Shown: piece after piece, positions 1 to 64,000 of the stretch
Layout of the letters: the number at the start of each line of letters is the position of its first letter
Position numbering within the stretch: the stretch's first letter is position 1
Source of the DNA: Microgenomates bacterium OLB22
GTDB taxonomy: Bacteria; Patescibacteriota; Microgenomatia; UBA1406; HO2-37-13b
Direction of reading: 5' to 3'
Assembly: GCA_001567515.1 (NCBI GenBank)
Contig: LLEV01000006.1
Span: 69,039-133,038 of the forward strand
Length of the DNA: 64,000 nt
The notes under the pieces: generated by a model
What the model was told of the DNA's origin: nothing
Seen by the model: the letters and a program-made list of their open reading frames with translations, nothing else
Database searches by the model: none
Position numbers and translations under genes: made by a program

Positions 1-510
1 AAAAGTTCCGTTGTGCCTATCTCAGTAACAAGTCCTTCTCCTGAGCCTACATCATCTGTGCTTGAAAACACTGCCTCAGTTAGGGGAGCCAGAGGTATCT
101 TCACTGTCCAGATAGATACCGTCAAACGATATACAGTCGGAAGCACCATTGACGTCTATGTATATGCAAATTCGCAAGATGAGATCGTAAAGGGCTTTGA
201 TGTAGTACTTTTGTATAGTCCCTCAGTAAGTTTAGTGCGGACAGAAGGGTTGCTATCAAACTTCGACTATCTTAACTATGTAAAGGATCAGACGATATAT
301 GTCACTGGGGCACAAAAGCTACGTATTAATGATGTTTCGGTGTTGAAAAATGAAGCTATCGTGAAATACACCTTTACCGCTCTAACAAAAGGTATTGCAT
401 CATTTAAAATACTTCATAGACAAGGACTTATAACTGACTCTAATATGACAGGAAGCCAGAACATCGATCTGCTAAGTACTGTTACCAATGCACAGATCAC
501 CATAGAGTAA
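1..510 (+). CDS. Cohesin-domain surface protein, 5'-partial (frame open to the window edge)
   Basis: Track ORF 13..510 stays open in frame back to nt 1. The beta-rich module 'TIDVYVYANSQDEIVKGFDVVLLYSPSVSLV...AIVKYTFTALTKGIASFKI' follows the cohesin-type pattern also seen in the next ORF. Confidence 0.55.
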   Translation, partial: KSSVVPISVTSPSPEPTSSVLENTASVRGARGIFTVQIDTVKRYTVGSTIDVYVYANSQDEIVKGFDVVLLYSPSVSLVRTEGLLSNFDYLNYVKDQTIYVTGAQKLRINDVSVLKNEAIVKYTFTALTKGIASFKILHRQGLITDSNMTGSQNIDLLSTVTNAQITIE

Positions 511-1295
511 TGAAAGTAGAAACAAATCAAATGACTGTGTATACTGTTTTTATATCTATGCTAAGGACAAGTAGTTCACTCTGTATTCTCATTCTTTTTG
601 TTATGTTTTTTGTACCTGTGAAAGCATTTGCGGTAGCCTCTCTTGGTCTTGATCCAGAGACCATCAGTACCACAGCTGGGCAGGAGATCAGTGTTGGAGT
701 GATCGTTGATGCCGGGACTGATCAAATCCTAGGAACTGATGTCAAATTGCAATATGATGCATCTATCTTACAAATTGTGAATATATCTGATGGTACATAT
801 CTTCCAATTGGTAAAAAACTTACCAATGAGCCCGGGATGATCTATATTGCCGGTATAGTTGAGTCAGCGGGACAAACTAAAACCGGGAAGGGGACGCTTG
901 CAACTGTCAAATTCAAAGCTCTCAAAAATGGGAGTGTTACCCTATCTTTTCTTTGTCAGGAAAATCAGACAGCTGGAGATTCAAACATCGTCAACAACGA
1001 CGTAAGCCCAAAAGACATAATTAGTTGTTCTGATAATGGGAGCTCTGTGGTGACAGTTGGGACAGGAGGGGCTATAGCGACACCAGTGCCCACATCTGCC
1101 TCTAGTGGCAGTGGTAGCGGAGGCGGATCATCTAGCTCGTCTGGATCTTCGAGTTCAGGTGGGACTGGTGGTAGTGACGACGACTTGCCAGACGAACTGC
1201 CTCGTTCAGGTCTTGCTACACAGTTGTTATTCGTTGGTATCCCTGGCCTATTACTAGTGTTAGCGGGTATGTTGGCCCGTAGGTTTTTAGTGTAA
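510..1295 (+). CDS. Cohesin-domain protein with signal peptide and C-terminal LPRSG-TM-RR sorting signal
   Basis: N-terminal hydrophobic segment ends in 'VKAFA-VAS'. Cohesin-like core 'ISVGVIVDAGTDQILGTDVKLQYDASILQIV...GTLATVKFKALKNGSVTLSF'. A Gly/Ser linker is followed by 'LPRSG' (1197-1211), a hydrophobic helix and 'ARRFLV'. Confidence 0.65.
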   Translation: MKVETNQMTVYTVFISMLRTSSSLCILILFVMFFVPVKAFAVASLGLDPETISTTAGQEISVGVIVDAGTDQILGTDVKLQYDASILQIVNISDGTYLPIGKKLTNEPGMIYIAGIVESAGQTKTGKGTLATVKFKALKNGSVTLSFLCQENQTAGDSNIVNNDVSPKDIISCSDNGSSVVTVGTGGAIATPVPTSASSGSGSGGGSSSSSGSSSSGGTGGSDDDLPDELPRSGLATQLLFVGIPGLLLVLAGMLARRFLV

Positions 1296-1305
1296 GATCT
1301 TTTCT

Positions 1306-1920
1306 ATGTACATCACGAAAGAAAAAGTACTCAAATGGTCAGCTATTGCTCTTGGAGTAATTTTAGCGGGGTTACTACTGTGGCTTGTTTTTCAATATAT
1401 CCAGAGGTCCAGAGCCTCAAATCTCACTGCTGCTGATGTAAAGATTTCTGATATCACCAGCAACTCGTTTACTGTGTGCTATCAAACAACTAGTGGTCTT
1501 ACCCCTGTCGTCAAATATGGCACAGACCCGGCAAATCTCAACTTACTTGCCCCGCCAACCTCAGTGGTTGACGTGGACGGAGGAGAGTCACTTTATTGTC
1601 ATAAGGTCTTCCCATTAGTTGGACCCACGTATCATGCAATTGTCCAATTGAGCCCGGATAATGAAGTGGATAATGCAGGGACACCATTTATGATAAACCT
1701 GCTTTCAGGTTCAGCGCAGCCACCTGTCCCAACATCAGCAGTAGCAGTTTCTCCAACTACGCTTTTGATTCCTACGAGTGCAGCAGCTCCTACTACTGTT
1801 GCGCCGACCGTTGACTTTAAGTTGTGCTGTCCTGTGGACGCAAATAGCGATGGTCAAGTAGTGGATATACCTTCTGGATGCACTGCATTTGATGCGATCC
1901 GTTGTAAACAGTCAAAGTAG
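1306..1920 (+). CDS. N-terminally anchored FN3-like surface protein with Cys-rich C-terminal tail
   Basis: One TM helix is followed by 'QRSRAS'. 'SDITSNSFTVCYQTTSGLTPVVKYGTDPANL' is FN3-like. A Pro/Thr/Ala linker precedes the tail 'CCPVDANSDGQVVDIPSGCTAFDAIRC'. Confidence 0.5.
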   Translation: MYITKEKVLKWSAIALGVILAGLLLWLVFQYIQRSRASNLTAADVKISDITSNSFTVCYQTTSGLTPVVKYGTDPANLNLLAPPTSVVDVDGGESLYCHKVFPLVGPTYHAIVQLSPDNEVDNAGTPFMINLLSGSAQPPVPTSAVAVSPTTLLIPTSAAAPTTVAPTVDFKLCCPVDANSDGQVVDIPSGCTAFDAIRCKQSK

Positions 1921-1930
1921 TAGCTTTCTA

Positions 1931-2548
1931 TTATCCACCAATCAGGATCCCTACTGTCTTTTGAATAAGAGGTACAATATAGAGCTCTAGCATGCTTTTT
2001 GAGCCTGTCAAAGGAAGCATGAAGAACAGGAGAAACCATATACCATATCTCTCTAGCTTTATCCATTCTGAAGCCTGATCTTTGGAGAGAAGCCCTAGTA
2101 CTACTTTAAATCCATCCAGTGGGGCAAATGGAAGCAGATTAAAAATCGCTAACATCACGTTTACGTAGATGAGTAGCCCCAGAAAGGCTGAAAACATCCC
2201 AAATGGAACTAGACGTATGATAAGTGCAGCTAATATAGCACAAGCGATATTGGTCATCGGACCTGCCGCGGCAACAAGAGCACCATCTCTTCGAGGGTGT
2301 GAGAAGTTATACGGGTCAAAGGGGACTGGCTTAGCCCATCCAAACCCAACTAAGAGAAATAGTAACGATCCCCAGGGGTCTAAATGAGCACGTGGGTCTA
2401 GTGTTAGCCTACCATATGCCTCAGGAGTAGGATCGCCGAGTGAGTCAGCAGCTTTTGCATGCGCAAACTCGTGTATAGTAACAGCAATGATAAAACAGAC
2501 GATAGCTATGAGTGCACTTAGTGGATTGGAAAATAGTTGGGTCAACAT
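1931..2548 (-). CDS. Site-2 protease family (peptidase M50) zinc metalloprotease
   Basis: Multi-pass membrane protein with the HExxH motif 'HEFAHA' and 'LDPRAHLDPWGSL...NLLPFAPLDG', typical of small M50 proteases. Confidence 0.75.
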   Translation of the reverse strand: MLTQLFSNPLSALIAIVCFIIAVTIHEFAHAKAADSLGDPTPEAYGRLTLDPRAHLDPWGSLLFLLVGFGWAKPVPFDPYNFSHPRRDGALVAAAGPMTNIACAILAALIIRLVPFGMFSAFLGLLIYVNVMLAIFNLLPFAPLDGFKVVLGLLSKDQASEWIKLERYGIWFLLFFMLPLTGSKSMLELYIVPLIQKTVGILIGG

Positions 2549-2618
2549 GGTATGTTCTGTTGCAACGATTAGTACTCTATGATATCATACATACGTTATA
2601 GACCAAAATTCTTGAGTT

Positions 2619-2918
2619 ATGGCAGCAATATGTCTCATCTGCGGTAAAGGTAGCATGTATGGGCGTTCACATACTCACCGTAAAGGTGTGGCTGGTGGAC
2701 GTTGGAAAAAACGTGCCCAAAAAACACCCCGTATATTTAAAGCAAATCTTCAAAATGCAGCCGTTGATCTCGGAGGATTTAGAACGCGAGTAAGACTTTG
2801 TACCAAATGTATCAAGCGTATTAAGAAGGATGTTGCAGATGGTAAAACTCCAAAACTCAACCTGGTCTCTCTTCAAGTAAAGCCAGCGGATGCTGTCCTG
2901 GTAGCTGCTACAGCCTAA
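2619..2918 (+). CDS. rpmB: 50S ribosomal protein L28 (with C-terminal extension)
   Basis: 'CLICGKGSMYGRSHTHRKGVAGGRWKKRAQKTPRIFKANLQ' matches the L28 core (Cys-x2-Cys, then basic residues and '..F.PNLQ'). Confidence 0.8.
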   Translation: MAAICLICGKGSMYGRSHTHRKGVAGGRWKKRAQKTPRIFKANLQNAAVDLGGFRTRVRLCTKCIKRIKKDVADGKTPKLNLVSLQVKPADAVLVAATA

Positions 2919-2964
2919 AGGCCTATTCGTATCCTGCCTTTACACTCGTTTTATCATCCATATT

Positions 2965-3088
2965 TCAGAACTGGAGCTCCGCAGTTACAGTTCGTAGAAC
3001 CTCACTCCAGTGGGCCCCCTGGCATATTGCATGCCACACCCCACTTGCGTTTGGTAACGAACTGTACACTACTTTCGCTAGGTTCTGA
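2965..3088 (+). repeat. Family-1 structured repeat, copy 1 (candidate ncRNA or MITE-like element)
   Basis: The element is closed by TCAGAAC...GTTCTGA. It contains a 9-bp long-range helix (2987-2995 with 3057-3065) and the hairpin TGGCAT-ATTGC-ATGCCA (3020-3036). Homologous copies lie at 7072-7221 and 10938-11088. Confidence 0.85.
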
Positions 3089-3103
3089 AAAATAGATGAC
3101 TGG

Positions 3104-3126
3104 GGACTAAAAAGTTAGTCCTTTTT
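3104..3126 (+). terminator. Rho-independent terminator after rpmB and repeat copy 1
   Basis: Stem GGACTAA/TTAGTCC with loop AAAG, followed by TTTTT (3122-3126). Confidence 0.6.
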
Positions 3127-3160
3127 GGTCACTTTTGACTTCTAACTTCTGACTGTTTAC

Positions 3161-3682
3161 CTATATTTTATATTCCTCCAATTCTCCATCTTTCTCTATA
3201 TACAATCTTCCATGTTGTTCCATGATTCGTTGGGTGAAGAGGATTCCATTGAGGTGATCTACTTCATGCTGGATGATGATAGCCTTAAATCCACTAAACC
3301 ATTCTTCACGCTGCATCCCATGCTCATCCTGCCACACTAAACGAACCTTTTCTGATCTACGAACAGGGCCCCACAGTCGAGGGATAGAGAGACAGCCTTC
3401 TAAACGAGTCTCTTTCGATTTGGAGACGTGGGATATTTCTGATTGTTCGACTATCTCGGGATTTATAAAGACCTCAATTGGGGCTTGCTTTGTTGGCATC
3501 ATGATAAAGATTCGTTTTGCTACTCCTACCTGGGTTGCTGCAAGGCCGACCCCCTCAGGATCTTTGTGAGCTACTAGAGCTTTTTTCATCTCTGAGATGA
3601 GTGTGTGGATCTTCTTATCTATCCTCCCGACGGTAGCGGCCGGTGTGGTGAGCACTTCATGTGGCGTATGTATGATATTCAC
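3161..3682 (-). CDS. def: Peptide deformylase
   Basis: All three PDF motifs are present: 'GVGLAATQVG', 'EGCLSIP' and 'HEVDHL'. Confidence 0.9.
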   Translation of the reverse strand: MNIIHTPHEVLTTPAATVGRIDKKIHTLISEMKKALVAHKDPEGVGLAATQVGVAKRIFIMMPTKQAPIEVFINPEIVEQSEISHVSKSKETRLEGCLSIPRLWGPVRRSEKVRLVWQDEHGMQREEWFSGFKAIIIQHEVDHLNGILFTQRIMEQHGRLYIEKDGELEEYKI

Positions 3683-3699
3683 GTTTGGTTCAAAATAAG

Positions 3700-6600
3700 T
3701 TAGTGACGCGAGCTGGTCGTATTTTTATGCTGATATTGTATCACAAAGATCATAAGAGCAACCCAAAAGGCATACCCAATGTACTGTAGGTATTGAGGCA
3801 TGAAGACTATCATGACGTTGGTGCTATCTAATTTTTCTGCAGTAGGGAGCTTCCATGCATTTGCCCATCCTTGTGCTTTGAAATGGGAGAGCTTTTCCCC
3901 CAGGAAGGGAAAAAGGAGGTGGTGAGCTTTCTTTTCAGTGAAGAGAAATGCTTGCCAACCCGGATCAAATGATTGTGGTAAGGTAATGTAAGAGTCATCG
4001 CCATAAATAAGCGGATAAGTCCGATACAGCCAACTATCTAGTCTCTCAGGCCTTTCAAGGGCGACGATCCCGCCTGATGTATGCTCTTTAGTGAGTTTTA
4101 ACCCTGTTATCAAACGATAGGGAAAAGGATGAAGTGAGAGACCCTTTACTAGAGCCCTACTCAACTCACCATTGAATGATTTTCCAACGATATGAAAGCC
4201 ATATCCTTCAAAAAAGTCCTGAGTAGGAGGTATGACGATGACGTGTGTCCCACTCTCATTGAGTCGCACATCTATTTCTGCTCTTTTTTCAAAGGGATTA
4301 TCTACATAGAAGGTGACAGGAAGCCCACCAGACTCTTTCTCCAGAGAAATAAGAGCTACATACGCCTGATTGTGGGCTAGAGGTTCGAGGTACCAAGCAG
4401 TATCGATCGATCCACAGCGGGCTTGGATCTGAAGCCCTTTCATTGTCTCAGTGGCTGATGCGGTCCGATCTCTGCATGGGCTAATCAAACTCGAAGTATC
4501 AGCATAGCTTTTTAGCCCAGGCTTACTAGTCAGTATGTCTGAGTCGTATGAAAGGGAAGCAGCAAGCGGGACAGTCACAGAAATTTCTTTTATCCCCTCT
4601 GCAATTGGTAATTCGGGAAGGGCGATTGATGGAGACAATGAGAACGCAGCTGAATCACTGACGGCCCCAGTCGAATCTACAACTTGTATAAGATGCTCCT
4701 TACTATCTAGTGCATAGATCTTATCTAGAAGAGCCGGTGTGCCATCAATAACTATGGAAGCATAATCTTCAACACTAGTTATCAGTGTAGAGGTCGTTGG
4801 GCTGTTCGATAGCGCCTTTTCATTGATTTGTATCTGGAGCGGTATTGTTTCCATCTGTAGCTCATCTCCGCTTCGAGCAAATCTGACATAGCTAGTGCGC
4901 TCTACCTCTGGTAACACAAAGGAGTATCCAGAGGACAAGGGAGGATTAAAAGTATGTGAAAATATGATGCCATCTTTGCTTATCTGAGAAGTCCATCCTT
5001 TTTTCTTTCTTTTTCGCTATATAGTCCGGGGAAAGGAATCACAGTGGAAGGATCATTGGTGGTGATGGAGTAAGAGATCTCAGGTGGGGCTTGATAATAG
5101 AGATCTTCACCAAGCCGGACTTGTATTGGCTTTTCAAATGCGTTAGGCCAATCAGAGGAAGGGACTTTCTGATATACCACCAGTGGAGTTGCCTCAAATG
5201 ACTTGATCAGTGATGGGATTTTTTCAAAAAATCGATAGAGTCGGTCGGTAGATATATTCTTTTCACTTAGTACGTTAATCGTGGACTCATCGATCAGTAA
5301 GTATGAGACATCATATCTAGTGAGTAGTGACTCAAACGCTGCAGCATCTTCACTCCGGATAGCATAGGCCGCCTCATTGTAAAATTGTTCGTTTTGACGA
5401 CTCCAGGGGTCAAATGCACGCAGTAGTATGGGCTGAGGTAGTCCATACCAGAGAAATCCAGAGCCTCGATAACCCCAATTACGGAACTCCCAGTTCCAGT
5501 AGGTATGGGCAGGCAGTGCCATGATCCGTTGATGAGGGGGCTGATCATTGAAAAAAACGCATTACATTGCGGTAGCCATCAGGTAGCTTCACACGTACAG
5601 CAGGTGAGACAAAATTGCCACTAAAAGCCGGGATAAAAAGTAGGATAGTGATAGCGATTACTACGGTGATGAACCACCGTGATACGAGGCCCATTTCTTT
5701 TAGTAGTACTTTTACCTGGGTCAAGCCATAAGCAAGAAAAAGTGTGTAGGCAAAAATAAAGGCAGTTATACACTTGGTGAAGGGTATGCGATAGGCTTCA
5801 GCAAAAAAGGGGAGGACCTGCCGAGAGAGGGAGAGGACCGGTTTCCCTAGGAAGGAGTTGTTAGCAAGCAATACGCCTGTGAGTAAAAAGCCAATGAGAA
5901 GGGCGACGCCAATAGGGCGTGTTGGTCTATGTCTGAGGCTGTAGAAAAGACCAAAAAAAACGAGAACGATGATCACAGCTATCAGGGTCTTTCCAAGTGT
6001 ACTATTTCTAGTTGTTCTCCATGCTTGCATAAGTGTGATGTTTTGTTGCAAGCGGGCATCATATTCGATGGTATCGAACATGTATCCCTCGAGCTTTAGG
6101 ACTGAGAGGGCTGATCCCCGAGCCATATTTCGGGCGTAGAGCTCGTCTGAGGAAAATTCGTTGATTCGGGCCTGCTGGATGACTGGTCCTTTAGTGGGGA
6201 CATTGAGAAAAAAGGGAAGAGCCCAGGCGCTGTGGACAGTGGTATAGATTGCGCAGAGTAAGAGAAGTCCATGATACTTTTTTTGCCCGATACTGATAGC
6301 TACCCAGAAGAGGCCCAAGATGATTGATTGGACAATAAATAGGGTTGGGACAAAGCCACTAGCAAGCGTCAGGAAGGAAGAGAGGGTGAAGAATACTAGA
6401 TTCTTTTTTGATTGCTCACGGATGAAGCGGAGTCCCGTATAGGCAAGAAGTGGCATAGCCACATGGTGATAAGTAAATACTTCTAGTGGTGCTATAAATT
6501 GCTGTATTGTCCCGATATTTGTCATATACCAGAGCCCTGCGATGATAGATATAGGTCTGGAAAGTTTTAGTGCAGCAGCTAGTCTATACATGAAGTAGCC

Positions 6601-6978
6601 ACCGAGTGTCCAGAGTGAAAAGGTGATTACATAGCGGACAAGCGAGTCGGGGAGGACTAACGTGAGTAGCCAAGTGATGAGGACGTGGCTTAGTGTAGCT
6701 CCGTGCGCGAGGCCATCATAGGTCCCTAGTCCTCGATAATCCTGCCATACAGAGGAAAAGGCTCTTTGTAGGTTGAGTAATGGATTGAACTCAGGAGCGA
6801 TAGTGTCCCATCCTAATAAATGAGTTCCAAAAGTGTAGTTGGTGAGGAAGGTGATGAGGCCGAGAGCAAGGAAGATGATAAAAGGGCGATCTGCAATAAA
6901 GCGCCCCATCCGACCTATCCATCTCATGGGTTTATTATAGTTGAAAGATGGGGAGTTGGTTAAATTGGTTTTTGTCAT
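3700..6978 (-). pseudogene. Large GT-C-type membrane glycosyltransferase-like protein (about 1090 aa) split into three ORFs by two homopolymer indels
   Basis: 5545..6978 encodes about 12 TM helices. 4980..5522 ('YDVSYLLIDE') and 3700..4938 (final TM helix) continue it. Removing one A from the A7 run at 5551-5557 joins pieces 1 and 2. Adding one T to the T6 run at 4999-5004 joins pieces 2 and 3. The family assignment (AftD/DUF3367-like or related) is tentative. Confidence 0.55.
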
Positions 6979-6997
6979 CCTGAACTCGATTCAGGAT
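6977..6997. repeat. Perfect 8-bp palindromic hairpin (ATCCTGAA-CTCGA-TTCAGGAT), half-copy of the 'TGTCATCC' repeat type
   Basis: The stem and its reverse complement read directly from the sequence. It abuts and overlaps the ATG (6976-6978, minus strand) of the GT-C gene. Confidence 0.8.
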
Positions 6998-7071
6998 CTA
7001 AGAAACAAAACCCTGACGTCTTATTCGTTTCATTTAAGTCCCTTTTTAAGTGAAGTAATTACATTTTTGTT

Positions 7072-7221
7072 CCCACCCTATTTGTCAGAACTGGAGCTTC
7101 GCGGTTACAGTTCGTAAAGCCTCACTGCGCCAGGGATCCCTGGCATATGGCATGCCACACCCTAGCTGCGTTTGGCAACGCACTGTATACTACTTTCGCT
7201 AGGTTCTGAAAATAGGGTGGG
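7072..7221 (+). repeat. Family-1 structured repeat, copy 2
   Basis: Extended terminal stem CCCACCCTATTTGTCAGAAC / GTTCTGAAAATAGGGTGGG, inner helix 7107-7115 with 7178-7186, and hairpin CCAGGG-AT-CCCTGG. Confidence 0.85.
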
Positions 7222-7249
7222 AGATGCTAAAACTTTTGACTTTCACCTT

Positions 7250-7867
7250 CTAACTTTTGAGTTCTATCGTTTCAAAGACGTGCCCCAATACGATTCCAGC
7301 TGCCACGATGACATTGAGCGAAGTATTCACCCCATGCATGGGGATGACTCCATGAGCATCGCAGAGAGATAGAGCTTCGTCACTGACCCCAAAAGTCTCA
7401 TTACCCACAATGAGCGCCAATGGTGTTTTATAGGTAATAGTACTGTAGGTAACAGCCTTTTTAGTCTGTTCTATTGCGATGATTTGGAGATCTCTGTGCA
7501 TATTTTTTAGATTGTTAATCGAATCAGATACCGTAGTGTAGTATTCCCAAGGTACGATCTTGTAGGTCCCTATAGATGCCTTTGCTATACGTGAGTTAGG
7601 AGGAATTTCCATATCACCACATAACAATAGTCCGCTTAGAGCAAACGCTTCGGCAAGTCGGAACAGCCCTCCTATGTTATAAGTGTCATATACATTTTCT
7701 GCGATCAGATAGATAGGAAACCTCTTCTTAGGCTTTATGGCAGTACCTGGGTCTAAGAGTCGCAGTTGCTGTGCTACCAATTTTTTCCTCCATGAAGCCT
7801 TTGCTGTATTAGCTAACCAAACGCCAGACAATGAGTGCCGATATCCAGCCAATAAAACTTCCGACAA
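7250..7867 (-). CDS. SpoU/TrmH-family RNA 2'-O-methyltransferase
   Basis: 'NIGGLFRLAEAF' and 'LIVGNETFGVS...IPMHGVNTSLNVIVAAGIVL' are SPOUT-family motifs. The 5' end overlaps the next gene by 59 nt, so the true start is uncertain. Confidence 0.75.
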   Translation of the reverse strand: MSEVLLAGYRHSLSGVWLANTAKASWRKKLVAQQLRLLDPGTAIKPKKRFPIYLIAENVYDTYNIGGLFRLAEAFALSGLLLCGDMEIPPNSRIAKASIGTYKIVPWEYYTTVSDSINNLKNMHRDLQIIAIEQTKKAVTYSTITYKTPLALIVGNETFGVSDEALSLCDAHGVIPMHGVNTSLNVIVAAGIVLGHVFETIELKS

Positions 7868-8474
7868 CTACGTCACTGACATAGTGAAATCCGAGGTAGA
7901 TGCGCGAAAACGCAATAAGACTAGCGATCACATAACTCAAAACCGCATGGCGAGGATCCTGCTTTGCTATAGCTGTTGCGGCTGCAAAGGCAAGCGTTGA
8001 GTGACCGGAGGGAAAAGCAAAGTCAGTAGGATAGCCACCACAGAAGTACTTGAGTATTGGATGGGTGGAAAGACTATTGAAAAAGGTTAGGACATCAGTA
8101 GTTGGTGACCCGAGGAGTGGTCGTGGACGTTGGAAGAAGAGTTTAAGTCCAAGATTAGTGATAATTGCCCCCAGGGTGATAGCCCCCAGAAATGGGATGG
8201 CAAACCCTGGATCATGGCGTACTTGTCTGTAGAAAATGACAAAAAACATCCCCATCCAGATGATCCCAAAGTTACCCGCAAAGGAGAAAAAGAGAAACAC
8301 AAGATCGGTGAACGTATTGTGCGGCAAGGTAAAAATGGCCTTTGTGAGGCCGTAATCAATCTTCTCGAGAGTGTCCATTATCATGCTTGATTGTAAGTAT
8401 ACAAGATTAGCGGTGATTTCAAAACTTATCTTAAGCTGCACTTTCATCAACTGGGTTTTGAGATAGCTTTTCAT
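7809..8474 (-). CDS. PAP2-family (undecaprenyl-diphosphatase-like) membrane phosphatase
   Basis: The acid-phosphatase motifs 'FPSGHSTLAFA' and 'SRIYLGFHYVSDVVVG' lie in a multi-TM protein. Confidence 0.8.
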   Translation of the reverse strand: MKSYLKTQLMKVQLKISFEITANLVYLQSSMIMDTLEKIDYGLTKAIFTLPHNTFTDLVFLFFSFAGNFGIIWMGMFFVIFYRQVRHDPGFAIPFLGAITLGAIITNLGLKLFFQRPRPLLGSPTTDVLTFFNSLSTHPILKYFCGGYPTDFAFPSGHSTLAFAAATAIAKQDPRHAVLSYVIASLIAFSRIYLGFHYVSDVVVGSFIGWISALIVWRLVS

Positions 8475-8489
8475 TTCTGCTATACTTGT

Positions 8490-9149
8490 TTGATGGAAAT
8501 TCGATACCTAGGACACTCAGCATTCCTACTCAAAGGCAAGACTGCTTCATTGATCACTGACCCTTTTGATCCAGATAAGGTGGGACTCCCCTGGCCCAAA
8601 AGTACTTCTGCCTCTATTGTCACTATCTCTCACCACCATACAGATCATAATAGGTCTGATTTGGTAGAGGGAAATCCGCTTGTAATAGATCTTCCTGGTG
8701 AATATGAAAAGAGCGGCATTCGAATAAATGGTATAGAGAGTTTTCATGATGCGGCTAACGGTGCTGAGCGGGGGACGAATACAATTTTTCATATTGAGTA
8801 TGAGGGGCTTACCATTGTGCATTGTGGAGATCTTGGGCACCAACTAGACGATGATACTCTGGAGCAGATAGGGACGGTAGATATTCTGTTGATCCCAGTT
8901 GGAGGTCACTATACCATCGGCCCAGAGGAAGCTGTAAAGGTAGCTCGAGCTATCGATCCTCGGATTATCATCCCTATGCATTACGGACACCCAGATTTGA
9001 AACTTTCAAAAGCAACTGAGCTCAGTAGTGTTCAAGATTTCATTTCGGCTACAGGGACACCTGTTGTAGAGAAGCTCACTAAGTTGGTTGTCAAAAGAGA
9101 AGACCTTGTTGAGGAGCAAGCCAAAGTAGTCATATTAGAGGCAAATTGA
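8490..9149 (+). CDS. MBL-fold metal-dependent hydrolase (UPF0173-like)
   Basis: 'YLGHSAFLL', 'ISHHHTDHN' and 'VHCGDLGH' are metallo-beta-lactamase fold motifs. Confidence 0.75.
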   Translation: MMEIRYLGHSAFLLKGKTASLITDPFDPDKVGLPWPKSTSASIVTISHHHTDHNRSDLVEGNPLVIDLPGEYEKSGIRINGIESFHDAANGAERGTNTIFHIEYEGLTIVHCGDLGHQLDDDTLEQIGTVDILLIPVGGHYTIGPEEAVKVARAIDPRIIIPMHYGHPDLKLSKATELSSVQDFISATGTPVVEKLTKLVVKREDLVEEQAKVVILEAN

Positions 9150-9388
9150 CCAAAATGATAGAGGGCCTATAGAAGGCCCATATATATCGAAATGAACATG
9201 TTTTGTTATCTCCCAGCGTGTACCTGCTATAAGATATAAAAGGGACAGTAAAAAAGCAAGAAAGGTCCATGAGCTTAGATCCTACCTTTAGCCCTACACA
9301 TTATATTATCTTGCCTCAATGTATGGTTTATAGCTTCTTCTTTTCCTTGCAATTTATCTTCCTTTCTGTAGTATTGTGCTACTAACCT

Positions 9389-10714
9389 ATGTCTGTCCAA
9401 AAGGTCCCACCACAAGATGAACTAGCTGAACGCTCTGTCCTGGGAGCTATCTTGATTGATCCCGCCTCGCTTTCCACAGTCTTAGAGATAGTACTCCCCG
9501 AAGCCTTTTACTTTGAGCGCAACCGGAGCATCTTTAGTGCGATGCTCGGGCTTTATGAGAAGCATCAGCCTGTTGACATAATTACGCTCACAGCTGAGCT
9601 AAAGCTTCTGGGACTCTTGGACAAGGTAGGGGATACGAGTTATCTCTCGGAGCTTATTGACACGGTGCCTACGTCTGCATATGTAGAGCATTATGCCAAG
9701 ATCGTGAAGGCACAGTATATCAAGAGAAGTCTTATCAATTCGGCCTCTCGGATAGTTGAGGAGTCATTTCAAGATGACGCAGACATCACTGAGCTCCTCA
9801 ACCATGCTGAGTCGACTATATTTGGGCTATCACAACAGTATGTACATCGAAATTTTATAGATCTTCGCAGTATCCTTTCAGATAGTTTTGCCCGTCTGGA
9901 AGATCTAGTAAAGCACGGCAGTGGACTTCGTGGAGTCCCTACAGGGTTTGCAGACCTTGATGCCAAACTTGCTGGCTTTCAACAGTCTAACCTCATCATC
10001 TTGGCAGCACGTCCAGGCGTGGGGAAGACTACTCTAGCACTTAATATGGCACTTCACGCAGCTCTAAAAGAAAAAAGTGCCCATTGGATTTTTTCACTCG
10101 AAATGAGCAAGGAGGAGCTAGTAGATAGGATACTTGTGGGGCAAGCTGATATTGATGCTTGGCGACTCAAGACAGGAAAACTCTCAGACGATGACTATGA
10201 GCGGATCACTGATGCTATGGGGGAGCTTACAGAAGCCCCAATATACATAGATGATACTCCAGGGGCACCTATGCTCGAGATGATGACAAAGGCTCGTAAG
10301 CTAAAGCTCGAGAAGGGCCTTGGGTTGGTGATCGTTGATTATCTTCAGCTAATTGCCCCCGGTAAAAAGTTTGAGAGCCGTGTGCAGGAGGTTTCATTTG
10401 TATCTCAACAACTAAAAAATATGGCTCGTGAGCTACGTATCCCCGTCATAGCTTTGTCTCAACTATCACGTGCTATCGAACATCGTGGGGAGAAGAGACC
10501 GCAACTTGCTGATCTGCGCGAGTCGGGCTCAATCGAGCAGGATGCAGACGTAGTGATCTTTATCTATAAAGAAAAAGAGGATGAAGATCTTGTAGTCGAT
10601 AGCTCAAAGGCTTCCGCAAAGCTCTATATTGCCAAACACAGAAATGGTGCAATAGGAGAGATTGATCTTATGTTCCGAGGTGATAGAGTGAAGTTCTATG
10701 GAGTGGAGAGATAA
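9389..10714 (+). CDS. dnaB: Replicative DNA helicase DnaB
   Basis: N-terminal 'ERSVLGAILID', Walker A 'ARPGVGKTT', 'FSLEMS', 'VIVDYLQL', 'SQLSRAIE' and 'DLRESGSIEQDAD'. Confidence 0.92.
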   Translation: MSVQKVPPQDELAERSVLGAILIDPASLSTVLEIVLPEAFYFERNRSIFSAMLGLYEKHQPVDIITLTAELKLLGLLDKVGDTSYLSELIDTVPTSAYVEHYAKIVKAQYIKRSLINSASRIVEESFQDDADITELLNHAESTIFGLSQQYVHRNFIDLRSILSDSFARLEDLVKHGSGLRGVPTGFADLDAKLAGFQQSNLIILAARPGVGKTTLALNMALHAALKEKSAHWIFSLEMSKEELVDRILVGQADIDAWRLKTGKLSDDDYERITDAMGELTEAPIYIDDTPGAPMLEMMTKARKLKLEKGLGLVIVDYLQLIAPGKKFESRVQEVSFVSQQLKNMARELRIPVIALSQLSRAIEHRGEKRPQLADLRESGSIEQDADVVIFIYKEKEDEDLVVDSSKASAKLYIAKHRNGAIGEIDLMFRGDRVKFYGVER

Positions 10715-10937
10715 AAATCGAGCTATTGCTAAAGGATCGTTGCAATCGATTTGATCAGTGCAATTCGGTAAAATGAAAGATGAATTAATGCAAGAAAAGT
10801 CTCTTGTCGTCCTTAACTTGCTGCGCCCTGCATAGCCCTATGGGCGACGTAGGAAATAGGCTCTAGAAGCAAAATCTAGGAGACCTTCTCTCATTCACCC
10901 TATTAGACTTACATATTCGTAGCATTACATTTTTGTT

Positions 10938-11088
10938 CCCACCTTATTTATCAGAACTGGAGCTTCGCAGTAACAGCTTGTAGTACCAGACTCGGGTGGG
11001 GCCTCTGGCATATTGCATGCTACGCCCCACTTGCGTTTGGCAACACGCTGTAAACTTCTTTCGCTAGGTTCTGAAAATAGGTTGGGGG
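10938..11088 (+). repeat. Family-1 structured repeat, copy 3
   Basis: Same architecture as copies 1 and 2. The inner helix 10973-10981 with 11043-11051 carries two compensatory base-pair changes relative to copy 1. The ATGCTA arm pairs through G-U. Confidence 0.85.
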
Positions 11089-11105
11089 ATGAGAGGGTTC
11101 AAGGC

Positions 11106-11133
11106 AAAAAAAGCCGGCAGACTATGCTGCCGG
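11106..11133 (-). terminator. Rho-independent terminator of the MIF-like gene
   Basis: Read on the minus strand: stem CCGGCAG/CTGCCGG followed by T7. The stop codon (11122-11124) lies in the loop. Confidence 0.6.
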
Positions 11134-11517
11134 AGGTAGGTCTGATGGTGCGCAGATCATCTTCCCACCGAACCAAAATGACGTGCCAGGTGGCATATCG
11201 AAAAATGTGATGTCGAGATTTGTTTGTAGTCCGTAATCACTCAGGAAGGTCTCGATCAGATTGCCTAGTGCTTTCTTCTGCTCGACAGATCTACCCGCAT
11301 TCCATAAGATAAACACATGGAGCCCATGGCTTTTATCTTTTGTTCCATCTTGTTTGAATACCATCCAGGTCCCCGGAATCAAGTGAAGCTCGACATCAGC
11401 GGCTTGAGTACCTGAAACTTCAGCCACCTCTTCATAGAATTTGGCTATCCAACCAGCATCTCGACCAAGATAGGTGCATTCTGACTCAGGAATATTTCCA
11501 ACAAATATGCAAGGCAT
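11122..11517 (-). CDS. Tautomerase-superfamily protein, MIF/D-dopachrome tautomerase-like
   Basis: From the internal Met the protein starts 'MPCIFVGNIP' (Pro-1 hallmark). 'LHLIPGTWMVFKQDG' and 'LDITFFDMPPGTSFWFGG' parallel the MIF blocks 'VHVVPDQLMAFGG' and 'VYINYYDMNAANVGWN'. The track ORF start at 11544 is probably too far upstream. Confidence 0.55.
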   Translation of the reverse strand: MPCIFVGNIPESECTYLGRDAGWIAKFYEEVAEVSGTQAADVELHLIPGTWMVFKQDGTKDKSHGLHVFILWNAGRSVEQKKALGNLIETFLSDYGLQTNLDITFFDMPPGTSFWFGGKMICAPSDLPPAA

Positions 11518-11636
11518 TTCAAGCTCCTTTACGATGAGAGTCAATGTGCTGAAGGGAAGTATACTACTGAAAAGTCAAAACTCAAAGATCAATCCACCAG
11601 CTGGCAGATCAAAACCGAGATTAGACTTAAAAACCT

Positions 11637-11734
11637 GTCATCCTCGGACTGCTGGAGCAGAGCGACCGCAGATCCGGGGATCCAGGCTTTGTTGCTATCA
11701 TGTTTTCTGGATTCCCGCCTACGCGGGAATGACA
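11637..11734. repeat. 'TGTCATCC...GGAATGACA' palindromic intergenic element (about 98 nt)
   Basis: Inverted termini, internal hairpins CCTCGG...CCGGGG and ATTCCCGC-CTAC-GCGGGAAT (11711-11730), and a shared GATCCAG core with the element at 53113-53206. It generates the spurious peptide 'WIPAYAGMT'. Confidence 0.8.
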
Positions 11735-11830
11735 AATCTTTTTTTGTACACCTGGGAGGTGTGCTAAAGGGACACCTAGGGAGGGCATCCTCCTAGGTCG
11801 CGTCATGGTGGGACTCAGGGGTCATGCAAT

Positions 11831-11995
11831 GATCCCAGCTCACCCATGTTCAACTTCACTTCATGCATTACACGCAAGCAAGTGAACGTTTACACGTGCG
11901 GGTTACGTCTCAGTAATTACTCACTCGTGTCCGAATGCTGGCGGATATGAGATTCGTGAACTGTGACCTAAAAAAAAGCCCCGCCGTGGCGGGGC
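11831..11995 (+). repeat. Family-2 repeat, copy A (about 165 nt, candidate sRNA), ending in a terminator hairpin
   Basis: About 80% identical by eye to 47256-47420. Helices 11855-11861/11880-11886 and 11926-11932/11943-11949. The GC hairpin at 11978-11995 is preceded by A8, which is T8 on the minus strand and so terminates gene 12015..12524. Confidence 0.85.
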
Positions 11996-12014
11996 ATATA
12001 TACTCCTCGGACCC

Positions 12015-12524
12015 TTACTTTGGTCCCGACGTAGGAGTTGTAGCAGGAAAGCTTCGTCCGGAGCGTCTGAACTCAGGGAGTTCTAGGACACCAGAAGGAC
12101 TAAAGCCCCCAGCACTATCAATATGAGTAATTAGTGTACGATAGATTATCTCTGGTCCATCCGGGATGTCTCTTAGATCAAATTTCAACGCCATGAGTCG
12201 CTGATTAGGGTCAGCACAAGTCGGGCAAACGAAGCTAAAAGCGACATATCGCTGATCCGGGCTGATAGCGATACTCACACATCCCCAATCGCCTGCATTT
12301 TCGACTCCCATGCGGGGGCCATCATTCCAGAGGAGCAAATCTCCCATGGAGAGATCCTTTTTCTGGGCAAATGTATCGATACAGATATCCTTTATTGCAG
12401 CATCGAGGATCATCCGGGGATCAATGGTGCTCCAATTGACCAGACTAGCTGGATCAACAGTTGCCTCAGGGATGGGGAGCGGCGTAGCCATGGGCTTAGT
12501 CCCATCCTGGATCTTTGTGAGCAC
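12015..12524 (-). CDS. Hypothetical protein (GC-rich orphan)
   Basis: 169-aa ORF in a block with visibly higher GC than the flanks. It is followed by a canonical terminator. I recognise no motif. Confidence 0.5.
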   Translation of the reverse strand: MLTKIQDGTKPMATPLPIPEATVDPASLVNWSTIDPRMILDAAIKDICIDTFAQKKDLSMGDLLLWNDGPRMGVENAGDWGCVSIAISPDQRYVAFSFVCPTCADPNQRLMALKFDLRDIPDGPEIIYRTLITHIDSAGGFSPSGVLELPEFRRSGRSFPATTPTSGPK

Positions 12525-12569
12525 GTGTTCACCTGAGCGCGGATCGCGATTGATGAAAAGATAGTCCCA

Positions 12570-13073
12570 TCAAAGATCAATGATGTACGCCTTGCCAGGG
12601 GTATAGGTGTCGATCGCAAAAAATGGCGATACACTGAGCGCCTTATTCATGATCACAAAGCCCATGCCCTCGGTACGGCGTGCAAAATTCAGTACTGCCA
12701 GTGCTGCCCCTGTAGCCGCAGTGTGCGTTGAGCTACCAAAGCACTCCGAGCCATCAGGCATCTTATTGGCGATGCGGGTTACGACCTCTGCGTTTGCGAT
12801 GAGTGTGTCTTCCATTGACGGATAGCATGCATTTTGAATGCTGATTTCAAAGTCCACCTGTACCGTGTTCTTATCGTCCCTCTTGGGGCGCACTGCCGTT
12901 GGGCGGTCAGGCGCTCGTGTAGGGACAGCAAGAGGAGGTACCAATGTGGAGGCTCCATTCAAAACAGGTGTATTGATCGGTGCAGATTGGGTACCTTCAT
13001 CGATACCACGCTCACATCCGGTCACCAAGAGCGCTGTGACGGCGACTGCTGCGAACTTGAAAAGGGCTCTCAT
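12570..13073 (-). CDS. Putative lipoprotein
   Basis: Signal peptide with lipobox 'LLVTGC'. Overlaps the upstream gene by 4 nt. Confidence 0.6.
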   Translation of the reverse strand: MRALFKFAAVAVTALLVTGCERGIDEGTQSAPINTPVLNGASTLVPPLAVPTRAPDRPTAVRPKRDDKNTVQVDFEISIQNACYPSMEDTLIANAEVVTRIANKMPDGSECFGSSTHTAATGAALAVLNFARRTEGMGFVIMNKALSVSPFFAIDTYTPGKAYIIDL

Positions 13074-13768
13074 GTGTCATGCACTCCATGTTGGCGCGCC
13101 TCATCCTTACTACCGAACCATCTGCCGAGCCCTACTGCCACTGGCGGTACGATTGTCAGGACGAGTAGGGTGACAAAAAATCCAATCCCAAAGGGGGTGG
13201 GGATAGTCAGATGCGTACCTGCCTGAACAGTTGCCCCGAGCCAATTACAAGCACGGATGGCAACATCCGAGCTATTTGTCAATGCAGCGATGGCCGAGAC
13301 CGTGGTATTTACATCAGCCATATATATCTCCCCGAAGCAGAACGACCAACCCGGCCCCGAATACATCTTATGGATTGTCAAAGTGAAGAGGAATACATAG
13401 AGTCCCCAAAATCGTTGTTTATTGATCCATGTACATACGAGCATGGCCAAAAAAAGAAAAACCAAGAACGTGGGCCATAATCTGCTGGGAATCCTGATAG
13501 TTTCAGGCCGATCCCATAATAGGTTTAGATTGCAAAAGCGAATGACAGCAGTTTTGGTGCCTTCTTGCTTTGCCAATTGCTGGATGGTCATTTCTGCTGA
13601 ATATTCAACAGGACGGCCACCGCACCACTGAGCAATGCTGATATCTCTTCTGACCGCAAAGTTCAAGATCAGATAGCAGATAAGGAAAATACCAATAACG
13701 CCAGCCCCAATACGGAAAGGTCTTACATAGAGTTGCATGGCCGCATTAAGATCAATAAAGCGCTGCAT
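13070..13768 (-). CDS. Hypothetical multi-pass membrane protein
   Basis: 232 aa with several hydrophobic helices. First gene of a three-gene minus-strand operon. Confidence 0.5.
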   Translation of the reverse strand: MQRFIDLNAAMQLYVRPFRIGAGVIGIFLICYLILNFAVRRDISIAQWCGGRPVEYSAEMTIQQLAKQEGTKTAVIRFCNLNLLWDRPETIRIPSRLWPTFLVFLFLAMLVCTWINKQRFWGLYVFLFTLTIHKMYSGPGWSFCFGEIYMADVNTTVSAIAALTNSSDVAIRACNWLGATVQAGTHLTIPTPFGIGFFVTLLVLTIVPPVAVGLGRWFGSKDEARQHGVHDT

Positions 13769-13964
13769 AGCTCTCTCCTCTTAGCGTGTAGTAAACGAGT
13801 TCTAAAAGTGCTGGGTGAATTATACTATATCGCAGCTAAAAGGGAAGTATGTATTATTGTAAGAGATAGGTGAAACTCTACAGACTATAAGATCTATCAT
13901 TAGCTTGCATATTGGATAAGGTATGATATACTTGCGGCATATTAGAAATACAATCACAACAGTT

Positions 13965-15521
13965 ATGGAAAGATACGTATACCGCAACCCAGATGACACA
14001 GCGGGAGGAAGTGGCGATGAGTCTACAAAGTCACTAAGACTCCCTAAACGTGAAGAGCCAAAGCCCGCAAGCCTAGCTCTTCGATATATTGACGCCCCTA
14101 AGCCAAGAGGCGTAGATGATGCTGTGCTTCGTCGTTTGGAATCAGCACGTGCCACACTCCAACTAGTCGGAGAAACACGTCTCGGGGCAAATACCGCGAT
14201 ATTCAACTCTGGTGAGCTCGTACAAGCAGTTGACACTATGGTACATAAAGGAGTTATTGAGGCTTTGCAGATAGATCCAGAAGCCTATGAGCTACTATTC
14301 AATCTAGCAACACATGACCCTTTGATCAAAACTGCGTTAGTACGACTTCAAGAGCAGTTGGGTACTTATGATGTCCCTATCATACCCGCTCCTGACCTTG
14401 ATGAGGAAACTCTAAAAGAACAAGTGGGTCGAGTAAAAGGCGATCTTCTTGCAAACAATCCTCTTGTTTTGGCAGCTGCTCAATCATCGGTACATGGCAT
14501 GCTCCATCTCGTCCATCAAGCTGAAGGAATGACACGAGAACAGGCTGAAGAGCTACTTGAAGGTGCACTAGATGCCATAACTGATCTTACTCCGACGCCA
14601 GGGAAAGCAGACTCTTACAAAGGTCCAAAAGGGACCGCGCTGCTTGCTTGGCACAAATTGCGAGGAGGATACCCAGTAGATCACTATGACTTTGGAAGAG
14701 ACACCTTGTTCCCCCCAGAAGTGCTTGAATATGCTCAAGATAATCCACTGTATAGGGCACTTGTTTATAAAATGATAGCAATTTCAGCAGCAGTGATTAG
14801 AAATCAGGAACAGATCGAGCAAGTATCTAAGGCATTAAAGGCTCAAGTCGATGTAGTCTTCAATCCATATGATAAAGCTATAGCCAAAGTTATCGATGCG
14901 TATACAGTTGAGGTGGCATATAAAGAAAGAGACGCTTCGGGTAAAGAAGTGATAGTCAAAAGAAAAGTTCCTCTAGATGTCGCTCTCTCTCATCATGGGG
15001 ACAGAGTATTGGCAGCTCGAAGAGCTCTTGAAGGTCAGGATGCTCAATTGATAAGTGGTCAAGTGATAGATCCTAAAAAAACTAAGGAAATTGGAAGAAG
15101 TTTGAGGGATGCTACTAGTCACAGGCAGAGATTAGCAGAACAAAAGTCGAAGGCTGATGCTAGACTCAGGACCATTATTCTCGGTGAAATGGCAGACACC
15201 AAAGCGCTAGAAGGACAACAGAGCCTACTTGATACTGCCAGACGAGATCTTGGAAATTTGCTTAGAGAGGGACTCTTCACTTCAGTAAGTATGGTGGCTG
15301 TTGGAGCAGAGTTGAATGACGCTTATGTACGACTTCGTACTGCTCGTCAGGCACTCAGTGAGTCTCAGGTACAACAACAGGTCGCCGAAAGTATGCAAAC
15401 AGTCAACCTTCGTATAAAAGGGATGGTAGATGATGCTATGGTACAGACTGAGGAAGCCCAAAGAGCTCGTGAGATTCATGAGCGCGCTCGACGTCAGATC
15501 TCGGCCTCAAGCCAAACATAA
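13965..15521 (+). CDS. Hypothetical, largely alpha-helical/coiled-coil protein
   Basis: Long ORF (track 13923..15521; the first plausible Met is 'MERYVYRNPDD' at 13965). Charged helical C-terminal third. No recognisable family. Confidence 0.5.
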   Translation: MERYVYRNPDDTAGGSGDESTKSLRLPKREEPKPASLALRYIDAPKPRGVDDAVLRRLESARATLQLVGETRLGANTAIFNSGELVQAVDTMVHKGVIEALQIDPEAYELLFNLATHDPLIKTALVRLQEQLGTYDVPIIPAPDLDEETLKEQVGRVKGDLLANNPLVLAAAQSSVHGMLHLVHQAEGMTREQAEELLEGALDAITDLTPTPGKADSYKGPKGTALLAWHKLRGGYPVDHYDFGRDTLFPPEVLEYAQDNPLYRALVYKMIAISAAVIRNQEQIEQVSKALKAQVDVVFNPYDKAIAKVIDAYTVEVAYKERDASGKEVIVKRKVPLDVALSHHGDRVLAARRALEGQDAQLISGQVIDPKKTKEIGRSLRDATSHRQRLAEQKSKADARLRTIILGEMADTKALEGQQSLLDTARRDLGNLLREGLFTSVSMVAVGAELNDAYVRLRTARQALSESQVQQQVAESMQTVNLRIKGMVDDAMVQTEEAQRAREIHERARRQISASSQT

Positions 15522-15530
15522 CCTTAACTT

Positions 15531-16697
15531 ATGTCCAAAGAAAGCGCCATTTTTCAGCTAGAGAAGCAGCTGCGAGAAGGGCGTGGTAGTACAGTGGAAG
15601 AACAATTGCGTCGTAGTGTCGAGGCGGAATTTGATATAACTCCGCGTCTCTCCGAGCGTATTCCCATTACTGATTTTTCTACTAGCTCTACTCCTTTTGC
15701 CCCTACTGAATCACTTTTCGCACTTGAGAGGAGTGGTTCAACCGTAAGAGCCCAGAAGGGGACGATATTCAAACGTCTTGCTCTGGCAGCTGGAGTTGGT
15801 GCAGCCCTCTTTATCGGTTCCGGCTATACTGGTGATACCAACGCAGACGACGGAGCGACTAAAGAACGGATTGTACTCGAGCCACGCGTTATAGGTGACG
15901 GAGAACCCTATGTATATACAAATGATGGCCCTGAGGAGGTGAAAATAGGTCCGACGCCTACTGTTGAATTCCTCGAAAGGGAAGATTCTCCAACACGGAT
16001 AGATATCCCCTGGCTTCCTCGAAACATAGCCTTTTGGAACGCTCTTATCGAAGAGAGATACTCATTTTATGGCATAGATCCTGATCTAGGGGCTCTTATC
16101 CAGCTCATGGAGTCAGGTGGATCTCCTGATGCGGAGAGTGGACAGGCAAGTGGTCTTATGCAGATAGCCCCCGGCACAGCTAGAGGGTTTATTCCACAAC
16201 TCGGTATGTCCAGGACTGACCTTTCCGATCCCGAGGTCAGCGCGACCCTTGGAGCGTGGCATAGCTACACTGATCTCCAGCACGCTGGCATTAGTGATGG
16301 GTCGGACAATAATTCCCCAGACAAAGATACCCACTGGAAGCGCACAGTAGGTCTTGCAGGTGCCTCATATAATGGTGGGAAGGGAGCGGTAGACTACTAC
16401 AAGAGGAATGGACGTTTCCCGGACAATACCCAGACAGGCATCTATCGTGAATTTCTGGAGACAGTCTGGCCACTGCGCCATGATGCGAGTGTGACGTATC
16501 CTAGAATTGAGGTGATCTATAATGAGATCTCGCTGAAATATGGCGTGAATGCCGCATTGAGTTACCTTCAGAAGAAGGCTGTAAAGCAGCTCGATGAGCG
16601 TTATCCAAATTGGCGCACCGAGTCCTATACTCCACTATATAGCACATGTGATATGATCTCCAATCCCGCTATCCTCGCGCTAGGGAAGTGCAAATAG
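15531..16697 (+). CDS. Membrane-anchored lytic transglycosylase (SLT domain)
   Basis: 'LMESGGSPDAESGQASGLMQIAPGTARGF' carries the catalytic E-S and GLMQ motifs of SLT/GH23. One TM segment, 'LALAAGVGAALFIG'. Confidence 0.7.
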   Translation: MSKESAIFQLEKQLREGRGSTVEEQLRRSVEAEFDITPRLSERIPITDFSTSSTPFAPTESLFALERSGSTVRAQKGTIFKRLALAAGVGAALFIGSGYTGDTNADDGATKERIVLEPRVIGDGEPYVYTNDGPEEVKIGPTPTVEFLEREDSPTRIDIPWLPRNIAFWNALIEERYSFYGIDPDLGALIQLMESGGSPDAESGQASGLMQIAPGTARGFIPQLGMSRTDLSDPEVSATLGAWHSYTDLQHAGISDGSDNNSPDKDTHWKRTVGLAGASYNGGKGAVDYYKRNGRFPDNTQTGIYREFLETVWPLRHDASVTYPRIEVIYNEISLKYGVNAALSYLQKKAVKQLDERYPNWRTESYTPLYSTCDMISNPAILALGKCK

Positions 16698-16864
16698 AAC
16701 GTAAAGTCATGTCAAAGATTAAAAAATACAACGTATAACTCTAAATCCGTAGAAAGTTTCTTCATTTCACTTCGCTGCACTCAGAAAGAGGTACCTCCGC
16801 GTTCCAATCTTTAAGTCCATATCTTAGCTTTGATATTTGAGCTTTAAGCATTGATCTGTCTTTG

Positions 16865-16948
16865 TGGCGCGGGTGGGAATCGAACCCACATGATGCAAGC
16901 ATCACAGGTTTTTGAGACCAGCCTGTCTACCAGTTCCAGCACCGCGCC
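16865..16948 (-). tRNA. tRNA-Leu (anticodon CAA), CCA not encoded
   Basis: Hand-folded cloverleaf: acceptor GGCGCGG/CCGCGCC, 3-bp D stem, anticodon loop CTCAAAA, long variable arm, T arm GTGGG-TTCGATT-CCCAC. Confidence 0.9.
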
Positions 16949-17167
16949 AAGGATGAAAAAAGTTCGTAATTTCTAAATCCTAATTTCTAAATTCTAAACA
17001 AATCCCCAACGTAAAATTCAAAGCTTTTCTTGCTTAAATTTATCTTTCCTCGCTCCGATCATATCGATACTTCAGCGATAGAGCGATCTTTTTTCGGTCT
17101 TCATTATACCACCACTGATATACTTTGTGGTCTTTACCCCCTGCTCATTTGCTGGTAGCATCATAGT

Positions 17168-18244
17168 ATGAATATCCAAGAACTCTTAAAAACTAAAAAT
17201 GTGATGAAAGTCTCACCCGATGAAACACTCGGAAGTGTCTTCCCTCGGTTGAGCTCATCACATGATGTCGCATTTGTATTTGATGAAAAAGACACCTATC
17301 TGGGCGTCATCAATCTCTACCATTGCATGGTGAAAAAGCAGTATCCATCTACTACTAAGGTAAGACATGCGTTGGCCCATGCCCCGAAATTGAATATCAA
17401 CGACGATATATCCAGAGCTGCACGACTCATGCGCGAATCAAAGATGTACTATCTGCCAGTCTTCTCGGCAGGGAAGTATGTTGGCGTCCTTACAGCAAAA
17501 CGTATGCTTGGAGAGGCACTCAAACAAGGACTATTTGATCTCCCCGTCACTAAGATCCTACAAAAGGCTCGAGCGCTGGTCATAGTCTCTGAGAAGGCAT
17601 CTGTAGGTGAAGCTCTCAACAAATATAAAGAAAAGAAGGTATCAAAACTAATGGTCACGGACCAGGAGGGGAAGCTGGCCGGTATTCTTTCCTACTATGA
17701 TCTTGGTGATCTGGTAATGACTCCAAAAGAGAGGCAGTCTTCAGGGAGTCGTACAGGAGAGAAACTAAAGAGCAGTGAAGCCCCCGTAAAGCCTTATGTC
17801 AACACGAAAGTTTATACCATTTCCGGAACAGCTCGGATTGAGGATGCAGCACGTATTATGACTGATCACGAGGTAGGAAGTGTGGTGGTAGTCTGGCCAG
17901 AGAGGACACCACGTGGCATCATCACTATGCGAGACTTACTTGATTTAGTCGCTGGGACAGGTAAACCACTTTTGTTCCAGTATGGCATATCAGGCATCAG
18001 CGACACATCGCGCGAGTATGTGCAGCGCTTTGTGACTGGCATCACAAATTATGTCCGTACGATCAGCCCACTCAAAAATATCATGGTCCGTGTTCGTGAA
18101 ACGAAGGGAGGACAGCGTTATGAGGCTAGCGTCGAGCTAAAAGAAAGAGGTAAATCCACTGTCATTAAAAAAGAGGGTATCAATCTCCCCAAGCTGCTAC
18201 ATGATATGAAAACAGCAGTGAAGAACGCTGTAGGGAAAAAGTAG
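17168..18244 (+). CDS. Tandem CBS-domain protein with a C-terminal HPF/RaiA-like module
   Basis: Repeated CBS-type segments ('YLPVFSAGKYVGVLT', 'KLMVTDQEGKLAGILSYYDL', 'GSVVVVWPERTPRGIITMRDLL'). The C-terminal about 90 aa, 'ISGISDTSREYVQRF...YEASVELKERGKSTVIKKEGINLPKLLHDMKTAVKN', resembles the ribosome-hibernation-factor fold pattern. Confidence 0.5.
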   Translation: MNIQELLKTKNVMKVSPDETLGSVFPRLSSSHDVAFVFDEKDTYLGVINLYHCMVKKQYPSTTKVRHALAHAPKLNINDDISRAARLMRESKMYYLPVFSAGKYVGVLTAKRMLGEALKQGLFDLPVTKILQKARALVIVSEKASVGEALNKYKEKKVSKLMVTDQEGKLAGILSYYDLGDLVMTPKERQSSGSRTGEKLKSSEAPVKPYVNTKVYTISGTARIEDAARIMTDHEVGSVVVVWPERTPRGIITMRDLLDLVAGTGKPLLFQYGISGISDTSREYVQRFVTGITNYVRTISPLKNIMVRVRETKGGQRYEASVELKERGKSTVIKKEGINLPKLLHDMKTAVKNAVGKK

Positions 18245-18280
18245 CTTAACACATCCACACAAGCTATACTATGTGCCACA

Positions 18281-18976
18281 ATGATAGAGCGCACCTCTGT
18301 ACCTCCAAGGGATGAGATATTGTCACTAGTTGAGCAAAGAGCCATATTCAACATTCTCCAGGGTTTTGTTGACCCACAGGAAGGATTCCGTTTTTCTATC
18401 CATCACACAAGGGCGGGGCTTTCTATTACACCGACCTTCGGTGAGTATCTTTGTGCAATATCCGGGATCAGAGGAAGAGGTCGCATAGCTGACGAAATTG
18501 TGCCTGCTCTTGCAGCATCAACAGCCTATGAAGGTAAGGTCCCCGAACTCATTTTCCAGGCTGCTCACATCGAAGACCTATTGATTATACTTACCACAGC
18601 CCAAAGGATCGAAGGTGTAGAACGCGGCCTCTATCCATCCCAGAAGCGCATGGTGAGGTACCGAAGCGATTCTTGCACGCTATCGGACAAAGCACTTTTG
18701 GAGACGTATGCATATTTAGCAGGCCATTCTAGTCTGCTGTTTCGGATGGGGCAAGAGGTACAGGGTGGTGCAAGAGTGCGAATCAACGACTATGCACATC
18801 ATATCTTAGAACATCGCCAGTTTGTACCAGCTGTGCATAATGTAGCGATGCAAGGGAAGGGTTTGCCACGTCGTCACAGCGTAGAGTCGTTGGCACTCTT
18901 GCTTCACAGGATGATGCAGTTGAGGCTACAGCAAAAGTGTGGACATATGGCCCATTTTGACTTTGAATTTTCCTGA
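18281..18976 (+). CDS. Hypothetical protein
   Basis: 231-aa ORF with ordinary codon appearance. No motif recognised. Confidence 0.45.
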   Translation: MIERTSVPPRDEILSLVEQRAIFNILQGFVDPQEGFRFSIHHTRAGLSITPTFGEYLCAISGIRGRGRIADEIVPALAASTAYEGKVPELIFQAAHIEDLLIILTTAQRIEGVERGLYPSQKRMVRYRSDSCTLSDKALLETYAYLAGHSSLLFRMGQEVQGGARVRINDYAHHILEHRQFVPAVHNVAMQGKGLPRRHSVESLALLLHRMMQLRLQQKCGHMAHFDFEFS

Positions 18977-18997
18977 TAGGCTGCGTATACTTAGACC

Positions 18998-19789
18998 ATG
19001 TTACCAGTACTTATACATATTGGTTTTCTCAAGATATATTCGTTTGGCGTTTTTGTGGTGCTTGCACTCTTATGGGGGATGTTTTTTGTATGGAAATATG
19101 TAAAGCTCACTGCCCTTAAGGAGGAGGAAGTATTCGATATGGTCTTCGTAGGGATACTTAGTGGGGCCATAATCTCTCGACTCCTCTACGTCTTACTGCA
19201 CTGGTCGCAGTTTGGTCTTGATATCTCCCGCATCATCCTCATTAATGGTTATCCTGGGCTTTCACTCTATGGATTTCTATTTGGTTTTTTAGGAAGCCTG
19301 TATTTGTTGATGGAGCGTAAGAAAATTAGGTTTATTGAGACAATTGATTATGTTATCCCTGGCCTGTTCCTTGCTCTATCGATAGGTAAGCTGGGTAGCT
19401 TTATCGGGGGAATAGACGTCGGGTCGCAGACCACATTTTTCTTATCAGTATTGTACCCTGGCTATGAGGGCCTGCGTCATATAACTGCGGTCTATGAGGC
19501 GCTCTTGTACCTAATATTCTTCATTATCAGTCAACAGATACTCTTTTCTATCCGCAGAGAACGGTTCCATGACGGATTTCTTATCGTTTTCTTCACATGG
19601 AGCGTCTCTCTGATTACTCTTTCTCTTGACACTCTAAAAGACAATCAAGTATACTGGGGATCGTTTTCATCTAATGGGTTGATCTCGATAGTATTGCTTG
19701 TGGTAACAACCATCTATGGGGTCTATTATTGGAGGAAGCAATTAGTACAGATCGTTACATCAATTTCAAGAAAACTAAAAAAAGCATGA
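18998..19789 (+). CDS. lgt: Prolipoprotein diacylglyceryl transferase
   Basis: Multi-TM protein. 'GKLGSFIGG' and 'RHITAVYEALLYLIFF' parallel the Lgt motifs GR(I/L)GNF and RHPTQLYE. Confidence 0.65.
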   Translation: MLPVLIHIGFLKIYSFGVFVVLALLWGMFFVWKYVKLTALKEEEVFDMVFVGILSGAIISRLLYVLLHWSQFGLDISRIILINGYPGLSLYGFLFGFLGSLYLLMERKKIRFIETIDYVIPGLFLALSIGKLGSFIGGIDVGSQTTFFLSVLYPGYEGLRHITAVYEALLYLIFFIISQQILFSIRRERFHDGFLIVFFTWSVSLITLSLDTLKDNQVYWGSFSSNGLISIVLLVVTTIYGVYYWRKQLVQIVTSISRKLKKA

Positions 19790-20136
19790 CAGCAGTATTC
19801 GATAAAAAACAGCTCCAGGAGTTTAAAAACCTATTAGTAAGCAAACAGAAGAGCCTTGAAAAAGACATTGATCAGCTTAAAAAATCAGATCCCTTTGTAG
19901 ACCCAGCTCGACTCATCGATAATGCTCTTGAAGATGATGTCCAGGAGCAAGGTGACCATGAACGAATCCAGTCAGAGATCCAAAATCTACAGACACAATT
20001 AGCACTTGTGGAGCATGCCCTTCGAAAGACCGACGGAGATACCTATGGTATCTGTGAAAAGTCCGGAGAGCAGATCCCCGTAGAGCGACTTCGTCTTGTA
20101 CCAGAGGCTCGCTGCAAAGTAGAGTATGAGGACTAA
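19786..20136 (+). CDS. DksA/TraR-family zinc-finger protein (degenerate Cys set)
   Basis: From 'MTAVFDKKQL' (ATGA overlap with the lgt stop). Coiled-coil N-terminus and 'GICEKSGEQIPVERLRLVPEARC'. Confidence 0.5.
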   Translation: MTAVFDKKQLQEFKNLLVSKQKSLEKDIDQLKKSDPFVDPARLIDNALEDDVQEQGDHERIQSEIQNLQTQLALVEHALRKTDGDTYGICEKSGEQIPVERLRLVPEARCKVEYED

Positions 20137-20228
20137 CCTCTTTCCTAAGCAATAAATTTCCTTTATAGTGATAGCTATGCCTGAGCTGTCAATACAGACG
20201 ATAGTGCAGATACTTTCTTTTTTTATCC

Positions 20229-21906
20229 ATGCCGCTTTTATGTGGGTATTTTGCGGTGCGATTTAGGTCGCCAACAGTTATTGGCTATATCATCGCTGGC
20301 TTTTTTATAGCCTTACTTAAAGAAGCTGATGTCTCTTCAGTTGTATCTTTCTTTGCTAATTTAGGACTCTTACTGCTGCTTTTTACATTAGGACTCGAAT
20401 TGGACATAACTACTCTGCGTAGACATGGCCGGGTGGTCGTATTAGCGGGCTTATTACAGGTAGGTCTTACTACAGTTGGAACGATATGCCTTTTGGCATT
20501 TTTTAACTTTAATCTCACTACTGCATTGTTACTGGGGTTTGCTTTGTCACTTTCTTCTACAGCGGTTGTGTCCAAGATCATACAGGAGCGAGGAGATGAA
20601 CACACACTACCGGGTCAGCTGGCTATAGGTATCCTCATTCTGCAAGACATAGTTGCAATCCCAGCTATACTTGTGATCTCATCATACAACCCCGATCTAG
20701 CCAAGCCTGATCTCTTCATAGCAGTATCTGCCTCCGTGTTGAAATCGATAGGTATCCTAGGCCTTATGTACGTATTTGGGGAGCGCGTCATCCCACAAGT
20801 CTTTGAAAAACTAGGAAAGGTCTCACGAGAGCTTATGAACTTGTTTACTATTGTATTTATCTTTCTACTTGTAGGGATATTTCGTTATTTAGGTCTTTCT
20901 ACGGGACTAGCTGCATTTTTCTGCAGGACTCTTGATCGGACAAACGGCACAGCACTATCATATCTTTTCCCAGATACGCCCACTACGAGATGTCTTTGTA
21001 ATACTATTTTTTGTCTTCTTAGGGGTAAGTACCAACCTGGGATTATTAGCACATCAGTGGGTGAGCATAGTCATATTTTCCCTCTGCCTGGTACTTCTCA
21101 AGATAGCCATCATGATCGTTGTGCTCACTAAGATGAAATATAACTCTCGTACAGTTTTCTCAGTTGGGCTCTTTTTGTCCCAAGTTGGAGAGTTTGCCTT
21201 TATCTTGTTAAGGGAGGGGCATATGAAAGGGCTTATCTCGGCAGATGCCATGGCATTTGGGACAGGTGTGAGCTTGATGACTCTGTTAATCTCACCGTAT
21301 CTTATTCAGCACCATTTGTTTTTATATAGACACGTACGTAGTATCATAAAAAATCATGTTCCTTTGCTAGAGGAATTCATCGCCTATCGTATTGATAGAG
21401 AGGGGAGTGCCTCTCGAGGTATAGCTACAGCGCATACCGATCATGTGATCTTGTGTGGGTATGGACGGGTAGGGAGCTATGTAGGAAGGGCCCTTACACT
21501 CTCGAATGTGCCGTTTTGTGCTATTGATTACAATCAGCACATAGTACAAAAGGAGAGACAGGCTGGTACGGATATCATATACGGTGATCCAACGAGTGTC
21601 GACATACTCGATATGGCAGGAGTAAAAGAGGCAAAAGCTCTTATCATCGCTCTTCCAGACAATTTTTCTCAAGAACTAGTCTTGCTTTCAGCCAGGAAGA
21701 AAAATCCAAAGATCATGATCTTTGCACGTGTTAGGCAGAAGGATGAGCAGCTGAGGCTAAAGTCACTTGGAGCAGATGTAGTCATCCAACCTGAGTTTGA
21801 GGCGGCACTTTCACTCGTGAAGAAAATTATGCTTGCAAAACATATGAATGCCGAGGATATCCAGGGTAAGATCAAACGCTTAAAAATAGAACATGGTATG
21901 GCCTGA
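20229..21906 (+). pseudogene. Kef-type cation:proton antiporter with C-terminal RCK/TrkA-N domain, frameshifted
   Basis: Transporter TM helices in 20229..21131 continue in 20932..21906 ('AGLLIGQTAQHYHIFSQIRPLRDVF'). Rossmann-like 'HVILCGYGRVGSYVG'. A single extra base at or beside the T5 run 20916-20920 separates the frames. Confidence 0.7.
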
Positions 21907-22871
21907 TGAGAAAACGCCGTAGGAACCAACGCATCCTTCAAATACCACACTATCCTAAGTGGGTCTTCATATTTATAGGCGCGTTACTTCTTTATATCCT
22001 TCTCGTAGTGGCCCGATCAATTGGAGATCGAGTTACCTTTTTTGATCATGATAGAGTAAATGTTCTTTTTTATGGGGCTGAGCCTCGGGTCTTATCATTG
22101 GGTATAGGTGATGCGGGCAACTATGTCCTCTACTTTGATCCCTCGACCGAAGTTTATACTGTTGGTGGATATGGGTACTATCGCATCGGATCTTTAGAAA
22201 AGCTGGCACAGATAGAGAAAGATTATGATCTATTGCGGAGGACTCTAGCTTCTGCACTTTCGACAGATATTGACTACTACTTCAGTCCTAAGGAGACAGT
22301 GATCTATGACGGAGACACCTCTGCGACCAATCTGGATAAGTTTTCCCTCATTAGAAACATTTTGAGTATCCATGAACGGACAAATGCTCATCTACTGGAT
22401 AGAATATTCCTGGCGTGGGTTGTCCTGACTCATAAGCAAGTTGACTTTGTAGAGTTGAAGACCTCCTTCCTGGAGAAAAGCTCGAGCGGAAACCGCTTTC
22501 AAGAGGCTGAGTTTGCACGATATTACAAAGGTTTTTTCTATGAGCGGACACTGCGAGAAGGTAGGAGTGAACTGAAGATCCTATACAACGGGTCGTTTAA
22601 AAGCGCTACCACTCTCTCTCGTATCTTAGAGGGGCAGGGGATACGAGTAGTCGACATTGCACGGCATGATGATCAGAAACAGGACCAGTGTCTCCTCCTT
22701 GTAGATGAAAATCTAGTCCCCCCAAAGTCATTTCTCTCACCGACGGGCAAACTACCACTCGTGGCGGCTTTCATTAGAGATGAGCTGCATTGTGCAGTAC
22801 GAGTGACAAGCCTAGATGATGCTGATATGTACTTATTAGTAGGGAAGCGCCTAGAAGAGTTATGGAAATAG
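21906..22871 (+). CDS. Membrane-anchored protein, weakly LytR/CpsA/Psr-like
   Basis: N-terminal TM helix. 'VNVLFYGAEPRVLSLGI...DIDYYF' loosely follows the LCP pattern. Weak call. Confidence 0.35.
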   Translation: MRKRRRNQRILQIPHYPKWVFIFIGALLLYILLVVARSIGDRVTFFDHDRVNVLFYGAEPRVLSLGIGDAGNYVLYFDPSTEVYTVGGYGYYRIGSLEKLAQIEKDYDLLRRTLASALSTDIDYYFSPKETVIYDGDTSATNLDKFSLIRNILSIHERTNAHLLDRIFLAWVVLTHKQVDFVELKTSFLEKSSSGNRFQEAEFARYYKGFFYERTLREGRSELKILYNGSFKSATTLSRILEGQGIRVVDIARHDDQKQDQCLLLVDENLVPPKSFLSPTGKLPLVAAFIRDELHCAVRVTSLDDADMYLLVGKRLEELWK

Positions 22872-23053
22872 AAAATATATGTGGATACTAGTGGGACTCC
22901 TTGTCGTGATCGCTTTCTATGGAGCACTTTATTCAATGCGCGAGTTTGATGAGATCAGTAAACTAGAAAAGCATCACAAGATAAAACGTAGCAGAGGGAA
23001 AATCATCATCTTAAAGGATCGCATTATCCACAGAAAAATGAAAAGTTACTGAT

Positions 23054-23734
23054 TTACTCATCCTCATCTTCGTGTATCCTGTGAAAGCCTGGCATATAGT
23101 CATCCTCATCTTCCATGGCTTGGGCTAAGGTTTCTAGATCGGTTGCTTCTTCGTGCTCTTCAAGATGTTCCTCTTCGTACTCAGAGTCTTGTTCTGTGTC
23201 ATTTGTAGCTTGTTCGTTTGGTGATTCGTCTACTTGATCTTCAGTCCCTTCGAGTTGAGCATCTGGGTCCTTGGGAGCACCTTCATCGGTCTCGCTATCT
23301 ACAGAGTCTGCCTCGGGTGGAGATGTATGCATCATGGCCTTGAGATCATCCTGTATGTTTTGAGGGAATGAAAGGTAGAGTTGTGCTTTTGGAGTTTTAA
23401 ATTGTTCCTTGATAAAGACGTCCACACTATTTTTTGTTGCTGCCTTTATATAGCACGAATACGTCGACTTCATCTCTAGAAAAAAAATAAGCCTCTTAGA
23501 AATGTCATCAGGTAATGCTCCAATATATTCATTGTTTACCGTACGGACTTCTACACGACGCTTCTTTATCTGTAGGTATACTTCTTCACCAACTTCTAGA
23601 TTTACCAGGACATCTGCTTGGCCAATATGAACAAGATGAGTTATCTTAGTCTTCCCAGCAACATTGATAAATTGATCAGCAGTGATAGTGTTCTTAGGGG
23701 TTCCATTGTTAGTGCTCTTTGTATCTTTCTTCAT
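23054..23734 (-). CDS. Hypothetical protein with highly acidic C-terminal tail
   Basis: 226 aa. The last about 90 residues are rich in D/E. Confidence 0.45.
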   Translation of the reverse strand: MKKDTKSTNNGTPKNTITADQFINVAGKTKITHLVHIGQADVLVNLEVGEEVYLQIKKRRVEVRTVNNEYIGALPDDISKRLIFFLEMKSTYSCYIKAATKNSVDVFIKEQFKTPKAQLYLSFPQNIQDDLKAMMHTSPPEADSVDSETDEGAPKDPDAQLEGTEDQVDESPNEQATNDTEQDSEYEEEHLEEHEEATDLETLAQAMEDEDDYMPGFHRIHEDEDE

Positions 23735-23990
23735 GAGTATCTCTGCTTTCTCGAGGTTGTTTTTTTGCTATCTGATTTGTAGGCTCTATCTTAAGTGCCT
23801 TTCGGTAAAACGTAGCAGCTTTCTTGTAGTCATCCTTTTGTAAATAAGCAAAAGCTATCCCTAATAGGGAATCGATGTACTCGGGATCCTGTTGAATAAT
23901 TTGTTCGTGAAGATTGACAGCCTCATCCCAACGTGAGTCGACTGCCGCTTCTATGGCTTTCTCGTAAAGTTTTTCTTTGTGTAGGTTCAT
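23709..23990 (-). CDS. Small TPR-repeat protein
   Basis: Only the part from 'MNLHKEKLYEKAIEAA' (ATG at 23990) is credible. 'AFAYLQKDDYKKAATFYRKALKIEP' is a TPR signature. The upstream part of track ORF 23709..24431 is antisense to yebC. Confidence 0.55.
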   Translation of the reverse strand: MNLHKEKLYEKAIEAAVDSRWDEAVNLHEQIIQQDPEYIDSLLGIAFAYLQKDDYKKAATFYRKALKIEPTNQIAKKQPRESRDTHEERYKEH

Positions 23991-24084
23991 AGGATATGAT
24001 AGTAATATAAAACCGAGCAAGTATAAAGTGGGAAGTTCGGTAATGCAAGTCAGTGAGTATTTGTACTGTATACTACATTTCGTT

Positions 24085-24795
24085 ATGGCTGGACATTCTA
24101 AATGGGCAAATATAAAACATAAGAAGGAGCTCAACGATGCTAAAAGAGGAGCGCTCTTCACCAAGTTAGTACGTGGTATTACCATGGCTGTAAAAGAGGG
24201 TGGAGGAGGTGACCCTGCGACCAATGTTGGACTTCGTATAGCTATTGAACGTGCAAAGCTCGCCAATATGCCCCGTATAAATATAGAGCGTGCTATCGCA
24301 AAAGCAATAGGGGAGGGTGGGGATGCCCTCAATGAGGTATTGTATGAAGCCATTGGTCCTGGAGGGGTAGCGTGTATAATACCTGCATTCACTGATAACG
24401 CTAATAGAACTTCAGCACTCATACGCAACACCTGTGAAAAAAATGGTGGGAAGATGGCAGGGCAGGGCGCTGTTTCCTATATGTTTGATCGTTGTGGGAT
24501 AGTGACTATGTCAACAAAGGATGTGACAGAGGAGAAAGCTTTCCAGGTCGCTGAACAACTTGAAGCAGTGGAGATAAGCTCAGAAGGCGACCTGTATATC
24601 ATTACCATCCCATTCACAAAACTATCTGCTGTGGAGCTGGTATTAGGAGACATTCCGCATTCTGTCGATACCTATTATCGTCCTACTATAGAAGTCCACA
24701 TTGATCAGGGTATGGCAGCCAAAGTGGAGCAGTTTACTGAGGCGTTAGAGGAGTTAGAGGACGTGGAAAAAGTGTATACTAATGAAACAACCTAA
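24085..24795 (+). CDS. yebC: YebC/PmpR-family transcriptional regulator
   Basis: Starts 'MAGHSKWANIKHKK' (ATG at 24085) and shows family-typical conservation throughout. Confidence 0.9.
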   Translation: MAGHSKWANIKHKKELNDAKRGALFTKLVRGITMAVKEGGGGDPATNVGLRIAIERAKLANMPRINIERAIAKAIGEGGDALNEVLYEAIGPGGVACIIPAFTDNANRTSALIRNTCEKNGGKMAGQGAVSYMFDRCGIVTMSTKDVTEEKAFQVAEQLEAVEISSEGDLYIITIPFTKLSAVELVLGDIPHSVDTYYRPTIEVHIDQGMAAKVEQFTEALEELEDVEKVYTNETT

Positions 24796-24804
24796 CTATC
24801 ACTC

Positions 24805-25659
24805 ATGAAAGCTATTTCTATCCCCTCATTACTAGGTCGTATTGGTAAAAGACAACGATTCATATTATCGACAGCTCTGGCCACCATCTGTTTTATCTCT
24901 GCAAGTTTTAACTCATTTTCGCATATCCCATTTGTCCTGCCTATCTTGATGGTCCTGCTTTATGGTCTTATCTGGATAGCAATCCTTGAAGGTATCCATA
25001 GGCTTGAATGGTTTCTACTATTTATTGTCCCTCTTTATTTCACTGTTAGTCTCTTCTTGTTTTACTACTTTCTCCCACAACGATGGCTGACGAGATTACC
25101 CTTAGCACTGATTTACTCAGTTTCATTTTATGCGCTCTTGCTATGCCAAAACATATTTAACGTAGGTGTGGAGAAGAGTCTTCAGCTCTTTAGGGCAGCT
25201 TTTGCGGTGAACTACCTCTATGTGACAATAACGCTCTTCTTGATTACCAGTAGTATCCTCAGCTTTGGGTTACCGTTCTATGCCAATGGTGTTCTCTTGT
25301 TTCTATGTACATTCCCACTTGCGTTGCAATTTCTCTGGTCTGTAAATCCCGAAGAGCAATTGGAAAAACAACTGATCTATATGGCCTGTGGTATAGCTAT
25401 CCTAGTAGGGGAGGTTGGGTGGTTTTTGTCCTTTATACCAGTTAACTCGTCCATCATTGCTCTAGTGGCAACAGGAGTCTTCTATAGTGTTAGCGGGTTA
25501 TCTCAGGCATATCTGCTTGATAGACTTTTTTCAGCAAAAGACGAGGGAATATGTCTTTGTGCTCATCTTTGTACTAGTCTTGTTCCTACTCTCTATCAGG
25601 TGGTAGGAATCTGTGTTACATTTAGCGACGTCCAAGAAAGCATGTTAAGTTATTACTGA
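24805..25659 (+). CDS. Hypothetical polytopic membrane protein (C-terminus possibly frameshifted)
   Basis: About 8 hydrophobic helices. After the T6 run at 25526-25531 the +1 frame encodes a more plausible last helix, 'YVFVLIFVLVLFLLSIRW', with a stop at 25604-25606. Confidence 0.5.
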   Translation: MKAISIPSLLGRIGKRQRFILSTALATICFISASFNSFSHIPFVLPILMVLLYGLIWIAILEGIHRLEWFLLFIVPLYFTVSLFLFYYFLPQRWLTRLPLALIYSVSFYALLLCQNIFNVGVEKSLQLFRAAFAVNYLYVTITLFLITSSILSFGLPFYANGVLLFLCTFPLALQFLWSVNPEEQLEKQLIYMACGIAILVGEVGWFLSFIPVNSSIIALVATGVFYSVSGLSQAYLLDRLFSAKDEGICLCAHLCTSLVPTLYQVVGICVTFSDVQESMLSYY

Positions 25660-26524
25660 TCCTTGTCTCTAGCGGTTTTATGTCTCTGTTTGAGTAAAAT
25701 GTAGAAAAGCTTTGACATAGGTAGAAGCAAGGCAGGGTAGAGGGAAGTAGCAGAGAAGAGTGGTGGCCTATAATATATTATCCCATAATACATATCCTAT
25801 AGTTTTCTAATAAACACACGTCCGTTAGGGAAGGGTGTGGATAACTATAACGAACGTATTTTTTTCGTACTATCCCTCCTGGCTTCTGCTTCACCAGTAA
25901 ATAAGCACAAAAATAAAAGAATTGACTGTCAAAACAAGCCAAATAAATCATATGTAACCACTCCCGGGAAGGGGCTCTTGCCCTTTGGCTTAGGTTTCGC
26001 TCACTTATGACTAGCAGCCGCCAGATATGGTGCTAGTAAGTGTTAGACCGGCAGTAAGGTACTTCTGCTTATGCTTAGTTTGTGTTGGTATTTGGTGATT
26101 TCACAGGATCAGTCCTAAGAATTGAAACGATGTGTGGACCGCGAAATGTTATCCTTGCCTACAACCATAGAGATGGCACATTTATTGGTAGATAGAAGTG
26201 ATTACATAACGTCGTAAAATGAATCTTTTACGACGTCTACACTCTCCAACGAAGGGGAGCTTGTGATTTTTACTTTCGACTATTATTGACTAATTCTTCC
26301 CTATTTGACTATGTTCGTATTTCAGACCCCCTCTCTAGCTCCTCTATTTATCAATTAATCAAAATATCTCAAGAAGTCTACTATGGGCCTTGATAAAATT
26401 AGATTTATATTGTCACAAGGGGCAAATCCTTCCCTACCCCGTTGCAAAGACAGAAGAGAATCATCAGTTGATTTTTATTTTCTCCTTTGTGACAATGAAA
26501 TGAGTACTCTATACAAGACACAAC

Positions 26525-27109
26525 ATGAATTACACTCCACTACCAGAAGGGCTGTCTTCTATTAACGAATCTCCTGTACATAGGGGAGTGGCATCACACA
26601 CCTTAGTCACGGGTCTCAAGGGGCTGGTTGTGGTCGTACTTACGGTTGCGGCTGGGCTTTCTACAGCAACCCTCATCCGTAATGCGGTAACGTTGCAAAA
26701 TAAGGCAGAAGAACAAAATCAGGTTGCTATGTGTACTGGACAAGGTGGAGTCGTCTGGGACGGTCAGACGTGTCCGGATGGTGCACAGGAGGTCAATAAG
26801 ATCGTTACTCAGATCGCTGCATCAAGCCAGGACGCCACATCACCATCTGATGGGACCGTAACTGTGCCGCAGGATGGTACTGCTAGTGGCGATGGTATAT
26901 CTAGCAGTTTACAGCCCGCTACACGCGTTCAACTTTGTTGCAAACTACATACCACACTACCTACGACATCAAAAGAAGATACTACACCGGTCGAACCTAC
27001 ACCGTCACCAAGTGTTTCGGAGCCAGCTCCAACTGAAGCGGAGCGATGTGAATTGCCAGGCATAACTACTATTTTAAGTTGTCCAGAAGGATGTAGCTCT
27101 ACGCGTTAA
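26525..27109 (+). CDS. Surface-operon gene 1: anchored Cys-containing protein with PT linker and C-terminal C..SCPxxC tail
   Basis: TM helix 'LVVVVLTVAAGLSTATLI' followed by 'LQNKAEE'. Tail 'CELPGITTILSCPEGC'. The stop abuts the next ATG. Confidence 0.55.
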   Translation: MNYTPLPEGLSSINESPVHRGVASHTLVTGLKGLVVVVLTVAAGLSTATLIRNAVTLQNKAEEQNQVAMCTGQGGVVWDGQTCPDGAQEVNKIVTQIAASSQDATSPSDGTVTVPQDGTASGDGISSSLQPATRVQLCCKLHTTLPTTSKEDTTPVEPTPSPSVSEPAPTEAERCELPGITTILSCPEGCSSTR

Positions 27110-28456
27110 ATGAGCCAATTATTAGTACTACTAGGAGTGTTGAAGAAAGACAAAAGGATCTTGCTATTGTCACTTATCACGATAGCTCTTATAGTGGGAG
27201 CCTTCTTGACATCTTTTTGGGTTGTCCAAAATAAAGCAACGGTACGTAATAGGGCTGCCGAACCTCTGTCATGTCAGCCTATCTATGCCAACTGTAGAGT
27301 ATCTTGCGAAGACTTGAGTAGTGAAGCCAAAAACACCAAATATCTAATCTCTGTTTACAAAAATGTAGGTGGCAAGAGAGTCCCCGAGGAGCCGATCGCA
27401 TCGACAGAGTATAGTTGCTCAGACAGTACCAGGGGCCCTCTCGCTTTCTCCACGGGAGTGCCTGTCGCACTGCAAGAAAGCGAAGAAGTAGAGTGTGAAG
27501 TACGACAAATACACCTGAACCAATCTTGTGTCGCTAAGTCTGACAAACAGACGCAACAATGCGTTAAGCCAGGGGGTGAGCCGACACCGGCCCCCCCACA
27601 GTCTTGTGCATGCAGCCCTGAAGATGGCTGTACTCTCATCCGTGAAGATATCAATAAAAAATACGTGGGGAAACAGGGCCCTGGTCTTGTTGAAATAAAG
27701 ATGCAGTTTCCTGCCTGTTTCAACTGCGATTATGCAGTTGTAAAAGATGCTGCCGGCAAGGAGGTACGTAGATATCAATGTGATGATACCATACGCTACC
27801 ATCAGGCTCAGGTAACAGCGTGTACTACCTATAAGACCGAGTTAGTTGCCAAGGATGGGACTACTAGAACTTGTCAGACATGCGAAAAGGAAGTATGTTG
27901 TCCATCGTGTCAGCCGCTTGAGCAGCTCCCCTCTCTATCTGCCGGTAGTGCCGGTGCCCGAGGCTGTGAGATCCCCAGTAGTGAAAGTCCGGGTTGTACG
28001 TTTGATATAGTTGGAGGACAGCAGTGTCCTGCAGCGGGGAGTACGGTCCAGATCAGGGTTCGACATAGAGTATCCTCTGGTGAACAAGTAGAGCACTGCC
28101 TTATGACAGATAAAGACAATGGCACTACAGGCGAAACTAAGTGTTTTAAGACTACAAAAAGCGAAGAGATCATTGAGGTGCCTTATCCTGATGCTGGTGT
28201 ATATGATCTTCGCTTGCTTTGCCGAGTTGGTGAATTCCCTACTCTCAATGGAGCAGAACCAGATCGTATTCCTGAGGGATTGAGTGATTTTGAGTGTAGG
28301 CAAAGGATGACCGTAGTTTGTGGTGCTAATACAACCCCTCCATCAGGCGGGCCTCCCCCACCCTCTTCTACTCCAACACCTGCAGCGTGTGTTCCGCTAA
28401 AACCAAAATTAAAAATCGAGTGTCCCCAGATAGGATCACAGAAAGTCTGTTTATAA
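27110..28456 (+). CDS. Surface-operon gene 2: large cysteine-rich anchored protein (paralogue A)
   Basis: TM helix followed by 'VRNRAAEP', about 30 Cys, and multiple blocks shared with 28460..29866. Tail 'CVPLKPKLKIECPQIGSQKVC'. Confidence 0.65.
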   Translation: MSQLLVLLGVLKKDKRILLLSLITIALIVGAFLTSFWVVQNKATVRNRAAEPLSCQPIYANCRVSCEDLSSEAKNTKYLISVYKNVGGKRVPEEPIASTEYSCSDSTRGPLAFSTGVPVALQESEEVECEVRQIHLNQSCVAKSDKQTQQCVKPGGEPTPAPPQSCACSPEDGCTLIREDINKKYVGKQGPGLVEIKMQFPACFNCDYAVVKDAAGKEVRRYQCDDTIRYHQAQVTACTTYKTELVAKDGTTRTCQTCEKEVCCPSCQPLEQLPSLSAGSAGARGCEIPSSESPGCTFDIVGGQQCPAAGSTVQIRVRHRVSSGEQVEHCLMTDKDNGTTGETKCFKTTKSEEIIEVPYPDAGVYDLRLLCRVGEFPTLNGAEPDRIPEGLSDFECRQRMTVVCGANTTPPSGGPPPPSSTPTPAACVPLKPKLKIECPQIGSQKVCL

Positions 28457-28459
28457 CCT

Positions 28460-29866
28460 ATGAATACATCTCTTATTAAAGATAAAAGACAACTAGCATA
28501 TCTAGGACTCATGGTACTATTCGTAGTGGTCACGCTCCTTTTTGCACTACGAGATCGTATAACCTTTTTCAATAGAGCAAGTACCCCACAACAATGCGTC
28601 CCAAGTAGTGTGAGCTGTCGTCTTGATGTTGGCTCCCCTATCTCAGGACCTTATCGACTCAAGTTGATCGATGATTCTGGAAAAGAGCTCAAGAAAAGTG
28701 AGGTTTTGGATACCGCGACATTACAAGATGTCTTGACTTACTCATTTGATGCTAGCAAGGTATGTCGCGATGGAGCAAACAGTGTGAATTGTGATAACAT
28801 TGCTGGCTTTAAATGTATTGCTGAGTACACGGACCCACAGCTCGCTCAATGTAATGCCACTACATCATTGAGAAATGAATGTACTCAGGAGGTCACCCCA
28901 ACAGTCCCCGAGCAATGTTCTTGTAGTGAATCAGGTCTTGATTGTGATGGCGGGATCAAGGAGGAGTCTTATAAAAAAGGTGACGAAGTCGGCCCTGGAC
29001 TCATCGAGCTAAACCCTCGTTTCAGCGGGCCTGCCTGTTTTGAGTGCAAACAATTAGTAGTTCGGGATAGTAAAGGTATAACTGAGACGTTTGATTGTAG
29101 TGGGTATCCAAAAGATGCCTCAGGTTTACTACTACCTACACCGACAGTAATTCGGCTACGTCAAGCGCAAGGCTCGGCTTGCATGACATATACACTCGAA
29201 TTGGAGGGTGTAACCGGGAAGACCCCAACGACATCTTCATATGGTGCTTGTGGTGAGTGTAAACAGCAAGTGTGTTGCCCTGCCTGTCAGAAGCCCACTA
29301 CCCTACCCGACCCAAATGATCCATCTAAGCTAAGTTGTTCATCTAATCAATGTAAGTTCTCATTTGTTTCCTTCCCCAACCAATGCCCACGTCCTGGCGA
29401 TACTCAGCGATATGAAGTAGCTATTAGTGCTCCAGGTACATATTGTATAGATGGCGATCAGTATGGCCAATCCAGTGCCCCCGATGACCAATGTCGCACT
29501 GTCACCGCAACAGAGCTTTCGCAAGCTGGAGGCAAGATACTATGGCAGCCATCTATCCCCTATCCTAATGCAGGGGTCTATGACGTGAAGCTGCGCTGTG
29601 ATATAGATCGACTTGATGACCACATCGTGCCTATCAAGACTCCAGAGTATTGTGTCCAGCGTTTCTCAGTGAGTTGTAATGATCGTGGAGGCCCTCCAGG
29701 AGATGGAGGCCCAGGTGAGCCTACAGAGACACCTATCCCAACAGCTACTCCAGTGCCACCGACTAAAACTCCAACGCCAACAAAGGCTATTATCACCCCG
29801 ACAGGTATTTGTACGTTAGATGGTTCCCTATTAAATGTTCGGATGAGTTGTCCTACCTGTAAATGA
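28460..29866 (+). CDS. Surface-operon gene 3: large cysteine-rich anchored protein (paralogue B)
   Basis: TM helix followed by 'FFNRASTP'. Paralogous blocks 'GPGLIELNPRFSGPACFEC', 'VCCPACQK' and 'PYPNAGVYDVKLRC'. Tail 'CTLDGSLLNVRMSCPTC'. Confidence 0.65.
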   Translation: MNTSLIKDKRQLAYLGLMVLFVVVTLLFALRDRITFFNRASTPQQCVPSSVSCRLDVGSPISGPYRLKLIDDSGKELKKSEVLDTATLQDVLTYSFDASKVCRDGANSVNCDNIAGFKCIAEYTDPQLAQCNATTSLRNECTQEVTPTVPEQCSCSESGLDCDGGIKEESYKKGDEVGPGLIELNPRFSGPACFECKQLVVRDSKGITETFDCSGYPKDASGLLLPTPTVIRLRQAQGSACMTYTLELEGVTGKTPTTSSYGACGECKQQVCCPACQKPTTLPDPNDPSKLSCSSNQCKFSFVSFPNQCPRPGDTQRYEVAISAPGTYCIDGDQYGQSSAPDDQCRTVTATELSQAGGKILWQPSIPYPNAGVYDVKLRCDIDRLDDHIVPIKTPEYCVQRFSVSCNDRGGPPGDGGPGEPTETPIPTATPVPPTKTPTPTKAIITPTGICTLDGSLLNVRMSCPTCK

Positions 29867-30606
29867 TTATGAACAAACGAATACTAATCGCTGGCGGTCT
29901 GATAGTCATCCTCATTGCCCTTGTAGCAGGACTATTCTTGACAACGCAACAGCAGGACATACGAGAACGAGCGGATGAGCCTACAGCAGCACCACAAAAC
30001 CCATTTACCTCCCCTACCCTGCCGCCTCAACAATGTGGCGGGGATGGCGGTCTGTGTGAGTGGGATGCGGTCCCGGGTGCAACAGGATATTGTTATCGTA
30101 TAGAGAAGAAAGTAGGAGATGCCTTTGTCCCCTTTATTCCTAAACTTGCTAAAGATGACTGCATCCCCACAAATGAGACTAAGGTTTCATTTACCATGGA
30201 GTCAGGTATCCCCTATCGCTGTAGCGTCAAACTAGCTGGAGTGGCATCCATTTGTGAAGCTAATTCAACCGATCAGGCAACATTGACCTGCGGGCAACTG
30301 ACACCAACATCTCCAGCTGGAACTACGACCCCAACTACTGGAGTTGGTACTCCTACAAGCATTCAGGCATCGATCACACCTTCGACCCCCTCAGGAAGTG
30401 CTTCGACAACTCCCACCACTGCTACAGTAGGGGGTGGATCTGGCCCTACTACTGCCTCATCACAAAACAATGCAAATCCTACCGCAGCTACTACCACAAA
30501 TAACCAAACTGGTTCAACGCAGCTCCCGCGTGCTGGACTACTTGATTACTCTGTTGTGATTATTGGATTGGGGCTACTTGTAGTGGCTGTTGGCTTTGTG
30601 CTATGA
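29863..30606 (+). CDS. Surface-operon gene 4: FN3-like protein with Thr/Pro stalk and LPRAG-TM C-terminal anchor
   Basis: TM helix followed by 'IRERADEP'. 'CEWDAVPGATGYCYRIEK' is FN3-like. A long T/S/P linker precedes 'LPRAG' (30523-30537) and a hydrophobic C-terminus. Confidence 0.6.
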   Translation: MIMNKRILIAGGLIVILIALVAGLFLTTQQQDIRERADEPTAAPQNPFTSPTLPPQQCGGDGGLCEWDAVPGATGYCYRIEKKVGDAFVPFIPKLAKDDCIPTNETKVSFTMESGIPYRCSVKLAGVASICEANSTDQATLTCGQLTPTSPAGTTTPTTGVGTPTSIQASITPSTPSGSASTTPTTATVGGGSGPTTASSQNNANPTAATTTNNQTGSTQLPRAGLLDYSVVIIGLGLLVVAVGFVL

Positions 30607-33066
30607 TGATGTATGTGCCTATGAAATCGCGACGTGGTGAGATCGCTACAACTCTTACACTTATTTCCCTGCTTCTGGCAGGTATTGGTACGTTGGTTGG
30701 GGCACGTGTGACGGTCCAACAACGTCAGCAGACACAAACCCTGGCAGCAGGAGCTAGTGGTTGTGGGATGAGCTGTAGTAAAAACTCAGATTGTATGCGA
30801 TCAGTTACTAACTCTTCAGGTGAGGAGGTCACTTTGGCATGTGATATGCGTGTTAAAAAATGCCTTGCTGCTTCAGGAGAGAGAGATCGATGTGATGATG
30901 TCTCCGGTGGTGGAGGTAGCGGAGGTAATTGTGGTGTTGACTGTCGCAATGACCGGGATTGTAATAATACAGATGCAACTGATTCGAGCATTCGGCTCCA
31001 CTGCGACTTCACTATAGGGAGAGCTGCTGGTCGAGGAAGATGTCAAGGATTTCCCAACGGCAAACAGTGTCCCAACATACCGACACCAACGTCACGATTT
31101 GCGGGTGGAGGGACCACTGGTGGATCAGGGGGGCTGAGCCCCATCCCATCTGGTTTCAGACTCCCATCAGGAGACCCCTTCCCCACAGGAGCTCTACGTG
31201 GAGGGACGCCTGGTCCTACCTTTGTCGCAACTACACAGGCACCACAGACAGGCGGGGGCACGTCTTCTAGTCCTCAGGGTAATAGGTTTAGCACTGCAGC
31301 CTTGCGATGTGGTGGGACATTCCGTGTTGAGATAGATCCAGTTATAGACCGTATCCTTATCCGAGGAGGTAGTGGTCAGTCATATGTTCTAGGTAATGCC
31401 GATGAAGTGAGTGGTAGTGATACCGGTCGACGCTCCCCTGTCGGGTATCGTATGTGGATGAGCTTTAGTAGACAACAAATAGATAACATCAAAGTTGACT
31501 TTAGTGAGGGGGTACAGCGCAATGGTCGGTCGAGCTGTCTATCTAGGTCTACGTAGTGGTGGCCATCCTGATCCCGATCTAAACCAAGATGCCGCTGTTG
31601 ATATGTATTATTTCTCCTCTGTCCCGGCATTTGTATTTGATGGAACACCAAAGACTATAGAGCTTGAGTATCACGTACAGGGTAATAGAAGTGGCCGTGC
31701 TGGCACCCCTGAGTATTTCCAGCAGTCTATATCTACTAACGGATGCTCAGCATCAACCACAACGATCATCACAACACCAAGTGCAACGCAGACGCCCCCA
31801 AGGACACCTACACCTTCACGGACAGCGACACCTACTGCAGAAACTGCCCCACCCCCTAGTCCCTGTTCTACTAATGTACATTTCCTTATTGATGCATCTG
31901 AGACTATGCGTCAGTTCATTGAGCCTTCGATGACTAATCTGGTGGCTGCCATAAACGACTATGCACGGGCAGACTTTGCCAGAAATGATAATATTACCGT
32001 CACCCGACAATTCTTTTATAGAGACGTTGAGGGCTCTTCATCCCCTAAGAGTGCGAGGACTATCACTGATGCCGATTTTGCATTTCCGCGAAATAAGCAC
32101 TGGACCAATATTCACGATGCCCTGCAGCAAGGGATCCGTGGCACCACTGTGTTTATCTCTGATGGTCTTCCGTCGGTGCGCAAATATGCGCTCCAAGAAA
32201 AAGCCTGGTGTGTTTTTGGCAACGGGCCTGCGATGAGTGGAGGTGGTTCAGATAAAAAAGCAGACGGATGCGAGCCAGATGCTAATGTGAGTGGTAAATT
32301 CAACAATAATCGTCCATCCTGTTCGCCTCAATGTACTACAAAGACGTACTCAGACGCATACAGAGAGTCGAAATCAGGCTCAGCACAATTTAGCGTGTTT
32401 GTGGCAACTCCAGATGGGGATAGAGGTTTTATGGAGTCTGTTGCCAACGAGACTATAAACTTCTCCGATCTTCCAAATAAGCTTCATGAGATATTTAATG
32501 CTGCTTGTAACCGACCTGCTCAGGGGTTCTTACCTACCGGAAGAGGCACGGGGTCAGCATCACGTAGTGGATCTTCTCAATCATTTATGTCGTCGTTTAC
32601 CATGCAAAATAATTCGTCACGAACGCTATCCGGGATCAGGACTGAGGTGTGTTCAGGGTCAGGGAGCTGCGTCACCTCAAGTCAGCCAGTCCTACTTGGC
32701 CCAGGCCAAAGCTCTCGTGTATCTAGTTTAGTAGGCAATGTGCCACTACAAGGCACCTTCAATGTTAGAAATACACTCCTTTTTGCTGATGGCGGCGAAG
32801 AACAAGGGTCATCACGAACACTTTCAAGGACCAACGGTGTTCAGTATTCTCTGCAGTTGCAAGATAACGGTACTAGATCTACAGTCAAAACCTATACAGA
32901 GGCTTCTGATGTCAATGGTGATGGCGAGGTAAACACGCTTGATGCTGCTACTTGTGCTCGCAGCTATGGAAGTGCCGATGTCCGTTGTGACATCGTGTCT
33001 GATGGTACGGTAAATGCGCAGGATAATGCAGCTCTAATAGGAAATGCAGGAAGTTCAACACAATAA
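30603..33066 (+). pseudogene. Surface-operon gene 5: about 820-aa anchored adhesin (2 Cys modules, Gly-rich region, vWA, dockerin), split by a G5 frameshift
   Basis: 30603..31556 has the TM anchor. 31495..33066 lacks one and overlaps it by 62 nt. Deleting one G from 31508-31512 gives '...VDFSEGYSAMVGRAVYLG...'. MIDAS-like 'LIDASET' at 31891-31905. Dockerin 'DVNGDGEVNTLD...DIVSDGTVNAQD' at 32908-33066. Confidence 0.6.
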
Positions 33067-33068
33067 TT

Positions 33069-33689
33069 ATGCCGAAAATAAAAAGGCAATCCATACAGCC
33101 CTACATCCAAATGATAGTCATCGCAGCGATGCTATGTGGCCTTGCAGGTTTTGTGTACCTTATCATAAATGGTGCTTTGACACTTGATTCACAAGCAGCG
33201 CGAGAGAGACTCAGATGTGGTGAGTCCTGCAATACCAATAGAGATTGTGCTGCCTATGCCAAGAGAACAGCAACCGGTGATGTGATATCTATGCACTGCT
33301 TTACTGGGCGCTATGGGAGACATAGTGTTGGCGATGGGACTGGCTCAGTCTCTTATCGTGGGACATGTGCCCCTCGTGGTCTACGTCCTGCAAGTCGTAT
33401 ACAGGTATTTGAGTCCTGTCGAGGCCTTGAGCCATTTACAAAGTCCCGAGTAGCCCCACTAGTAAGCCCACGACCTACCAGTGGTGCAGTAAATAGGTTT
33501 GCACAGCCCACAAGAGCGAGAAGCCAAGCCATGTGTAACTCTACTTGTGAGGGAAACAGTGATTGCAGGGCAGCACATTTCTGTTATAGTTTTCGAGAGA
33601 ATGGCGCTGAGGTGAAGCGCTGTCGGTCTCGAGTGTGTCGTACAGATACGGACTGTGTTTGTGACCTGAAAGAAGCACCAGGACAATAA
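33069..33689 (+). CDS. Surface-operon gene 6: anchored protein with two CGxxCxxxxDC modules
   Basis: TM helix followed by 'SQAARE'. 'CGESCNTNRDCAAY...C' and 'CNSTCEGNSDCRAAHFC...CRTDTDCVC'. Confidence 0.55.
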   Translation: MPKIKRQSIQPYIQMIVIAAMLCGLAGFVYLIINGALTLDSQAARERLRCGESCNTNRDCAAYAKRTATGDVISMHCFTGRYGRHSVGDGTGSVSYRGTCAPRGLRPASRIQVFESCRGLEPFTKSRVAPLVSPRPTSGAVNRFAQPTRARSQAMCNSTCEGNSDCRAAHFCYSFRENGAEVKRCRSRVCRTDTDCVCDLKEAPGQ

Positions 33690-33896
33690 TCTACTGAGAT
33701 ACTCCTACTTTACCATTGACTATTTACTCTTAACTGAGTTGTTGTTGGTGTTTTCGTCAAGTGTAGTAAACAGAACAAGTGTCCCATATCCCAGAAGTGA
33801 TACAAAGATAGTGGATATTATCAGTAATAAAACTGTAATCTTAGGCAACTTAAGCATTGATCTTATTCTAATGTGACTAACACACAGCTGTAAAGA

Positions 33897-35132
33897 GTGG
33901 GGTATACTTTGCGTATGCGTAAAGACCTTCTATCGGTTTTGTTCCTATCATTTGTGAATATGCTGAATTTTTCGGTGCTCTTTCCTGTCCTCCCCTTTAT
34001 AGTGAAGGCCTATCATGGGTCGCCCGTCGTCTATGGCATCCTCATTTCTATCTATTCTCTTTTTCAGTTCCTGGGTACCCCCTACCTGGGAGCTCTGTCA
34101 GATAGATATGGTCGAAAGCCCGTATTGCTTATCAGCTATGCTGGGACTGTGGGTAGTTGGGTACTATTTGGACTCGCGTACTTCCTCCCCACTGAATTTA
34201 TTGGTCCCCTTGCCTTACCGTTGCTTATGATAGGGTTTTCACGATTAGTTGACGGAGTCACTGGTGGCAATAGTGCTGTCGCATTTGCCTATATGTCAGA
34301 CATTACCCCCCCCGCCGAGCGATCAAAAGTGTACGGACTATCAGGAGCAGCGATGGGACTGGCCATTCTCATAGGTCCGGCTATCGGAAGCCTCACTAGC
34401 AGCACCTCTTATGGGTACGTAGGCACTGCCATAGCTGCTGGATGTATCTCCCTGGGCACGATGATCTGGGTAGCATTCTCGTTGCGAGAATCATTCCCCG
34501 AAGAAAAGCGTACCCGTCACATTGAGTGGAATCCATTTGCACATATGAATATCCTTGAAAAGATCAAGAGCTATCAAGGCAGAAATAATATTAACACCTT
34601 ATTCTTGACACGATGGTTGTTTGGGATCGTCTTCTCCGGGTACACCGCGATAGCAATCCTCTTTATTATTGATCGCTTTAATTTTGGACAAAACCAACTA
34701 GGATGGTTTCTCTTATTCCTTGGTTCATTCTTGATATTCAATCAAGGAGTTATGGTGAGGCGATTTGTAGAGCGTTTCGGAACTGTAAAATCATTGTTGA
34801 TTGGCCTTTTTTGCATTGGATTAGGATTATTTTTTATCATCACAACCCGCTCGCTCGTGGTATACATACTCTATTACTATATTCTCAATCTTGGCTTTTC
34901 TCTCACCATGCCTACATTTAAAGCACTTCTGTCAAGCGCTGTGTCTGAGAGCAAGCAAGGTGAGGTAATGGGTATTGATGAGTCCATCATGGCGCTCACT
35001 GCTGCTATCTCCCCTACTCTATCAGGCGCGCTTTATGAGGTTTTTGGTGGCCTGGTATTCTGGGTCATGTCTGGGATAGTCCTCACGTCGTTGTATTTAT
35101 TGAAAGACCTTTCCAGCGCGGAAAAGACCTAG
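33897..35132 (+). CDS. MFS transporter (drug:H+ antiporter-like)
   Basis: 12-TM layout with MFS motif A, 'GALSDRYGRKPVLL'. Confidence 0.8.
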   Translation: MGYTLRMRKDLLSVLFLSFVNMLNFSVLFPVLPFIVKAYHGSPVVYGILISIYSLFQFLGTPYLGALSDRYGRKPVLLISYAGTVGSWVLFGLAYFLPTEFIGPLALPLLMIGFSRLVDGVTGGNSAVAFAYMSDITPPAERSKVYGLSGAAMGLAILIGPAIGSLTSSTSYGYVGTAIAAGCISLGTMIWVAFSLRESFPEEKRTRHIEWNPFAHMNILEKIKSYQGRNNINTLFLTRWLFGIVFSGYTAIAILFIIDRFNFGQNQLGWFLLFLGSFLIFNQGVMVRRFVERFGTVKSLLIGLFCIGLGLFFIITTRSLVVYILYYYILNLGFSLTMPTFKALLSSAVSESKQGEVMGIDESIMALTAAISPTLSGALYEVFGGLVFWVMSGIVLTSLYLLKDLSSAEKT

Positions 35133-35847
35133 AAAAGCTGTCCATGCTCACGTATGTTAGCTGATTCTCGATATTTGCAATATGTGCATTCAGAGTCGGC
35201 CTGAGGTAGTGTCTGGGCATCAAGGACGTTTTTTTAGTTCGACGATAGTTGGCTCTATCCATTCGTGAGTACTTGTACGGGATCAAGTTGATGCTGAACT
35301 CAAGTTTTGCATCAAATGCTTTAGCATCTTTTTTTGCAGTACAGTAGACAAAATACCCAGTTTTGGAAACATTCATCCCCTTTTGCGTCAGGAGCCATTG
35401 ATAAAACTCCAGTTGGCGTCGATAACTGTCATGCCATCCTCCATCATAGAGCTCAGTGACTGGATAGTCTTTGGCGGTTGCTTTATAGTCGACTACGATG
35501 TATTTGCCATCAGTGTCCTTCCACAGATCGTCAATCGCTCCGTAAAAAGTGATCCCTGTCAACGTATGTGTATACTCGATACCCGTGAAGTTATGTCGCC
35601 ATTTCTCTAGCTCTTCATGATCGACGGGTCGAGCTTGTAGTCCGTAGGCGCTCATCAACGGATGTGCTATACCTTGTGCGCGGTAGCTATCAAACTCCTG
35701 TTTCAACAAGTGATCGACAGCATTATTGAGCATAAAAGGAGGGGTAGAGGGACGAGTGATACCATCGTGAACATCTAGATAAAAACACCGTGGACAAGAG
35801 ATGAATAGCTCTACCTTCGAACGACTGAGACGCAGACGTTTATGCAT
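35083..35847 (-). CDS. PD-(D/E)XK (Cas4/RecB-like) nuclease, C-terminal region probably frameshifted
   Basis: 'CPRCFYLD', 'GAIDDLW...YIVVDYKAT' and 'YRRQLEFYQWLL' are D/ExK and QxxxY motifs. The expected C-terminal Cys pair 'ECTYCKYRE' is in another frame after the T7 run at 35229-35235. That frame would stop at 35129, which removes the 50-nt overlap with the MFS gene. Confidence 0.6.
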   Translation of the reverse strand: MHKRLRLSRSKVELFISCPRCFYLDVHDGITRPSTPPFMLNNAVDHLLKQEFDSYRAQGIAHPLMSAYGLQARPVDHEELEKWRHNFTGIEYTHTLTGITFYGAIDDLWKDTDGKYIVVDYKATAKDYPVTELYDGGWHDSYRRQLEFYQWLLTQKGMNVSKTGYFVYCTAKKDAKAFDAKLEFSINLIPYKYSRMDRANYRRTKKTSLMPRHYLRPTLNAHIANIENQLTYVSMDSFSRSFPRWKGLSINTTT

Positions 35848-35848
35848 A

Positions 35849-36061
35849 CTACTCTGAGGGGATGATAAGCCAGCACAGGAGGTATGGGAGGATACCAGGG
35901 ATACCCCCTGGGAATAGAGCCAGGACCCAGAGGATACGGACTAGTGTGACATCTATATCGAAATGATTGGCGAGGCCGATACACACGCCAGCTATCACTC
36001 TTCCTTCTCTTGGTCGCACAAGTTTTTTCCTTTTTACTCCCATACTGGGATTGTACTGCAA
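35849..36061 (-). CDS. PspC-domain membrane protein
   Basis: 'RVIAGVCIGLANHFDIDVTLVRILWVLALF' matches the PspC domain. Confidence 0.7.
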   Translation of the reverse strand: MQYNPSMGVKRKKLVRPREGRVIAGVCIGLANHFDIDVTLVRILWVLALFPGGIPGILPYLLCWLIIPSE

Positions 36062-36108
36062 AATACAAAAAAACCTAGTGTGTCACCTGGATATTACTCA
36101 AGTGGTAG

Positions 36109-36702
36109 ATGAACAATGAAAATTCTGTTATGATCTCTCACATGGATAACACTACATGCCCTAAATGTGGGTCGCCCCTGGCCCCAATAACAGAGACCGC
36201 AACAGGTAAACAATTGCAACGATGCTCTACCGGCTCATGGAACAAAGACACTCGTCAGAATGAAGGATGTGACTATGTAAAATGGATCACCCCCGAGCCA
36301 CAGACACTTGATGAAAAGTGTCCAAAGTGTGGATCTGCGCTTGTCATGCAGGTGACACGCTTTGGCAAGAAGATGAAGAAATGTTCAACCAATACATGGA
36401 ATAAGGAGACTAAGACAGCCGAAGGATGTGACTACATCGAGTGGATAAGCGGTAAGACAGAGCCTTTGGATGAAGACTGTCCTGATTGTGGTGAAAAGCT
36501 CGTCTTTTATACAACAGCTGCAGGAAAGAAGATGAAGAAATGTTCAACAGCGGGATGGGATAGTGCAAAGCGAGAGCCTACTGGATGTGCCTACGTTGAG
36601 TGGCTCCGTCCTGGGGAGGATCCTACACAGCACCAGCCAAATGGAGAAGAGTTTCTCCCTCCTGAGCCTACAGAAGAAGAGCTTGCTAATCAACCTTTTT
36701 GA
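36109..36702 (+). CDS. Protein made of three tandem topoisomerase-type C4 zinc-ribbon repeats
   Basis: Three roughly 45-aa repeats, 'CP(K/D)CG..L......[10 protein letters not shown]......GC.Y(V/I)EW'. Confidence 0.6.
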
Positions 36703-38173
36703 GAACAGCTTTTACTGCTCTCTGCCAGCCCTTGTAATACTTTTCAATTTCTTTCCTTTCTGTCGTTGGAGTAAAGGATGTTAGATCATGGGATTGTATT
36801 AACTGGTCCTTATCCTTCCATAGGCCTGTGGCCAGTCCTGTTAGATATGCAGCTCCAAGAGCTGTAGTTTCGACTTGTTTTGGCCGTTGGATACTGACCC
36901 CCAAAAGATCAGCCTGAAACTGCATCAGGAAATCATTGGCGCTAGCTCCCCCATCCACTCTAAGCAGCTTGATAGATATCCCCGAGTCTTTTTTCATGCA
37001 ATCAAGGACATCTTTTGTCTGATAGGCGATAGACTCAAGGGCTGCTCGGATGATATGATCCTTTCCTGTTCCTCGTGTTAGACCAGAGATAATACCTCGG
37101 GCATCCATGTCCCAGTATGGCGTCCCCAGCCCTACAAAGGCAGGTACAAAATAGACGCCGCCATTGTCATCAACGTTTTTGGCGATAATCCCAGTTTCTG
37201 CTGCAGTATTGACGATCTGTAGCTCATCCCGGAGCCATTGGATCACTGCCCCTGCGATAAATATGCTCCCTTCTAGTACGTAGGTCACTTTTCCACCGAT
37301 CTCCCAACCGATGCTAGTAAGCAGACCCGAGCGGGATGACACAGGACTCGTACCGGTATTCATGAGCATAAAGCACCCTGTCCCATAGGTGTTTTTCACG
37401 TCCCCTTTGTCAAAACAAGTTTGACCAAATAGAGCTGCTTGTTGATCTCCGGCGATCCCTGCGATCGGGATCTCAAGCCCCAGGTATCTCTTATCCAGTT
37501 GCCCATAAATCTCGCTGGAACTTTTGACTTTAGGAAGGATCTCCCTAGGAACACCTACTATCTCCAGAAGTTCAGTGTCCCACTCAAGCTTGTGTATGTT
37601 AAATAGTAATGTCCGTGAAGCATTGGAGACATCAGTTGTATGCACGGTCCCGTTTGTGAGATTAAAAAGGAGCCAGCTGTCTATCGTGCCAAACAAGAGT
37701 TCTCCCCGTTTGGCCCTCGGTAAGAGATCTGGATATGTATCAAATAGCCACTTCAGCTTTGTCCCGGAAAAATAGGCATCGAGTACCAGACCAGTTTTTT
37801 CTTTGAACATCTCTTCATATCCATGTCTGCGAAGCTGCTCACAGATATCATGAGACCGACGACACTGCCACACTATAGCAGGGTGAACAGGCTTACCTGT
37901 ATCCCTGTCCCACAGCACCGTTGTCTCACGTTGGTTGGTGATCCCTATGCCAGCGATATCCTGAGGATCTATCTTCGCCTTGGTTACTACCTCTTTGAGT
38001 GTATGTATTTGGGTAGCCAAGATCTCCATTGGGTCATGCTCTACCCACCCGGGTTGCGGAAAGTACTGCTTGATCTCTTTTTGTGAGACCCCGATTATAC
38101 TTCCCTTTTTATCAAAGATAATACTTCGTGAGCTTGTGGTCCCTTGGTCCAGGACAAGAATGTATTTTTTCAT
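36686..38173 (-). CDS. glpK: Glycerol kinase
   Basis: '[21 protein letters not shown]' with FGGY-family conservation throughout. The start is taken at 38173, in an ATGA overlap with the upstream ORF. Confidence 0.9.
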
Positions 38174-38601
38174 GGTTCGTTGTTGCATACGGTGACGCAT
38201 CTCCCATAGTTCGTATCACAGCGCCAGCAACCACCCCCACAATCAGCGTTAGTGGTACATGCATTTTGAGGTCGAGGTCCACTAGCATTGTCCTCTGGTT
38301 CAGTGGGTTTGGGGTTATTTGGGATGTTTGTGGGGGGAGGGGCTATCTGGATAGGGTCAGTGGGGCGCGGAGTCGACTCGACTCTTGTTGTGGGATTGGC
38401 ATAGATGATAGTTGGGTCTACAGGGACAGCAGTAGGCATAGCGGAGATCTCTGGGGTGAGCAGTGTATTAGGTAAAGTGTTAGCCACGGGGATGAGAAGA
38501 GTTCTGAGCAGTAGGATAGTAAGTGCTGCACCACCTACTAAGAGCAATAGTTTCGTATGCCCTATCATGGGTATATTGTACCTTATTTTGGACTGTGACA
38601 A
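38170..38601 (-). CDS. Small anchored Pro-rich protein with C-terminal Cys-knot-like module
   Basis: TM helix '[15 protein letters not shown]', a Pro/Thr region, then '[25 protein letters not shown]'. Confidence 0.5.
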
Positions 38602-38646
38602 AAAAAGCCGCCTAGCTGTTGGGCTAGACGGCTCTGGGCTGGGCAG

Positions 38647-39045
38647 TTAATGCTCCCACTCCGCGATCATCCGCTGAATCGTGTCCAGCGGGACACCGTG
38701 GATGTTGCGATCGGCAGCAACCTGCGGGTCCGGGTGCTGCATCACAATGATCTCGATAGTGTAGCCAGCATCTCTGGCAGCGTCAACGTAGCGCTGATAC
38801 TGCCACCTGCGGACATTGGTATTGTCCACGATGACGATCTCAACGCCCTCCTGGAGGCTGCTGCAGAATGCGGCGTAATTCTTATCATGATTGGCCTTGA
38901 GCTGGGCGGGATCAAATCGGTACAAACCATCGACGTAGAAATAATCATCCGTCGAGTGGATGACTCCGGTCGTCCCGACCAGGCTCTTGGCCCGCGTGCT
39001 CTTCCCGCTTCCGGGAACACCACGCATGATGTACACGGTCTTCAA
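38647..39045 (-). CDS. P-loop NTPase/kinase (AAA_33-like)
   Basis: Walker A 'GVPGSGKST' and 'VIVDNTN'. Hand-counted GC is about 57% over 38701-38820. Confidence 0.65.
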   Translation of the reverse strand: MKTVYIMRGVPGSGKSTRAKSLVGTTGVIHSTDDYFYVDGLYRFDPAQLKANHDKNYAAFCSSLQEGVEIVIVDNTNVRRWQYQRYVDAARDAGYTIEIIVMQHPDPQVAADRNIHGVPLDTIQRMIAEWEH

Positions 39046-39118
39046 AGAGTACCTCCTGCAGGTGTTTTAGAAGTGAGTGGAGAGATTATATCATATTATA
39101 GGCTTTATGTAAAGAAGG

Positions 39119-40021
39119 TTATTTTCCGTTGTATGCCTTTTCTAGCTGCCTTATATCGAGCTTTTTCATCTTGAGTACTGCTTGGGTTACTCGGTCCCTT
39201 TTCTCTTGATCTGGGTCCTTTAGCATCTCATCCAGTGCAATTGGATTTATCTGCCAAGAGACACCATAGGCATCTTTCAGCCACCCACATTGCTCTGAGT
39301 CTGGATCGGCGGAAAGTTTTTCCCAGTAGTAATCGATCTCTTCTTGGTTTGTGCAATTCACCACAAATGAAAATGCTTCGTTGAAAGAAAACTCATGATC
39401 AAGTGAGCTATCCATAGCTGACATCTGGAGTCCTTCGAGTGTAAAACGCGCATGCTTTATCATCCCTTCTTCCTCAGGCTCACCATCTCCGTTGCCATAG
39501 CGCATGATGTCAATAATTTCCGAGTCATGAAAAACAGACTTGTAAAAACTCATGGCTTTCTCTGCTTTGCCAAACTGCTCACCTACGAACATCAGTGATG
39601 GGGTTATCTTTTGATTTACTGGACTATCTCCGACATACATGATCTGCCAGGAGAGGCCAAATTTATCTTGGATCCACCCAAATTTCTCGCTAAACGGATA
39701 CTCGCCAAGCTCCATGAGGGCCATTCCGCCCTTGGATAGCTCGTCCCAGAGGGTTTGTGCTTCGTCCTTTGTGTTGCATGCTACGGTAAAGGATATAGCA
39801 GGGGTGAATCTGAAGTAAGGGCCTGCACTCATGAGTCCGACCTCAAGCCCTGCGAGCTCAATGCTGAGTATCTCAACGGTGCCTGAAGGGGTGTTATTCA
39901 TAACTGTCGTGCTCTTGATCTTTGAATCCGGGAAAAGTGAGATATAGAGAGTAGCGGCTTCACGAGCCTCTTTATCAAACCACAAAAACGGAGTTATCTT
40001 TTGCATAAGTGCTTTCACCAA
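39119..40021 (-). CDS. Tandem VOC/PhnB-like (3-demethylubiquinone-9 3-methyltransferase domain) protein
   Basis: Two repeats, each with 'ITP(F/S)LMF...' and 'CGW(I/L).D.(F/Y)G(L/V)SWQI'. Confidence 0.7.
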   Translation of the reverse strand: MVKALMQKITPFLWFDKEAREAATLYISLFPDSKIKSTTVMNNTPSGTVEILSIELAGLEVGLMSAGPYFRFTPAISFTVACNTKDEAQTLWDELSKGGMALMELGEYPFSEKFGWIQDKFGLSWQIMYVGDSPVNQKITPSLMFVGEQFGKAEKAMSFYKSVFHDSEIIDIMRYGNGDGEPEEEGMIKHARFTLEGLQMSAMDSSLDHEFSFNEAFSFVVNCTNQEEIDYYWEKLSADPDSEQCGWLKDAYGVSWQINPIALDEMLKDPDQEKRDRVTQAVLKMKKLDIRQLEKAYNGK

Positions 40022-40024
40022 TTA

Positions 40025-40720
40025 TTAATTGCTCAAGGAACTTTCATTTCGCTTAGTTAATTTTAGTATGAGCCTATAGCCGTCATCTGTTGTCTCTACT
40101 TCAAAATCCTGATCTATCTGTAACTCTTCAAGAGCTCGATTAAGGGCAGCCCTACCTGAACGATAGGGGGGAAATTCTTCTTCGACGATAAACATTCCTC
40201 CAGGGCGTAGAACCCGTTTAATTTCCGCTATGAGGCGCTGTTTCTCTACCTGGACTTCTTTTTCGGAGGCAGTAAAGCCAATAACTCCATCCTCGAGCGT
40301 CTGCGTATCATCCTTTATGTGACCACTAAGGACATTCGCGATAAATATGATATCCACAGCTTCCCTATCAAAGGGCAAGTGTGTGCCATCTGCATGGACT
40401 AATTCCCCTTGTACACCATCAGGTAAGCGAGCTTCGAACGATTTCTTAAGATATGGTAGGTGGCTATAATCCATAGCCTTATGATCTCCATGTCTGAAGA
40501 CATCTACGCTCTGACTTGGGAGTAAGTCTACCTCAACAAACATATCACCTGACTGAAGTTCAAAAAGTGCTTCTTTGTTGTCCCCACCAAAGTATTTTAA
40601 GGTCCCCTGGTCGGAAAATAGGCGATTGATTAGAGCTCGGTCCCGTTCGCCAGGTCCTATTTCAACAATCATTCTTTGAGGTTTGACACCTTCATGTTCT
40701 ATAGGCTCTGCCGCCTCCAT
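40025..40720 (-). CDS. Class I SAM-dependent methyltransferase
   Basis: 'IVEIGPGE' (motif I-like) and 'VLRPGGMFIVEE'. Confidence 0.55.
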   Translation of the reverse strand: MEAAEPIEHEGVKPQRMIVEIGPGERDRALINRLFSDQGTLKYFGGDNKEALFELQSGDMFVEVDLLPSQSVDVFRHGDHKAMDYSHLPYLKKSFEARLPDGVQGELVHADGTHLPFDREAVDIIFIANVLSGHIKDDTQTLEDGVIGFTASEKEVQVEKQRLIAEIKRVLRPGGMFIVEEEFPPYRSGRAALNRALEELQIDQDFEVETTDDGYRLILKLTKRNESSLSN

Positions 40721-40761
40721 TTTTTTAGTTTAACAAATTGAAACTACATCAGTGACCAATG

Positions 40762-40845
40762 CGGAGGGTACAGGATTTGAACCTGTGTGGGATTGCTCCC
40801 ACGAGTTTTCGAAACTCGCGCATTTAACCGCTCTGCCAACCCTCC
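40762..40845 (-). tRNA. tRNA-Ser (anticodon CGA)
   Basis: Acceptor GGAGGGT/ACCCTCC, anticodon stem-loop CGAGT-TTCGAAA-ACTCG, long variable arm, T arm ACAGG-TTCAAAT-CCTGT. Confidence 0.9.
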
Positions 40846-40930
40846 TACTGAACTCAATGTGAGTTGCTGACATTGTAACAAATGAAAGGCTATTCTGCCC
40901 TTCCCTACGCTTTAGTCCATGCTCAAGGTG

Positions 40931-40939
40931 TGGTAAAAT
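40931..40939 (+). promoter_or_regulatory. Extended -10 box (TGgTAAAAT) about 9 nt upstream of tRNA-Ser(GGA)
   Basis: A sequence match only, and the -35 is weak. A mirror 'TGTTACAAT' (40872-40880, minus strand) precedes tRNA-Ser(CGA). Confidence 0.35.
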
Positions 40940-40948
40940 GCTCCTACT

Positions 40949-41036
40949 GGAAGGGTCGCATAGTGGCCTAGTGCGCACGCTTGGAAAGCGTGTAAGGGTA
41001 AAACCTTCGGGGGTTCGAATCCCCCTCCTTCCGCCA
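40949..41036 (+). tRNA. tRNA-Ser (anticodon GGA), CCA encoded
   Basis: Acceptor GGAAGGG/TCCTTCC, anticodon stem-loop CACGC-TTGGAAA-GCGTG, long variable arm, T arm GGGGG-TTCGAAT-CCCCC, terminal GCCA. Confidence 0.9.
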
Positions 41037-41376
41037 AATGGGATGCTCCCCCTTCCAACAGATGATGTAGACTGATATAACGGTCTAATCTGAGGGTTCG
41101 ATATGCCCGGATAGCTCCATACACCCAGAGAGGAAAATCGAACCAAGTAGTGTCTCTTTCTGGCTAAATGTCAGATCGTTTGTATGATTCTGCTATCAGC
41201 CATGAGCGTCTTTATACAATCGGTTATCCTGTTTACATCATGCTTTTCAAAATGTTTCGTCATGCAATGCTATTTGTGCTTTGAAGATTTTATCTTCATG
41301 TATCGTTAGCTGCTCTTTAGACATTTCATCGCATTTAAGATACACTATAAAGGAGGTATCAAAGCTTCTAAAGGCT

Positions 41377-43308
41377 TTAAGTTTCTAACCTGCGGAGACT
41401 GAAGACAAACTCGTCGTCCGGATTCCACTCGCTGCCAGGTCCCGCCCAACGGGCATCCGACCACAGACCATCCTCATACCGTACCAGACGGAAGACATTA
41501 GGATAGCCGTCCGAGTCGGTAATTTGTTTCATTACTATCCAATAGTAATCTCCCAGTGGTTGATCCTTAGTCGCGAGTCTCATATGTGGTCCTACTTCTG
41601 CTGGACATAAGTCCAGTCCTAATTCTTGCATTTTTCTGTACACTCGGCCTGTTGTTGGATTGCCAGAGAGTCCTAAATCTCCAACCTTTAACCTCACAGT
41701 ATGAAGTGTTTGAGGAATGGGCAGGGTAGTAAAATCCGGAGAATTTATCATGTCCTCAGCGTAAGAGGTTACATAAACTCCGGCTTGTTCAAGCTCACTG
41801 AGAAGCTGTTCTTTTGTTTTCCCACCAATTTCAACACTTTGTCTTCGTATTTTTCCTTCTGGAAAGGAGGTATAAACATGCTCTATATTATACTCCTGCA
41901 ATCTATCAAAAATCCCAGGAACAAGCGGTCCAATATATGCTCTGGTATCCGGTCTTAACTCTCCTAGGTTATGCGCAATCTGAGACGGCTCACAACCAAA
42001 AACAACCAGCATATCTAACTCTGGATTTCTTTGATTTCTCAATTCCTCAATTCGTGGATCCCTACTATACCCATATCCAAATCCTTGAATTGGGCTGTCT
42101 ACTTCATATAAGAAGACAAGCTCAGAAGCATCAAGTGGCGCACCACTTTGCATTTTGTGGTCTATTTCTGTCAGATGCTTCATGTCAGCAACTTTTTTCT
42201 GATACGCTTTCCCATCTGGAAACTCTTCCAGTTTTCGCTCAACTATAGGAGCCACATACGGGTCAAGATTTTGTCCAGGAGCAATGCCACGAAATTCTGC
42301 AATACTATTACCTTCCATTCGGATAGCAAGACGGGGAACAATTGGGTTGCCATCTTTATCTATGGAATAATACACATGAAAATCGCCGCCTTGCAGTTGG
42401 GTGCGAGCGGTATCTACACTTGCAGTGCACCATTCAAGTGGATACCCTTCCAAGGATTGGGAAAGAGGGGTGGGATCTGAGCCCTGTGGATAAGTAACCC
42501 ATCTCCCGCGCGTTTCTTGCAACCCTTCGGTTGAATATTCAGGAAGTTCGATGAGAAATTGGGTATACAATCGTGCAAAATCTTCGGTTGAAAGGAGTTG
42601 CTGAAACTGACTATCGTCAAGCCTAACACTTTTATTTTCCGCGGGGTGCCGTTGATTTTTGGGTTGCCTTTTTTGTTCAAGTTGTGAGCGGATAGAGCCA
42701 ATAGTAAGTGCGAGTGCCCGAGGATTTAAGGATGGAAATGGAGCAACTGTGTCTTTTGATCTTCGTGTAAACCGTGCCGTTTCTTTTCCTGCATCATCGA
42801 CGCGCTTTTCTAGTTTGCCCATGGCCACCACAGATCGCAATGTCCAATATTTTGCCCAATCAGGATATTCAGCATCATCTGAGGAAAGATAGTCAACCCA
42901 CTTATCAAGACTTCTGGTTTGATCGGTAATAATTTGTTGGGTTTTTTGCTCTCTAAAATCATCAGTTATTTCAACATCTCCATGTCCGAGTTCTCGAGCA
43001 ATGCGCTGCTCCAAAAGAAGGGCTGATTCAGGGATATCTGTAGGCTTAATAATAAATCTTGTATGTAATACTCTTTTGAGCGCAGCAACTCCATGCTGAC
43101 GTCTTTCAGAGTCTTCTCGATCTGTGATTTCTGTAAATCGACTCAGATAATTCTGAATGCGAAGCAACGGGTCCTGTGGAACTCTTTCACCCGTACGCAT
43201 AAAGGTACGTCGGACAGCTTGATCTACCTCAGGGGCGTTATGAAAGTCATATTTTCGTTTGAGAAATTGAGCGCCATCTGCAGAGTCTTCCATAATATAG
43301 TATAGCAA
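41377..43308 (-). CDS. Large hypothetical protein (643 aa)
   Basis: Uninterrupted ORF. The central segment 'WCTASVDTARTQLQGGDFHVYYSI...PRLAIRMEGNSIAEFRGIAPGQN' loosely recalls PcfJ-like proteins. That is recalled from memory and unverified. Confidence 0.5.
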   Translation of the reverse strand: MLYYIMEDSADGAQFLKRKYDFHNAPEVDQAVRRTFMRTGERVPQDPLLRIQNYLSRFTEITDREDSERRQHGVAALKRVLHTRFIIKPTDIPESALLLEQRIARELGHGDVEITDDFREQKTQQIITDQTRSLDKWVDYLSSDDAEYPDWAKYWTLRSVVAMGKLEKRVDDAGKETARFTRRSKDTVAPFPSLNPRALALTIGSIRSQLEQKRQPKNQRHPAENKSVRLDDSQFQQLLSTEDFARLYTQFLIELPEYSTEGLQETRGRWVTYPQGSDPTPLSQSLEGYPLEWCTASVDTARTQLQGGDFHVYYSIDKDGNPIVPRLAIRMEGNSIAEFRGIAPGQNLDPYVAPIVERKLEEFPDGKAYQKKVADMKHLTEIDHKMQSGAPLDASELVFLYEVDSPIQGFGYGYSRDPRIEELRNQRNPELDMLVVFGCEPSQIAHNLGELRPDTRAYIGPLVPGIFDRLQEYNIEHVYTSFPEGKIRRQSVEIGGKTKEQLLSELEQAGVYVTSYAEDMINSPDFTTLPIPQTLHTVRLKVGDLGLSGNPTTGRVYRKMQELGLDLCPAEVGPHMRLATKDQPLGDYYWIVMKQITDSDGYPNVFRLVRYEDGLWSDARWAGPGSEWNPDDEFVFSLRRLET

Positions 43309-43479
43309 CAGAATTTGATTCTCTTTATTTCTGAATTACAAAATTACTCAACATACTCATCCAAAAAATTGTCAGATGATGGATGAGTAAAGACGATCTA
43401 CTCTTTGTGCAGACACCAATTTCATTGAAGTATGATGGTATAGTATACGAATAGATAATGTAGAAAATTTGTTACTTTC

Positions 43480-44193
43480 ATGATTGCCAGTATCGCACAA
43501 ACACTACTCCGTACGTATTCTTCCACGAGACAGCATGAACGTGTAGATCCCGATCAGAAAGGCCTCTTCCAAAATCGCATGGAAGATTATGCACAGAGGT
43601 ACCAATTTGCCCAGCAGTATGTGAAAGACAAAAGAGTTCTTGACATTGCGTGTGGTGAGGGATATGGGACATCAATCATTGCCCCACTCGCTCATAGTGT
43701 TGTAGGGGTTGATACAGATATAGAGGCTATCACTTTTGCACGAGAGCGATACGGAAGTGTAGATGAAAGAGCTCGATTTGTACATGCTGATGCTCTAGAC
43801 TACCTACATGATCTAAAGAATACTTTTGATGTGATACTTTCATTTGAGACTATCGAACATGTCGCAGATCCACATCGCTTTCTGGCATTGCTTCATAAGA
43901 CACTCAAGGTAGGCGGTACTCTACTACTCTCCACACAAAACAAATTGTTTTCGGATGTCTTCTTTGGCGGGACGGCAAATCCCTACCATGTCAAAGAGTT
44001 CTATATCGCGGAGCTACGAGCCCAGATAAAGGAACTCTTCCACCTAACACCTACACTCTATCTGCAAGGACCAATAGCTGAGGGGGCCATTGTCTCTTCA
44101 ACGCTCTTTACTTTTTTCTTCAGAAGGTCGAAGATCATTCAAGAGAAAGCTGGTTACAGTGGCCTTAATATGATCTTTGCAGTGACTAAGTAA
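43480..44193 (+). CDS. Class I SAM-dependent methyltransferase
   Basis: 'VLDIACGEGYGT' (motif I) and 'FDVILSFETIEHV'. Confidence 0.7.
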   Translation: MIASIAQTLLRTYSSTRQHERVDPDQKGLFQNRMEDYAQRYQFAQQYVKDKRVLDIACGEGYGTSIIAPLAHSVVGVDTDIEAITFARERYGSVDERARFVHADALDYLHDLKNTFDVILSFETIEHVADPHRFLALLHKTLKVGGTLLLSTQNKLFSDVFFGGTANPYHVKEFYIAELRAQIKELFHLTPTLYLQGPIAEGAIVSSTLFTFFFRRSKIIQEKAGYSGLNMIFAVTK

Positions 44194-44232
44194 GTATCTA
44201 TTAGAACGAAATGTGTGTGATATCATAAGCAC

Positions 44233-44994
44233 ATGGATACTCCCTATTCTACCCTTTTGCTTTACTCGCTAGCTGGTGTGCTTGGAGTAACCAACATGAT
44301 TCTTTGGGGTGTGTATGCAGATCTACTTGTAGAGACCTTTCACTGGAGAAAGGTATTTCGTAGTTATTTACTGGCTGTGATTTATGCCTTTGTATTGGCT
44401 TTGACTTACCCATCACTAAATCTTGTGATAGTGGCATTGTCGATCATCGGACTCGAGAGGATCAGCACAGAGATCTATAAAGCATTTATCCGTGTAGAAA
44501 ACCAAGATAAATACAAGATACCTTCGCATCTAGGTATTCATTGGCCATCACCGATAAAAAGATGTGTTGGAGTACTTTTACATATTGTCCTCATCTCGAT
44601 CTGGTTCATCCACTTCCCTGCACTATCTATGATAAGCAAGATCATCATAGTTATTTTGACCGGACTAAGTATTGCTCTGGGAGGAATGCTCAAAGACGCA
44701 CCTTATGAGGGGTTCGATGGACTAAAGTTTTGGCGAAGTCCCAGTGTCACTGTATTTGCTGGTGTAGTACTTGGTCTGCTCTTTCCTGACTTGGATCCAC
44801 TGCCCTATGCATTTTCTATCGGTGGGTTAGAGCGTATCATGAGTGAGTGCTATAAAAAGATCCTTACCAGCAAGATCCCTGGAAAGTTTCATGATACTCT
44901 CCCTCGCAACAAGAGTTGGTCAAACAAGAGGAATATCATACTTCCTTTCTATGTCGCTAATCTCTTATCTATCTTGGCTCTCTACTGGATATGA
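44233..44994 (+). CDS. Polytopic membrane protein with internal two-fold repeat
   Basis: 'IGLERISTEIYKAFI' and 'IGGLERIMSECYKKIL' each follow blocks of TM helices. ATGA overlap with the SDR gene. Confidence 0.5.
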   Translation: MDTPYSTLLLYSLAGVLGVTNMILWGVYADLLVETFHWRKVFRSYLLAVIYAFVLALTYPSLNLVIVALSIIGLERISTEIYKAFIRVENQDKYKIPSHLGIHWPSPIKRCVGVLLHIVLISIWFIHFPALSMISKIIIVILTGLSIALGGMLKDAPYEGFDGLKFWRSPSVTVFAGVVLGLLFPDLDPLPYAFSIGGLERIMSECYKKILTSKIPGKFHDTLPRNKSWSNKRNIILPFYVANLLSILALYWI

Positions 44995-45704
44995 AGACTG
45001 TGCTTATAACGGGGGCAAACTCCGGGATCGGTAAGGCATTGGTTATCAAGTACGTGCAAGAGGGATATCAGGTGATCCTCGCCTGTCGTGATGATGATAA
45101 GGCGCGTGATGTAATACATGAGGTGAGAGAGATACACAGTGGGGCTCGTGTTGTGAGTGTCTGCCTTGACCTCAGTTCGTTTGAGAGCGTCAGCAATTGC
45201 ATCATGCAACTGGAGAAGATCGGTATAAAGCCCCAAGTTCTTATCCTCAATGCAGGGATACACATGCCCTATCGGGTCATACTAACGAAAGATAAGCAAG
45301 AGCTACAATATCAGACAAACTTTCTCTCTGCCCTGTTAGTTACACTACGCATGTTGACACAGCCATGTGGTCAGAATATTGAGCAGATTGTGTATGTCAG
45401 CAGCCAAGCCCATCATGTCGCTCGTTTCCCTATCCCAACACTAGTAGGATTTTGGTATCGGTACGCACTGTCAAAGTTTGATGCGACAGCTGCTTTTCTT
45501 ATGTTAGCCAAGAGATATCCACGCCTCGATGTCAGGATACTTTCACCTGGAGGTGTCCTCAGTAATGTCCATAGAAATAAGCCCTGGATATTGCAGCTTA
45601 TGAATAGATATATAGGGAAAAAAAAGTCAGCGCCAAGGATACGGCAGAGTCTTTCTTTGCTATCTGCAACAGTCCGAAAGATAGTAAGGTCTATTGGTAT
45701 CTAG
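44991..45704 (+). CDS. Short-chain dehydrogenase/reductase; native C-terminus lies in another frame after an A8 run
   Basis: 'VLITGANSGIGKA' and 'YALSK'. After 45618-45625 the -1 frame reads 'VSAKDTAESFFAICNSPKDSKVYWYLGKAIAPHPDCLDERNQLAVWNTALKTF', a typical RDH-like SDR tail. Confidence 0.75.
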   Translation: MKTVLITGANSGIGKALVIKYVQEGYQVILACRDDDKARDVIHEVREIHSGARVVSVCLDLSSFESVSNCIMQLEKIGIKPQVLILNAGIHMPYRVILTKDKQELQYQTNFLSALLVTLRMLTQPCGQNIEQIVYVSSQAHHVARFPIPTLVGFWYRYALSKFDATAAFLMLAKRYPRLDVRILSPGGVLSNVHRNKPWILQLMNRYIGKKKSAPRIRQSLSLLSATVRKIVRSIGI

Positions 45705-45751
45705 GTAAGGCGATAGCTCCTCATCCGGACTGTCTGGATGAGAGAAATCAG

Positions 45752-47161
45752 TTGGCTGTTTGGAATACAGCACTCAAGACTTTCGAGAGCTATATGCCTA
45801 GTACACCACTTGAGCATATACAAAACTTCTCAACCAATTTCTCGGGTGTCAGCTATCGGGTAGTATCTCCCAAAACGGTTGCTGAAGTCTGTGAGATAGT
45901 CAAAGAAGCACGGGAGCGAAAAGAACAAGTGCACGTTGTGAGCAAGGCACACTCATACAATGATGTCTTCTTTACTCCACAGCGACTGATTTCACTTGAA
46001 CACTTCAAACACATATCATTTAACAAGCTGGACAAAAGAGTGTCTTGTGGAGCGGGTGTGACTATAGATGAACTCAGTGCCTACTTGGATAGACAGGGCT
46101 TCACATTGCCGTTTGCAGGATCCTATGGTGGCCAGACAGTAGTAGGTGCCCTTTCGACAGGAACACATGGCTACTATCGAGGAGGGGGTGGTCTTGGCGA
46201 GTGCGTGCAAAAAGTAAGCCTAGTAGATGGGCTAGGCAAGGCCCAAATGGTGTCAGATGAAAAAGAGCTATCAGCTTTTCGGTGTAATCTGGGGACATTG
46301 GGCATAATTACACAAATCGAGATGGAAGTCCAAGAAAAAGATGTTGTGAGATATCAGATCGTCTCACTTGGCATAAAAGAGTTCTTCGGTAGATACAAAG
46401 AGTTAGTAGCCATTCATGACCACGTACGGTTTGTGATCAGTCCATTTAGTGAAAAGATAGTCATGGCGGTACTTATCGATCATATCGCATCCGCCAAATG
46501 TCCCCTTACCAAAGGGGCTGCTTATCTATCTGACCGTGATTTCCCCACTTTACTACTTAATCTTTCGCGATGGGTATTTAAACGTAAGATAGTACACGGC
46601 ATAGTCAAACTTGTTCAATCCATTTCCTCTGTTGCGATTGATATCACTGTCCCTTTTTCTAGCTACATCTTTACAAGAAATGGAGTCGTCGCACAAAATA
46701 TCTTCTTGTCTCAGCTGCTTCACGCGGTGTTTAATGACCCTGACTGTCTAAACATGTCTCTCGCTATCGATCCTAGCGAACTTGAGGGCTTTTATGACGT
46801 ATTTTTCGAGCACCGTGATCGATATCCACAACTGACTGATGCAAATTTTTCTATGCGATACATGGGAGGCTCTGACAAGGTACTCTTGGGGACAAATTAC
46901 TTGAAGGACGTGATAGTAGTCGATGTCCAAGTGAGTAAGAAAAATCCTTGTAGCCTCCCCTTCTTAAATGAGCTAGAAGAGAAAGCCGTGTCTAGGTTTC
47001 GGGCTCGCCCGCATTGGGGAAAAGTTTTCTTCAGTGAGAAGAATACTATGGAGAAGGTATGGCCAAGGGAAAGTATCCAGCTTTTCAAAAAAGTTAAGAA
47101 AAAGTATGATCCCGATTGTCTTTTTACGAATCCCTATACTGTGCGGGTATTGGGAATATAG
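45752..47161 (+). CDS. FAD-linked oxidase (FAD_binding_4 + ALO-type C-terminal domain; sugar-lactone oxidase / DprE1-like superfamily)
   Basis: 'GGQTVVGALSTGTHG' and 'ARPHWGKVF'. The first about 14 codons of the track ORF (TTG start) are really the SDR tail. The first ATG is at 45794. Confidence 0.7.
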   Translation: MAVWNTALKTFESYMPSTPLEHIQNFSTNFSGVSYRVVSPKTVAEVCEIVKEARERKEQVHVVSKAHSYNDVFFTPQRLISLEHFKHISFNKLDKRVSCGAGVTIDELSAYLDRQGFTLPFAGSYGGQTVVGALSTGTHGYYRGGGGLGECVQKVSLVDGLGKAQMVSDEKELSAFRCNLGTLGIITQIEMEVQEKDVVRYQIVSLGIKEFFGRYKELVAIHDHVRFVISPFSEKIVMAVLIDHIASAKCPLTKGAAYLSDRDFPTLLLNLSRWVFKRKIVHGIVKLVQSISSVAIDITVPFSSYIFTRNGVVAQNIFLSQLLHAVFNDPDCLNMSLAIDPSELEGFYDVFFEHRDRYPQLTDANFSMRYMGGSDKVLLGTNYLKDVIVVDVQVSKKNPCSLPFLNELEEKAVSRFRARPHWGKVFFSEKNTMEKVWPRESIQLFKKVKKKYDPDCLFTNPYTVRVLGI

Positions 47162-47255
47162 TCGAAGTTCGAGGGATCATTGCTATCGACTTTTGATCAT
47201 TTTGATGTACATCGTCAATCTGGCATGATGAATTAAGGCAAGTCACTGCCCTCCT

Positions 47256-47420
47256 GATCCCGACCCGCCTATGTTCAACTTCACTTCATGCGTTACACGC
47301 AAGCAAGTGAACGTTTACAAGGACGGATTACGTCTCAGTAATTACTCACTCATGTCCGAAGGCTAGCAGACATGAGATACATAAACTGTGACGTAAAAAA
47401 ACCCCCGCTGGGGCGGGGGG
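47256..47420 (+). repeat. Family-2 repeat, copy B, ending in a terminator hairpin
   Basis: Homologous to 11831-11995. Helix 47351-47356 with 47369-47374. Hairpin CCCCCGC-TGGG-GCGGGGG is preceded by A7, which gives a minus-strand terminator for 47478..47822. Confidence 0.85.
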
Positions 47421-47477
47421 ATGGCTCTGCTTTCAACATGCAGAGCATTGGTCTCTACTTATTGTAGAGGTTGTTGG

Positions 47478-47822
47478 CTATGTCGTTGTCCTACTAGCCT
47501 TATAGGTCATCATGACCCCATATCGCTCATTCACGCTTCGCACGAGCGTGCATGGCACAAATCCATCCGGCACAGCATCCCCTTCAGGCAAAATCAGTTC
47601 GCCCTCCAGGTTGCCGTAGGGCATTCTACCCCCTATTGTCCGAGCTTCATACATATCCATGGCTCTCAGTATGGGGCCAAAGGCCTCTCTGGCCATTGTG
47701 GTCTTTACAGGACTTGCGTGCCCCTGCAAGACGTACTCGACTCGGTAGGCGCTTGTCCCTAGCATTTTACAGCCTTTCACGGTTGCAACCGATACCATCC
47801 AGACAGATGGCTTTCTGAGCAC
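47478..47822 (-). CDS. Hypothetical protein (GC-rich orphan)
   Basis: 114-aa ORF with several overlapping alternative-frame ORFs, a high-GC signature. A terminator lies downstream. The start is uncertain. Confidence 0.4.
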   Translation of the reverse strand: MLRKPSVWMVSVATVKGCKMLGTSAYRVEYVLQGHASPVKTTMAREAFGPILRAMDMYEARTIGGRMPYGNLEGELILPEGDAVPDGFVPCTLVRSVNERYGVMMTYKASRTTT

Positions 47823-47959
47823 ACAATATATACGATCAATGTGCCCAAAAAACCACCTGCCTGGGTATTGGCTAGATAGCTCTATGTGCAGAAGCTATGT
47901 TGCTATTAAGATAGTTTTTGTTATCTGATTAGCCACATATCCTGCGCTCAAAACATTTC

Positions 47960-48010
47960 CTATAGGATCCTGCTCCTTAATGGAAAGTATAAGTAGGCTA
48001 TAGGATCCTG
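47960..48010. promoter_or_regulatory. Two copies of CTATAGGATCCTG (47960-47972, 47998-48010) within a larger dyad, upstream of the recombinase gene
   Basis: Exact 13-nt direct repeat, each copy containing the palindrome AGGATCCT. The outer arms TTTCCTAT / ATAGGAAA are inverted. Confidence 0.35.
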
Positions 48011-48040
48011 TCAATAGGAAAATTATGCTATGCTTAGAGC

Positions 48041-48986
48041 ATGGAACTCAAAGAAGCTATGCTCCGTTTCCTCGAATACTGTGAGCTTGATAAGAATCTA
48101 TCTCCGAAAACGGTGAAGATGTATGGCTACTACCTCAACTTTTTTTTTGACTGGGTCATAAAGCAACCTAGTTTTAAAGGAAAGGAAGTCCAGGTCACTC
48201 AGCTAGACGACGAGACGGTCCGCGAATTTCGACTCTACCTATCACGTAACTATATAAATCCGTACAAAGGTGAGCTAAAGCGCCAGACGCAAAACTATTT
48301 TCTTGTGGCGCTGCGATCATTTCTTCGTTTTCTAGTGAAAAAAAAGCATAAAGTCCTCTCTCCTGAGGAGATAGATCTGGGTAAGACCGAAGAGCGACAG
48401 ATAACATTCCTTAAGGAAGATGAAATACGTAAGCTTATTGATGGCCCTGATGACACAGAGATCATGGGGGCACGCGATAAGGCCATCTTAGAACTTCTTT
48501 TTTCGACAGGTCTGCGTGTGTCAGAACTAGTCTCCCTTAACAGAGATCAGGTAAATCTAAAGGATGGTGAGTTCTCAGTCCGTGGTAAAGGACGTAAACT
48601 TCGTGTGGTATTCCTCACTGAAAGTGCCAAACGCGCGGTATCCTACTATATAAGGATGCGTGAAGATGCATACAAACCGCTTTTTATACGCTACTCAGGG
48701 CCCAAACCAAAGCAAGAGACAGATGAGGCATATCGGCTCACCCCAAGGTCTGTCGAACGCATGATCGAAAAGTATCGTAAGGAAGTAGGTATTACTTTTG
48801 CCATAGGACCTCATGCATTGCGGCACAGTTTTGCTACAGACTTACTCAAACATGGCGCAGACCTACGTTCGGTACAGGAGATGCTGGGTCATAAAAAATC
48901 TGGCTACAACACAGATCTATACACATGTGACTGACCTTGGGCTCAAAGAGGTGCATAAGAGGTTTCATTCGGGAAACAAGGAATGA
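48041..48986 (+). pseudogene. Tyrosine recombinase XerC/XerD-like, frameshifted before the catalytic Tyr
   Basis: 'ARDKAILELLFSTGLRVSEL' and 'HALRHSFATDLL..GADLRSVQEMLGH' are recombinase boxes. After the A6 run at 48893-48898 the +1 frame reads '[13 protein letters not shown]...' with a stop at 48984-48986. The annotated frame ends at 48934 without that motif. Confidence 0.75.
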
Positions 48987-49106
48987 AATAAGTGATTGAA
49001 AGTAACAGTTTCATTTTTCAATTCTCAAAGAACATTACAGGAGATCCTGTTCACGCGCTGGTGAACTAGTTAAGTATGACAAGATTGTTTTGGTATAGTG
49101 GAATAA

Positions 49107-50618
49107 ATGCATTTATCCAATCTCCTTAAGAAGCACTATGCAATGGTGATCGTATCTCTTGCTTTCATCTTTTTTTCCCTCTACTTTGCATCTGCTGCTC
49201 TTCATAAGCATCAAGTTTTCTTTACTCACTATTATGACCTGGGGATCATGGACCAGATCATCTACAACACTTCTCGAGGACATTTTATGGAGCTGACTGA
49301 TCCTTTCGGTAAAGAAAACGTTATTCGAATGGGTCTACACAATGATCTATTCCTAGCTATCTTTGCCCCCTTGTATTGGGTCTTTCCCTCTGTAGAGCTA
49401 TTACTTGTTTTGCAGGTAATAGTAGTAGCCAGTGGCGCTTTGGCTCTCTATGAGATAGGAGTGCATACCAAGCAGCCCGTCATAGGGGCCTTGGCTGGAG
49501 TCCTTTATCTACTCTACCCTCCCCTTCAGTGGAGTGTGCTATATGAGTTTCATGCTGTGACATTTGCTACCCCATTACTGTTGTGGGGTTGGTTTTTTTT
49601 GCTAATCCGTAGATGGCCTCTCATGTGGCTCTTCTTCATGTTGGCACTCCTTACCAAAGAGCAAGTTGGCTTCACACTCGGGTGGAGTATGTTCTTAGGT
49701 TATGCCTACTTGATCCTGAGAGAGAGTCGTTTTGCTAAACGATTCTTGAGGAAAGATCATGATAGCTGTGCTTGGGGGGCAACCCGATACAAGAGTCAGT
49801 ATATAGCCGTAGGCGCAGTGAGTATTTTCTGGTCTCTCTTATCCTTCCTCTACATCATCCCCCATTTTGGGACTGGCTCGCATTTTGCAATCGAGCGTTT
49901 TTCCGAATATGGGAATAGTCCTATTGAAGTTGTACAAGAGCTCATTAGTCATCCTGATCTACTTCTACAACGACTGTTTTCAGAGCCTGTACGACGATAT
50001 GTGAGCTTGCTTCTGGGCCCGTTGGGAGGAGTCCCCCTGCTATCGCCCATCTTACTACTTGGGGCATGGCCCGACTTTTTTTTATCAATATAATTAGTAG
50101 TAGTCAAAATATGGTGGATATTATCCACCAATATACTGCCGTTATTACTCCCTACATCTTTCTTGCACTATTTCAGAGTCTAGCCATGCTAAAAAAAATA
50201 TTTTAGAAAAAAATCTACACTGATCGGTATTTATCTAGGACTCGTAATATTCACCCTTTGGCACAGCTCAACGCAGAGCCCCCTTCCCTACTCAGCAAGG
50301 CGCGATACGCGTGTGCATGCCAGTGTACCGTATTACGGTCCAACTGTAATCAAATGGGCGACACGACTCGAAGATGACACTATCTCAGTAGCTGCCTCAG
50401 ATACACTAGCTCCTCACTTTTCACAAAGGAGAAAATTATTGCGATTTTCATCTAGATATGAGGGATTTGATTACGTCATCCTATTGCGTACTTATGTGCA
50501 GAATGATTGGTTTGACCAAAAGGATTCGATGAGTGCTTATAACTCCTTGATACAGGATCCGCGGTATCTCAAAGTGGATGAGGATGGAGATCTAGAGGTA
50601 TATAAGAGAGTGAAGTGA
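49107..50618 (+). pseudogene. DUF2079-like polytopic membrane protein, interrupted by two homopolymer indels
   Basis: 'YDLGIMDQIIYNTSRGHF' at the N-terminus. The middle part 'INIISSSQNMVDIIHQYTAVITPYIFLALFQSLAMLKK' is in another frame between the T8 run (50076-50083) and the A8 run (50191-50198). The C-terminal part, 50313..50618, is back in the original frame. Confidence 0.6.
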
Positions 50619-50755
50619 AGCTTAAAGATAAAAAGTCAAAGATCAAAGCCAAAAGTAGAGCTTTGAGAGATGTTTCTTTTTATATTTTTTAAGCTAGGTT
50701 TTGATATTTGATCTTAGTATTGAGTTTATACATCTTTGTTTTGCTACACTGAACT

Positions 50756-51895
50756 ATGCCTGCTTTTTTAAGCTCATTACTTTTTTGGGAAGCTACAGCG
50801 ACTCTAGTGGGCTCTATAATAGGCGCTGGTATTCTCGCGATCCCTGCTGCAGTTGCCCAGACGGGCTTCTTTATCGGTTTTTGGATCATCTTGATCACAG
50901 GCATTATTTCTGCCGTGCGACATGTCATGCTGGCGGAAGTGACTCTGCGCACAAAGCACATTCATCAGCTTCCCGGGTACGTCGGTATCTATCTGGGAAA
51001 AAAGGCACAGTGGTTCACTACCCTGATCTACGGAATGGCTCATTATGGTTCGTTACTTGCTTACTGCGTGGGACTAGGTACAATATTATCCAGTTTCTTC
51101 GGCGGAAGCGTTTTCTTATGGGGAGGAGTATACTATATCGCCCTCTCCCTCGGTGCTTATCATGGAATCTCATTTGTCAAACGATATGAACTCTATCTCT
51201 CATCACTAGTTCTTATCTTAGTAGTGTTCATAGGATTTTTTGCTTTTGATAAACTGAAGTTTGATCATTTTGTCTATATGAAGCCTGAGAGGTGGATCGT
51301 CCCCTATGGCGTCCTCTTATTTGCCTTTAGCGGTGCATTTGCTATTCCACAGATGAGAGAGACGCTAAGAGGACACGAGATGCATTTTAAACCAGCTGTG
51401 TATGTAGCTAGTATCATAACTTGTATCGTCTACCTACTCTTTACTGTTATGACGCTTGGGGTCACTGGTCAGGAGACTACAGCTGTAGCCACTATCGGTC
51501 TCGGACAGAAGATCGGGCCCTTCATGCTTATTCTGGGTAATGTACTAGCATTCTTCACAATGTCGACTAGCTTTATGACAGTGGCAAATGGCTTTGTAGG
51601 TATGTACGAGTATGATTTTGGCTTTTCACATCGCAAAGCATGGCTCTACGCACTTCTTCCTTCACTACTACTCTTCGCCTTTGGTTTTCGTGACTTTGTC
51701 CTCATCTTGTCTTTTGTAGGAGGCATTTTAACCACACTCATCACCGTAATGATAGTCATGACATTCTGGAAGGCGCGACATATCGGATCACGTCACCCTG
51801 AGTTCCGACTATCAGATCTACATATCCTAGGAGGTGGGATAATCATTTTTTCACTTGTCGGTGCTGTGCTTACAGTGCTGCGAAACTTTAGTTAG
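50756..51895 (+). CDS. Amino-acid permease (aromatic amino acid/Trp-Tyr permease-like family)
   Basis: 11 to 12 TM helices. 'LVGSIIGAGILAIPAAVAQTGF' is typical of this transporter family. Confidence 0.7.
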   Translation: MPAFLSSLLFWEATATLVGSIIGAGILAIPAAVAQTGFFIGFWIILITGIISAVRHVMLAEVTLRTKHIHQLPGYVGIYLGKKAQWFTTLIYGMAHYGSLLAYCVGLGTILSSFFGGSVFLWGGVYYIALSLGAYHGISFVKRYELYLSSLVLILVVFIGFFAFDKLKFDHFVYMKPERWIVPYGVLLFAFSGAFAIPQMRETLRGHEMHFKPAVYVASIITCIVYLLFTVMTLGVTGQETTAVATIGLGQKIGPFMLILGNVLAFFTMSTSFMTVANGFVGMYEYDFGFSHRKAWLYALLPSLLLFAFGFRDFVLILSFVGGILTTLITVMIVMTFWKARHIGSRHPEFRLSDLHILGGGIIIFSLVGAVLTVLRNFS

Positions 51896-51917
51896 TTGCT
51901 GCTATACTATCATTGCT

Positions 51918-53104
51918 ATGAAGCCCTATTTTGATATTTCCAGCAATTCCTCCAAAACTCGTGCGCGACGTGGAGCCCTCTCCAGTGCTCATGGTGATGT
52001 CCAGACCCCTGCATTTGTGACAGTAGGCACCAAGGCGACAATAAAGTCTCTTGCCCCGGAGGATCTATCACTGACTGGCACGCAATACATTTTTGTCAAT
52101 ACGTATCATATGGTACTTGCCCCCGGAGAGGAGATCGTCCAACCAGGCTGGAGGAGTTCATGCCTTTTCACATCTAAATAAGCCCATCATTACTGACTCT
52201 GGTGGATTTCAAGTGTTTTCACTTGGTCGCAATCACGGCATCGCTGAACAAGACTGGACAGAGAAACAAAAGCCAGCAGGAGTAAAAATATCTGAAAGAC
52301 GGCGTGGAGTTTCGGTCCCACATTGATGGGAGAAAAGTCCTTTTCACCCCCGAGTTTTCTATCTCAGCTCAGAAAAAGATTGGGGCTGATTTCATCGTCG
52401 CATTTGATGAAGACATCCTCAATAAGGCCTCCGAAAAGTATACGAAAGAATCAACAGAACGGACTCACCGATGGGCACTACGAAGTCTTGCGGAATTTGA
52501 GAAGAAGAAGGATGCTCCACCACATAGACAGCGGATGTATGGAGTGTTACATGGAGGACGATACGAGGATCTGCGCAAATGGAGTGCCCAGACGATTGCC
52601 GCGATGCCTTTTGAATGTTTGGCACTGGGGGGTGTCTCAGTCGGCATAGAAAACAAAGAGCTACGAGAGGAAGTTTCGTGGGTATCTGATGTGCTACATA
52701 GTGATCCGCGTCCTCGACATCTACTAGGTATCAGTACCCTTCCCGATGTTCTGTTTGGGGTGAAACTGGGCTTTGATACCTTTGACTGCGTTCTCCCGAC
52801 TCGATATGCCCGTATGGGACGACTCTATGATGCTGATTACAGTTCACTAGAGCTCTATGAAAGGCCCCGGAGAGATGTTGACTTTACTCTCGATATCTTG
52901 TCGAAAAAGTATAAACGCGATATGGGCCACATTAGCTCCCATTGTGATTGCTATGTTTGCAAGACGTATACACGTGCCTATCTGCATCATCTGTTTACTC
53001 AACGTGAGCTCCTCGCCTATCGACTAGGGACCATACATAATCTGTTTTGGATAGAACAATTCTTCGCAGAAATCCGTAGAAGTGTTGAGGGTGGAAAGAT
53101 GTAG
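51918..53104 (+). pseudogene. tgt: Queuine tRNA-ribosyltransferase, split into three frames by two single-base insertions
   Basis: 'ARRGALSSAHGDVQTPAFVTVGT', '[26 protein letters not shown]', '[18 protein letters not shown]' and 'CDCYVCKTYTRAYLHHL' occur in three successive +1 frames. The shifts are near 52138-52146 and at GAAAGA (52294-52299). Confidence 0.8.
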
Positions 53105-53112
53105 TTCTTTTT

Positions 53113-53206
53113 TGTCATCCCTGGTCCTATGAACGGAGTGAATAGTAACCCAGGGATCCAGTAAACAAAATTGAAGAGGAGATCTTGAATCAAGTTCAGG
53201 ATGACA
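53113..53206. repeat. 'TGTCATCC...GGATGACA' palindromic intergenic element (94 nt)
   Basis: Inverted termini, hairpin CCCTGG...CCAGGG, shared GATCCAG core, and a terminal imperfect hairpin. It generates the spurious peptide 'VILNLIQDL'. Confidence 0.8.
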
Positions 53207-53307
53207 ATGGGGTAAGTTTCAATGAGCATTTCTCAATGTTCAATGAATATTCAATAGTTTAATGATCATTGTAAATTGTCAACTTACCCTTAGCTCTTAT
53301 TTGCCTA

Positions 53308-53853
53308 TTATAGACGTTCCATTAGTCTTTGAACCATCTCATCATGTGGTTTGTGTCCATCTGCTGCAAGTGCTCCTTCTATGTCTGTAAGAAGATCTGC
53401 AACATGGCCAAATAAATCAGGAGAAAGCTGTCGACCATTCCAATCTGATGCACTGTGTGACCCTAACTAGAAGAGTCTTTTTTTGCTTTGTTTCTTATCT
53501 GCTGGATCGAGTCCTGTCCCTTTAATGTAATACACGCTACTATCGGAAAACTTGTGAGGCTTTCCCGAAATACTAAGGCTTATTGATTCACCTTCTGTAG
53601 GAAGTGTGACTATTGGAGTTTCTCTATAATACAGTGTTACTCGTCTACCACTTCCATAAACACCGGGGACAGAACCTTCCCACCCTTCTGTATTCTTTAG
53701 CTCTCCGTATGCTCGAAGTATACTTCCAGCCTGGTCAAACAGAACTTTTGATGCTTCTGCATATTCAGCTTCTTCACGTGCTTCGACTGCTTTTCTTTGT
53801 CGGTCAGCTTCATAGCTTGCTCTGATTTGTTCAAGTAATTCATTGTGTGACAT
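53308..53853 (-). pseudogene. Hypothetical protein interrupted by one in-frame TAG (53467-53469)
   Basis: The frame of 53467..53853 continues for 52 more sense codons after the TAG ('LGSHSASDWNGRQLSPDLFGHVADLLTDIEGALAADGHKPHDEMVQRLMERL') to a TAA at 53308-53310. Otherwise 160 nt would be unexplained. Confidence 0.45.
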
Positions 53854-53963
53854 ATGAGCCGATTACATATCAAAGATTATCTGAATCAAGCAGATCAAAT
53901 TATATTAATCAGACGCATATGAGAACATCTGGCGAGTACGAAGCTGACCTATAGCCACAGGTA

Positions 53964-54350
53964 TTATGAACTAGAATTCTTGTTAGCGTCTTCTCTGGGT
54001 TTTACTTTACGTGCGAGGTGAGCGGCAAGCTCAAGACGATGACGGATACGTTGTGATGCCTCTACAGCGATGGCTGCTGGGGCCCAGGGGACGACTGCCC
54101 CACCGAGGTAGATGAGGCGATCTATTATGTCGAGCTTGTCCCCGGTATAAAGATCCTTCCCAATAAGCGCATTGACGAGCGCGATCCCGTCGCCTATACC
54201 ATAGGCGCCAAGTGACCATGCGCTAGTCCCGTACTCTAGCGCGGTGCCGATGATGAGTCTGCGTGCTGACTTACCCACTTTACCAAAAAAGTCCTTTTTT
54301 ATTTTCTTCATCGGTTCGGAGTCGAGATTCTCTACTAGCTGCAAGAGCAT
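53964..54350 (-). CDS. Hypothetical small protein
   Basis: 128-aa ORF. The likely start is 'MKKIKKDFFGK' at 54311. It overlaps the upstream ORF. Confidence 0.4.
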   Translation of the reverse strand: MLLQLVENLDSEPMKKIKKDFFGKVGKSARRLIIGTALEYGTSAWSLGAYGIGDGIALVNALIGKDLYTGDKLDIIDRLIYLGGAVVPWAPAAIAVEASQRIRHRLELAAHLARKVKPREDANKNSSS

Positions 54351-54588
54351 CTAGTGTAGTAGTGACTGGCGCTTTAACGAGCCTCGCAGTCGTGCCCGCA
54401 ACCTCATCTGTCGATCTTCGTACTGTAGCAGCTAGTTCTCTTCGGGCAGCAGTAAGCCCTTCCCTCTTTTGCGCAGCCATCTCACGAGTATCGGTTATTT
54501 TGTCCTTCCACTTCGTCCATGAAGGCTTTTCTCCTTCAGGTGGTGAGGTGACTTCGGTAGGATCTGGTATTTCGGATTCATCGGTCAT
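54280..54588 (-). CDS. Hypothetical small protein
   Basis: 102-aa ORF with a charged, helical appearance. The 3' end overlaps 53964..54350. Confidence 0.4.
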   Translation of the reverse strand: MTDESEIPDPTEVTSPPEGEKPSWTKWKDKITDTREMAAQKREGLTAARRELAATVRRSTDEVAGTTARLVKAPVTTTLDALAASRESRLRTDEENKKGLFW

Positions 54589-54611
54589 ATGCTAACTATA
54601 CCATTATCAGT

Positions 54612-55196
54612 TTAGCTACCTTTCCTCGAAACATAAGGGTTGTCTTTAATATAAAAACGATATGAAGCATCTTGGGCTTTTGAGAGGCCAACTCTCTTAC
54701 CCGAGATGATCTCCTGCGGGATAAATCCATCATCGATAATAGAGATGACCGAATTGGGTTCAGTAATGTCTATTCCATCGAGTTCTGTCGTGATTCGAAG
54801 TGCTTGAGACAGTTTCCCCGGACCACTAGTCAGATCTACGAGTCCTTCTTTTCCTCGAAACTTTCGCATCATATCTATGCCGTCAATTGGCTCCAGAGCA
54901 CGTATCAAGACACTGCTAGGGATATCTGCTTTCTCTACTACGATGTCGAGACAATGCTGCATATGAATGCGATGGACATAGGCATGTCCTGCAGGTAAAA
55001 AGAGTGACGTATTTCTCTTTGTCTTTCCAATAAATGAGTGAGCTGCCTCATCGATGAAAGCGACATAAGCTTCCACTTCGACAATCCGCCCTGAGATAGT
55101 GCTGCCATTTAACTTTCTTACCAAGATCTTTCCGAGGAGGTCTGGTGCTACTGCCAAGGGGCTTCGATTATAGAAGTCCGCTCTTAGAAGCCTCAT
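54612..55196 (-). CDS. mpg: DNA-3-methyladenine glycosylase (Mpg/AAG family)
   Basis: 'FYNRSPLAVAPDLLGKILV', 'IVEVEAY...DEAAHS' and 'GPGKLSQALRIT'. Confidence 0.85.
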   Translation of the reverse strand: MRLLRADFYNRSPLAVAPDLLGKILVRKLNGSTISGRIVEVEAYVAFIDEAAHSFIGKTKRNTSLFLPAGHAYVHRIHMQHCLDIVVEKADIPSSVLIRALEPIDGIDMMRKFRGKEGLVDLTSGPGKLSQALRITTELDGIDITEPNSVISIIDDGFIPQEIISGKRVGLSKAQDASYRFYIKDNPYVSRKGS

Positions 55197-56953
55197 TTCT
55201 GTTGTACTTTATAAAGTTGGTTAAAAAGACTTTTTGGGTCCTTGGTCAGACTAGTATAACTACCTGATTCCACGATCCTACCATCTTTGAATACATGAAT
55301 CACATCGACATTTTTGAGTGTGCTAGTCCGGTGTGCGACAAAGACAAGTGTTTTTTGAGTTAGCTCACTTTCCAGTCCAGCCTGTATTTTTGACTCTGTC
55401 TGTGAATCGAGTGAAGATGTCGCTTCGTCAAAAATGAGAATATCTGGATCTTTACAGATGGCTCGTGCTATCCCGACACGTTGACGCTCACCTCCCGATA
55501 GATGGTACCCTTTTTCGCCGATGAGCGTATCGAGTCCTTGCGGAAGCTTTTCTAGTACCAGTTCTAGTTGCGCGATTTGTATGGCTTTTGTAAAGAGATC
55601 TGGTTTCACATTTCTCATCAATGTGATGTTATCCCTAAGCGATAGATTGAACATCTCTGACTCTTGAAGAACAATTCCCAGATGTTTAGCTGTACTTTCA
55701 TAGTTGATATCTTCAAAACGGGTAGACCCGATGGAATATGTTCCGCTTGATAATGGGTACAAACCCATAAGTATCTTTGTGAGTGTCGATTTGCCACTTC
55801 CGGTCTTTCCGACGATACCAACTTTTTGATGCCTCTGTATACTCAGGGTCACTCCACTGAGTCCACCTCTTCCCTTTTCTTCTGATTGATAGTGAAACAC
55901 CCCATCTTGCAGCGTAATAGTATCCCAGTTGGTGGGAAAATTTTTAGTGCCTGTATGCAGATTATCTTTTGCCCATAGGATGGACATCATACGCCCGATG
56001 CCAGATTTTGCGGTGATCATCTGATCATATACATCGAGTATGTCTGCGGATTTTCCTGTCAATTGTTGCCCGTAGTTAAAAAAAGTTATGATCGAACCAA
56101 TAGTGATGATCTGATGAGTCACATCATGCCCTATCAACAAGAGAAATGCTCCCATAGTTACGCCATTGAGTGCTTGAAAGAGTTGCCACTTTTGTATCCC
56201 CACTCTCCTGATCTTCATTTCGTACTCTTTGCGAATCAGCTCTGTCTTGGATATTCCTGCACCAAAACTTTTGTGTGCTCCTGCAGATTTGATCGCAAGA
56301 ATGTTGCCTAATCCCTCTACATAGGCTCCACTAGCCTGCTCGATTGCTTGGTTTTGTTCTTCTTGAAGCTGCCTGGTAGCTAAATAAAAGTGTCGTAATA
56401 CAAAAATGAAGAGAATGAGATAAGCGAGGACAAATATAACGTATGCAGGTTGAAGTACAAAAAAGACACCAATGATACCGACAAAACTGGCCAGTGCAGA
56501 ATATACTTCATTATTAAATACTCTGGTGATATAGAAAATCTGATTAGTCCCCGTCTGAATACGCTGAAATTTGTTCCCAGTGCTCTCCGCATCATGCCAA
56601 CTCAATGAAAGTGACATTAGTTTGTCGAAACCCCTTAATCTGGTGTTATAGGCAACGGTTGTCTGTATGTTGCCCATGAGTCTTTTGACAGTGAGTCTGA
56701 AATATGAAATAAAGATCTGCAGAAATGTGATGAGTCCAACCAGTAGGTAAAATGGCAAGAGGCTACTACCAGCTGTGTAGTTGGTAAAGAAATCGATGAT
56801 CTTACCCGTGAGAAATGGCGTCAATACAGCATTGAATTGGAATGCGATCAGAACTATGGAGAGCAGAATGTACTGCACTTTTTGTTTGCCTAGCAAGGAG
56901 TATATGGAGCGAATAAGATCGATCCAAGAAAATGAAGGTTCCTTTTGGGACAT
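55193..56953 (-). CDS. ABC exporter, fused permease/ATPase (MsbA-like)
   Basis: Six-TM N-terminal half, Walker A 'GKTGSGKST', signature 'LSGGERQRVGIARA' and Walker B 'ILIFDEATS'. Confidence 0.9.
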   Translation of the reverse strand: MSQKEPSFSWIDLIRSIYSLLGKQKVQYILLSIVLIAFQFNAVLTPFLTGKIIDFFTNYTAGSSLLPFYLLVGLITFLQIFISYFRLTVKRLMGNIQTTVAYNTRLRGFDKLMSLSLSWHDAESTGNKFQRIQTGTNQIFYITRVFNNEVYSALASFVGIIGVFFVLQPAYVIFVLAYLILFIFVLRHFYLATRQLQEEQNQAIEQASGAYVEGLGNILAIKSAGAHKSFGAGISKTELIRKEYEMKIRRVGIQKWQLFQALNGVTMGAFLLLIGHDVTHQIITIGSIITFFNYGQQLTGKSADILDVYDQMITAKSGIGRMMSILWAKDNLHTGTKNFPTNWDTITLQDGVFHYQSEEKGRGGLSGVTLSIQRHQKVGIVGKTGSGKSTLTKILMGLYPLSSGTYSIGSTRFEDINYESTAKHLGIVLQESEMFNLSLRDNITLMRNVKPDLFTKAIQIAQLELVLEKLPQGLDTLIGEKGYHLSGGERQRVGIARAICKDPDILIFDEATSSLDSQTESKIQAGLESELTQKTLVFVAHRTSTLKNVDVIHVFKDGRIVESGSYTSLTKDPKSLFNQLYKVQQK

Positions 56954-56971
56954 TTAGCTATTGTAACACGA

Positions 56972-57445
56972 CTATTTATTGAAATACTCTTTCATCGCTG
57001 ATGAAAATGGTTTTCTTTCCTCAGGCGTGGCTACCCGTGAGTCGCTCATATTCGCGTGAAGCTCATCACCTTCAAATCGCGGGAAGATATGGAGGTGGTA
57101 ATGGAAAGCATGTTGGCCACTGGCTGGCTCGTTATTTTGAAGGATCATGGTCCCATCACACTTTCGTATCTCTTTCAACGCCAGAGTTATCTCTTTGGCG
57201 ATATTCATTATTCTATTCCCTTCTTTCTCAGGAAGATCATAGAGATTTTCGTAGTGGGTCACGGGAAAGACGATGATATGTCCGGGATTGTTTCCAATGA
57301 ATTTGGAGTTTATGGCAGCCATGACTAGGTCATCTCGATAAAAGATGTCCGCCTGCTTCATCATAGTAGCATCACTCTCTATGCCCTGTATTGCAAGACA
57401 AAGTGGGCAGTTGTAGTTGTGCGGAGCATGGTTGTGCATAAGCAA
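56972..57445 (-). CDS. HIT-family nucleotide hydrolase
   Basis: Histidine triad 'HYHLHIFPR'. Confidence 0.8.
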   Translation of the reverse strand: MLMHNHAPHNYNCPLCLAIQGIESDATMMKQADIFYRDDLVMAAINSKFIGNNPGHIIVFPVTHYENLYDLPEKEGNRIMNIAKEITLALKEIRKCDGTMILQNNEPASGQHAFHYHLHIFPRFEGDELHANMSDSRVATPEERKPFSSAMKEYFNK

Positions 57446-57522
57446 GAGTATATGGTTTTTTATCTAAATATCCACCCCAGTGTTACATCTCGTATCTATG
57501 CCTTTACCCGGACTGCTGATTG

Positions 57523-57796
57523 TTACTTTCTATAGACCTCATCGTGAGTTCCTAAATCTACAAAGTACGCTGTATCTTCCGTGATTAAAACATAAACCAT
57601 TCGAAGATCTTTATTAATTGAAACACTCCACTGATGGGATAGATTACCGATTAATTTATGTGTTCTCAAGGAGGGATGTTTTTGGATTTGATTCGAATAG
57701 GGTGATTTGTTTTTGTATCCGCGTAACTAGCTTTTTGTCTTTTTTATTCAAAAGGAGGATTTTTTGTTGGACTTGAGGAGAAAGTTTAGCTTTCAT
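57523..57796 (-). pseudogene. RelE/ParE-superfamily (YafQ/RelE-like) toxin, frameshifted
   Basis: The ATG at 57796 overlaps the antitoxin stop. 'MKAKLSPQVQQKILLLNKKDKKLVTRIQKQITLFESNPK' is followed in the +1 frame by 'HPSLRTHKLIGNLSHQWSVSINKDLRMVYVL...LGTHDEVYRK'. There is an extra base in the run at 57679-57683. Total length is 274 nt (3n+1). Confidence 0.7.
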
Positions 57797-58046
57797 TCAA
57801 CGTTTGAAAGAAATCAGAGGCATCGACAGCCTTATCTAATTGCTTCAATGCCTTTTGAGTATTCTTTTGTACTCTGTCGGAAGCGCGGAAAACAGGATAG
57901 TTCTCACTATCTACTTCCTTCAGAATCAAGTATTTGACAAATTGAGTTACTGGAACACCAAGTAGAGAAGCCTTTGACTCCAGATGATCATTCAACTGCT
58001 CCGAAAGGCTGATTTTTAGTTGTATTTGTGGACTTTGTGTCTGCAT
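57786..58046 (-). CDS. Ribbon-helix-helix antitoxin
   Basis: 'IQLKISLSEQLNDHLESKASLLGVPVTQFVKYLI' fits an RHH fold. It lies directly upstream of the toxin and overlaps it. Confidence 0.6.
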   Translation of the reverse strand: MQTQSPQIQLKISLSEQLNDHLESKASLLGVPVTQFVKYLILKEVDSENYPVFRASDRVQKNTQKALKQLDKAVDASDFFQTLNES

Positions 58047-58126
58047 ATGCCTATATAGTATCTAAAATATACCTATTTGTCAATCATACGAAGTATAAAA
58101 GTCCTGATAAGTGGCATTCCTTGTAA

Positions 58127-58450
58127 TCATTTACTAATCTTTTTTGATACTGCGCCTACAAAAAGTCTATATGCAAGTCTATCTTCTTTTTCAAAGATGA
58201 TAGGAGTCCCCAGATGTCTCTGACAGTTTGGACACGTTAGTTGTGGGATGTCCCCAAGAATATCTGTCGATTGGAAGGTCAAGCCATTTATCCGGTCCAG
58301 ATACATCCGTTTGAGTATCCCGGGGCCGTCCTTTTGGTAGAAACACAGGTGCTCACCACAGCTAGCACAGCTAATATCGAGGATTCGTGAGGATCCTCCC
58401 CGGACTTTTTTATATCTATCATTCTTGATAGAAATATCTAGCTTTGCCAT
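58127..58450 (-). CDS. Small CxxC...CxxC zinc-ribbon protein
   Basis: Independent ATG at 58450 ('MAKLDISIKN'). 'CASCGEHL' and 'CPNCQRHL'. It is fused to the GNAT ORF in the track only because of a frameshift. Confidence 0.5.
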   Translation of the reverse strand: MAKLDISIKNDRYKKVRGGSSRILDISCASCGEHLCFYQKDGPGILKRMYLDRINGLTFQSTDILGDIPQLTCPNCQRHLGTPIIFEKEDRLAYRLFVGAVSKKISK

Positions 58451-58466
58451 GTGTCCTCTTAAGAAA

Positions 58467-58984
58467 TTAGAGCAGGATTTGATACCGCAACTTATGTAAC
58501 TCAAATCCGTCTCTATTATCTGTTTTAGTAGCTCCCTCAGATTCCCATCCCTTTTTTCATACCACCTTCGAGTCTTTTCATTTGTATCGAGGACCCACAG
58601 TGTCGCTTTTTTATATCTTCGCTCACGAAGATAGTTACAACCCTCCTTGAGCAAGGCAGAGCCTGCTCCGTGCTTCATATGGTCAGGGTCAATGTAGATT
58701 GACCAGATCTCGCCTGTCTTACTATCCATATCATTATCACGGCACGGACCGACGCTACAAAAGCCGATGACCTCCCCATCTTGTCCTGCGACGAAAGTCC
58801 TGGTCCCCGGTATGGGCGCAGCTAAGATCTTTTCCCAGCGTTTTTTCCTCCGCGCAATAGATAGGCTAGCGAGGTAGTCATCGGGGATCTGTCCTTTGTA
58901 CGCATGTTGCCAGGTCCTGACATGAATTTTCGCAATTTGCTGCGCATCTTTTGGTAATGCTGGTCTCACAGTTATGTCATCCAT
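58467..58984 (-). pseudogene. GNAT-family N-acetyltransferase, frameshifted near the C-terminus
   Basis: 'ITVRPALPKDAQQIAKIH' and 'VIGFCSV...HGAGSALL'. Adding one base to the T6 run at 58552-58557 restores 'WYEKKGWESEGATKTDNRDGFELHKLRYQILL' with a stop at 58467-58469. Confidence 0.7.
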
Positions 58985-58996
58985 GGCGTGATTATA

Positions 58997-59551
58997 TCAA
59001 TTCTCCTTGTTAGGAGATGTTTTTTTATTTCCGACCTTTATTACCAATGGACAGTAGCGCAGGCGTATTCGGAGGCTTTTGATACTTTCCTCGAGCTTCT
59101 TCTTACTCATGCGTATTCTCTTCCCCACTGCAGGCTCCAGGATGGTGAAGGTCGCCGGTGTGGCTGACTCGATGATGATGTAATGCGGGCTGTGGTCATA
59201 GTTCCCAAGTTGGTGAGTGTCTATTTGAACGATGACAGGATAGCTCAATTGTTCGAGGAACTGTACCCTGACCTTTTGATGGATAAATACGAGGTTTTTT
59301 GAGTCATAATGAGTCTTTAAAAAAGAACAAAAGTACGCATTATCTACGTAAATAGTGATCCTCCTAGAATACTGTCTTTGAAAAGCTGTAACTATCCCTG
59401 CTACATATCCCCCATGCAGATCGAGCAATCCCTCAAAGGGAATCTCCTTCTCTTTTTCAGTCGAAGGTACGATTCCGTGGCATTGTAAAAGGCAGACTGG
59501 TAGACAGCTCTGTGATGTTGTTTGTTTATAGGGTTCCATGAGGCACATCAT
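58997..59551 (-). CDS. Papain-fold cysteine peptidase, C39-like
   Basis: 'YKQTTSQSCLPVCL' (Gln/Cys) and 'NYDHSPHYIIIE' (His) are arranged as in C39-type peptidase domains. Tentative. Confidence 0.4.
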   Translation of the reverse strand: MMCLMEPYKQTTSQSCLPVCLLQCHGIVPSTEKEKEIPFEGLLDLHGGYVAGIVTAFQRQYSRRITIYVDNAYFCSFLKTHYDSKNLVFIHQKVRVQFLEQLSYPVIVQIDTHQLGNYDHSPHYIIIESATPATFTILEPAVGKRIRMSKKKLEESIKSLRIRLRYCPLVIKVGNKKTSPNKEN

Positions 59552-59631
59552 ACTTTTTTAGATTTTATATACAACAGTAGTTCCAGGCGCTACGTTAGCC
59601 TGAGTTTGTTATAATAGGTAGTAAATCTCCA

Positions 59632-59702
59632 GCGGGATTAATTTATCGGTAAAATGCCACCCTTCCAAGGTGGATAGACGGGTTCGATTCCCGTATCCCG
59701 CT
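59632..59702 (+). tRNA. tRNA-Gly (anticodon TCC)
   Basis: Acceptor GCGGGAT/ATCCCGC, anticodon stem-loop CCACC-CTTCCAA-GGTGG, T arm ACGGG-TTCGATT-CCCGT. Confidence 0.88.
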
Positions 59703-59766
59703 CCCTTTCTTCGCTAAAGCTACGGATGACTCACCTACAAAATAGTTGTTAACGAAGGCCACCCCC

Positions 59767-62391
59767 CTAATGGCTACTTTGTGAAATCATTGTAACGAGT
59801 TCTTGGTCCGATTTGCTAACGGGGATGAACCTACTTATAATTGTAGCAGGCATTGTGTAACTCCCCATTTTAATTCCCATGCCAGCATGTCCCGCGTTTC
59901 CAGCTGCAGCATCTTCGTATTGTCCACTAGGGTTACGGCTACTAGGTACTGTAACACTTTCTCCCCCTGCCCCCCTTACTAGCTGAATCCCCATTGGATC
60001 TGCCACAATTAGTTCGGCAAAAGTATCAAAAAATGTGTTCATGTTTAGATCAGCTCTATGAAGTTGTGTATAAGTAGGCTCTAAAAAGAGCACGGGTCTT
60101 CCGTCATGCATTTGAACTAACTTTGCAATTGACCTCCCCACACTTGCTTCTAACAATTCCTGTTGGGGGATAGTGTTTTTAACTTCTTCGAAACCTCTTG
60201 CGTCTATTTTTTGCCGAGTTTCTGGAGATAGCTTATTTAGGTCTATCAGAAAAATAGCCTTTGTATGTGCATCGGCAACATACCCCGCAAGAGCCTTGTT
60301 CAGCTCTGGCCTTCCCTCATAATTCTGACATGATCTACAGCCAATTGGATATTTCCCGACTTGAAATAGTATCTGTGGGTTGTCTGTGATAATCATGGCT
60401 AAACGACGATTCCCACCTATGTTTTCTACCATAGAGAGAGCCGTTTGGAGATTATCAATGTCTTGAAGAAAAGTAAGATTATCTTTGAAAAACTTTCTAA
60501 GACCATCAATCACAGATGTGATAGACTCACTTTGTTTATCCGCTCGTTCTGTAATCATATCTTTACCTATAAGTTGAATATTTAACTTACTCAACCTATA
60601 CAAATCAATTAGAGTTTTAAGCTCCTGTCTTTTTTGATAAAACTGTCCACTATTCTTTAGCTGCTCTTTGTCTAAACCACATCTCTGGAAGATATCGGAG
60701 TCCATAGTCTGAGCAAAAGATTCTTCAATATTTCTTACTGTGTCAGATAAACTTTGAGCGATTTCAGTACTCAACAATGTAGTTGCTTCAACTGTAGTGG
60801 CTTTTAACTCCACAGCAGCATTCATTGCTGATTGGATTACCAAAAACTGCTCTTTACTAAGAAATTGTTCTAGAAATCTTAGGGCGTCGAAAGTTTTCTT
60901 GCCCACTTGGACATTTTGTCCCGCTGTGAACACACTAAGTATTTGTTGGAGCCTAGTTACACTAGCGGCCCTTATGATACTATCAATCCTTGCTATGTCC
61001 TCTTGCAACAATTGAATTTCGTCAGCTAATATTTGCTTTCTTTGTTCAGGGTGTGCAACTAATGATTCGTGAGTTCTTGCGAGCCTCTCTTGAATAAATT
61101 TGTATTTATCAGAATCATCGACATCAGGATTATAGATATGACCTTCGAGGATAGCCCGCTCGATTTGACCAGCTATATGATCTGGCAGGTCCCTAGGGGA
61201 ATTTGCAATCATGATGACACCTAACTCTGCAAAATGGTCAGCTTTCCATACATCGAGCTGCTTTTTTGTGAGATGCCCTACTTGACTACTTACTATTCGA
61301 TCACTCAAATTATATCTCCATTTTTTCCAACCATCATAAGTCGGAGGATCCATGCCCGCAACCATCTCAGCAACTAATCTTAGCGTAGTACCATATCTCG
61401 ATGACGCCATCTTGGAAGCATAAACAAAAATTGGGTCAAGATTACCCCAATGTTCCCAAAGTTTTTGTATCTTCTCGGCATCTATTGCATCATTTGGCAA
61501 TACTTCTCTTATTTTATAGACTACGGCTTCTTTAAATGATGCATTTAGTTGGTCTAATGAATCAACTTGCGCATCCAAAATGGCCAATACCCCTGGACTG
61601 TCATGCTGCCCTAGCTTGTTATCTATAGTAGTAAGAAAACATACTGTTTTGAGCAGCCGTGCCATATGTTCAGCTCCTTCTTGACTTACAAAATCAATTC
61701 TGGCTAACTGATCTACGACCTTTGCCAGCATCTGCCTGTTCGCGCTTAAAATGTTTACAATACCATACAAGAGTTCTTCCTTGAAAACTGTGCCTTTTGT
61801 AACTGAATACAAACTGTTAAACTTTGCTACTAACTCCTCATTGCCCCCAGTAAATTTCCATAGCTGCATAAATGTATCTTCTGGAATAGAAGGACACAAT
61901 TCCTTATGTGTATGAGCTATTGATCTTCCGTCTTTAGTAAACATCTCGAGAGCATCATCTAGTTGCTTTCGTGATCTTGCCCGTATGTCAGCACTTGATA
62001 TTCTACAAGTAGCTTGAAAAAATTTGAAATCCTGCCAATCAAAGTCCCTAGAATCCATACTTAACTTAGATTTAATCCATGCCCTCATGTTTTTAGGGAA
62101 AAAGTCTTTTTTTGTTTCTATAAGATTTCGAATAACAAAGACTTTTACACGAGAATCGATATCAGCGGTCAAAATTAGTGAAAATAGTGCATCGTTTCCC
62201 AGGGGGTTATCTAGCTGCATCAACGTCCTTAATGCTAATTCTTGCTCTTGTGTAAATCCAATTCCCCTTCTGCCCTCATCCTCATCTTTACCTGAGCTTC
62301 TCCTTTTAAGTACTCCTGCCAAATGGTCAATAATCTCACCATCTCCTCGTTTTGCCAACTTGGCTAATGCTAAAGCGAGTGTTTTATCCAA
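59767..62391 (-). CDS. Large hypothetical protein (874 aa)
   Basis: Uninterrupted ORF in a low-GC block, mostly helical. 'GKYPIGCRSCQNYEGRPELNKALAGYVAD' is the only Cys-containing motif. No family recognised. Confidence 0.55.
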   Translation of the reverse strand: MDKTLALALAKLAKRGDGEIIDHLAGVLKRRSSGKDEDEGRRGIGFTQEQELALRTLMQLDNPLGNDALFSLILTADIDSRVKVFVIRNLIETKKDFFPKNMRAWIKSKLSMDSRDFDWQDFKFFQATCRISSADIRARSRKQLDDALEMFTKDGRSIAHTHKELCPSIPEDTFMQLWKFTGGNEELVAKFNSLYSVTKGTVFKEELLYGIVNILSANRQMLAKVVDQLARIDFVSQEGAEHMARLLKTVCFLTTIDNKLGQHDSPGVLAILDAQVDSLDQLNASFKEAVVYKIREVLPNDAIDAEKIQKLWEHWGNLDPIFVYASKMASSRYGTTLRLVAEMVAGMDPPTYDGWKKWRYNLSDRIVSSQVGHLTKKQLDVWKADHFAELGVIMIANSPRDLPDHIAGQIERAILEGHIYNPDVDDSDKYKFIQERLARTHESLVAHPEQRKQILADEIQLLQEDIARIDSIIRAASVTRLQQILSVFTAGQNVQVGKKTFDALRFLEQFLSKEQFLVIQSAMNAAVELKATTVEATTLLSTEIAQSLSDTVRNIEESFAQTMDSDIFQRCGLDKEQLKNSGQFYQKRQELKTLIDLYRLSKLNIQLIGKDMITERADKQSESITSVIDGLRKFFKDNLTFLQDIDNLQTALSMVENIGGNRRLAMIITDNPQILFQVGKYPIGCRSCQNYEGRPELNKALAGYVADAHTKAIFLIDLNKLSPETRQKIDARGFEEVKNTIPQQELLEASVGRSIAKLVQMHDGRPVLFLEPTYTQLHRADLNMNTFFDTFAELIVADPMGIQLVRGAGGESVTVPSSRNPSGQYEDAAAGNAGHAGMGIKMGSYTMPATIISRFIPVSKSDQELVTMISQSSH

Positions 62392-62410
62392 TCCTGTATT
62401 ATCTTCACTT

Positions 62411-63016
62411 TCAAATGCGAGAATTTTTTTCTTTTATTGCTGAATAGCGCTCGTTATTTGGTTTGTCCCTCAATCCCATCGTCGTCAACAATTCTATTGT
62501 CCGCTTCTTGGCATCTGTTGTCCCTGCTTTTTGAAGCGTTGTTAGTACCTCTTGATAATATTCATAGCAGCCGAAGACAGAGTAGATTCTTTTATATTCT
62601 TCTAGAGAGTTATGCTCTGGATTGGAGAAGTGCTCATCAAGCTGTTCAGAGGTGATCCCAAATGGTACGGCTTTTGAGAAGTCTTTATTGTCAAGTATAT
62701 GTATCTGAATGAATTCTTGATCAATCTCAACTCCTGTATGTTGAGCTATTACACCGAGTTTATGATGATATTCTTTCCCATGAGAAAGACAGTATGCATA
62801 CATAGACATCACAAATTCTCTATCAAGTTGTAGGGGAACCCCTGTTTGCTGAGAAAGTATGGCTATTTGTTCAAGAAAATGTGCGGCTTCATCGTCGTCT
62901 TCGTACTGGCCGACATAATCGATATCATCCTCATCGTTAACATAGTTGGTACTGTAAGGAAACTGACTCGTCCTGACAAATTTTTCAAACAGTTCCTTAT
63001 ACTTACCTTGTAACAC
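62411..63016 (-). CDS. Hypothetical protein (201 aa)
   Basis: ORF 19 nt upstream of the 874-aa gene. Acidic N-terminal region. No family recognised. Confidence 0.5.
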   Translation of the reverse strand: MLQGKYKELFEKFVRTSQFPYSTNYVNDEDDIDYVGQYEDDDEAAHFLEQIAILSQQTGVPLQLDREFVMSMYAYCLSHGKEYHHKLGVIAQHTGVEIDQEFIQIHILDNKDFSKAVPFGITSEQLDEHFSNPEHNSLEEYKRIYSVFGCYEYYQEVLTTLQKAGTTDAKKRTIELLTTMGLRDKPNNERYSAIKEKNSRI

Positions 63017-63020
63017 CTCT

Positions 63021-64000
63021 TTAGAAGGAGGCGTTTTTTACTATCTCTTGAAAAGCCGCAACATGTTCCGCTCTAAATTGATCACCTGCAAATAGTTCAG
63101 TATAGCGTGCCTGAATGATTTTTGGACTTGGTAAAGTCTTGCTTTCCTCTAAGACAAGTTCAAACGCATCTTTCCTATTTTTCACTTCGCCAAGCAATAT
63201 TTTGGCGTATAGTACTTGTGCTTCCTTTTCATCTATACTAAATGCAAAGTTAAATAGCGCTTGTAGTTGTCTTACCATATCAACGTCTCCGCCAAGCAGT
63301 CTCTGTGTGTAAATCTGGTGCAGTTTGTTCTCAATATCTGCTTGTGTTATCTGTAGGCCTTCTTGTTGGGCGATTTCTACCATTATCTGCATATCCGGAA
63401 TGACACCAGAAAAGTTCTCTACAGTCGCAGTGTTTGTAGATAAAGAATGTGGTAGTTGATTATCATCTACAATAAACTGCAAATACACAGTTTGCATCGC
63501 TTCTGGGGAAGGTAAACCATATCTCTGTCTTAATACATCCCATCCTTTTTTACGCTCTCTATTTCCTTCCCTATTTACATCTTTGTAAATCGCTTGATCA
63601 AATGTTAGCGAATAAGCCAAATCAATCAACCGTTGAGGGGGGGGCTCACCCATATAGCTTTCATACCAATCAAATAAATCAATTATGTCATTACAAAAGA
63701 TATCACTCGTCTTATGACGTACTAATATTTGCTCCATCTTTGGGGCTACTAGTTCTGGTGTCAGTTTTACTTCGATACCTGTAGCTTCTTGAATGTATTC
63801 AACAACTTGAGTGCCAAGCCCTTTGCGACCTAGGTGATACAATAATATTTGTTGGACCATTTCCTCAGGCATTCTTATATTATTTTGTTCGATAAATTGC
63901 GTAACTCCTTTATCTCCATGCCTATACCAGGTAGAACTCGTAAACCAGTCTAATACTCTTTGTTGCAGAATATCTTGCGTAGGAGGAACACCAACTACTG
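63021..64000 (-). CDS. Hypothetical protein, 5'-partial (frame open to the window edge)
   Basis: The frame of track ORF 63021..63872 has no stop between 63873 and 64000 ('VVGVPPTQDILQQRVLDWFTSSTWYRHGDKGVTQFIEQNNIRMPEE...'), so the gene may start outside the window. Confidence 0.5.
   Translation of the reverse strand, partial: VVGVPPTQDILQQRVLDWFTSSTWYRHGDKGVTQFIEQNNIRMPEEMVQQILLYHLGRKGLGTQVVEYIQEATGIEVKLTPELVAPKMEQILVRHKTSDIFCNDIIDLFDWYESYMGEPPPQRLIDLAYSLTFDQAIYKDVNREGNRERKKGWDVLRQRYGLPSPEAMQTVYLQFIVDDNQLPHSLSTNTATVENFSGVIPDMQIMVEIAQQEGLQITQADIENKLHQIYTQRLLGGDVDMVRQLQALFNFAFSIDEKEAQVLYAKILLGEVKNRKDAFELVLEESKTLPSPKIIQARYTELFAGDQFRAEHVAAFQEIVKNASF

What the first reader, a model, noticed from the sequence alone, without database searches (positions are those of the whole stretch)
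1..1295. Cohesin-domain proteins here and a dockerin-bearing adhesin 30 kb away: cohesin-dockerin pairing without any carbohydrate-active enzymes
Two adjacent ORFs (1..510 and 510..1295) carry cohesin-like modules, and the second is wall-anchored through LPRSG. The only dockerin-type sequence in the window is the C-terminus of the vWA protein at 32908-33066, with two Ca-binding-loop segments, DVNGDGEVNTLD and DIVSDGTVNAQD. A half-dockerin-like DANSDGQVVD occurs in the tail of 1306..1920. No glycoside hydrolase is present. If the pair interacts, it would tether an adhesin to an anchored scaffold rather than build a cellulosome.
Basis: partly seen in the sequence, partly recalled or inferred. 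Interest (0 to 1): 0.65.

Follow-up and report, generated by a model that had tools for sequence, protein, structure and literature searches.

The report
Surface cohesin–dockerin display cluster, CPR bacterium
The first 1.9 kb of the window is the tail end of a conserved gene cluster in an ultra-small (Microgenomates/CPR) bacterium that most likely uses cellulosome-type cohesin–dockerin "plug and socket" modules to hang a protease and other secreted proteins on its cell surface; this is a new example of a known principle, and the likeliest partners are encoded next door rather than 30 kb away.

Summary
The window comes from Microgenomates bacterium OLB22.

- ORF 510..1295 is a genuine cohesin (Pfam 45 bits) with a signal peptide and an LPRSG sortase signal.
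- ORF 1..510 is a divergent cohesin paralogue, detectable only by profile comparison. It is held by an N-terminal membrane helix.
- The C-terminus at 32905..33039 is a genuine two-repeat dockerin and the only one in the window.
- The "half-dockerin" in ORF 1306..1920 is not real. It sits in a Cys-knot tail that is not conserved as a Ca loop.
- The dockerin protein does have a vWA-like fold. As assembled, though, it is the C-terminal half of a ~820-aa gene (30603..33066) split by a 1-nt frameshift.

In 6 of 7 related lineages, dockerin-bearing proteins lie immediately upstream of the cohesin genes. One of these lineages is a contig about 82% DNA-identical to the window start. The upstream cargo there is an M4 thermolysin-like protease, a possible cohesin+dockerin adaptor, CARDB-domain proteins and proteins of unknown function. 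"Only dockerin 30 kb away" is therefore a window-edge effect.

The system resembles ScaE/Sca2-type sortase-anchored scaffoldins with non-CAZyme cargo. I class it as a new member of a known kind. No binding has been tested.

The parts
1..510 (+). ORF1, 3' 169 codons of a 202-aa protein (KXK08824.1). It has an N-terminal membrane helix (outside the window) and a divergent cohesin-like module at about 100..498.
   Evidence: Full-length protein P0052 is 100% identical. There is no Pfam hit. hhalign against the ORF2 family gives 96.6%, E 6.4e-10. PDB profile hits are cohesins: 5aoz, 5m2o and NagJ. AF2 predicts an N-terminal helix at residues 3-35, but the rest of the model is unusable at pLDDT 44.8.
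510..1295 (+). ORF2 (KXK08825.1, annotated 'Cohesin domain protein'). Layout: signal peptide about 510..638; cohesin about 660..983 (Pfam; about 585..1061 with the lineage HMM); Gly/Ser/Thr/Pro linker about 1062..1196; LPRSG 1197..1211; hydrophobic segment plus RRFLV tail 1212..1292. Its ATG overlaps the ORF1 stop by 1 nt (TAATG).
   Evidence: Pfam Cohesin at 45.4 bits. Homologues are aligned. The LPx[ST]G signal is conserved. The start/stop overlap is visible.
1306..1920 (+). ORF3 (KXK08826.1). It has an N-terminal hydrophobic segment, an FN3-like (Pur_ac_phosph_N-like) domain, a Pro/Thr linker and a Cys-rich tail. It follows the ORF2 homologue in every related locus whose sequence extends that far. 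It is the last gene of the operon, convergent with the M50 peptidase gene at 1931..2548 (-).
   Evidence: Weak Pfam hit PF16656 at E 0.011; a homologue is annotated with the same family. It follows the ORF2 homologue in all 13 loci (L001, L003-L009, L012, L013, L015-L017) where sequence extends that far. The alignment shows that DANSDGQVVD is not conserved.
30603..33066 (+). One gene of about 820 codons, split in this assembly by a +1-nt frameshift at about 31527..31530 into ORFs 30603..31556 and 31495..33066. Layout: N-terminal membrane/signal segment plus Cys-rich domain; Pro/Thr linker; vWA-like domain about 31855..32514; beta-sandwich about 32575..32892; dockerin 32905..33039.
   Evidence: Homologues are 780-945 aa. 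The N-terminal ORF matches residues 1-283 of P0055 at 49% identity, E 1e-76. The C-terminal ORF matches residues 284-817. The two parts are contiguous in one frame in L019. Dockerin Pfam score is 33.5 bits. vWA support.
29863..30606 (+). Second sortase-type substrate (LPRAG plus hydrophobic tail). It lies in the same overlapping-gene operon as the vWA/dockerin gene.
   Evidence: C-terminal motif found. Weak NCBIfam hit to a sortase-dependent surface protein family, E 8.8e-4.

Best explanation
Window 1..1920 is the 3' end of a conserved Microgenomates (CPR) operon that builds a cell-surface cohesin-dockerin display system.

Shown from sequence:
- ORF2 is a monovalent anchoring scaffoldin of the ScaE/Sca2 type. 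It has a Sec signal peptide, one cohesin, a flexible Gly/Ser-rich linker and an LPRSG sorting signal.
- ORF1 is a second, divergent cohesin tethered by an N-terminal membrane helix.

Inferred from family knowledge:
- A sortase encoded elsewhere links ORF2 covalently to the cell wall.

Inferred from synteny:
- The ligands are secreted proteins carrying a C-terminal dockerin that are encoded immediately upstream.
- In relatives these are an M4 thermolysin-like metalloprotease, a possible cohesin+dockerin adaptor, a CARDB-domain protein and proteins of unknown function.

Inferred, not tested:
- Ca2+-dependent cohesin-dockerin binding holds these proteins at the cell surface. The result would be a protease/adhesin display complex rather than a cellulosome.
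- The vWA-like/dockerin protein at 30603..33066 is a possible additional ligand.
For: Domain assignments:
- ORF2 cohesin and the dockerin are both above Pfam gathering cutoffs.
- ORF1 is a cohesin paralogue by hhalign, 96.6%, E 6.4e-10, and by PDB cohesin hits.
- The sorting signal is conserved across homologues.

Synteny:
- 18 related loci were fetched.
- Among 7 distinct lineages with upstream sequence, 6 have one or two Dockerin_1 proteins directly upstream of the cohesin genes on the same strand with short gaps. These are L001/2/11, L003, L007, L010, L012/13 and L014-16.
- L018 overlaps the window start at about 82% DNA identity. Its ORF1 homologue P0053 is 83% identical.
- L018 gene order is rplJ, rplL, a Cys-rich protein with one dockerin repeat, a 186-aa cohesin-like protein (hhalign 90.8%), a 508-aa protein with Dockerin_1 at 49 bits, a 285-aa Cohesin at 28 bits, a 927-aa M4 peptidase with dockerin, then ORF1 and ORF2.
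- M4 peptidase plus dockerin also occurs in L003 and L010.
- Loci L007 and L013 hold only the ORF2-type cohesin next to two dockerin proteins. This points to ORF2-type cohesin as the receptor for that dockerin type.

Precedent:
- R. bromii Sca2 combines a cohesin with a sortase signal and binds dockerins of amylases and peptidases (PMC4611034).
Against: - OLB22 DNA upstream of the window could not be retrieved. The presence of the upstream dockerin genes in this genome is extrapolated from relatives.
- One lineage (L004-6) has ORF2 and ORF3 with no dockerin gene in the 2.6 kb upstream.
- No sortase gene lies in the 64-kb window.
- No binding or complex prediction could be run.
- The ORF1 structure model failed.
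Confidence: 0.7

Rival explanations
1. The vWA-like adhesin with the dockerin at 32905..33039 is the cognate, principal ligand of the ORF1/ORF2 cohesins. The adhesin is thereby tethered to the wall-anchored scaffold.
For: - The dockerin is genuine and is the only one in the window.
- The protein has a vWA-like fold. Its top structural match is the pilus-tip adhesin SpaC, E 3.4e-7.
- Its second repeat shares an x-Q-D helix start (VNAQD) with the cluster-encoded dockerins ([IV][DN][AST]QD). From general knowledge of dockerins, those positions contact the cohesin.
- The dockerin is conserved in most homologues.
Against: - No co-localisation is seen. In L019 three tandem vWA/dockerin paralogues sit in the syntenic place with no cohesin nearby.
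- The cohesin cluster has its own adjacent dockerin genes in relatives.
- The two dockerin types are only 28-37% identical.
- As assembled, the dockerin ORF is separated from its signal peptide by a frameshift.
Confidence: 0.3
2. A multi-tier scaffold. The cluster-encoded cohesin+dockerin protein (508 aa in L018) acts as an adaptor. Its dockerin plugs into ORF2 at the wall. Its own cohesin, together with the membrane-bound ORF1-type cohesins, holds the protease and other cargo.
For: - L018 encodes a protein with a canonical Dockerin_1 (49 bits) and a weak cohesin hit (20 bits).
- The cluster holds at least four separate cohesin or cohesin-like proteins and two dockerin types.
Against: - The internal cohesin of the 508-aa protein is below the Pfam cutoff and is not supported by hhalign.
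- This protein is seen in only one lineage.
- It is not verified in OLB22.
Confidence: 0.25
3. The cohesin-like modules are generic beta-sandwich surface domains that bind no dockerin. The adjacency to dockerin genes only reflects co-regulation of secreted proteins.
For: - Many non-cellulosomal cohesin- and dockerin-like modules have no demonstrated partner (own knowledge, Peer et al. 2009).
- One lineage lacks adjacent dockerin genes.
Against: - The tight, repeated dockerin-then-cohesin gene order across divergent lineages (31-46% identity to ORF2 over the best aligned segment) is hard to explain without an interaction.
Confidence: 0.1

Closest known systems
ScaE (Ruminococcus flavefaciens) and Sca2 (R. 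bromii): sortase-anchored, single-cohesin anchoring scaffoldins
   Same: - The architecture matches: signal peptide, one cohesin, linker, and a C-terminal LPXTG-type sortase signal.
- Sca2 also binds dockerins of non-CAZyme proteins, including peptidases (PMC4611034).
- Sortase anchoring of Ruminococcus scaffoldins is described in PMC11557425.
- The best PDB sequence hits of the ORF1 and ORF2 families include R. flavefaciens cohesins 5aoz and 5m2o.
   Different: - The organism is a CPR/Microgenomates bacterium, not a Firmicute.
- No CAZyme cargo was seen in the window or in the related loci.
- Sequence similarity to solved cohesins is marginal (E about 1e-3).
- The protein is paired with a membrane-helix-anchored cohesin paralogue and an FN3-like partner gene.
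Non-cellulosomal cohesin/dockerin modules (Peer et al. 2009, FEMS Microbiol Lett 291:1; C. perfringens NagJ/NagH toxin complexes)
   Same: - Cohesin and dockerin modules sit on proteins unrelated to plant cell-wall degradation.
- NagJ cohesin chains (2o4e, 2ozn, 2jh2, 2w1n) are among the PDB hits of the ORF1 profile.
- Dockerin-bearing peptidases have been reported in rumen metagenomes (PMC6487960).
   Different: - Here the modules are organised in a conserved operon with a dedicated wall anchor.
- No paper found in the library describes such an operon in CPR bacteria.
- The Peer et al. paper itself is not held and is cited from memory and from a reference list.
Sortase-pilus tip adhesins with a vWA domain (SpaC of L. 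rhamnosus GG)
   Same: - The model of the 523-aa ORF has SpaC as its best structural match.
- It carries a MIDAS-like D-x-S-x-T ... T ... D motif that is invariant in 13 homologues.
- It lies next to an LPRAG-anchored protein.
   Different: - It ends in a dockerin rather than an LPXTG signal.
- It has no Pfam VWA hit.
- The TM-scores are low (0.2) because the query and targets are multi-domain.
Essential dockerin-domain envelope protein SEML1_0315 of Saccharibacteria (PMC10633639)
   Same: It is a dockerin-bearing cell-envelope protein in a CPR bacterium, and the authors speculated it serves host adhesion or degradation.
   Different: - It comes from a different CPR class.
- No cohesin partner is mentioned in that paper.
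- Homology to the proteins here was not tested.

Membership tests
Cohesin (Pfam PF00963) | Profile HMM score above the gathering cutoff | tested here: met
   ORF2 scores 45.4 bits against a cutoff of 24.1, E 1.2e-11. ORF1 has no Pfam hit and qualifies only by remote homology: hhalign 96.6% to the ORF2 family and PDB cohesin hits at E 1.4e-3.
Cohesin (Pfam PF00963) | Nine-stranded beta-sandwich (jelly-roll) fold | tested here: inconclusive
   The AF2 model of ORF1 from a 2-sequence alignment had pLDDT 44.8 and is unusable. ORF2 was not modelled.
Cohesin (Pfam PF00963) | Ca2+-dependent binding of a dockerin | not testable with these tools
Dockerin type I (Pfam PF00404) | Profile HMM score above the gathering cutoff | tested here: met
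   33.5 bits against a cutoff of 22.9, E 4.8e-8, residues 471-515. The best PDB sequence hits are dockerins 2y3n_B and 2ccl_B.
Dockerin type I (Pfam PF00404) | Two repeats, each an EF-hand-like loop D-x-[DN]-x-[DN]-G-x-[IV]-[DN]-x-x-D followed by a helix | tested here: met
   Repeat 1, DVNGDGEVNTLD, is canonical. Repeat 2, DIVSDGTVNAQD, deviates at position 3 (V). AF2 places helices at 481-488 and 508-516 with pLDDT 70-82.
Dockerin (claimed half-dockerin in ORF 1306..1920) | A Ca-loop motif conserved in homologues | tested here: not met
   DANSDGQVVD is absent from all 6 homologues. The region is a Cys-rich motif with three invariant cysteines. There is no Dockerin_1 hit.
Sortase-anchored anchoring scaffoldin (ScaE/Sca2 type) | N-terminal signal peptide, a cohesin, and a C-terminal LPXTG-like motif followed by a hydrophobic segment and a basic tail | tested here: met
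   The ORF2 sequence shows this directly. LPRSG, LPQSG, LPSTG or LPETG is conserved at the same column.
Sortase-anchored anchoring scaffoldin (ScaE/Sca2 type) | A sortase encoded in the genome | tested here: inconclusive
   None was found in the 64-kb window, either by TLxTC regex or by Pfam scans of about 60 ORFs.
Cellulosome | Dockerin-bearing glycoside hydrolases or other CAZymes assembled on a scaffoldin, usually with a CBM | tested here: not met
   No dockerin-bearing CAZyme is present in the window or among the 11 dockerin-bearing proteins of related loci scanned with Pfam. Cargo there is M4 peptidase, CARDB or unknown.
von Willebrand factor A domain (Pfam PF00092) | Profile HMM hit | tested here: not met
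   There is no VWA-family hit at E<=1 for the window protein or at E<=0.01 for 10 homologues.
von Willebrand factor A domain (Pfam PF00092) | MIDAS motif DxSxS...T...D on a Rossmann-like alpha/beta fold | tested here: met
   D133-A-S135-E-T137, T204 and D223 are invariant in 13 homologues, except that position 137 is T or S. PDB profile hits are vWA domains with the motif aligned, but E is only 0.019-0.7. The AF2 domain has pLDDT 66-87. Foldseek top hits are SpaC and integrin beta I-like domains, E 3e-7 to 1e-4.

The most novel reading that the evidence does not exclude
Microgenomates, and possibly other CPR bacteria, carry a dedicated, conserved 'proteolosome/adhesosome'. It would be a wall- and membrane-anchored set of cohesins displaying a thermolysin-like protease together with vWA adhesins. 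The cell would use it to attach to and digest the surface of a host or prey cell, or environmental protein. Cellulosome modules would thus be repurposed for the episymbiotic lifestyle.
Probability: 0.3. Interest if true: 0.65.

Novelty: new member of a known kind. Interest (0 to 1): 0.42.

Why it matters
CPR bacteria are tiny and metabolically dependent, and how they hold on to surfaces or hosts and obtain nutrients is poorly understood. This operon is conserved and lies between ribosomal-protein genes. It pairs a wall-anchored cohesin with dockerin-tagged protease and adhesin-like proteins, which gives a concrete and testable candidate for how these cells organise their surface. It also extends sortase-anchored cohesin scaffolds, so far characterised in Ruminococcus, to a distant lineage with non-carbohydrate cargo. 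The principle itself, non-cellulosomal cohesin-dockerin pairs, is already established, so the gain is one of scope and not of kind.

Tried and rejected
1. Retrieving the OLB22 contig upstream of the window failed.
   - Exact-protein look-ups of ORF1, ORF2 and the M50 peptidase found nothing. ORF3 was found only on a 1.2-kb Logan contig.
   - The genome-contig scan returned only one distant locus.
2. A profile search with the conserved beta-module plus dockerin alignment returned only short fragments (<=269 aa) and no OLB22 protein.
3. The AF2 model of ORF1 from a 2-sequence alignment was unusable at pLDDT 44.8.
4. The 'half-dockerin' in ORF3 is rejected because it is not conserved.
5. phmmer of the 523-aa protein against PDB found no vWA, and Pfam found none. 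Only the family profile plus the fold search supported vWA.
6. The internal cohesin of the L018 508-aa protein is not supported by hhalign.
7. A search for a sortase in the window found none.
8. Literature searches for cohesin/dockerin in CPR, Patescibacteria or Microgenomates found only passing mentions.
Full report
**Origin**

ORF2 of the window is 100% identical to 'MAG: Cohesin domain protein [Microgenomates bacterium OLB22]' on a 163,747-bp contig. ORF1, ORF2 and ORF3 are KXK08824.1, KXK08825.1 and KXK08826.1. The organism belongs to the candidate phyla radiation (OP11/Microgenomates).

**The observation: ORF1, ORF2 and ORF3**

- ORF 510..1295 hits Pfam Cohesin at 45.4 bits against a cutoff of 24.1.
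- It starts with a signal-peptide-like segment. It ends with a Gly/Ser-rich linker, LPRSG (1197..1211), a hydrophobic stretch and RRFLV.
- Homologues carry LPQSG, LPSTG or LPETG at the same place.
- ORF 1..510 is cut by the window edge. The full protein has 202 aa with an N-terminal helix.
- ORF1 has no Pfam hit. A profile of six family members aligns to the ORF2 family with hhalign probability 96.6%, E 6.4e-10, over 131 columns.
- The best PDB sequence matches of that ORF1 profile are cohesins: 5aoz, 5m2o and the NagJ cohesin, E 1.4e-3 to 1e-2. I therefore treat ORF1 as a divergent cohesin paralogue.
- The ORF2 start overlaps the ORF1 stop (TAATG). A relative has the same arrangement.

**The observation: dockerins and glycoside hydrolases**

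- The C-terminus of ORF 31495..33066 hits Dockerin_1 at 33.5 bits against a cutoff of 22.9.
- DVNGDGEVNTLD is at 32908..32943. DIVSDGTVNAQD follows at 32989..33024 by my count.
- A regex scan and a lineage-specific HMM found no other dockerin in the six-frame translation of the window.
- The 'half-dockerin' DANSDGQVVD in ORF 1306..1920 is not conserved in any of six homologues. That region is a Cys-rich tail with three invariant cysteines, so this claim is rejected.
- About 60 window ORFs were scanned with Pfam. The only carbohydrate-cleaving domain is an SLT lytic transglycosylase at 15531..16697, which has no dockerin.

**What surrounds the cohesins in relatives**

Exact-protein look-ups and pattern scans fetched 18 related loci. 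The recurrent gene order is:

1. one or two secreted proteins ending in a conserved beta-module plus dockerin;
2. optionally, an ORF1-type membrane-anchored cohesin;
3. an ORF2-type cohesin with a sortase signal;
4. an ORF3-type FN3-like protein;
5. then, on the other strand or further on, M50 peptidase, L28 and peptide deformylase, as in the window.

Six of seven distinct lineages with upstream sequence show the dockerin genes. L004-6 do not.

The cargo is varied:

- an M4 thermolysin-like peptidase in L003, L010 and L018;
- a CARDB-containing 1117-aa protein in L014-16;
- proteins without known domains elsewhere.

The closest relative is L018. Its ORF1 homologue is 83% identical. Its DNA is about 82% identical over the overlap with window 1..640. 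From upstream to downstream it carries:

- rplJ and rplL;
- a Cys-rich protein ending in a single dockerin repeat;
- a 186-aa cohesin-like protein (hhalign 90.8%);
- a 508-aa protein with a canonical dockerin (49 bits);
- a 285-aa cohesin (28 bits);
- a 927-aa M4 peptidase with dockerin;
- ORF1 and the start of ORF2.

The window therefore shows only the last three genes of a larger cohesin-dockerin cluster. I could not retrieve the OLB22 DNA upstream. The presence of these genes in OLB22 itself is an inference.

**The distant dockerin protein**

- An exhaustive search found 49 relatives (E <= 0.001). The closest full-length ones are 780-945 aa long, and the query aligns to their C-terminal two thirds.
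- Window ORF 30603..31556 matches residues 1-283 of P0055 at 49% identity, E 1e-76. ORF 31495..33066 matches residues 284-817.
- In the syntenic locus L019 the two parts are contiguous in one frame.
- Reading the DNA, the shift is one extra base at about 31527..31530...NGR / RAVYLGL...
- As assembled, the signal or membrane segment therefore sits on the upstream ORF and the dockerin on the downstream ORF.
- A second gene in the window is split in the same way: the Na+/H+ exchanger-TrkA_N gene at 20229..21131 and 20932..21906. This suggests assembly indels, but real pseudogenes are not excluded.

The evidence on the vWA label is mixed:

- There is no Pfam VWA hit in the window protein or in ten homologues.
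- D133-x-S135-x-T, T204 and D223 are invariant in 13 sequences.
- A family profile hits only vWA domains at the top of the PDB list with the motif aligned, at E 0.019-0.7.
- An AF2 model from 13 sequences has an overall pLDDT of 67.9. The central domain scores 66-87.
- The best Foldseek matches of that model are the pilus-tip adhesin SpaC (3.4e-7) and integrin beta I-like domains.

I accept 'vWA-like' with moderate confidence. L019 has three tandem vWA/dockerin paralogues and no cohesin nearby.

**Mechanism**

Shown from sequence:
- the module content;
- the anchoring signals;
- the conserved gene order.

Inferred from the ScaE/Sca2 family:
- A sortase attaches ORF2 to the wall.
- The ORF2 cohesin binds a dockerin in a Ca2+-dependent way.

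Inferred from synteny:
- The main ligands are the proteins encoded immediately upstream, including the M4 protease.
- Loci with only an ORF2-type cohesin next to two dockerin proteins (L007, L013) point to ORF2 as the receptor for that dockerin type.

The vWA/dockerin protein could be a further ligand. Its second repeat shares the x-Q-D helix start with the cluster dockerins. Overall identity is only 28-37%, and nothing links the two loci.

**Comparison with what is known**

- The architecture of ORF2 is that of ScaE and Sca2. Sca2 of R. bromii binds dockerins of amylases and of peptidases and was proposed as a general surface anchor (PMC4611034).
- Sortase anchoring of Ruminococcus scaffoldins is described in PMC11557425.
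- Non-cellulosomal cohesin and dockerin modules are long known. Peer et al. 2009 is cited from memory and from the reference list seen.
- Dockerin-bearing peptidases are reported in PMC6487960.
- A dockerin-domain envelope protein is essential in a cultivated saccharibacterium (PMC10633639).
- I found no paper describing a cohesin-dockerin operon in CPR bacteria. The library is incomplete.
- This is not a cellulosome, because no CAZyme cargo is present.

**Verdict**

This is a new member of a known kind, of moderate interest. The decisive checks are listed under next steps and are cheap.

Noticed in passing
window 30603..33066 (shift at about 31527..31530) and 20229..21906: Two genes are each split into two overlapping ORFs by single frameshifts, relative to intact orthologues in L019. 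They are the vWA/dockerin gene and the Na+/H+ exchanger-TrkA_N gene. This is most likely indel errors in the MAG assembly, but real pseudogenes are not excluded.
   Followed up: yes
window 26525..33689: A run of seven same-strand genes with overlapping or abutting ends encodes Cys-rich secreted or membrane-anchored proteins with almost no Pfam hits. ORFs 27110..28456 and 28460..29866 are paralogues (28% identity, E 1e-27). ORF 29863..30606 ends in LPRAG plus a hydrophobic tail.
   Followed up: partly
window ORFs at 1306, 27110, 28460 and 29863; L018 and L001 ORFs: Many of the predicted surface proteins start with a long hydrophobic segment followed by a short x-R-A-[ASD] motif (for example SRAS, NRAA, NRAS, ERAD, TRAA). 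This may be a lineage-typical signal-peptidase site. I could not decide whether these segments are cleaved signal peptides or membrane anchors.
   Followed up: no
L019 8468..15368: A related genome (GCA_964396255.1) has three tandem vWA-like/dockerin paralogues (509, 820 and 945 aa) at the position syntenic to the window's single split gene. The window's upstream Cys-rich paralogues have no match there.
   Followed up: partly
L003 (CAZLAJ010000042.1): This contig is labelled 'uncultured Gammaproteobacteria bacterium'. It carries part of the CPR-type synteny: dockerin proteins, cohesins, the FN3-like gene and M50 peptidase. It is probably mis-binned.
   Followed up: no
window 53964..54350 (-), 55193..56953 (-), 58997..59551 (-): A small protein with a PT-TG pre-toxin domain (E 3.3e-6), an ABC exporter, and a weak Peptidase_C39-like protein (21.6 bits, just below the cutoff) lie within 6 kb. 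They may form a small toxin or bacteriocin export set.
   Followed up: no
window 3700..6978 (-), 13923..15521 (+), 41377..43308 (-), 59767..62391 (-): Several long ORFs (412-874 aa) have no Pfam hit at E<=1e-4. Those at 3700..6978 look like large polytopic membrane proteins.
   Followed up: no
window 40761..41036: Two tRNA-Ser genes (anticodons CGA and GGA) lie on opposite strands about 100 bp apart. ORF 40730..41146 (-) overlaps them and is probably spurious.
   Followed up: no
window 48041..48934: A tyrosine recombinase (Phage_integrase, E 3.6e-36) is present. It could be XerC/D-like or mark a mobile element; GC content does not change noticeably there.
   Followed up: no
L018 1695..2360: A 221-aa Cys-rich secreted protein ends in a single dockerin repeat, GDVNGDGIVDLLDYSVWLNAF. 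This is a true one-repeat dockerin-like tail, unlike the rejected one in window ORF3.
   Followed up: no

Follow-up and report, generated by a model that had tools for sequence, protein, structure and literature searches.

Position, extent and sequence of the repeat

The analysed stretch of DNA, a 64-kb segment from an uncultured CPR bacterium (Roizmanbacteria) that is called the window below, holds a family of three intergenic repeats on the plus strand, situated in the rpmB/def spacer (copy 1), in the spacer between a gene for a 477-aa protein and a SpoU-family gene (copy 2) and in the spacer between dnaB and a gene for a 140-aa protein (copy 3). The intervals of ~4 kb between the copies are occupied by housekeeping genes of both strands, namely def, SpoU, PAP2 and dnaB, and a CRISPR or tandem array was rejected on account of this spacing. 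A preliminary description of this DNA had reported three same-strand intergenic copies, which were found where it had placed them, and a copy length of 125-150 nt, which proved too short, all copies having a 5' extension of ~14 nt; the repeat is ~165 bases long (160-165 bp), which lies inside the range of ~100-400 bp of bacterial MITEs. The coordinates of the copies, their parts and the neighbouring features are listed in Table 1.

Table 1. Coordinates of the three repeat copies, their parts and the surrounding features in the window.
Feature	Position	Strand	Details
rpmB (ribosomal protein L28, 99 aa)	2619..2918	+	PF00830; upstream of copy 1
Copy 1	2940..3099	+	Most diverged of the three copies
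Copy 1, 5' tail	2940-2953	+	TTACACTCGTTTTA
Copy 1, hairpin	2954-3099		Outer inverted repeat 2954-2971/3082-3099 (18 bp)
Copy 1, core	2965-3088		TCAGAAC...GTTCTGA
Intrinsic terminator of rpmB	3105..3130	+	Stem GGACTAA/TTAGTCC, then T-run
477-aa membrane protein	5545..6978	-	No Pfam match
Copy 2	7058..7221	+	5' tail 7058-7071 = ATTACATTTTTGTT
Copy 2, hairpin	7072-7221		Closing helix CCCACCCTATTT.TCAGAAC / GTTCTGAAAATAGGGTGGG
SpoU-family methyltransferase	7250..7867	-	
dnaB	9389..10714	+	
Copy 3	10924..11087	+	5' tail 10924-10937 = ATTACATTTTTGTT
Copy 3, hairpin	10938-11087	+	
Terminator of convergent 140-aa gene	11114..11133	-	No plus-strand T-run
XerC/D-like tyrosine recombinase	48041-48934		

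The three copies share 78-83% pairwise identity (17-22% divergence) and were recovered by nhmmer with E-values of 1e-56 to 1e-62 in the 64-kb window, where no fourth copy was detected by this search. An anchor 19-mer and an anchor 21-mer each occurred exactly three times against ~0.01 expected occurrences, and copy 1 was identical in the Logan contig L004, a contig of 1.1 kb from the same strain, as is L020. The 14-nt 5' tail is unpaired, starts with TTAC in all copies (TTACA, then a T-run) and contains, as read from the sequence, the -10-like hexamer TACAYT (3/3 copies). The element is palindromic throughout, and its terminal inverted repeats measure 18-20 bp. The previously described closing stem TCAGAAC...GTTCTGA was recovered together with its extension to ~20 bp in copies 2 and 3, and copy 1 proved to have an outer inverted repeat of 18 bp as well. 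No target-site duplication was found at any copy, whether the boundary was set at the foot of the hairpin or at the 5' tail, and TA flanks were absent at all three copies. The flanking DNA is unrelated among the copies and the genes in between are not duplicated. The clustering of all copies on one strand within 8 kb had a p-value of ~0.04; the co-orientation of three copies has a random chance of 1 in 4, and the stretch in which they are co-oriented has a uniformly positive GC skew. No conserved ORF was found, the frames differing between copies and being interrupted, and a protein-coding reading was rejected because reading frames are not kept among the copies. The template and variable repeats of a DGR were likewise rejected, since the copies are intergenic, they show no adenine specificity in their differences, and a reverse transcriptase is lacking nearby.

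The plus-strand terminator that had been noted after rpmB and copy 1 was confirmed, which places copy 1 inside the rpmB 3' UTR and makes its transcription almost certain. Copy 2 is situated 94 nt upstream of the start codon of the 477-aa gene and 29 nt past the SpoU stop codon and is antisense to both genes. Copy 3 occupies the region 210-373 nt downstream of dnaB, and since the terminator beyond it lacks a plus-strand T-run, this copy has no plus-strand terminator. Neither a promoter nor a terminator common to the three copies was found, nor do they have a -35 element in common. The 30 ORFs scanned with Pfam in the window included no transposase, no TnpA, TnpB or RAYT genes were seen in the window, and the only recombinase in the Pfam scan was the XerC/D-like tyrosine recombinase 37 kb off. 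A longer element with the same ends, or any further match to the ends, was not found in the window.

Fold, strand symmetry and compensatory changes

Each copy forms one long imperfect hairpin of ~150 nt that follows the 14-nt tail. Compared with shuffled sequences the fold of each copy had a z-score of about -6 as RNA, and as single-stranded DNA the z-scores were -4 to -7 on both strands. The fold is a single rod that results from a near-perfect DNA palindrome, and either strand forms it with equal stability, be it RNA or single-stranded DNA. The minimum free energies of the plus and minus strands were -51.5 and -61.2 for copy 1, -67 and -73.3 for copy 2, and -68 and -58.7 for copy 3, and the corresponding numbers of G-U pairs were 1 and 3, 2 and 4, and 6 and 2. 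No consistent G-U strand bias was therefore seen, counts and energies pointing to the minus strand for the first two copies but to the plus strand for copy 3. An earlier argument that G-U pairing points to the plus strand holds for copy 3 and fails for copies 1 and 2, in which it is the minus strand that has more G-U pairs and the lower energy.

The asymmetric internal loops UGG/A and UUCGC/CUUUC are invariant and so is the apical hairpin. The 5' arm contains only a 5-bp local palindrome (AACTG-N8-CAGTT), the 3' counterpart of which is weaker. The 60 end columns of the alignment are 85% invariant compared with 60% of the mid-stem columns (Fisher p=0.004). A separate CCAG...CTGG hairpin proposed in the preliminary description has its TGG in common with the apical stem TGGCAT/ATGCCA and falls outside the consensus fold. 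The hairpin was also considered as an intrinsic terminator, a reading that was rejected because no T-run follows it on either strand.

Five or six base pairs have compensatory double changes. They include U-A to C-G at alignment columns 41/112 and C-G to U-A at columns 43/110, two-sided changes at columns 49/106, 59/96 and 60/95, and a further double change in copy 1, located in its outer stem (TCATC/GATGA vs CCACC/GGTGG). The first two are the double substitutions previously assigned to a 9-bp internal helix; both are real, while one internal position of the helix is mismatched in copies 2 and 3, which leaves 8/9 pairs. The variable mid-stem pairs are largely compensated, and the proportion of paired cells is 93%, compared with 33-43% in controls with slid partners. 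The number of double-change pairs (6) was reached by 10 of 500 shuffles (3.1 +/- 1.2), a result obtained with only three related sequences, and related sequences can exceed shuffles even without any structure according to the documentation of the tool. The excess of covariation is modest for a set of three sequences. Compensatory changes are common in REPINs, in which the ends are conserved and the hairpin-forming spacer is less so (PMC3116915). Since hairpin-forming mobile DNA commonly has such changes, they do not separate an RNA reading from a mobile-DNA reading.

Database searches, related loci and alternative readings

A search of the whole window against Rfam 15 at the gathering threshold returned four tRNAs only, and at E<=10 nothing overlapped copy 1 or copy 3, copy 2 being covered at the gathering threshold only. 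The earlier remark that the repeat was not recognised as any standard RNA agrees with this result, and 6S RNA, SRP RNA, ribozymes and riboswitches were rejected for want of an Rfam signal (E<=10, copies 1 and 3). Exact-anchor scans gave chance matches only, both with the 19-mer in 185,579 GTDB species genomes and with the anchors in IMG/VR viral contigs, as did the two-anchor pattern and an 18-mer in JGI metagenomes; when the scan matches were checked with nhmmer the similarity was limited to the length of the anchor. No match to phages and plasmids was obtained by blastn, and six-frame translations of all copies matched nothing at E<=10 in a set of 5.8 billion proteins. Searches of the literature for the anchor sequences or for CPR MITEs found nothing relevant.

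These results bear on the possibility that the repeat acts as a structured RNA, be it as a small-RNA gene family or as a cis-acting 3'- or 5'-UTR element, in which the rod hairpin and the conserved loops would serve in protein binding or in the control of mRNA decay and selection on the fold would explain the compensation. The six double-change pairs with their high proportion of pairing, the invariant asymmetric internal loops and apical hairpin, the almost certain transcription of copy 1 between rpmB and its terminator, the six plus-strand G-U pairs in copy 3 and the TACAYT hexamer in every tail are all consistent with such a role. The minus-strand fold is, however, as good or better in copies 1 and 2, the rod is simple and has no junctions or pseudoknots, three related sequences provide no statistical power, and the repeat neither matches Rfam nor is conserved in any related locus or, by exact anchors, in the species genomes. 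We consider this reading unlikely. What stands of the proposed novel structured RNA is a real family with a conserved hairpin kept by paired substitutions. The idea of a discrete plus-strand RNA gene was not supported, in view of a palindromic rod on both strands, the lack of a consistent G-U bias and of a common promoter or terminator, the antisense position of copy 2 and the absence from the sampled relatives and the scanned public collections, so that support for an RNA gene is weak.

A covariance model (R1) detected nothing in ~250 kb of related Roizmanbacteria loci (~70 kb non-redundant). In the relatives the gene order SpoU-PAP2-MBL-DnaB is kept, their spacers are short or missing, and no element is present; none of the orthologous spacers in L005, L006, L017, L018 and L021-L030 contained the repeat, including the spacer downstream of dnaB in L005 that is orthologous to the site of copy 3. 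Within the collections and loci searched, the repeat is restricted to one lineage. The preliminary description had set presence/absence combined with target-site duplications as the mark of a MITE, and of these the absence in relatives was observed and the duplications were not seen. The closest relative is L005 (DnaB 95% aa identity), that of L006 and L017-L030 being ~70%. The dnaB genes of the window and L005 are 78% identical in nucleotide sequence and their four-fold degenerate sites differ by 69% (saturated), and L005 was therefore rejected as a close strain with an empty site; no clean empty site can be aligned at such a distance. It also follows that the copies are far more alike than neutral DNA of that age, which would fit spread within the lineage.

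This likeness, much greater than that of neutral sites between the genome and its nearest relative, speaks against a passive relic. In that scenario a palindromic spacer would have reached three neighbouring spacers through an old local duplication, would have neither mobility nor function, and would owe its apparent compensation to quasi-palindrome-templated repair alone. The flanks are moreover unrelated, the intervening genes are not duplicated, and invariant ends and apex next to a variable mid-stem (p=0.004) indicate constraint and not neutral decay. The location of all copies on one strand within 8 kb, the low copy number, the lack of target-site duplications and the lack of a transposase in the window would agree with a relic, which we nevertheless regard as very unlikely.

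The boxes of attC sites have the R''/R' consensus RYYYAAC/GTTRRRY. A site acting at the DNA level and co-oriented with replication, at which a cruciform or a folded single strand would be the substrate of a site-specific recombinase or of a protein that organises the chromosome (attC, Xer, Ter-like), is highly improbable: three co-oriented copies in uniformly positive GC skew, stable single-stranded hairpins, AAC...GTT ends like the innermost bases of these boxes and the tyrosine recombinase gene would suit it, but TCAGAAC/GTTCTGA fits the boxes at AAC/GTT only, the ~4-kb intervals hold housekeeping genes on both strands and not single-ORF cassettes, relatives show the same gene order without the element, the recombinase is 37 kb off and looks like an ordinary XerC/D, and the co-orientation has its 1 in 4 random chance. 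An integron attC site or cassette boundary in particular was rejected because of the misfit of the boxes, the housekeeping content and the lack of an adjacent integrase.

Proposed origin and comparison with known repeat systems

The repeat is real but fairly ordinary and has the look of a small palindromic repeat of the mobile type more than that of a new RNA gene. The reading we favour, with a probability of about 0.6, is that of a palindromic repeat of the MITE/REPIN/ERIC type which is specific to its lineage, non-autonomous and probably co-transcribed into neighbouring mRNAs. Repetition, a palindromic fold on both strands, conserved ends around a variable but compensated stem, intergenic siting, the lack of coding capacity, and restriction to one lineage with absence from orthologous spacers are the observations behind this reading, and from them we infer mobility, a mechanism that uses a single strand, and any effect on mRNA. 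An enzyme acting in trans, with its gene at another place in the genome, would recognise the invariant ends of ~30 nt (TCAGAACTGGAGCTYCGC... and ...CTTTCGCTAGGTTCTGA), most likely on a folded single strand, and the hairpin would be copied or moved into intergenic DNA. The complementarity of the arms would be maintained by selection on the intermediate for its ability to form a hairpin, or alternatively by template-directed correction inside the quasi-palindrome, and the outcome would be paired changes mid-stem and fixed ends. After insertion the copies would be passengers of neighbouring transcripts; in the rpmB 3' UTR the RNA duplex of copy 1 (~65 bp) could serve as a barrier to 3'-exonucleases or as an RNase III site.

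Against a mobile repeat stand the lack of target-site duplications, the lack of a transposase or of a longer element with the same ends in the window, and the small number of known copies, three in the 64-kb window, all on one strand and within 8 kb. Since the copies are 17-22% diverged, none would be a recent insertion. Two features, the invariance of the apical hairpin and the fixed state of the asymmetric internal loops, are also compatible with a functional RNA or with a site for protein binding. A more specific proposal, that the repeat is mobilised as a single strand in a REPIN-like or IS200/IS605-like manner (a tailed hairpin inserting 3' of TTAC on the lagging-strand template, with the hairpin selected in the intermediate and the repeat domesticated as an mRNA 3'-end structure), or else is a new CPR-specific rod-shaped regulatory RNA, is in our view quite unlikely.

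The genomes of CPR/Patescibacteria are small, gene-dense and thought to be repeat-poor. Hairpin-forming interspersed repeats in CPR would show that selfish or semi-domesticated elements persist in reduced genomes, and the family would be of use as a marker in strain typing and would be one cause of breaks in assemblies. If the repeat did act as RNA in the 3' UTRs of rpmB and dnaB, it would be among very few post-transcriptional elements known from CPR. A practical warning is that compensatory changes, when they occur in a palindrome that spans the whole element, are not in themselves a sign of an RNA gene, since mobile DNA that forms hairpins yields the same signal.

Among the known systems, the ends of IS200/IS605 elements and their miniature derivatives require no terminal inverted repeats and leave no target-site duplication. 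Their insertion is strand-specific and 3' of a short target, which is TTAC for IS608, and TTAC precedes 3/3 copies of the repeat; the orientation bias linked to replication that is expected in this family would agree with co-oriented copies in positive GC skew. The family has two separate small subterminal hairpins, however, whereas the repeat is one element-wide hairpin, TTAC may simply belong to the repeat, and no TnpA or TnpB was seen in the window.

REPINs are REP doublets that form hairpins and are mobilised by RAYT/Y1-HUH transposases (PMC3116915). The repeat is similar in being intergenic, non-coding, lineage-restricted and without target-site duplication, and in having two highly conserved inverted ends around a spacer of lower conservation in which compensation maintains a long hairpin. 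For REPINs an asymmetric intermediate that has a single-stranded 5' tail has been proposed, and the repeat has its unpaired tail of 14 nt. It differs in the length of the hairpin (~150 nt vs roughly 70-110 nt), in ends that are not short REP palindromes (20-40 nt) and have no GTAG/CGTC at the foot, a frequent tag of REP sequences described in PMC3733652, in the lack of a RAYT in the window, in copy number (three known copies vs tens to hundreds) and in an apex that is conserved, unlike a free spacer.

The Correia elements (NEMIS/CREE) of Neisseria and the Nezha elements of cyanobacteria are comparable in length (104-170 bp), terminal inverted repeats and a long stem-loop, and also in insertion beside genes, co-transcription and presence/absence between related genomes. 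Correia elements are distinct in their 26-bp terminal inverted repeats, TA duplication, IHF site, promoters and hundreds of near-identical copies, and the repeat departs from both in having no target-site duplication, three copies and 17-22% divergence. ERIC/IRU sequences of Enterobacteriaceae, which are imperfect palindromes of ~127 bp classed as MITEs (PMC3184786), have a similar size and are likewise imperfect palindromes over the whole element; they are sited in transcribed intergenic regions, so that a long hairpin is carried into mRNAs, and they occur at low to moderate copy number with appreciably diverged copies. The repeat has no sequence similarity to them and its host is a CPR bacterium, and of the terminal inverted repeats, duplications and TA flanks of the ERIC type none were seen in that form at the repeat. 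Bacterial MITEs measure 104-157 bp (Correia), about 127 bp (ERIC) and 130-170 bp (Nezha) (PMC3184786), and it is these elements that the repeat matches in size and fold.

Copies of the element and other repeats of the window

The alignment of 2940-3110, 7050-7240 and 10915-11105 (mean column identity 84%; pairwise identity among the copies 78-83%), the profile search of the 64-kb window (three copies recovered at E = 1e-56 to 1e-62, and no fourth) and the anchor counts (each terminal anchor found exactly 3 times, ~0.01 expected) agreed that the three same-strand intergenic copies noted in the preliminary description are real. Its boundaries were slightly short, as the pairwise local alignments showed extra sequence: copies 2 and 3 were similar over 169 nt, from ATTACATTTTTGTT through GGG(A/G)GATG, and copy 1 had the same 5' extension (TTACA and a T-run) as well as its own 18-bp outer inverted repeat. 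Each copy therefore consists of an unpaired ~14-nt 5' tail starting at TTAC, followed by one ~150-nt imperfect hairpin with zero junctions. The folding energy of the copies was -51 to -73 kcal/mol as RNA (z ~ -6) and -28 to -37 kcal/mol as ssDNA (z -4 to -7). No ORF was common to the three copies, the frames shifting from copy to copy. Orientation relative to the host genes was mixed, with copy 2 antisense to both neighbours.

Coordinates of the element and of other features in the window
Feature	Position	Strand	Remarks
Element, copy 1	2940-3099	+	Intergenic; rpmB (L28; PF00830) on one side, convergent deformylase-like gene on the other
Outer inverted repeat of copy 1	2954-2971/3082-3099		18 bp
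rpmB terminator	3105-3130		3' of copy 1
Element, copy 2	7058-7221	+	Intergenic; between SpoU methyltransferase stop codon and start codon of 477-aa membrane-protein gene, both genes minus strand
Element, copy 3	10924-11087	+	Intergenic; flanked by dnaB and convergent 140-aa gene
36-nt stretch	3131-3166, 7232-7267		ACTTTTGAC...CTAACTTYTGA; 75% identical
28-nt hairpin	6972-7009		CCTGAA-N5-TTCAGG; sequesters ATG of 477-aa gene
28-nt hairpin, inverted recurrence	53180-53207		93% complementary; again ends ATGACAA
28-nt hairpin, partial recurrence	53487-53512		
dnaB	9389-10714	+	
Terminator region AAAAAAGCCGGCAGACTATGCTGCCGGAGGTA	11108-11138		1427-1458 in L005
Second repeat family	11830-11981, 47255-47406	+, +	Two intergenic copies, 86% identical
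tRNA gene	16865-16948	-	
tRNA gene	40762-40845	-	
tRNA gene	40949-41033	+	
tRNA gene	59632-59702	+	
XerC/D-like tyrosine recombinase gene	48041-48934		

The 36-nt stretch follows copies 1 and 2 on their 3' side at comparable distances, and after copy 2 it contains the final three SpoU codons with their stop. It could be a 3' part of the element that is no longer present in copy 3, or else a chance likeness. Each copy of the second repeat family forms two hairpins (z -3 to -6), the second of which shows paired changes (CTCGTGTCCG/CGGATATGAG vs CTCATGTCCG/CAGACATGAG), and is followed by an A-run and a GC hairpin that read as a minus-strand terminator; the Rfam search of this family returned terminator-like noise only. 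The 28-nt hairpin and its recurrences may represent a hairpin common to translation starts or another small repeat, the third in the window. Three of the four tRNA genes are long (84-85 nt, class II-like), and the pair at 40.8-41.0 kb is divergent with ~100 nt between. The cumulative GC skew of the window rises to ~34 kb, is flat to ~58 kb and then falls, a course suggestive of a terminus-like switch within it.

Distribution among related genomes

Exact-anchor scans (one genome each of 185,579 species; JGI metagenomes, using two patterns; IMG/VR) returned anchor-length chance matches only, and the phage and plasmid collections gave no blastn match to the element. Two Logan contigs matched the window, both from SRR28716338, 1.1 kb each and identical to it, so that this dataset contains the same strain. 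Loci of relatives were obtained via homologues of DnaB, which assign the organism to Candidatus Roizmanbacteria (Microgenomates, CPR). The closest relative among the fetched loci (L005; DnaB 95% aa) was without the element, its post-dnaB spacer being 97 bp vs 407 bp in the window and alignable with the latter only at the terminator. In farther Roizmanbacteria (L006, L017-L019, L021-L030; DnaB ~70-73%) the SpoU-PAP2-(M24)-MBL-DnaB order was kept, and genes abutted or overlapped where the window has copies 2 and 3. A search of ~250 kb of related loci (~70 kb non-redundant) using R1, a covariance model of the element, gave no hit.

L005 was ruled out as a close strain by the 78% nucleotide identity of dnaB and the saturation of its four-fold degenerate sites (69% differ). 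That L005 lacks the element is thus a difference between species, one that offers no clean empty site. The similarity among the three copies is also far above that of equally old neutral DNA; either they spread in this lineage after the split or they have been held by constraint.

The DnaB proteins of the window and two uncultured relatives (L005, 19-1344; L016, 202-1527) shared 95% protein and only 78% nucleotide identity, with synonymous sites saturated under very strong purifying selection, and the protein identity therefore badly overstates the kinship of these CPR genomes. The terminator region AAAAAAGCCGGCAGACTATGCTGCCGGAGGTA was identical between the window and L005 despite the four-fold site difference in the adjacent dnaB; the remainder of the spacer was unalignable.

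Compensatory changes, strand and transcription signals

The consensus fold comprised 53 pairs, which were standard in 93% of cells; when the 3' partners were slid by 1-3 columns as a control, standard pairs fell to 33-43%. Pairing-preserving double changes, among them the compensatory changes initially described, occurred at columns 41/112, 43/110, 49/106, 59/96 and 60/95 of the three-copy alignment, with one in the outer stem, an additional T-A to C-G change being visible after proper alignment of the copy 1 outer stem. The excess of double-change pairs over shuffles (6 vs 3.1 +/- 1.2; matched by 10/500 shuffles) is suggestive and modest, and not statistically secure because only three related sequences underlie it. 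Of the 60 terminal columns, counted over both ends, 85% were invariant, as were 85% of those in the apical hairpin, compared with 60% in the mid-stem (Fisher p = 0.004).

Being a DNA palindrome, the element folds on either strand; the minimum energy was lower on the minus strand for copy 1 (-61.2 vs -51.5) and copy 2 (-73.3 vs -67.0) and on the plus strand for copy 3 (-68.0 vs -58.7). The G-U pairs on the plus and minus strands numbered 1/3, 2/4 and 6/2 in copies 1 to 3, so the single G-U that had been taken to favour the plus strand is counterbalanced by the other copies. Scanning for promoters and terminators revealed none common to the three copies. The terminator previously noted after copy 1 is present and is that of rpmB, hence copy 1 should belong to the rpmB 3' UTR; copy 3 is followed by a minus-strand terminator only and copy 2 by none. 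The earlier impression that the element belongs to no standard RNA family agreed with Rfam 15, which gave no match at gathering thresholds and no overlap at E <= 10, where copies 1 and 3 were scanned.

The proposed novel structured RNA is only partly supported: the conserved paired hairpin stands, and a strand-specific RNA gene finds no support. A functional RNA, either a cis-acting UTR hairpin or an sRNA, is an unlikely explanation, because the two strands behave alike, transcription signals are missing and related genomes do not conserve the element; the invariant internal loops and apex and the position of copy 1 ahead of the rpmB terminator speak in its favour. That the element is a relic of local duplication with no function is very improbable, as the flanks of the copies are unrelated and conservation is patterned. 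About as improbable is a DNA-level recombination or organisation site, since attC boxes misfit and the intervals between copies hold housekeeping genes.

A probable palindromic repeat of the mobile type

The element is most probably a new, lineage-specific palindromic MITE/REPIN-like intergenic repeat, of a known kind in an unusual host (CPR). Several features favour this class over an RNA gene: the whole element is a palindrome with invariant ends and a compensated variable stem, has neither coding capacity nor strand-specific signals, is oriented variously to host genes and is restricted to one lineage. The resemblance to a classical MITE is incomplete, no target-site duplication being found at the three copies. 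Among the 30 ORFs scanned in the window there was no transposase, nor was there a longer element sharing the ends, the sole recombinase being XerC/D-like.

A single-strand mechanism resembling that of IS200/IS605 or RAYT would fit the lack of duplications, the co-orientation under positive GC skew and the TTAC preceding every copy, as far as three copies allow us to infer; this TTAC could just belong to the repeat itself. Correia (104-157 bp), ERIC (~127 bp) and Nezha (130-170 bp) elements are listed as MITEs that form long stem-loops and are often transcribed along with adjacent genes (PMC3184786). The mobile-repeat reading would be compatible with an effect at the RNA level, ERIC and Correia elements being both. 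In REPINs the inverted ends are highly conserved, the "critical features" of the spacer are its length and hairpin-forming capacity, compensatory changes are "common" and the excised intermediate has a single-stranded 5' tail (PMC3116915); the element shows the same pattern of ends, hairpin and compensation, including the 5' tail.

Follow-up and report, generated by a model that had tools for sequence, protein, structure and literature searches.

A 165-nt intergenic repeat with a predicted minus-strand terminator in Microgenomates bacterium OLB22

Introduction

Within a 64-kb stretch of the Microgenomates bacterium OLB22 genome (64,000 nt, hereafter the window) two intergenic sites carry the same sequence, and both times this sequence adjoins the end of a minus-strand gene. 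An earlier note had described the repeat and had offered two explanations, a plus-strand small RNA (sRNA) convergent with the neighboring genes or a conserved boundary of acquired DNA. The locus raises the question of what kind of unit is repeated here, on which strand it would act and why it is found at these two gene ends. A search of the literature on OLB22 yielded nothing relevant.

Extent and conservation of the repeat

We aligned the two copies together with 100 nt of flanking sequence on either side. Copy A and copy B are co-linear on the same strand and identical in 141 of 166 alignment columns (86%). The differences comprise 15 transitions, 8 transversions and two single-base indels, which offset each other so that both copies measure 165 nt, in agreement with the equal length claimed by the earlier note. 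The match was recovered by blastn of the window against itself (E 1.7e-48), which detected two repeat families in the 64 kb, this one and a second termed D1. A search with nhmmer and a covariance model, filters off, found exactly two copies of the 165-nt repeat in the window. Similarity starts abruptly at TGATCCC (11830 and 47255) and ends with the last base of a GC hairpin (11995 and 47420); the flanks of the two copies are unrelated on both sides, giving the unit sharp boundaries. Coordinates of all features are listed in Table 1.

Conservation is unevenly distributed along the repeat. The copies share identical runs of 27, 24 and 21 nt, exactly the blocks that had been quoted as the shared core. 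Were the differences placed at random, a third-longest run of 21 nt or more would have P = 0.004, and a combined length of the three longest runs as great as the observed one P = 0.02. Such clustering speaks for a degree of constraint on the repeat. Identity between the copies is about 93% over the 80 nt at the plus-strand 5' end and about 80% over the 70 nt at the 3' end. With 50–51% the GC content of the repeat is close to that of the adjoining ORFs (50–53%) and not to that of the window (44.6%). Judged by its sequence, the repeat is a genuine, conserved, sharply bounded and non-coding unit.

The repeat could be a neutral relic, left by a duplication or gene conversion long ago and with no present function but the terminator described below. 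Two copies, no homologues and peripheral helices that differ between the copies would fit such an origin. We regard such a relic as improbable given the sharp boundaries between unrelated flanks, the clustering of conservation beyond chance and the 86% identity that was kept while all surrounding sequence was replaced.

Table 1. Features of the two repeat copies and of the adjoining genes in the window.
Feature	Position	Strand	Remarks
Copy A, whole unit	11830..11995		86% identity to 47255-47420
Hairpin 1, copy A	11847..11894		17 pairs including TTCACTT/AAGTGAA; predicted fold
Domain 2, copy A	11907..11967		outer stem GTC.CAGT/ACTG.GAC, large internal loop, apical helix
A8 tract, copy A	11970..11977		U8 terminator tail when read on the minus strand
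GC hairpin, copy A	11978..11995	-	7 G-C pairs, tetraloop; with T8 run an intrinsic terminator (predicted)
Three-gene operon ending at copy A	12015..13768	-	genes 13070-13768, 12570-13073, 12015-12524
Copy B, whole unit	47255..47420		alignment, self-blast, nhmmer, covariance model
Hairpin 1, copy B	47272..47319		predicted fold
Domain 2, copy B	47332..47392		12-nt outer stem TTACGTCTCAGT/ACTGTGACGTAA, apical helix CTCATGTC/GACATGAG
A7 tract and GC hairpin, copy B	47395..47419	-	intrinsic terminator (predicted)
114-aa ORFan ending at copy B	47478..47822	-	self-match only
Sigma-70-like promoter, strong	47986..48014	-	TTGACA-17-TATACT, 11/12; reads towards ORFan and copy B terminator
Xer-type tyrosine recombinase gene	48041..48986	+	620 nt from copy B; divergent from ORFan

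The GC hairpin as a predicted minus-strand terminator

At both copies a GC-rich stem-loop with a T-run is predicted just after the stop codon on the strand of the gene, as is characteristic of intrinsic terminators. The hairpin lies 19 nt past the stop of ORF 12015-12524 at copy A and 58 nt past the stop of ORF 47478-47822 at copy B. The minus-strand orientation that the earlier note had assigned to these putative terminators is borne out by the hairpin and the T8 or T7 run. The same note had described the two hairpins as different. We found instead that they are homologous, with 14 of 18 positions identical and a compensatory swap from G-C to C-G at the stem-closing pair, which makes the hairpin a part of the repeat, while the adjoining minus-strand ORFs are unrelated to each other.

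Canonical hairpins with a T-run within 120 nt of the stop codon were detected at 3 of 59 gene ends in the window. Two of the three are the repeat copies, so the terminator belongs to the element and is not the general style of gene ends; the third belongs to gene 11122-11544 and lies beside copy D1c of the other repeat family. All three are located on the minus strand and adjoin repeat elements, and their rarity marks them as a peculiarity of the repeat-bearing segments. Read on the plus strand, the GC hairpin has CATATATAC (copy A) or GATGGCTCT (copy B) after it instead of a T-run, so there is no intrinsic terminator in that orientation.

The 7-pair all-G-C stem, the tetraloop, the U7–8 tail and the distance of 19–58 nt from the stop codon are as in known intrinsic (Rho-independent) terminators. 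Unlike these, the hairpin forms one end of a 165-nt repeat, with about 140 nt of conserved structured sequence downstream. Termination on the minus strand is the only role of the repeat that its sequence supports.

Predicted fold and strand signals

In the predicted fold both copies are built in the same way: hairpin 1 is followed by domain 2, a run of 7–8 A and the GC hairpin. The TTCACTT/AAGTGAA helix pointed out in the earlier note is present and forms part of hairpin 1, in which 17 of 17 pairs are invariant between the copies and the sole difference is one apical base. The second helix described there pairs CUCGUGUCCG with CGGAUAUGAG in copy A, with two G-U pairs, and CUCAUGUC with GACAUGAG in copy B. 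In the internal loop of domain 2 the 5' strand, which contains a perfect 10-bp palindrome (AGTAATTACT), is conserved between the copies, and the 3' strand is variable.

Such a layout could represent two sibling sRNA genes on the plus strand, convergent with the neighboring genes, each with two stem-loop domains, exposed conserved loops (AUUACACGC and GUAAUUACUCA) and a 3' end guarded by the GC hairpin. This is the main rival to the reading that we prefer, and we consider it possible but doubtful. Folding of the core on the plus strand surpasses that of dinucleotide shuffles in both copies (z -3.4 for copy A, -5.8 for copy B), while on the minus strand copy A reaches only -1.3 and copy B -5.9. 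In copy A the apical helix of domain 2 contains two G-U pairs on the plus strand, which would be A.C if read on the minus strand. The conserved 5' and varying 3' strand of the internal loop and the absence of a coding signal from the unit are likewise consistent with an RNA. When substitutions were mapped to a consensus fold, 17 of 23 fell in unpaired columns and all six in paired columns kept pairing; since the consensus was built from these same two sequences, this argument is circular.

Other observations speak against the sRNA genes. At the apex of hairpin 1 copy A has an A.C on the plus strand and a G.U on the minus strand, which is the opposite strand signal. Mapping the substitutions of one copy on the minimum-energy fold of the other broke 5–6 pairs and kept 3–8; broken and kept pairs are thus about equal, whichever strand is read. 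Covariation between only two sequences amounted to 2 compensatory and 2 one-sided changes, a score that 128 of 500 shuffles reached. As the G-U signals conflict and two sequences have no covariation power, they decide neither on the structure nor on the strand. The two plus-strand G-U pairs of the second helix in copy A stand as described, but with the hairpin-1 apex the strand evidence does not all point one way.

Searches for relatives, promoters and coding capacity

At the gathering threshold Rfam models matched four tRNAs in the whole window and nothing else. With E values of up to 10 both copies gave sub-threshold matches of the terminator hairpin, the best reaching 22 bits against a gathering score of 49.5; a HEARO-type match was absent. 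Exact searches with three conserved blocks, among them 20–27-mers of blocks 2 and 3, gave no match in GTDB genomes, JGI metagenomes or IMG/VR, nor did a gapped pattern for the arms of hairpin 1 in viral, GTDB genome and JGI metagenome collections, and blastn against phages and plasmids matched the terminator hairpin only. The element was absent from 15 loci of relatives when searched with nhmmer and the covariance model R1. The matches there were one of 69 nt and 20 bits (locus L010), spread over the whole 164-position model, and further weak, terminator-like ones. The nearest public relatives are distant: the best non-self oxidase is 48% identical and DnaB 65%. Further copies or homologues, whose absence the earlier note had named among the findings that would refute its reading, were thus found in none of the collections searched, and the window contains the two copies only. 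The repeat is an unclassified, two-copy, single-genome member of a familiar class, that of structured intergenic repeats or terminator modules.

Promoter-like sites were searched for with a sigma-70-type pattern. Neither strand of copy A or of the sequence upstream of it contains such a site, even when the threshold is lowered to 8/12 matching positions. Upstream of copy B there are weak sites only (8/12), and no promoter is conserved between the copies on either strand. Because the U-tail lies on the opposite strand, a plus-strand RNA of the repeat would also be without a canonical terminator. These results, together with the lack of a homologue in the searched collections, weigh against the sRNA genes. 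What remains of the plus-strand sRNA proposed earlier is the predicted folding (z -3.4 to -5.8) and the two G-U pairs; it is weakened by the missing copy A promoter, the missing plus-strand T-run and a third position with the opposite strand signal.

Sibling and island sRNAs such as OmrA/B, Qrr and the Salmonella Isr RNAs provide a parallel, inasmuch as they share with the repeat two paralogous copies (86% identical here) in accessory regions, a conserved 5' part followed by a more variable 3' part, and stem-loops ending in a GC hairpin. The OLB22 repeat differs from them by having no recognisable promoter. In a target prediction against translation starts the adjacent ORFs ranked 1st and 3rd for a minus-strand RNA, but the duplexes were long and imperfect, and a start-region motif that seemed to be shared did not extend on alignment. 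The palindrome AGTAATTACT was considered as a dispersed operator; it has 6 matches with at most one mismatch versus 2.6 expected, and as 3 of 100 shuffles reach 6 we did not find this convincing.

The plus strand of both copies contains an ATG-initiated ORF of 31–34 aa (MFNFTSC[IV]TRKQVNVY...) in the same frame. That it represents a small protein gene is extremely unlikely: a Shine-Dalgarno sequence is absent, the codon scores are -0.32 and -0.11 compared with 0.08–0.25 for real genes, just one of the nine differences within the ORF is a synonymous third-position change, and copy B stops earlier.

Comparison with mobile intergenic repeats

Two dispersed copies of equal size with sharp boundaries and unrelated flanks are also what a small non-autonomous mobile element would leave behind, either MITE-like or derived from the end of an IS, that inserted at two sites and carried the terminator by chance. 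The unit contains many internal palindromes, and the second family of the window, D1, is of similar size and has a long terminal stem. We nevertheless consider insertion of such an element quite improbable, as terminal inverted repeats are absent (the scan returned internal hairpins only), no target-site duplication is recognisable, the 64 kb hold two copies only and the collections searched gave no match. Pfam identified no transposase, TnpB/IscB, IS110-type or reverse-transcriptase gene among the ORFs scanned. Likewise, for a TnpB (IS200/605), IscB or IS110 guide/bridge RNA or a retron ncRNA the same Pfam scan found no adjacent effector, recombinase or reverse transcriptase.

Among the known repeats ERIC/IRU of enterobacteria, bcr1 of the Bacillus cereus group and the Correia elements of Neisseria come closest. 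They are intergenic, 100–170 nt long, located by gene ends, form strong predicted hairpins and influence transcript ends, which for the OLB22 repeat is a prediction. Members of these families number in the tens to hundreds and usually carry terminal inverted repeats. The OLB22 repeat, in contrast, is known from two copies and lacks such repeats at its ends. The differences between copy A and copy B are not adenine-specific, which led us to dismiss template and variable repeats of a diversity-generating retroelement.

The copy A locus

The operon that ends at copy A has host-like codon scores (0.11–0.16). Its three genes had no matches in Pfam, PHROG, NCBIfam or PADLOC, and the product of 12570-13073 carries a lipoprotein-type signal. 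Database homologues within the operon were searched for 12015-12524 alone; its 169-aa product, compared exhaustively with 1.8 billion cluster representatives, matched only itself, apart from weak repeat-level matches. A nearby 532-aa product matches itself alone in 5.8 billion proteins.

Copy A is contained in a 6.1-kb lineage-specific block (10715-16863) that extends from dnaB to the 3' end of tRNA-Leu(CAA), the latter located at 16864-16948 on the minus strand. The genes of the block mostly lack a family match, and the two of its products that were searched have no orthologues. One of them encodes an SLT-domain transglycosylase (15531-16697) and gave only weak lysis/transglycosylase PHROG matches; neither this protein nor that of 13923-15521 has a relative in viral collections. 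The closest relative (L002) likewise has MBL-hydrolase and DnaB and, further on, minus-strand tRNA-Leu(CAA) and the CBS protein in this order; from DnaB to the tRNA there are 1.75 kb with unrelated genes, versus 6.1 kb in OLB22. The block thus resembles a tRNA-associated island in lying beside a tRNA 3' end, being absent from the relative and having conserved flanks. It contains no integrase, and no direct repeat of the tRNA 3' end was found at the far boundary. Copy A is situated inside this variable block and not at its edge, and neither att-type direct repeats nor terminal inverted repeats nor a mobility gene were found with it.

Several smaller features were noted in this region. An inverted repeat of about 80 nt (10710-10800 / 17024-17110) brackets the variable block from DnaB to CBS including tRNA-Leu(CAA); its 25-nt core matches at 22 of 25 positions, with none expected from shuffles. 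A 19-nt stretch at 11626-11644 resembles, in opposite orientation, the anticodon arm of tRNA-Leu(CAA), with 16 matching positions (about 0.1 such matches expected by chance). We rejected this as a tRNA-Leu remnant, the match being marginal and wrongly oriented and no tRNA being detected there. A hairpin at 11709-11728 (ATTCCCGC-CTAC-GCGGGAAT) is followed by a plus-strand T-run and partially matches the hairpin of the Francisella sRNA FtrB, below the Rfam threshold.

The copy B locus

The 114-aa product of the ORF ending at copy B has no match other than itself (P0028) among 5.8 billion proteins. The codon score of the ORF (0.090) lies near the bottom of the range of the training genes, and overlapping plus-strand ORFs score negative. 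With the strong promoter at one end and the copy B terminator at the other, the ORFan forms a self-contained unit. A 13-nt exact direct repeat, CTATAGGATCCTG, is found around the -35 region of this promoter (47960-47972 and 47998-48010, spacing 38 nt) and may be a regulator site. With the only relative available for this region (L001) synteny reaches as far as the stop codon of the oxidase and breaks off 95 nt short of copy B. The SDR (44991-45704) and FAD-oxidase (45752-47161) are separate ORFs, which are fused (about 730 aa) in most other homologues found.

On the other side of the promoter lies a divergent recombinase gene, whose product scores 202.5 bits with XerC, 191.8 bits with XerD and 88.9 bits with integrase_gron, where the cutoff is 265. 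The gene is apparently frameshifted towards its 3' end, in an A6 run near 48895, with the catalytic-tyrosine motif LATTQIYTHV in another frame (ORF 48813-48986); the frameshift could be an assembly error or indicate a pseudogene.

The succession of recombinase on the plus strand, promoter and ORFan on the minus strand and a structured 165-nt site recalls integrons, and the repeat could be the folded-DNA recombination site of an integron-like cassette system. At the ORF-distal end the minus strand reads GTTGAAC, which fits GTTRRRY. We hold this to be very unlikely, as the scores place the recombinase with XerC/XerD rather than with integron integrases, the repeat has three hairpins and not a single imperfect one, and the complementary RYYYAAC box is absent at the ORF-proximal end. 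In addition, copy A follows three ORFs and has neither recombinase nor array. Phage morons and integron gene cassettes are self-contained accessory units with a conserved 3' element. The copy B unit is like them in consisting of promoter, ORFan and terminator, in having a GC content above its surroundings and in standing beside a divergent tyrosine recombinase gene. It departs from them in having a recombinase of the Xer type instead of IntI, a site that does not resemble attC, no array and, in the window, no phage context. An equally remote proposal is that the unit is the recognition or recombination site of a new cassette-type gene-capture system in candidate-phyla-radiation bacteria, which would consist of Xer-like tyrosine recombinase, divergent promoter, ORFan and folded 165-nt site, or a new class of structured RNA on such cassettes. 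We also looked for a dif-like Xer site and found none, and GGATCC-type motifs, considered as a recombinase site, were not enriched.

A possible 3' module of accessory gene blocks

The two loci have in common that the repeat stands next to genes of restricted distribution. The minus-strand ORFs adjoining the copies had no Pfam, PHROG, NCBIfam or PADLOC matches, and orthologues are absent for all three neighbor products searched (114, 532 and 169 aa). Host-like codon usage indicates that the neighbor ORFs are probably real genes. The description of the adjoining genes as GC-rich orphans is accurate with respect to orphan status, the 114-aa product matching itself only and the 169-aa product itself plus weak repeat-level matches; their GC content is above that of the window, though only modestly (50.2% and 53.3% vs 44.6%).

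We favor, with a probability of roughly 0.4, the explanation that accessory gene blocks, which were probably acquired, share the repeat as a non-coding module at their 3' end, restricted to this lineage. The module joins a strong predicted minus-strand terminator (GC hairpin and U7–8) to about 140 nt that are predicted to form two hairpin domains. Each copy directly follows the last minus-strand gene of a unit without detectable orthologues and provides the only canonical terminator signal of that unit. Presumably the module came in together with DNA that was gained horizontally or otherwise turns over fast, or else marks where such DNA ends. It could, for instance, be what is left of the end of a mobile element or gene cassette, and may have been kept because it terminates and insulates two otherwise unrelated accessory blocks. 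The stronger conservation of the terminator-distal half suggests a second function for this part, e.g. as a recognition site or RNA. The module and the sRNA genes are not mutually exclusive, since a small RNA could be encoded within an accessory block.

Several findings count against acquisition of the module. Terminal inverted repeats, att-like direct repeats and a dif-like site were not found, no integrase or transposase gene lies near copy A, the rest of the window has none but one Xer-type gene, and the element has no relative in viral or plasmid collections. The neighbor ORFs are host-like in codon usage and their excess in GC is modest. The proposed boundary of acquired DNA is in keeping with the position of both copies in lineage-specific orphan regions at synteny breaks and with their being two of the three terminators, the breaks being weak evidence since the nearest relatives are distant (48–65% protein identity). 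It does not agree with copy A, which is internal to its block and lacks att repeats, inverted repeats and a mobility gene. A single 35-kb island between the copies was rejected, since the stretch that separates them carries tRNAs and housekeeping genes, with Lgt, glycerol kinase, an MFS transporter and TGT encoded there.

If the module travels with acquired genes, it would offer a rare handle on the uptake and insulation of foreign DNA in the ultra-small genomes of the candidate phyla radiation, and would account for canonical terminators appearing only there. If the copies instead encode a pair of plus-strand RNAs, these would be among very few candidate regulatory RNAs of this bacterial group. 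At present the repeat is a two-copy observation in a single genome and of modest interest.

Other features of the window

Family D1 has copies at 2960-3091, 7058-7226 and 10924-11091, all intergenic, about 130–170 nt long and 82–86% identical. They possess a terminal inverted stem of about 20 nt (CCCACCCTATTT.TCAGAAC ... GTTCTGAAAATAGG.TGGGGG) and have no Rfam match; the window's third canonical terminator adjoins copy D1c. Elsewhere in the window a Na+/H+ exchanger is split over two overlapping ORFs, 20229-21131 with the N-terminal part of the domain and 20932-21906 with the C-terminal part and TrkA_N, which suggests a frameshift or an assembly error.

Follow-up and report, generated by a model that had tools for sequence, protein, structure and literature searches.

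The closest described counterparts of the N-termini considered here are the Sec/signal peptidase I (SPI) signals of monoderm bacteria, the SipW-cognate signals, and the uncleaved N-terminal anchors of membrane-tethered proteins. SipW-cognate signals occur on TasA, TapA, and camelysin (NCBIfam TIGR04088), carry an A-[YF]-F-[ST]-D type motif past the cleavage site, are accompanied by sipW in the operon, and are processed by an enzyme of the S26 family. Established work on h-region length indicates that long hydrophobic cores disfavor cleavage by SPI. The window analyzed here, that is, the whole 64-kb stretch of DNA, is Roizmanbacteria-like (Microgenomates/CPR) and encodes seven secreted proteins for which a sequence-only reading had described a common N-terminal signature, consisting of a single helix, a Gln/Asn-rich spacer, and the string R-x-R/K-A. 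The present analysis confirms that this motif is real and present across the Microgenomates (CPR) lineage. Judging from sequence, it probably marks the SPI cleavage site of an unusually long and basic Sec signal peptide that is typical of this lineage. This is the most likely reading, and a new kind of sorting signal is less likely.

All seven quoted N-termini were confirmed in the DNA. They are listed below by coordinates and strand, with the putative −1 Ala placed immediately before the slash and the codons of positions −3 to +1 in parentheses.

1306..1416 (+), presequence of the FN3/PAP_N-like protein encoded at 1306-1920: Lys-rich n-region, helix, QYIQ spacer, and S-R-A, ..LWLVFQYIQRSRA/SN, Ala37 (codons 1408-1419)
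26525..26707 (+), presequence of the protein encoded at 26525-27109: helix, then RNAVTLQ-N-K-A/EE, Ala61 (codons 26699-26710)
27110..27256 (+), presequence of the Cys-rich protein encoded at 27110-28456: KKDKR, helix of 23 residues, then QNKA/TVR-N-R-A/AEP, ..VVQNKATVRNRA/AEP, Ala49 (codons 27248-27259)
28460..28579 (+), presequence of the paralogue of 27110 encoded at 28460-29866: KDKR, helix, RDRITF-F-N-R-A/STP (RITFFNRA/STP), Ala40 (codons 28571-28582)
29863..29973 (+), presequence of the protein encoded at 29863-30606: MNKR, helix, TTQQQDIR-E-R-A/DEP, Ala37 (codons 29965-29976)
30603..30746 (+), presequence of the 30603 protein: KSRRGEIATTLTLISL, helix, RVTVQQRQQTQ-T-L-A/AG, Ala48 (codons 30738-30749)
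33069..33197 (+), presequence of the protein encoded at 33069-33689: KIKR, helix, NGALTLD-S-Q-A/ARE, Ala43 (codons 33189-33200)

While all of the strings ascribed to the seven proteins are present, the literal pattern R-x-[RK]-A is limited to 1306, 27110, and 29863, and the common core is better written as [small/polar]-[K/R, sometimes Q/L]-Ala. TLQNKA/EEQ of 26525 and TLDSQA/ARE of 33069 are weaker forms of the motif, and 30603 lacks a basic residue at −2. The −3 position holds Asn in 27110, 28460, and 26525 and an atypical Glu in 29863, residues that are poor at this position. Because the n-region of 26525 is long, the real start codon of this protein may lie further downstream. In 27110, the Q-N-K-A ending at Ala43 is a second candidate site. 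The 27110 motif is kept as IRNRAAEP in an orthologue that is 74% identical (locus L001), the only database relative of the family. The 29863 presequence is unchanged, with identical sequence, in its own L001 orthologue. Homologues of 30603 in locus L086 have QDVR-T-S-A/AG and QDVR-S-Q-A/AG at the junction. The FFNRA string of 28460 is also found behind the helix of other proteins, in loci L148 (KLVFFNRA/TDNQ) and L162 (KLIFFNRA/SGNQ).

The carriers of the motif had been described as otherwise unrelated. This is true of at least five families in the window, but not of 27110 and 28460, which are paralogues (28% identity, E 1e-27) with aligned NRA residues, nor of 30603 and 33069, which have a Cys-rich module, CGxSCxxxxDC, in common. 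The seven-gene cluster is not conserved in the loci of DUF5656 relatives, where the sole recurring member is the 30603-type gene, in L086. The ORFs 30603-31556 and 31495-33066 are parts of one frameshifted gene, broken near the G5 run at 31508-31512, because a single 831-aa L086 protein spans both, its N-terminus aligning to 30603 and its residues 436-831 to ORF 31495-33066 (E 9e-31). Three further features of the locus are as follows.

510..1295 (+), cohesin-domain protein serving as a contrast case: short classical signal ..VPVKAFA/VAS
30523..30606 (+), putative sortase-type sorting signal of the 29863 protein: C-terminal LPRAG and hydrophobic tail, without a basic tail
31495..33066 (+), dockerin-bearing C-terminal part of the 30603 gene: Dockerin_1 match, E 4.8e-8

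The cohesin-domain protein ends in LPRSG, a transmembrane (TM) segment, and ARRFLV (nt 1197-1295), with LPxxG, hydrophobic segment, and basic tail all in place, and LPxSG followed by a TM segment and K/R forms the C-terminal end of about 45 cohesin-like homologues. The C-terminus of 29863 matched NCBIfam EF0750_LPXTG weakly and did not reach the cut-off (E about 1e-3). The 64-kb window contains no sortase gene. The window also encodes a true lipobox (LVTGC, 12570-13073) and lgt (18998-19789).

That a conserved determinant recurs at the junction between helix and mature domain, as had been proposed, is clearest in the 1306 family. Among 35 distant homologues with a mean column identity of 20%, Ala37 and Tyr71 are the only invariant columns; pairwise identity is about 25-30%, yet the Ala is found in 35/35. 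Position −2 is basic in 29 of the 35 (R in 26, K in three), with Q (three), N, G, and S tolerated. Position −3 is S (11), G (10), T (10), or A (2) in 33/35, and position +1 is S (17), A (10), or G (4) in 31/35 and never Pro. The AF2 model of the 1306 protein has a helix at residues 5-35, a lower-confidence linker at 36-42 that includes Ala37, and the first strand at 43. Outside this family, 37 of 52 nonredundant [KR]A instances have S/T/P at −3 and 21 have K/R at −4; Pro at −3 is seen in relatives, and in other families the distance from the Ala to the first Cys or domain motif is 2-8 residues.

The motif had also been set apart from the classical A-x-A signal peptidase site, and this distinction did not survive comparison, as the motif combines Ala at −1 with small residues at −3 and +1 and the two types of site replace each other at aligned positions. 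Homologues of 1306 without the long helix, which we infer to be non-CPR, have GIAQA/QQ or IAAA/QN at the equivalent junction, before the first β-strand. In the cohesin-like family, classical sites (V-E-A/A, V-K-A/A, A-Q-A/A, and S-A-S-A/A) swap with S-I-R-A/A, Q-T-R-A/A, and K-A-R-A/A at the same aligned position, at a fixed distance to a conserved L-x-F-D-K/P. In these two families, x-R-A and A-x-A sites are interchangeable at one junction before the mature domain.

Compared with classical signals from the same loci, the N-termini carrying the motif (hereafter, the long class) have a longer apolar core (median 19 vs 12.5 residues), a spacer or c-region with a median of 10 residues and 2-3 K/R (vs none), and the Ala at about residue 40 (vs about 26); the total length of the presequence is about 35-46 residues. 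The distance from helix to Ala, taken to be fixed in the sequence-only reading, is approximate at about 8-14 residues. Gln and Asn make up 29% of the spacer in the window, in line with the description of a Gln/Asn-rich spacer, but in relatives they are only about 1.6-fold enriched, and the gain of Lys (2.5-fold) and the loss of Asp (to 0.12-fold) are stronger. The basic residue at −2 is Arg in the genome of the window (45% GC) and Lys in relatives, where Lys predominates. The long N-terminus occurs on 17 of 23 dockerin-bearing proteins and the short classical signal on 17 of 22 LPxSG proteins, associations that rest largely on two conserved families; 29863 combines a long N-terminus with the putative C-terminal LPRAG sortase-type signal. 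Apparent true anchors in the same operons (a 200-aa TM-cohesin and a LytR-like protein) lack the motif.

Enrichment over background, which the proposal of a shared determinant had implied, was observed in related metagenome loci (662 kb in total), where [S/T/P]-[K/R]-A is found behind the helix in unrelated neighboring proteins. SKA came out on top of an unbiased scan of post-helix k-mers (13 observed vs 0.57 expected, p 5e-14), QNK (compare 26525) ranked second among the 3-mers, and RAS, RA, FNR, RAA, and SRA were also within the top 11. The same scan of 80 non-CPR control loci, which come from distant unrelated bacteria (YebC relatives at 39-45% identity) and were reused as a negative set, gave nothing comparable to the SKA/RAS/RA enrichment. 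The pattern R..A[ASD] was found in the post-helix region of 6 of 28 N-terminal-helix ORFs from Roizmanbacteria-like sequence, where about 0.4 were expected, and in 1/148 in the 80 control loci. For [STPN][KR]A, the numbers were 14 of 62 families in 80 independent metagenome loci (3.5% expected) and 4 of 88 families in the controls (5.4% expected), family counts being inflated by related sequences. The loose pattern [small][KR]A does not discriminate at the family level (16/62 vs 12/88), and [KR]A occurs by chance alone in 15-27% of 31-residue windows; in its place, the analysis used the k-mer scan and the tighter patterns. A profile built from eight N-termini gave no match at E<=10 in an index of 5.8 billion proteins, the query being too short for a database of this size, and no description of a post-helix [K/R]-Ala motif was found in the published literature.

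We propose that the presequence is built from a basic n-region, an apolar core of ~19 residues that would span the membrane, and a K/N/Q-rich, acid-poor spacer of ~10 residues, the end of which, [S/T/G/P/N]-[K/R]-Ala, would be read as positions −3/−2/−1 by a type I signal peptidase (LepB/S26). The string R-x-R/K-A would then be the stretch from −4 to −1, with Arg/Lys at the tolerant −2 position. The helix would insert into the membrane so that its N-terminus stays cytoplasmic, probably co-translationally via SRP, a route proposed because the helix is so hydrophobic, and the remaining chain would be translocated after insertion. Cleavage by SPI after the invariant Ala, a few residues ahead of the first folded domain, would free the mature protein, be it Cys-rich, FN3-like, or dockerin-bearing. 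A cleavable helix, one of the options raised earlier, is the best reading. The enzyme is assumed, since neither the window nor the fetched related loci yielded an S26 peptidase gene. As for the classical features of a Sec/SPI signal, K/R followed by a hydrophobic stretch is found in 7/7 window proteins, albeit with a core longer than usual, and the −3/−1 rule of von Heijne is obeyed (−1 Ala in 7/7, +1 Pro in 0/7), with −3 suboptimal (three Asn and one Glu). The signals differ from the textbook form chiefly in the c-region, which is not the usual short, uncharged segment of about 3-7 residues.

Other known signals do not fit. The N-termini have no lipoprotein (SPII) lipobox, L-[AS]-[GA]-C with Cys at +1, the first Cys lying at least five residues past the Ala. 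The class III prepilin pattern [KR]-G/[FM]-[ST]-L-[IL]-E occurs in 0/7 N-termini, in agreement with the earlier view, and there was no TIGR02532-type match; RRGEIATTLTL in 30603 has Glu at +1, not at +5, in a protein of approximately 820 aa. Of the Tat pattern [ST]-R-R-x-F-L-K, S-R-R is found in 30603 only, where G-E-I follows; the RR is lost in homologues (KQGEIA, KTGEVA, and LQHGEIA), and no TAT model matched. The SipW-cognate class was rejected, as the isolated N-termini had no NCBIfam match at E<=10 and no S26 gene lies nearby. Rhomboid cleavage and a furin/kexin-like cut past a basic residue were rejected because the invariant residue is Ala, not Lys/Arg, and the helix does not contain the site.

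Some features speak against cleavage: the TM-length apolar core with K/R on both sides and the charged 10-residue c-region that follows resemble those of uncleaved signal anchors. The proteins could thus be type II membrane proteins tethered at the N-terminus, with the basic, acid-poor spacer and its [K/R]-Ala forming a juxtamembrane stalk that might, for example, touch anionic wall or membrane polymers. NCBIfam points the same way, its only likeness, at sub-threshold level, being to the FtsN, CcmE, and LptC N-terminal anchors, with zero signal-type model matches. However, tethering leaves unexplained both the invariant Ala with its small −3 and +1 neighbors and the exchange with A-x-A at equal position; moreover, the motif is missing from clear anchors in the same operons, and dockerin-bearing and LPxxG-bearing proteins would be held at both ends. 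We consider an anchor unlikely. Paralogy and composition offer another account, in which tandem duplicates inherited their N-termini and K/R-A strings arose by chance. The pairs 27110/28460 and 30603/33069 and the chance frequency of [KR]A lend themselves to it, but it is already largely refuted by the recurrence of the motif in at least five unrelated window families and among unrelated neighbors in 80 independent loci, by its first rank in the unbiased scan with flat controls, and by an Ala that stays invariant at low pairwise identity, and we regard it as very improbable.

The two discrete N-terminal populations that share these loci, distinct in Ala position, core length, and K/R content, could instead reflect a separate sorting class with a dedicated enzyme, which might be a second S26 paralogue resembling SipW or a protease that targets Lys/Arg and cuts between [K/R] and Ala. 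Processing would then decide between release of dockerin proteins and wall anchoring, as the distribution of the two classes over dockerin and LPxSG proteins might suggest, and the strong preference for basic residues at −2 and −4 would be accounted for. However, conservation of the Ala (35/35) exceeds that of the basic residue (29/35), which argues against Lys/Arg as P1, the dockerin/LPxSG split depends mainly on the two families mentioned above, and no curated signal-class model matched. A co-occurring peptidase gene had been suggested as a check, and none accompanies the signal in the window or the fetched loci except that of an M50 intramembrane peptidase, which converges on the 1306-family gene in the window, L153, L157, and L162 and itself sits in a housekeeping synteny block (def and ychF). 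A dedicated enzyme seems quite improbable. A broader proposal, which we see as doubtful, is that Microgenomates use two export signals, the long class on released dockerin or Cys-rich proteins with a dedicated route or peptidase or with delayed cleavage, and the short class on sortase-anchored proteins, so that the motif would be a cohesin-dockerin surface sorting code.

If the long N-termini are cleaved as Sec signals, TM-helix predictors would be expected to assign a membrane anchor wrongly to many surface and secreted proteins of CPR bacteria, and secretome and host-interaction inferences would be skewed for a large uncultivated radiation. A lineage rule (helix, K/N/Q spacer, and [S/T]-[K/R]-Ala around residue 35-46) could mend such calls and steer N-terminomics. 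Long basic and classical signals occur within one operon, the former seemingly on dockerin-bearing and the latter on sortase-anchored proteins, which offers a tractable entry to surface-protein sorting in organisms that combine a Gram-positive-like envelope with weak energetics.

Like uncleaved anchors (FtsN, CcmE, and LytR-CpsA-Psr proteins), the long class has a single TM-length helix near the N-terminus, behind a basic segment; unlike the long class, the anchors from the same loci (LytR-like and TM-cohesin) lack a conserved [S/T]-[K/R]-Ala and an invariant junction Ala. Like the SipW-cognate signals, the long class would be a second recognizable signal class beside ordinary ones on monoderm surface or matrix proteins, but the A-[YF]-F-[ST]-D motif is not seen and no S26 gene lies in the window or fetched loci. 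Compared with monoderm Sec/SPI signals (LepB/SipS, S26), the core is longer (about 19 residues, TM length, vs about 12-15), the c-region has about 10 residues with 2-3 Lys/Arg and is nearly devoid of Asp/Glu, Lys/Arg is strongly preferred at −2/−4, −3 favors S/T/P rather than Ala/Val, the whole signal runs to about 35-46 residues, and cleavage is deduced here from sequence. The long class and these monoderm signals have in common a basic n-region and a hydrophobic core; in both, −1 is Ala, −3 is small and uncharged, −2 is tolerant, +1 is not Pro, and the site is placed just ahead of the first folded domain.

The motif discussed here was first noted as R-x-R/K-A beyond a single N-terminal helix in seven proteins, which we name by the start coordinates of their ORFs. 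The relevant features of the window are as follows.

13–2548: cohesin-dockerin surface operon, also found in the related metagenome loci L096–L175 and conserved in these CPR bacteria
510–1295: neighboring ORF with a cohesin domain
1306–1920: further gene cited for the motif, 25 kb upstream of the 26525–33689 run; weak purple-acid-phosphatase-N/FN3 signal
1931–2548: M50 (site-2-protease family) peptidase
24805–25659: DUF5656 membrane protein
26209–26236: perfect 28-nt palindrome ACGTCGTAAAATGAATCTTTTACGACGT, in the gene-free gap 25660–26524 after DUF5656
26525–33689 (+): ORF run with 26525, 27110, 28460, 29863, 30603, and 33069, each with one N-terminal hydrophobic helix
31495–33066 (+): ORF with a dockerin domain, no N-terminal helix
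58997–59551 (-): 184-aa ORF, sub-threshold Peptidase_C39 match (E 2e-4, 21.6 bits vs cut-off 22), no evident link to the motif

Apart from the dockerin, cohesin, and purple-acid-phosphatase-N/FN3 matches listed, Pfam and NCBIfam recognized nearly nothing in the ORF run, in 1306–1920, or in its neighbor 510–1295. The M50 and Peptidase_C39-like genes are the only peptidase-like genes seen in the window.

All the strings quoted in the sequence-only reading are present in the window. The literal R-x-[RK]-A stands in 1306 (RSRA), 27110 (RNRA), and 29863 (RERA) and is absent from the other four, of which 28460 reads FNRA and the three cases described as weak read NKA, TLA, and SQA. Common to all seven is [polar or small]-[K/R/Q/L]-Ala, located 8 to 14 residues past the apolar stretch, with the Ala at residues 37–61. 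The proteins had been called otherwise unrelated, which agrees with the lack of detectable similarity in the pairs 29863–1306 and 26525–27110 but does not apply to 27110 and 28460, paralogues (28% identity, E 1e-27) whose NRA residues align, nor to 30603 and 33069, which have a CGxSCxxxxDC module in common. The four strong cases therefore include two that are not independent, and discounting paralogy and module sharing leaves at least five independent families in the window. In 26525, about 30 residues (MNYTPLPEGLSSINESPVHRGVASH..; window 26525–26620) precede the helix, far more than in neighboring ORFs; this may reflect an annotated start placed too early or an unusual n-region, and the available part of the orthologue in the related locus L001 is its C-terminus.

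The source organism is Roizmanbacteria-like (Microgenomates, CPR), and the best named relatives of the DUF5656 protein are from Candidatus Roizmanbacteria. Five related contigs show synteny with the block upstream (CBS, lgt, dksA-like, Na/H exchanger, LytR-like, TPR, yebC, and DUF5656) but do not conserve the seven-gene cluster; among related contigs, L086 alone has 30603 homologues in the corresponding position. The palindrome arms are invariant, with no covariation, across six related loci, where they keep their position downstream of the DUF5656 gene even if the flanks have diverged. A second hairpin and a T-run follow in the window and some related loci. The RNA fold z-score was -3.8, with no Rfam match; the palindrome could be a protein-binding operator or a small-RNA core.

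ORFs 30603–31556 and 31495–33066, which lie in different frames, share 62 nt around a G5 run at 31508–31512. Since an 831-aa L086 protein aligns to the former at its N-terminus and to the latter at residues 436–831 (E 9e-31), 30603–33066 is one frameshifted, Cys-rich, dockerin-ended gene of ~820 aa, broken near 31508–31512; sequencing error, a pseudogene, or slippage could be the cause. Large Cys-rich proteins (320–2579 aa) beginning with [KR]-x-G-E-[IV]-[AL]-T-[LI]-[LI]-T, also given as GE[IV]ATL[IL]T, occur in the window (30603–30680) and in L086, L099, L106, L114, L124, L137, L153, L155, L157, L159, and L162. Except in the window and L086, a small single-helix protein with [S/T]-P-R-[V/I/L]-N just past the helix comes after each of them, in many cases followed by a three-helix protein of 98 aa (MYIGPFYFDTKE..HNEAFF). 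None of these has a Pfam match, and together they seem to form a conserved module.

Searched exhaustively with HMMER, the 1306 protein yielded 50 representatives, mostly of ~30% identity, about 40 of which have a K-rich start, a long helix, and [F/L/I]-[T/S/G]-R-A-[S/A/G]-x-x-x-P-x-D-V, followed by a beta-sandwich domain. When 35 sequences are aligned (mean column identity 20%), Ala37 of the "RA" and Tyr71 are the sole invariant positions across the whole protein. Position -3 is S (11), G (10), T (10), or A (2), position -2 is R (26), K (3), or Q (3), and position +1 is S (17), A (10), or G (4). An AlphaFold2 model from this alignment (mean pLDDT 82) places a helix at 5–35, the first strand at 43, and Ala37 inside a lower-confidence linker between them (36–42). 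P0152 and P0153, homologues without the long helix, have the textbook sites GIAQA↓QQ and IAAA↓QN (arrow, putative cut) at this junction, ahead of the first strand.

Seeded with five 1306-family members, a metagenome scan gave 80 loci (662 kb), in which half of the ORFs (331/658) start with a helix. L153, L157, and L162 are syntenic with window 510–3682 (cohesin-like gene, FN3-like gene, convergent M50 peptidase, deformylase). Many neighbors outside the scan query carry the motif: QYLYRSKA↓GASS, NAPKSKA↓AGET, SGPRSRA↓TGET, NKYLYKPKA↓TNTC, KIASNPRA↓AGE, YQSRA↓YVPQLC, and KLVFFNRA↓TDNQ, the last matching FFNRA of 28460. Enrichment over other sequence was borne out by a large contrast both with 80 unrelated non-CPR control loci and with internal sequence of the proteins, from which expected rates were taken, the numbers being inflated by residual relatedness among sequences: in the post-helix window, [STPN][KR]A occurs in 14/62 CPR families (expected 3.5%) and 4/88 control families (expected 5.4%), [KRQN][STPN][KR]A in 8/62 (0.6%) and 0/88 (1.6%), and a motif-blind scan of all 2- and 3-mers in 175 non-redundant proteins ranks SKA at the top (13 observed vs 0.57 expected), with RAS, RA (28 vs 8.3), FNR, RAA, SRA, RAT, and KAT also among the top 20. 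Nothing similar appeared in the control set.

Signal peptidase I follows the von Heijne -3/-1 rule. With Ala at -1, a small, uncharged -3 residue, a tolerant -2, and no Pro at +1, the position-specific pattern of the motif corresponds to that rule, and R-x-R-A spans -4 to -1 of a site of this kind, with a basic residue at -2. The signature had been thought to differ from an A-x-A site. In a cohesin-like family, at a fixed distance before a conserved L-x-F-D-K/P, some members have V-E-A↓A, V-K-A↓A, A-Q-A↓A, or S-A-S-A↓A and others S-I-R-A↓A, Q-T-R-A↓A, or K-A-R-A↓A; A-x-A and x-R-A thus alternate at one position, and the claimed difference fails. Its distinction from class III prepilins held, as their defining features are absent from these N-termini. 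Lipoprotein, Tat, and SipW-cognate signals were rejected because the defining features of each are lacking. Curated NCBIfam signal models did not match these N-termini, and full-text search, with incomplete literature coverage, turned up no account of the signature in the CPR literature.

Motif-type (long) and classical, A-x-A-type (short) N-termini coexist in the same loci.

Median properties of the two N-terminal populations
-1 Ala position: long, residue 40; classical, residue 26
Apolar core: long, 19 residues; classical, 12.5 residues
c-region length: long, 10 residues; classical, 8 residues
K/R in c-region: long, 2–3; classical, 0

In the long-class spacer, Lys is enriched 2.5-fold and Asn and Gln ~1.6-fold, and Asp is nearly absent (0.12-fold). 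The long class accounts for 17 of 23 dockerin-bearing proteins and the short class for 17 of 22 LPxSG proteins, an association that is a lead rather than a result because two families dominate these counts. Pfam identifies the conserved operon as a cohesin-dockerin set, which encodes a cohesin+dockerin protein of the long class, a cohesin that is anchored N-terminally and lacks the motif, a cohesin that has a classical signal and ends in LPxSG, a TM segment, and K/R (sortase-type signal), and a long-class FN3/PAP_N-like protein; the convergent M50 peptidase and a deformylase come after it. C-terminal sorting signals of the form LP[KQRTE][ST]G (LPRSG, LPKSG, LPQSG), [VI]-F-[DE]-N, helix, and K/R tail occur at window 1197–1295 and in ~45 homologues in L096–L175. 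At window 30523–30606, the C-terminus of 29863 has LPRAG without the basic tail, and the window contains no sortase gene.

In the route we propose, the helix would insert N-in with the chain translocated, and a LepB-type (type I) signal peptidase would then cut after the Ala, releasing the mature protein. The long class, which is very hydrophobic, would depend on SRP for targeting, and the positive-inside constraint may be relaxed in organisms with low membrane potential. We consider such cleavage probable, with some reservation: -3 residues are poor in four of the seven window proteins (Asn in three, Glu in one), and no S26 (type I signal peptidase) gene was found in the window or the related loci examined, both of which count against it. 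So does a core of transmembrane length combined with a charged c-region, which classical work linked to uncleaved anchors. That the helix is such an anchor nevertheless seems unlikely, cleavage over anchoring being favored by the invariant Ala, the alternation of the motif with A-x-A sites at a single position, the location of the site at a domain boundary, its occurrence on dockerin-bearing proteins and on the LPRAG-bearing 29863, and the absence of the motif from clear anchors of the same operons. A dedicated enzyme or sorting route for these N-termini we judge quite improbable. Compared with known Sec/SPI signals, the motif would work alike, and it is most probably a signal of this type whose h- and c-regions are atypical.
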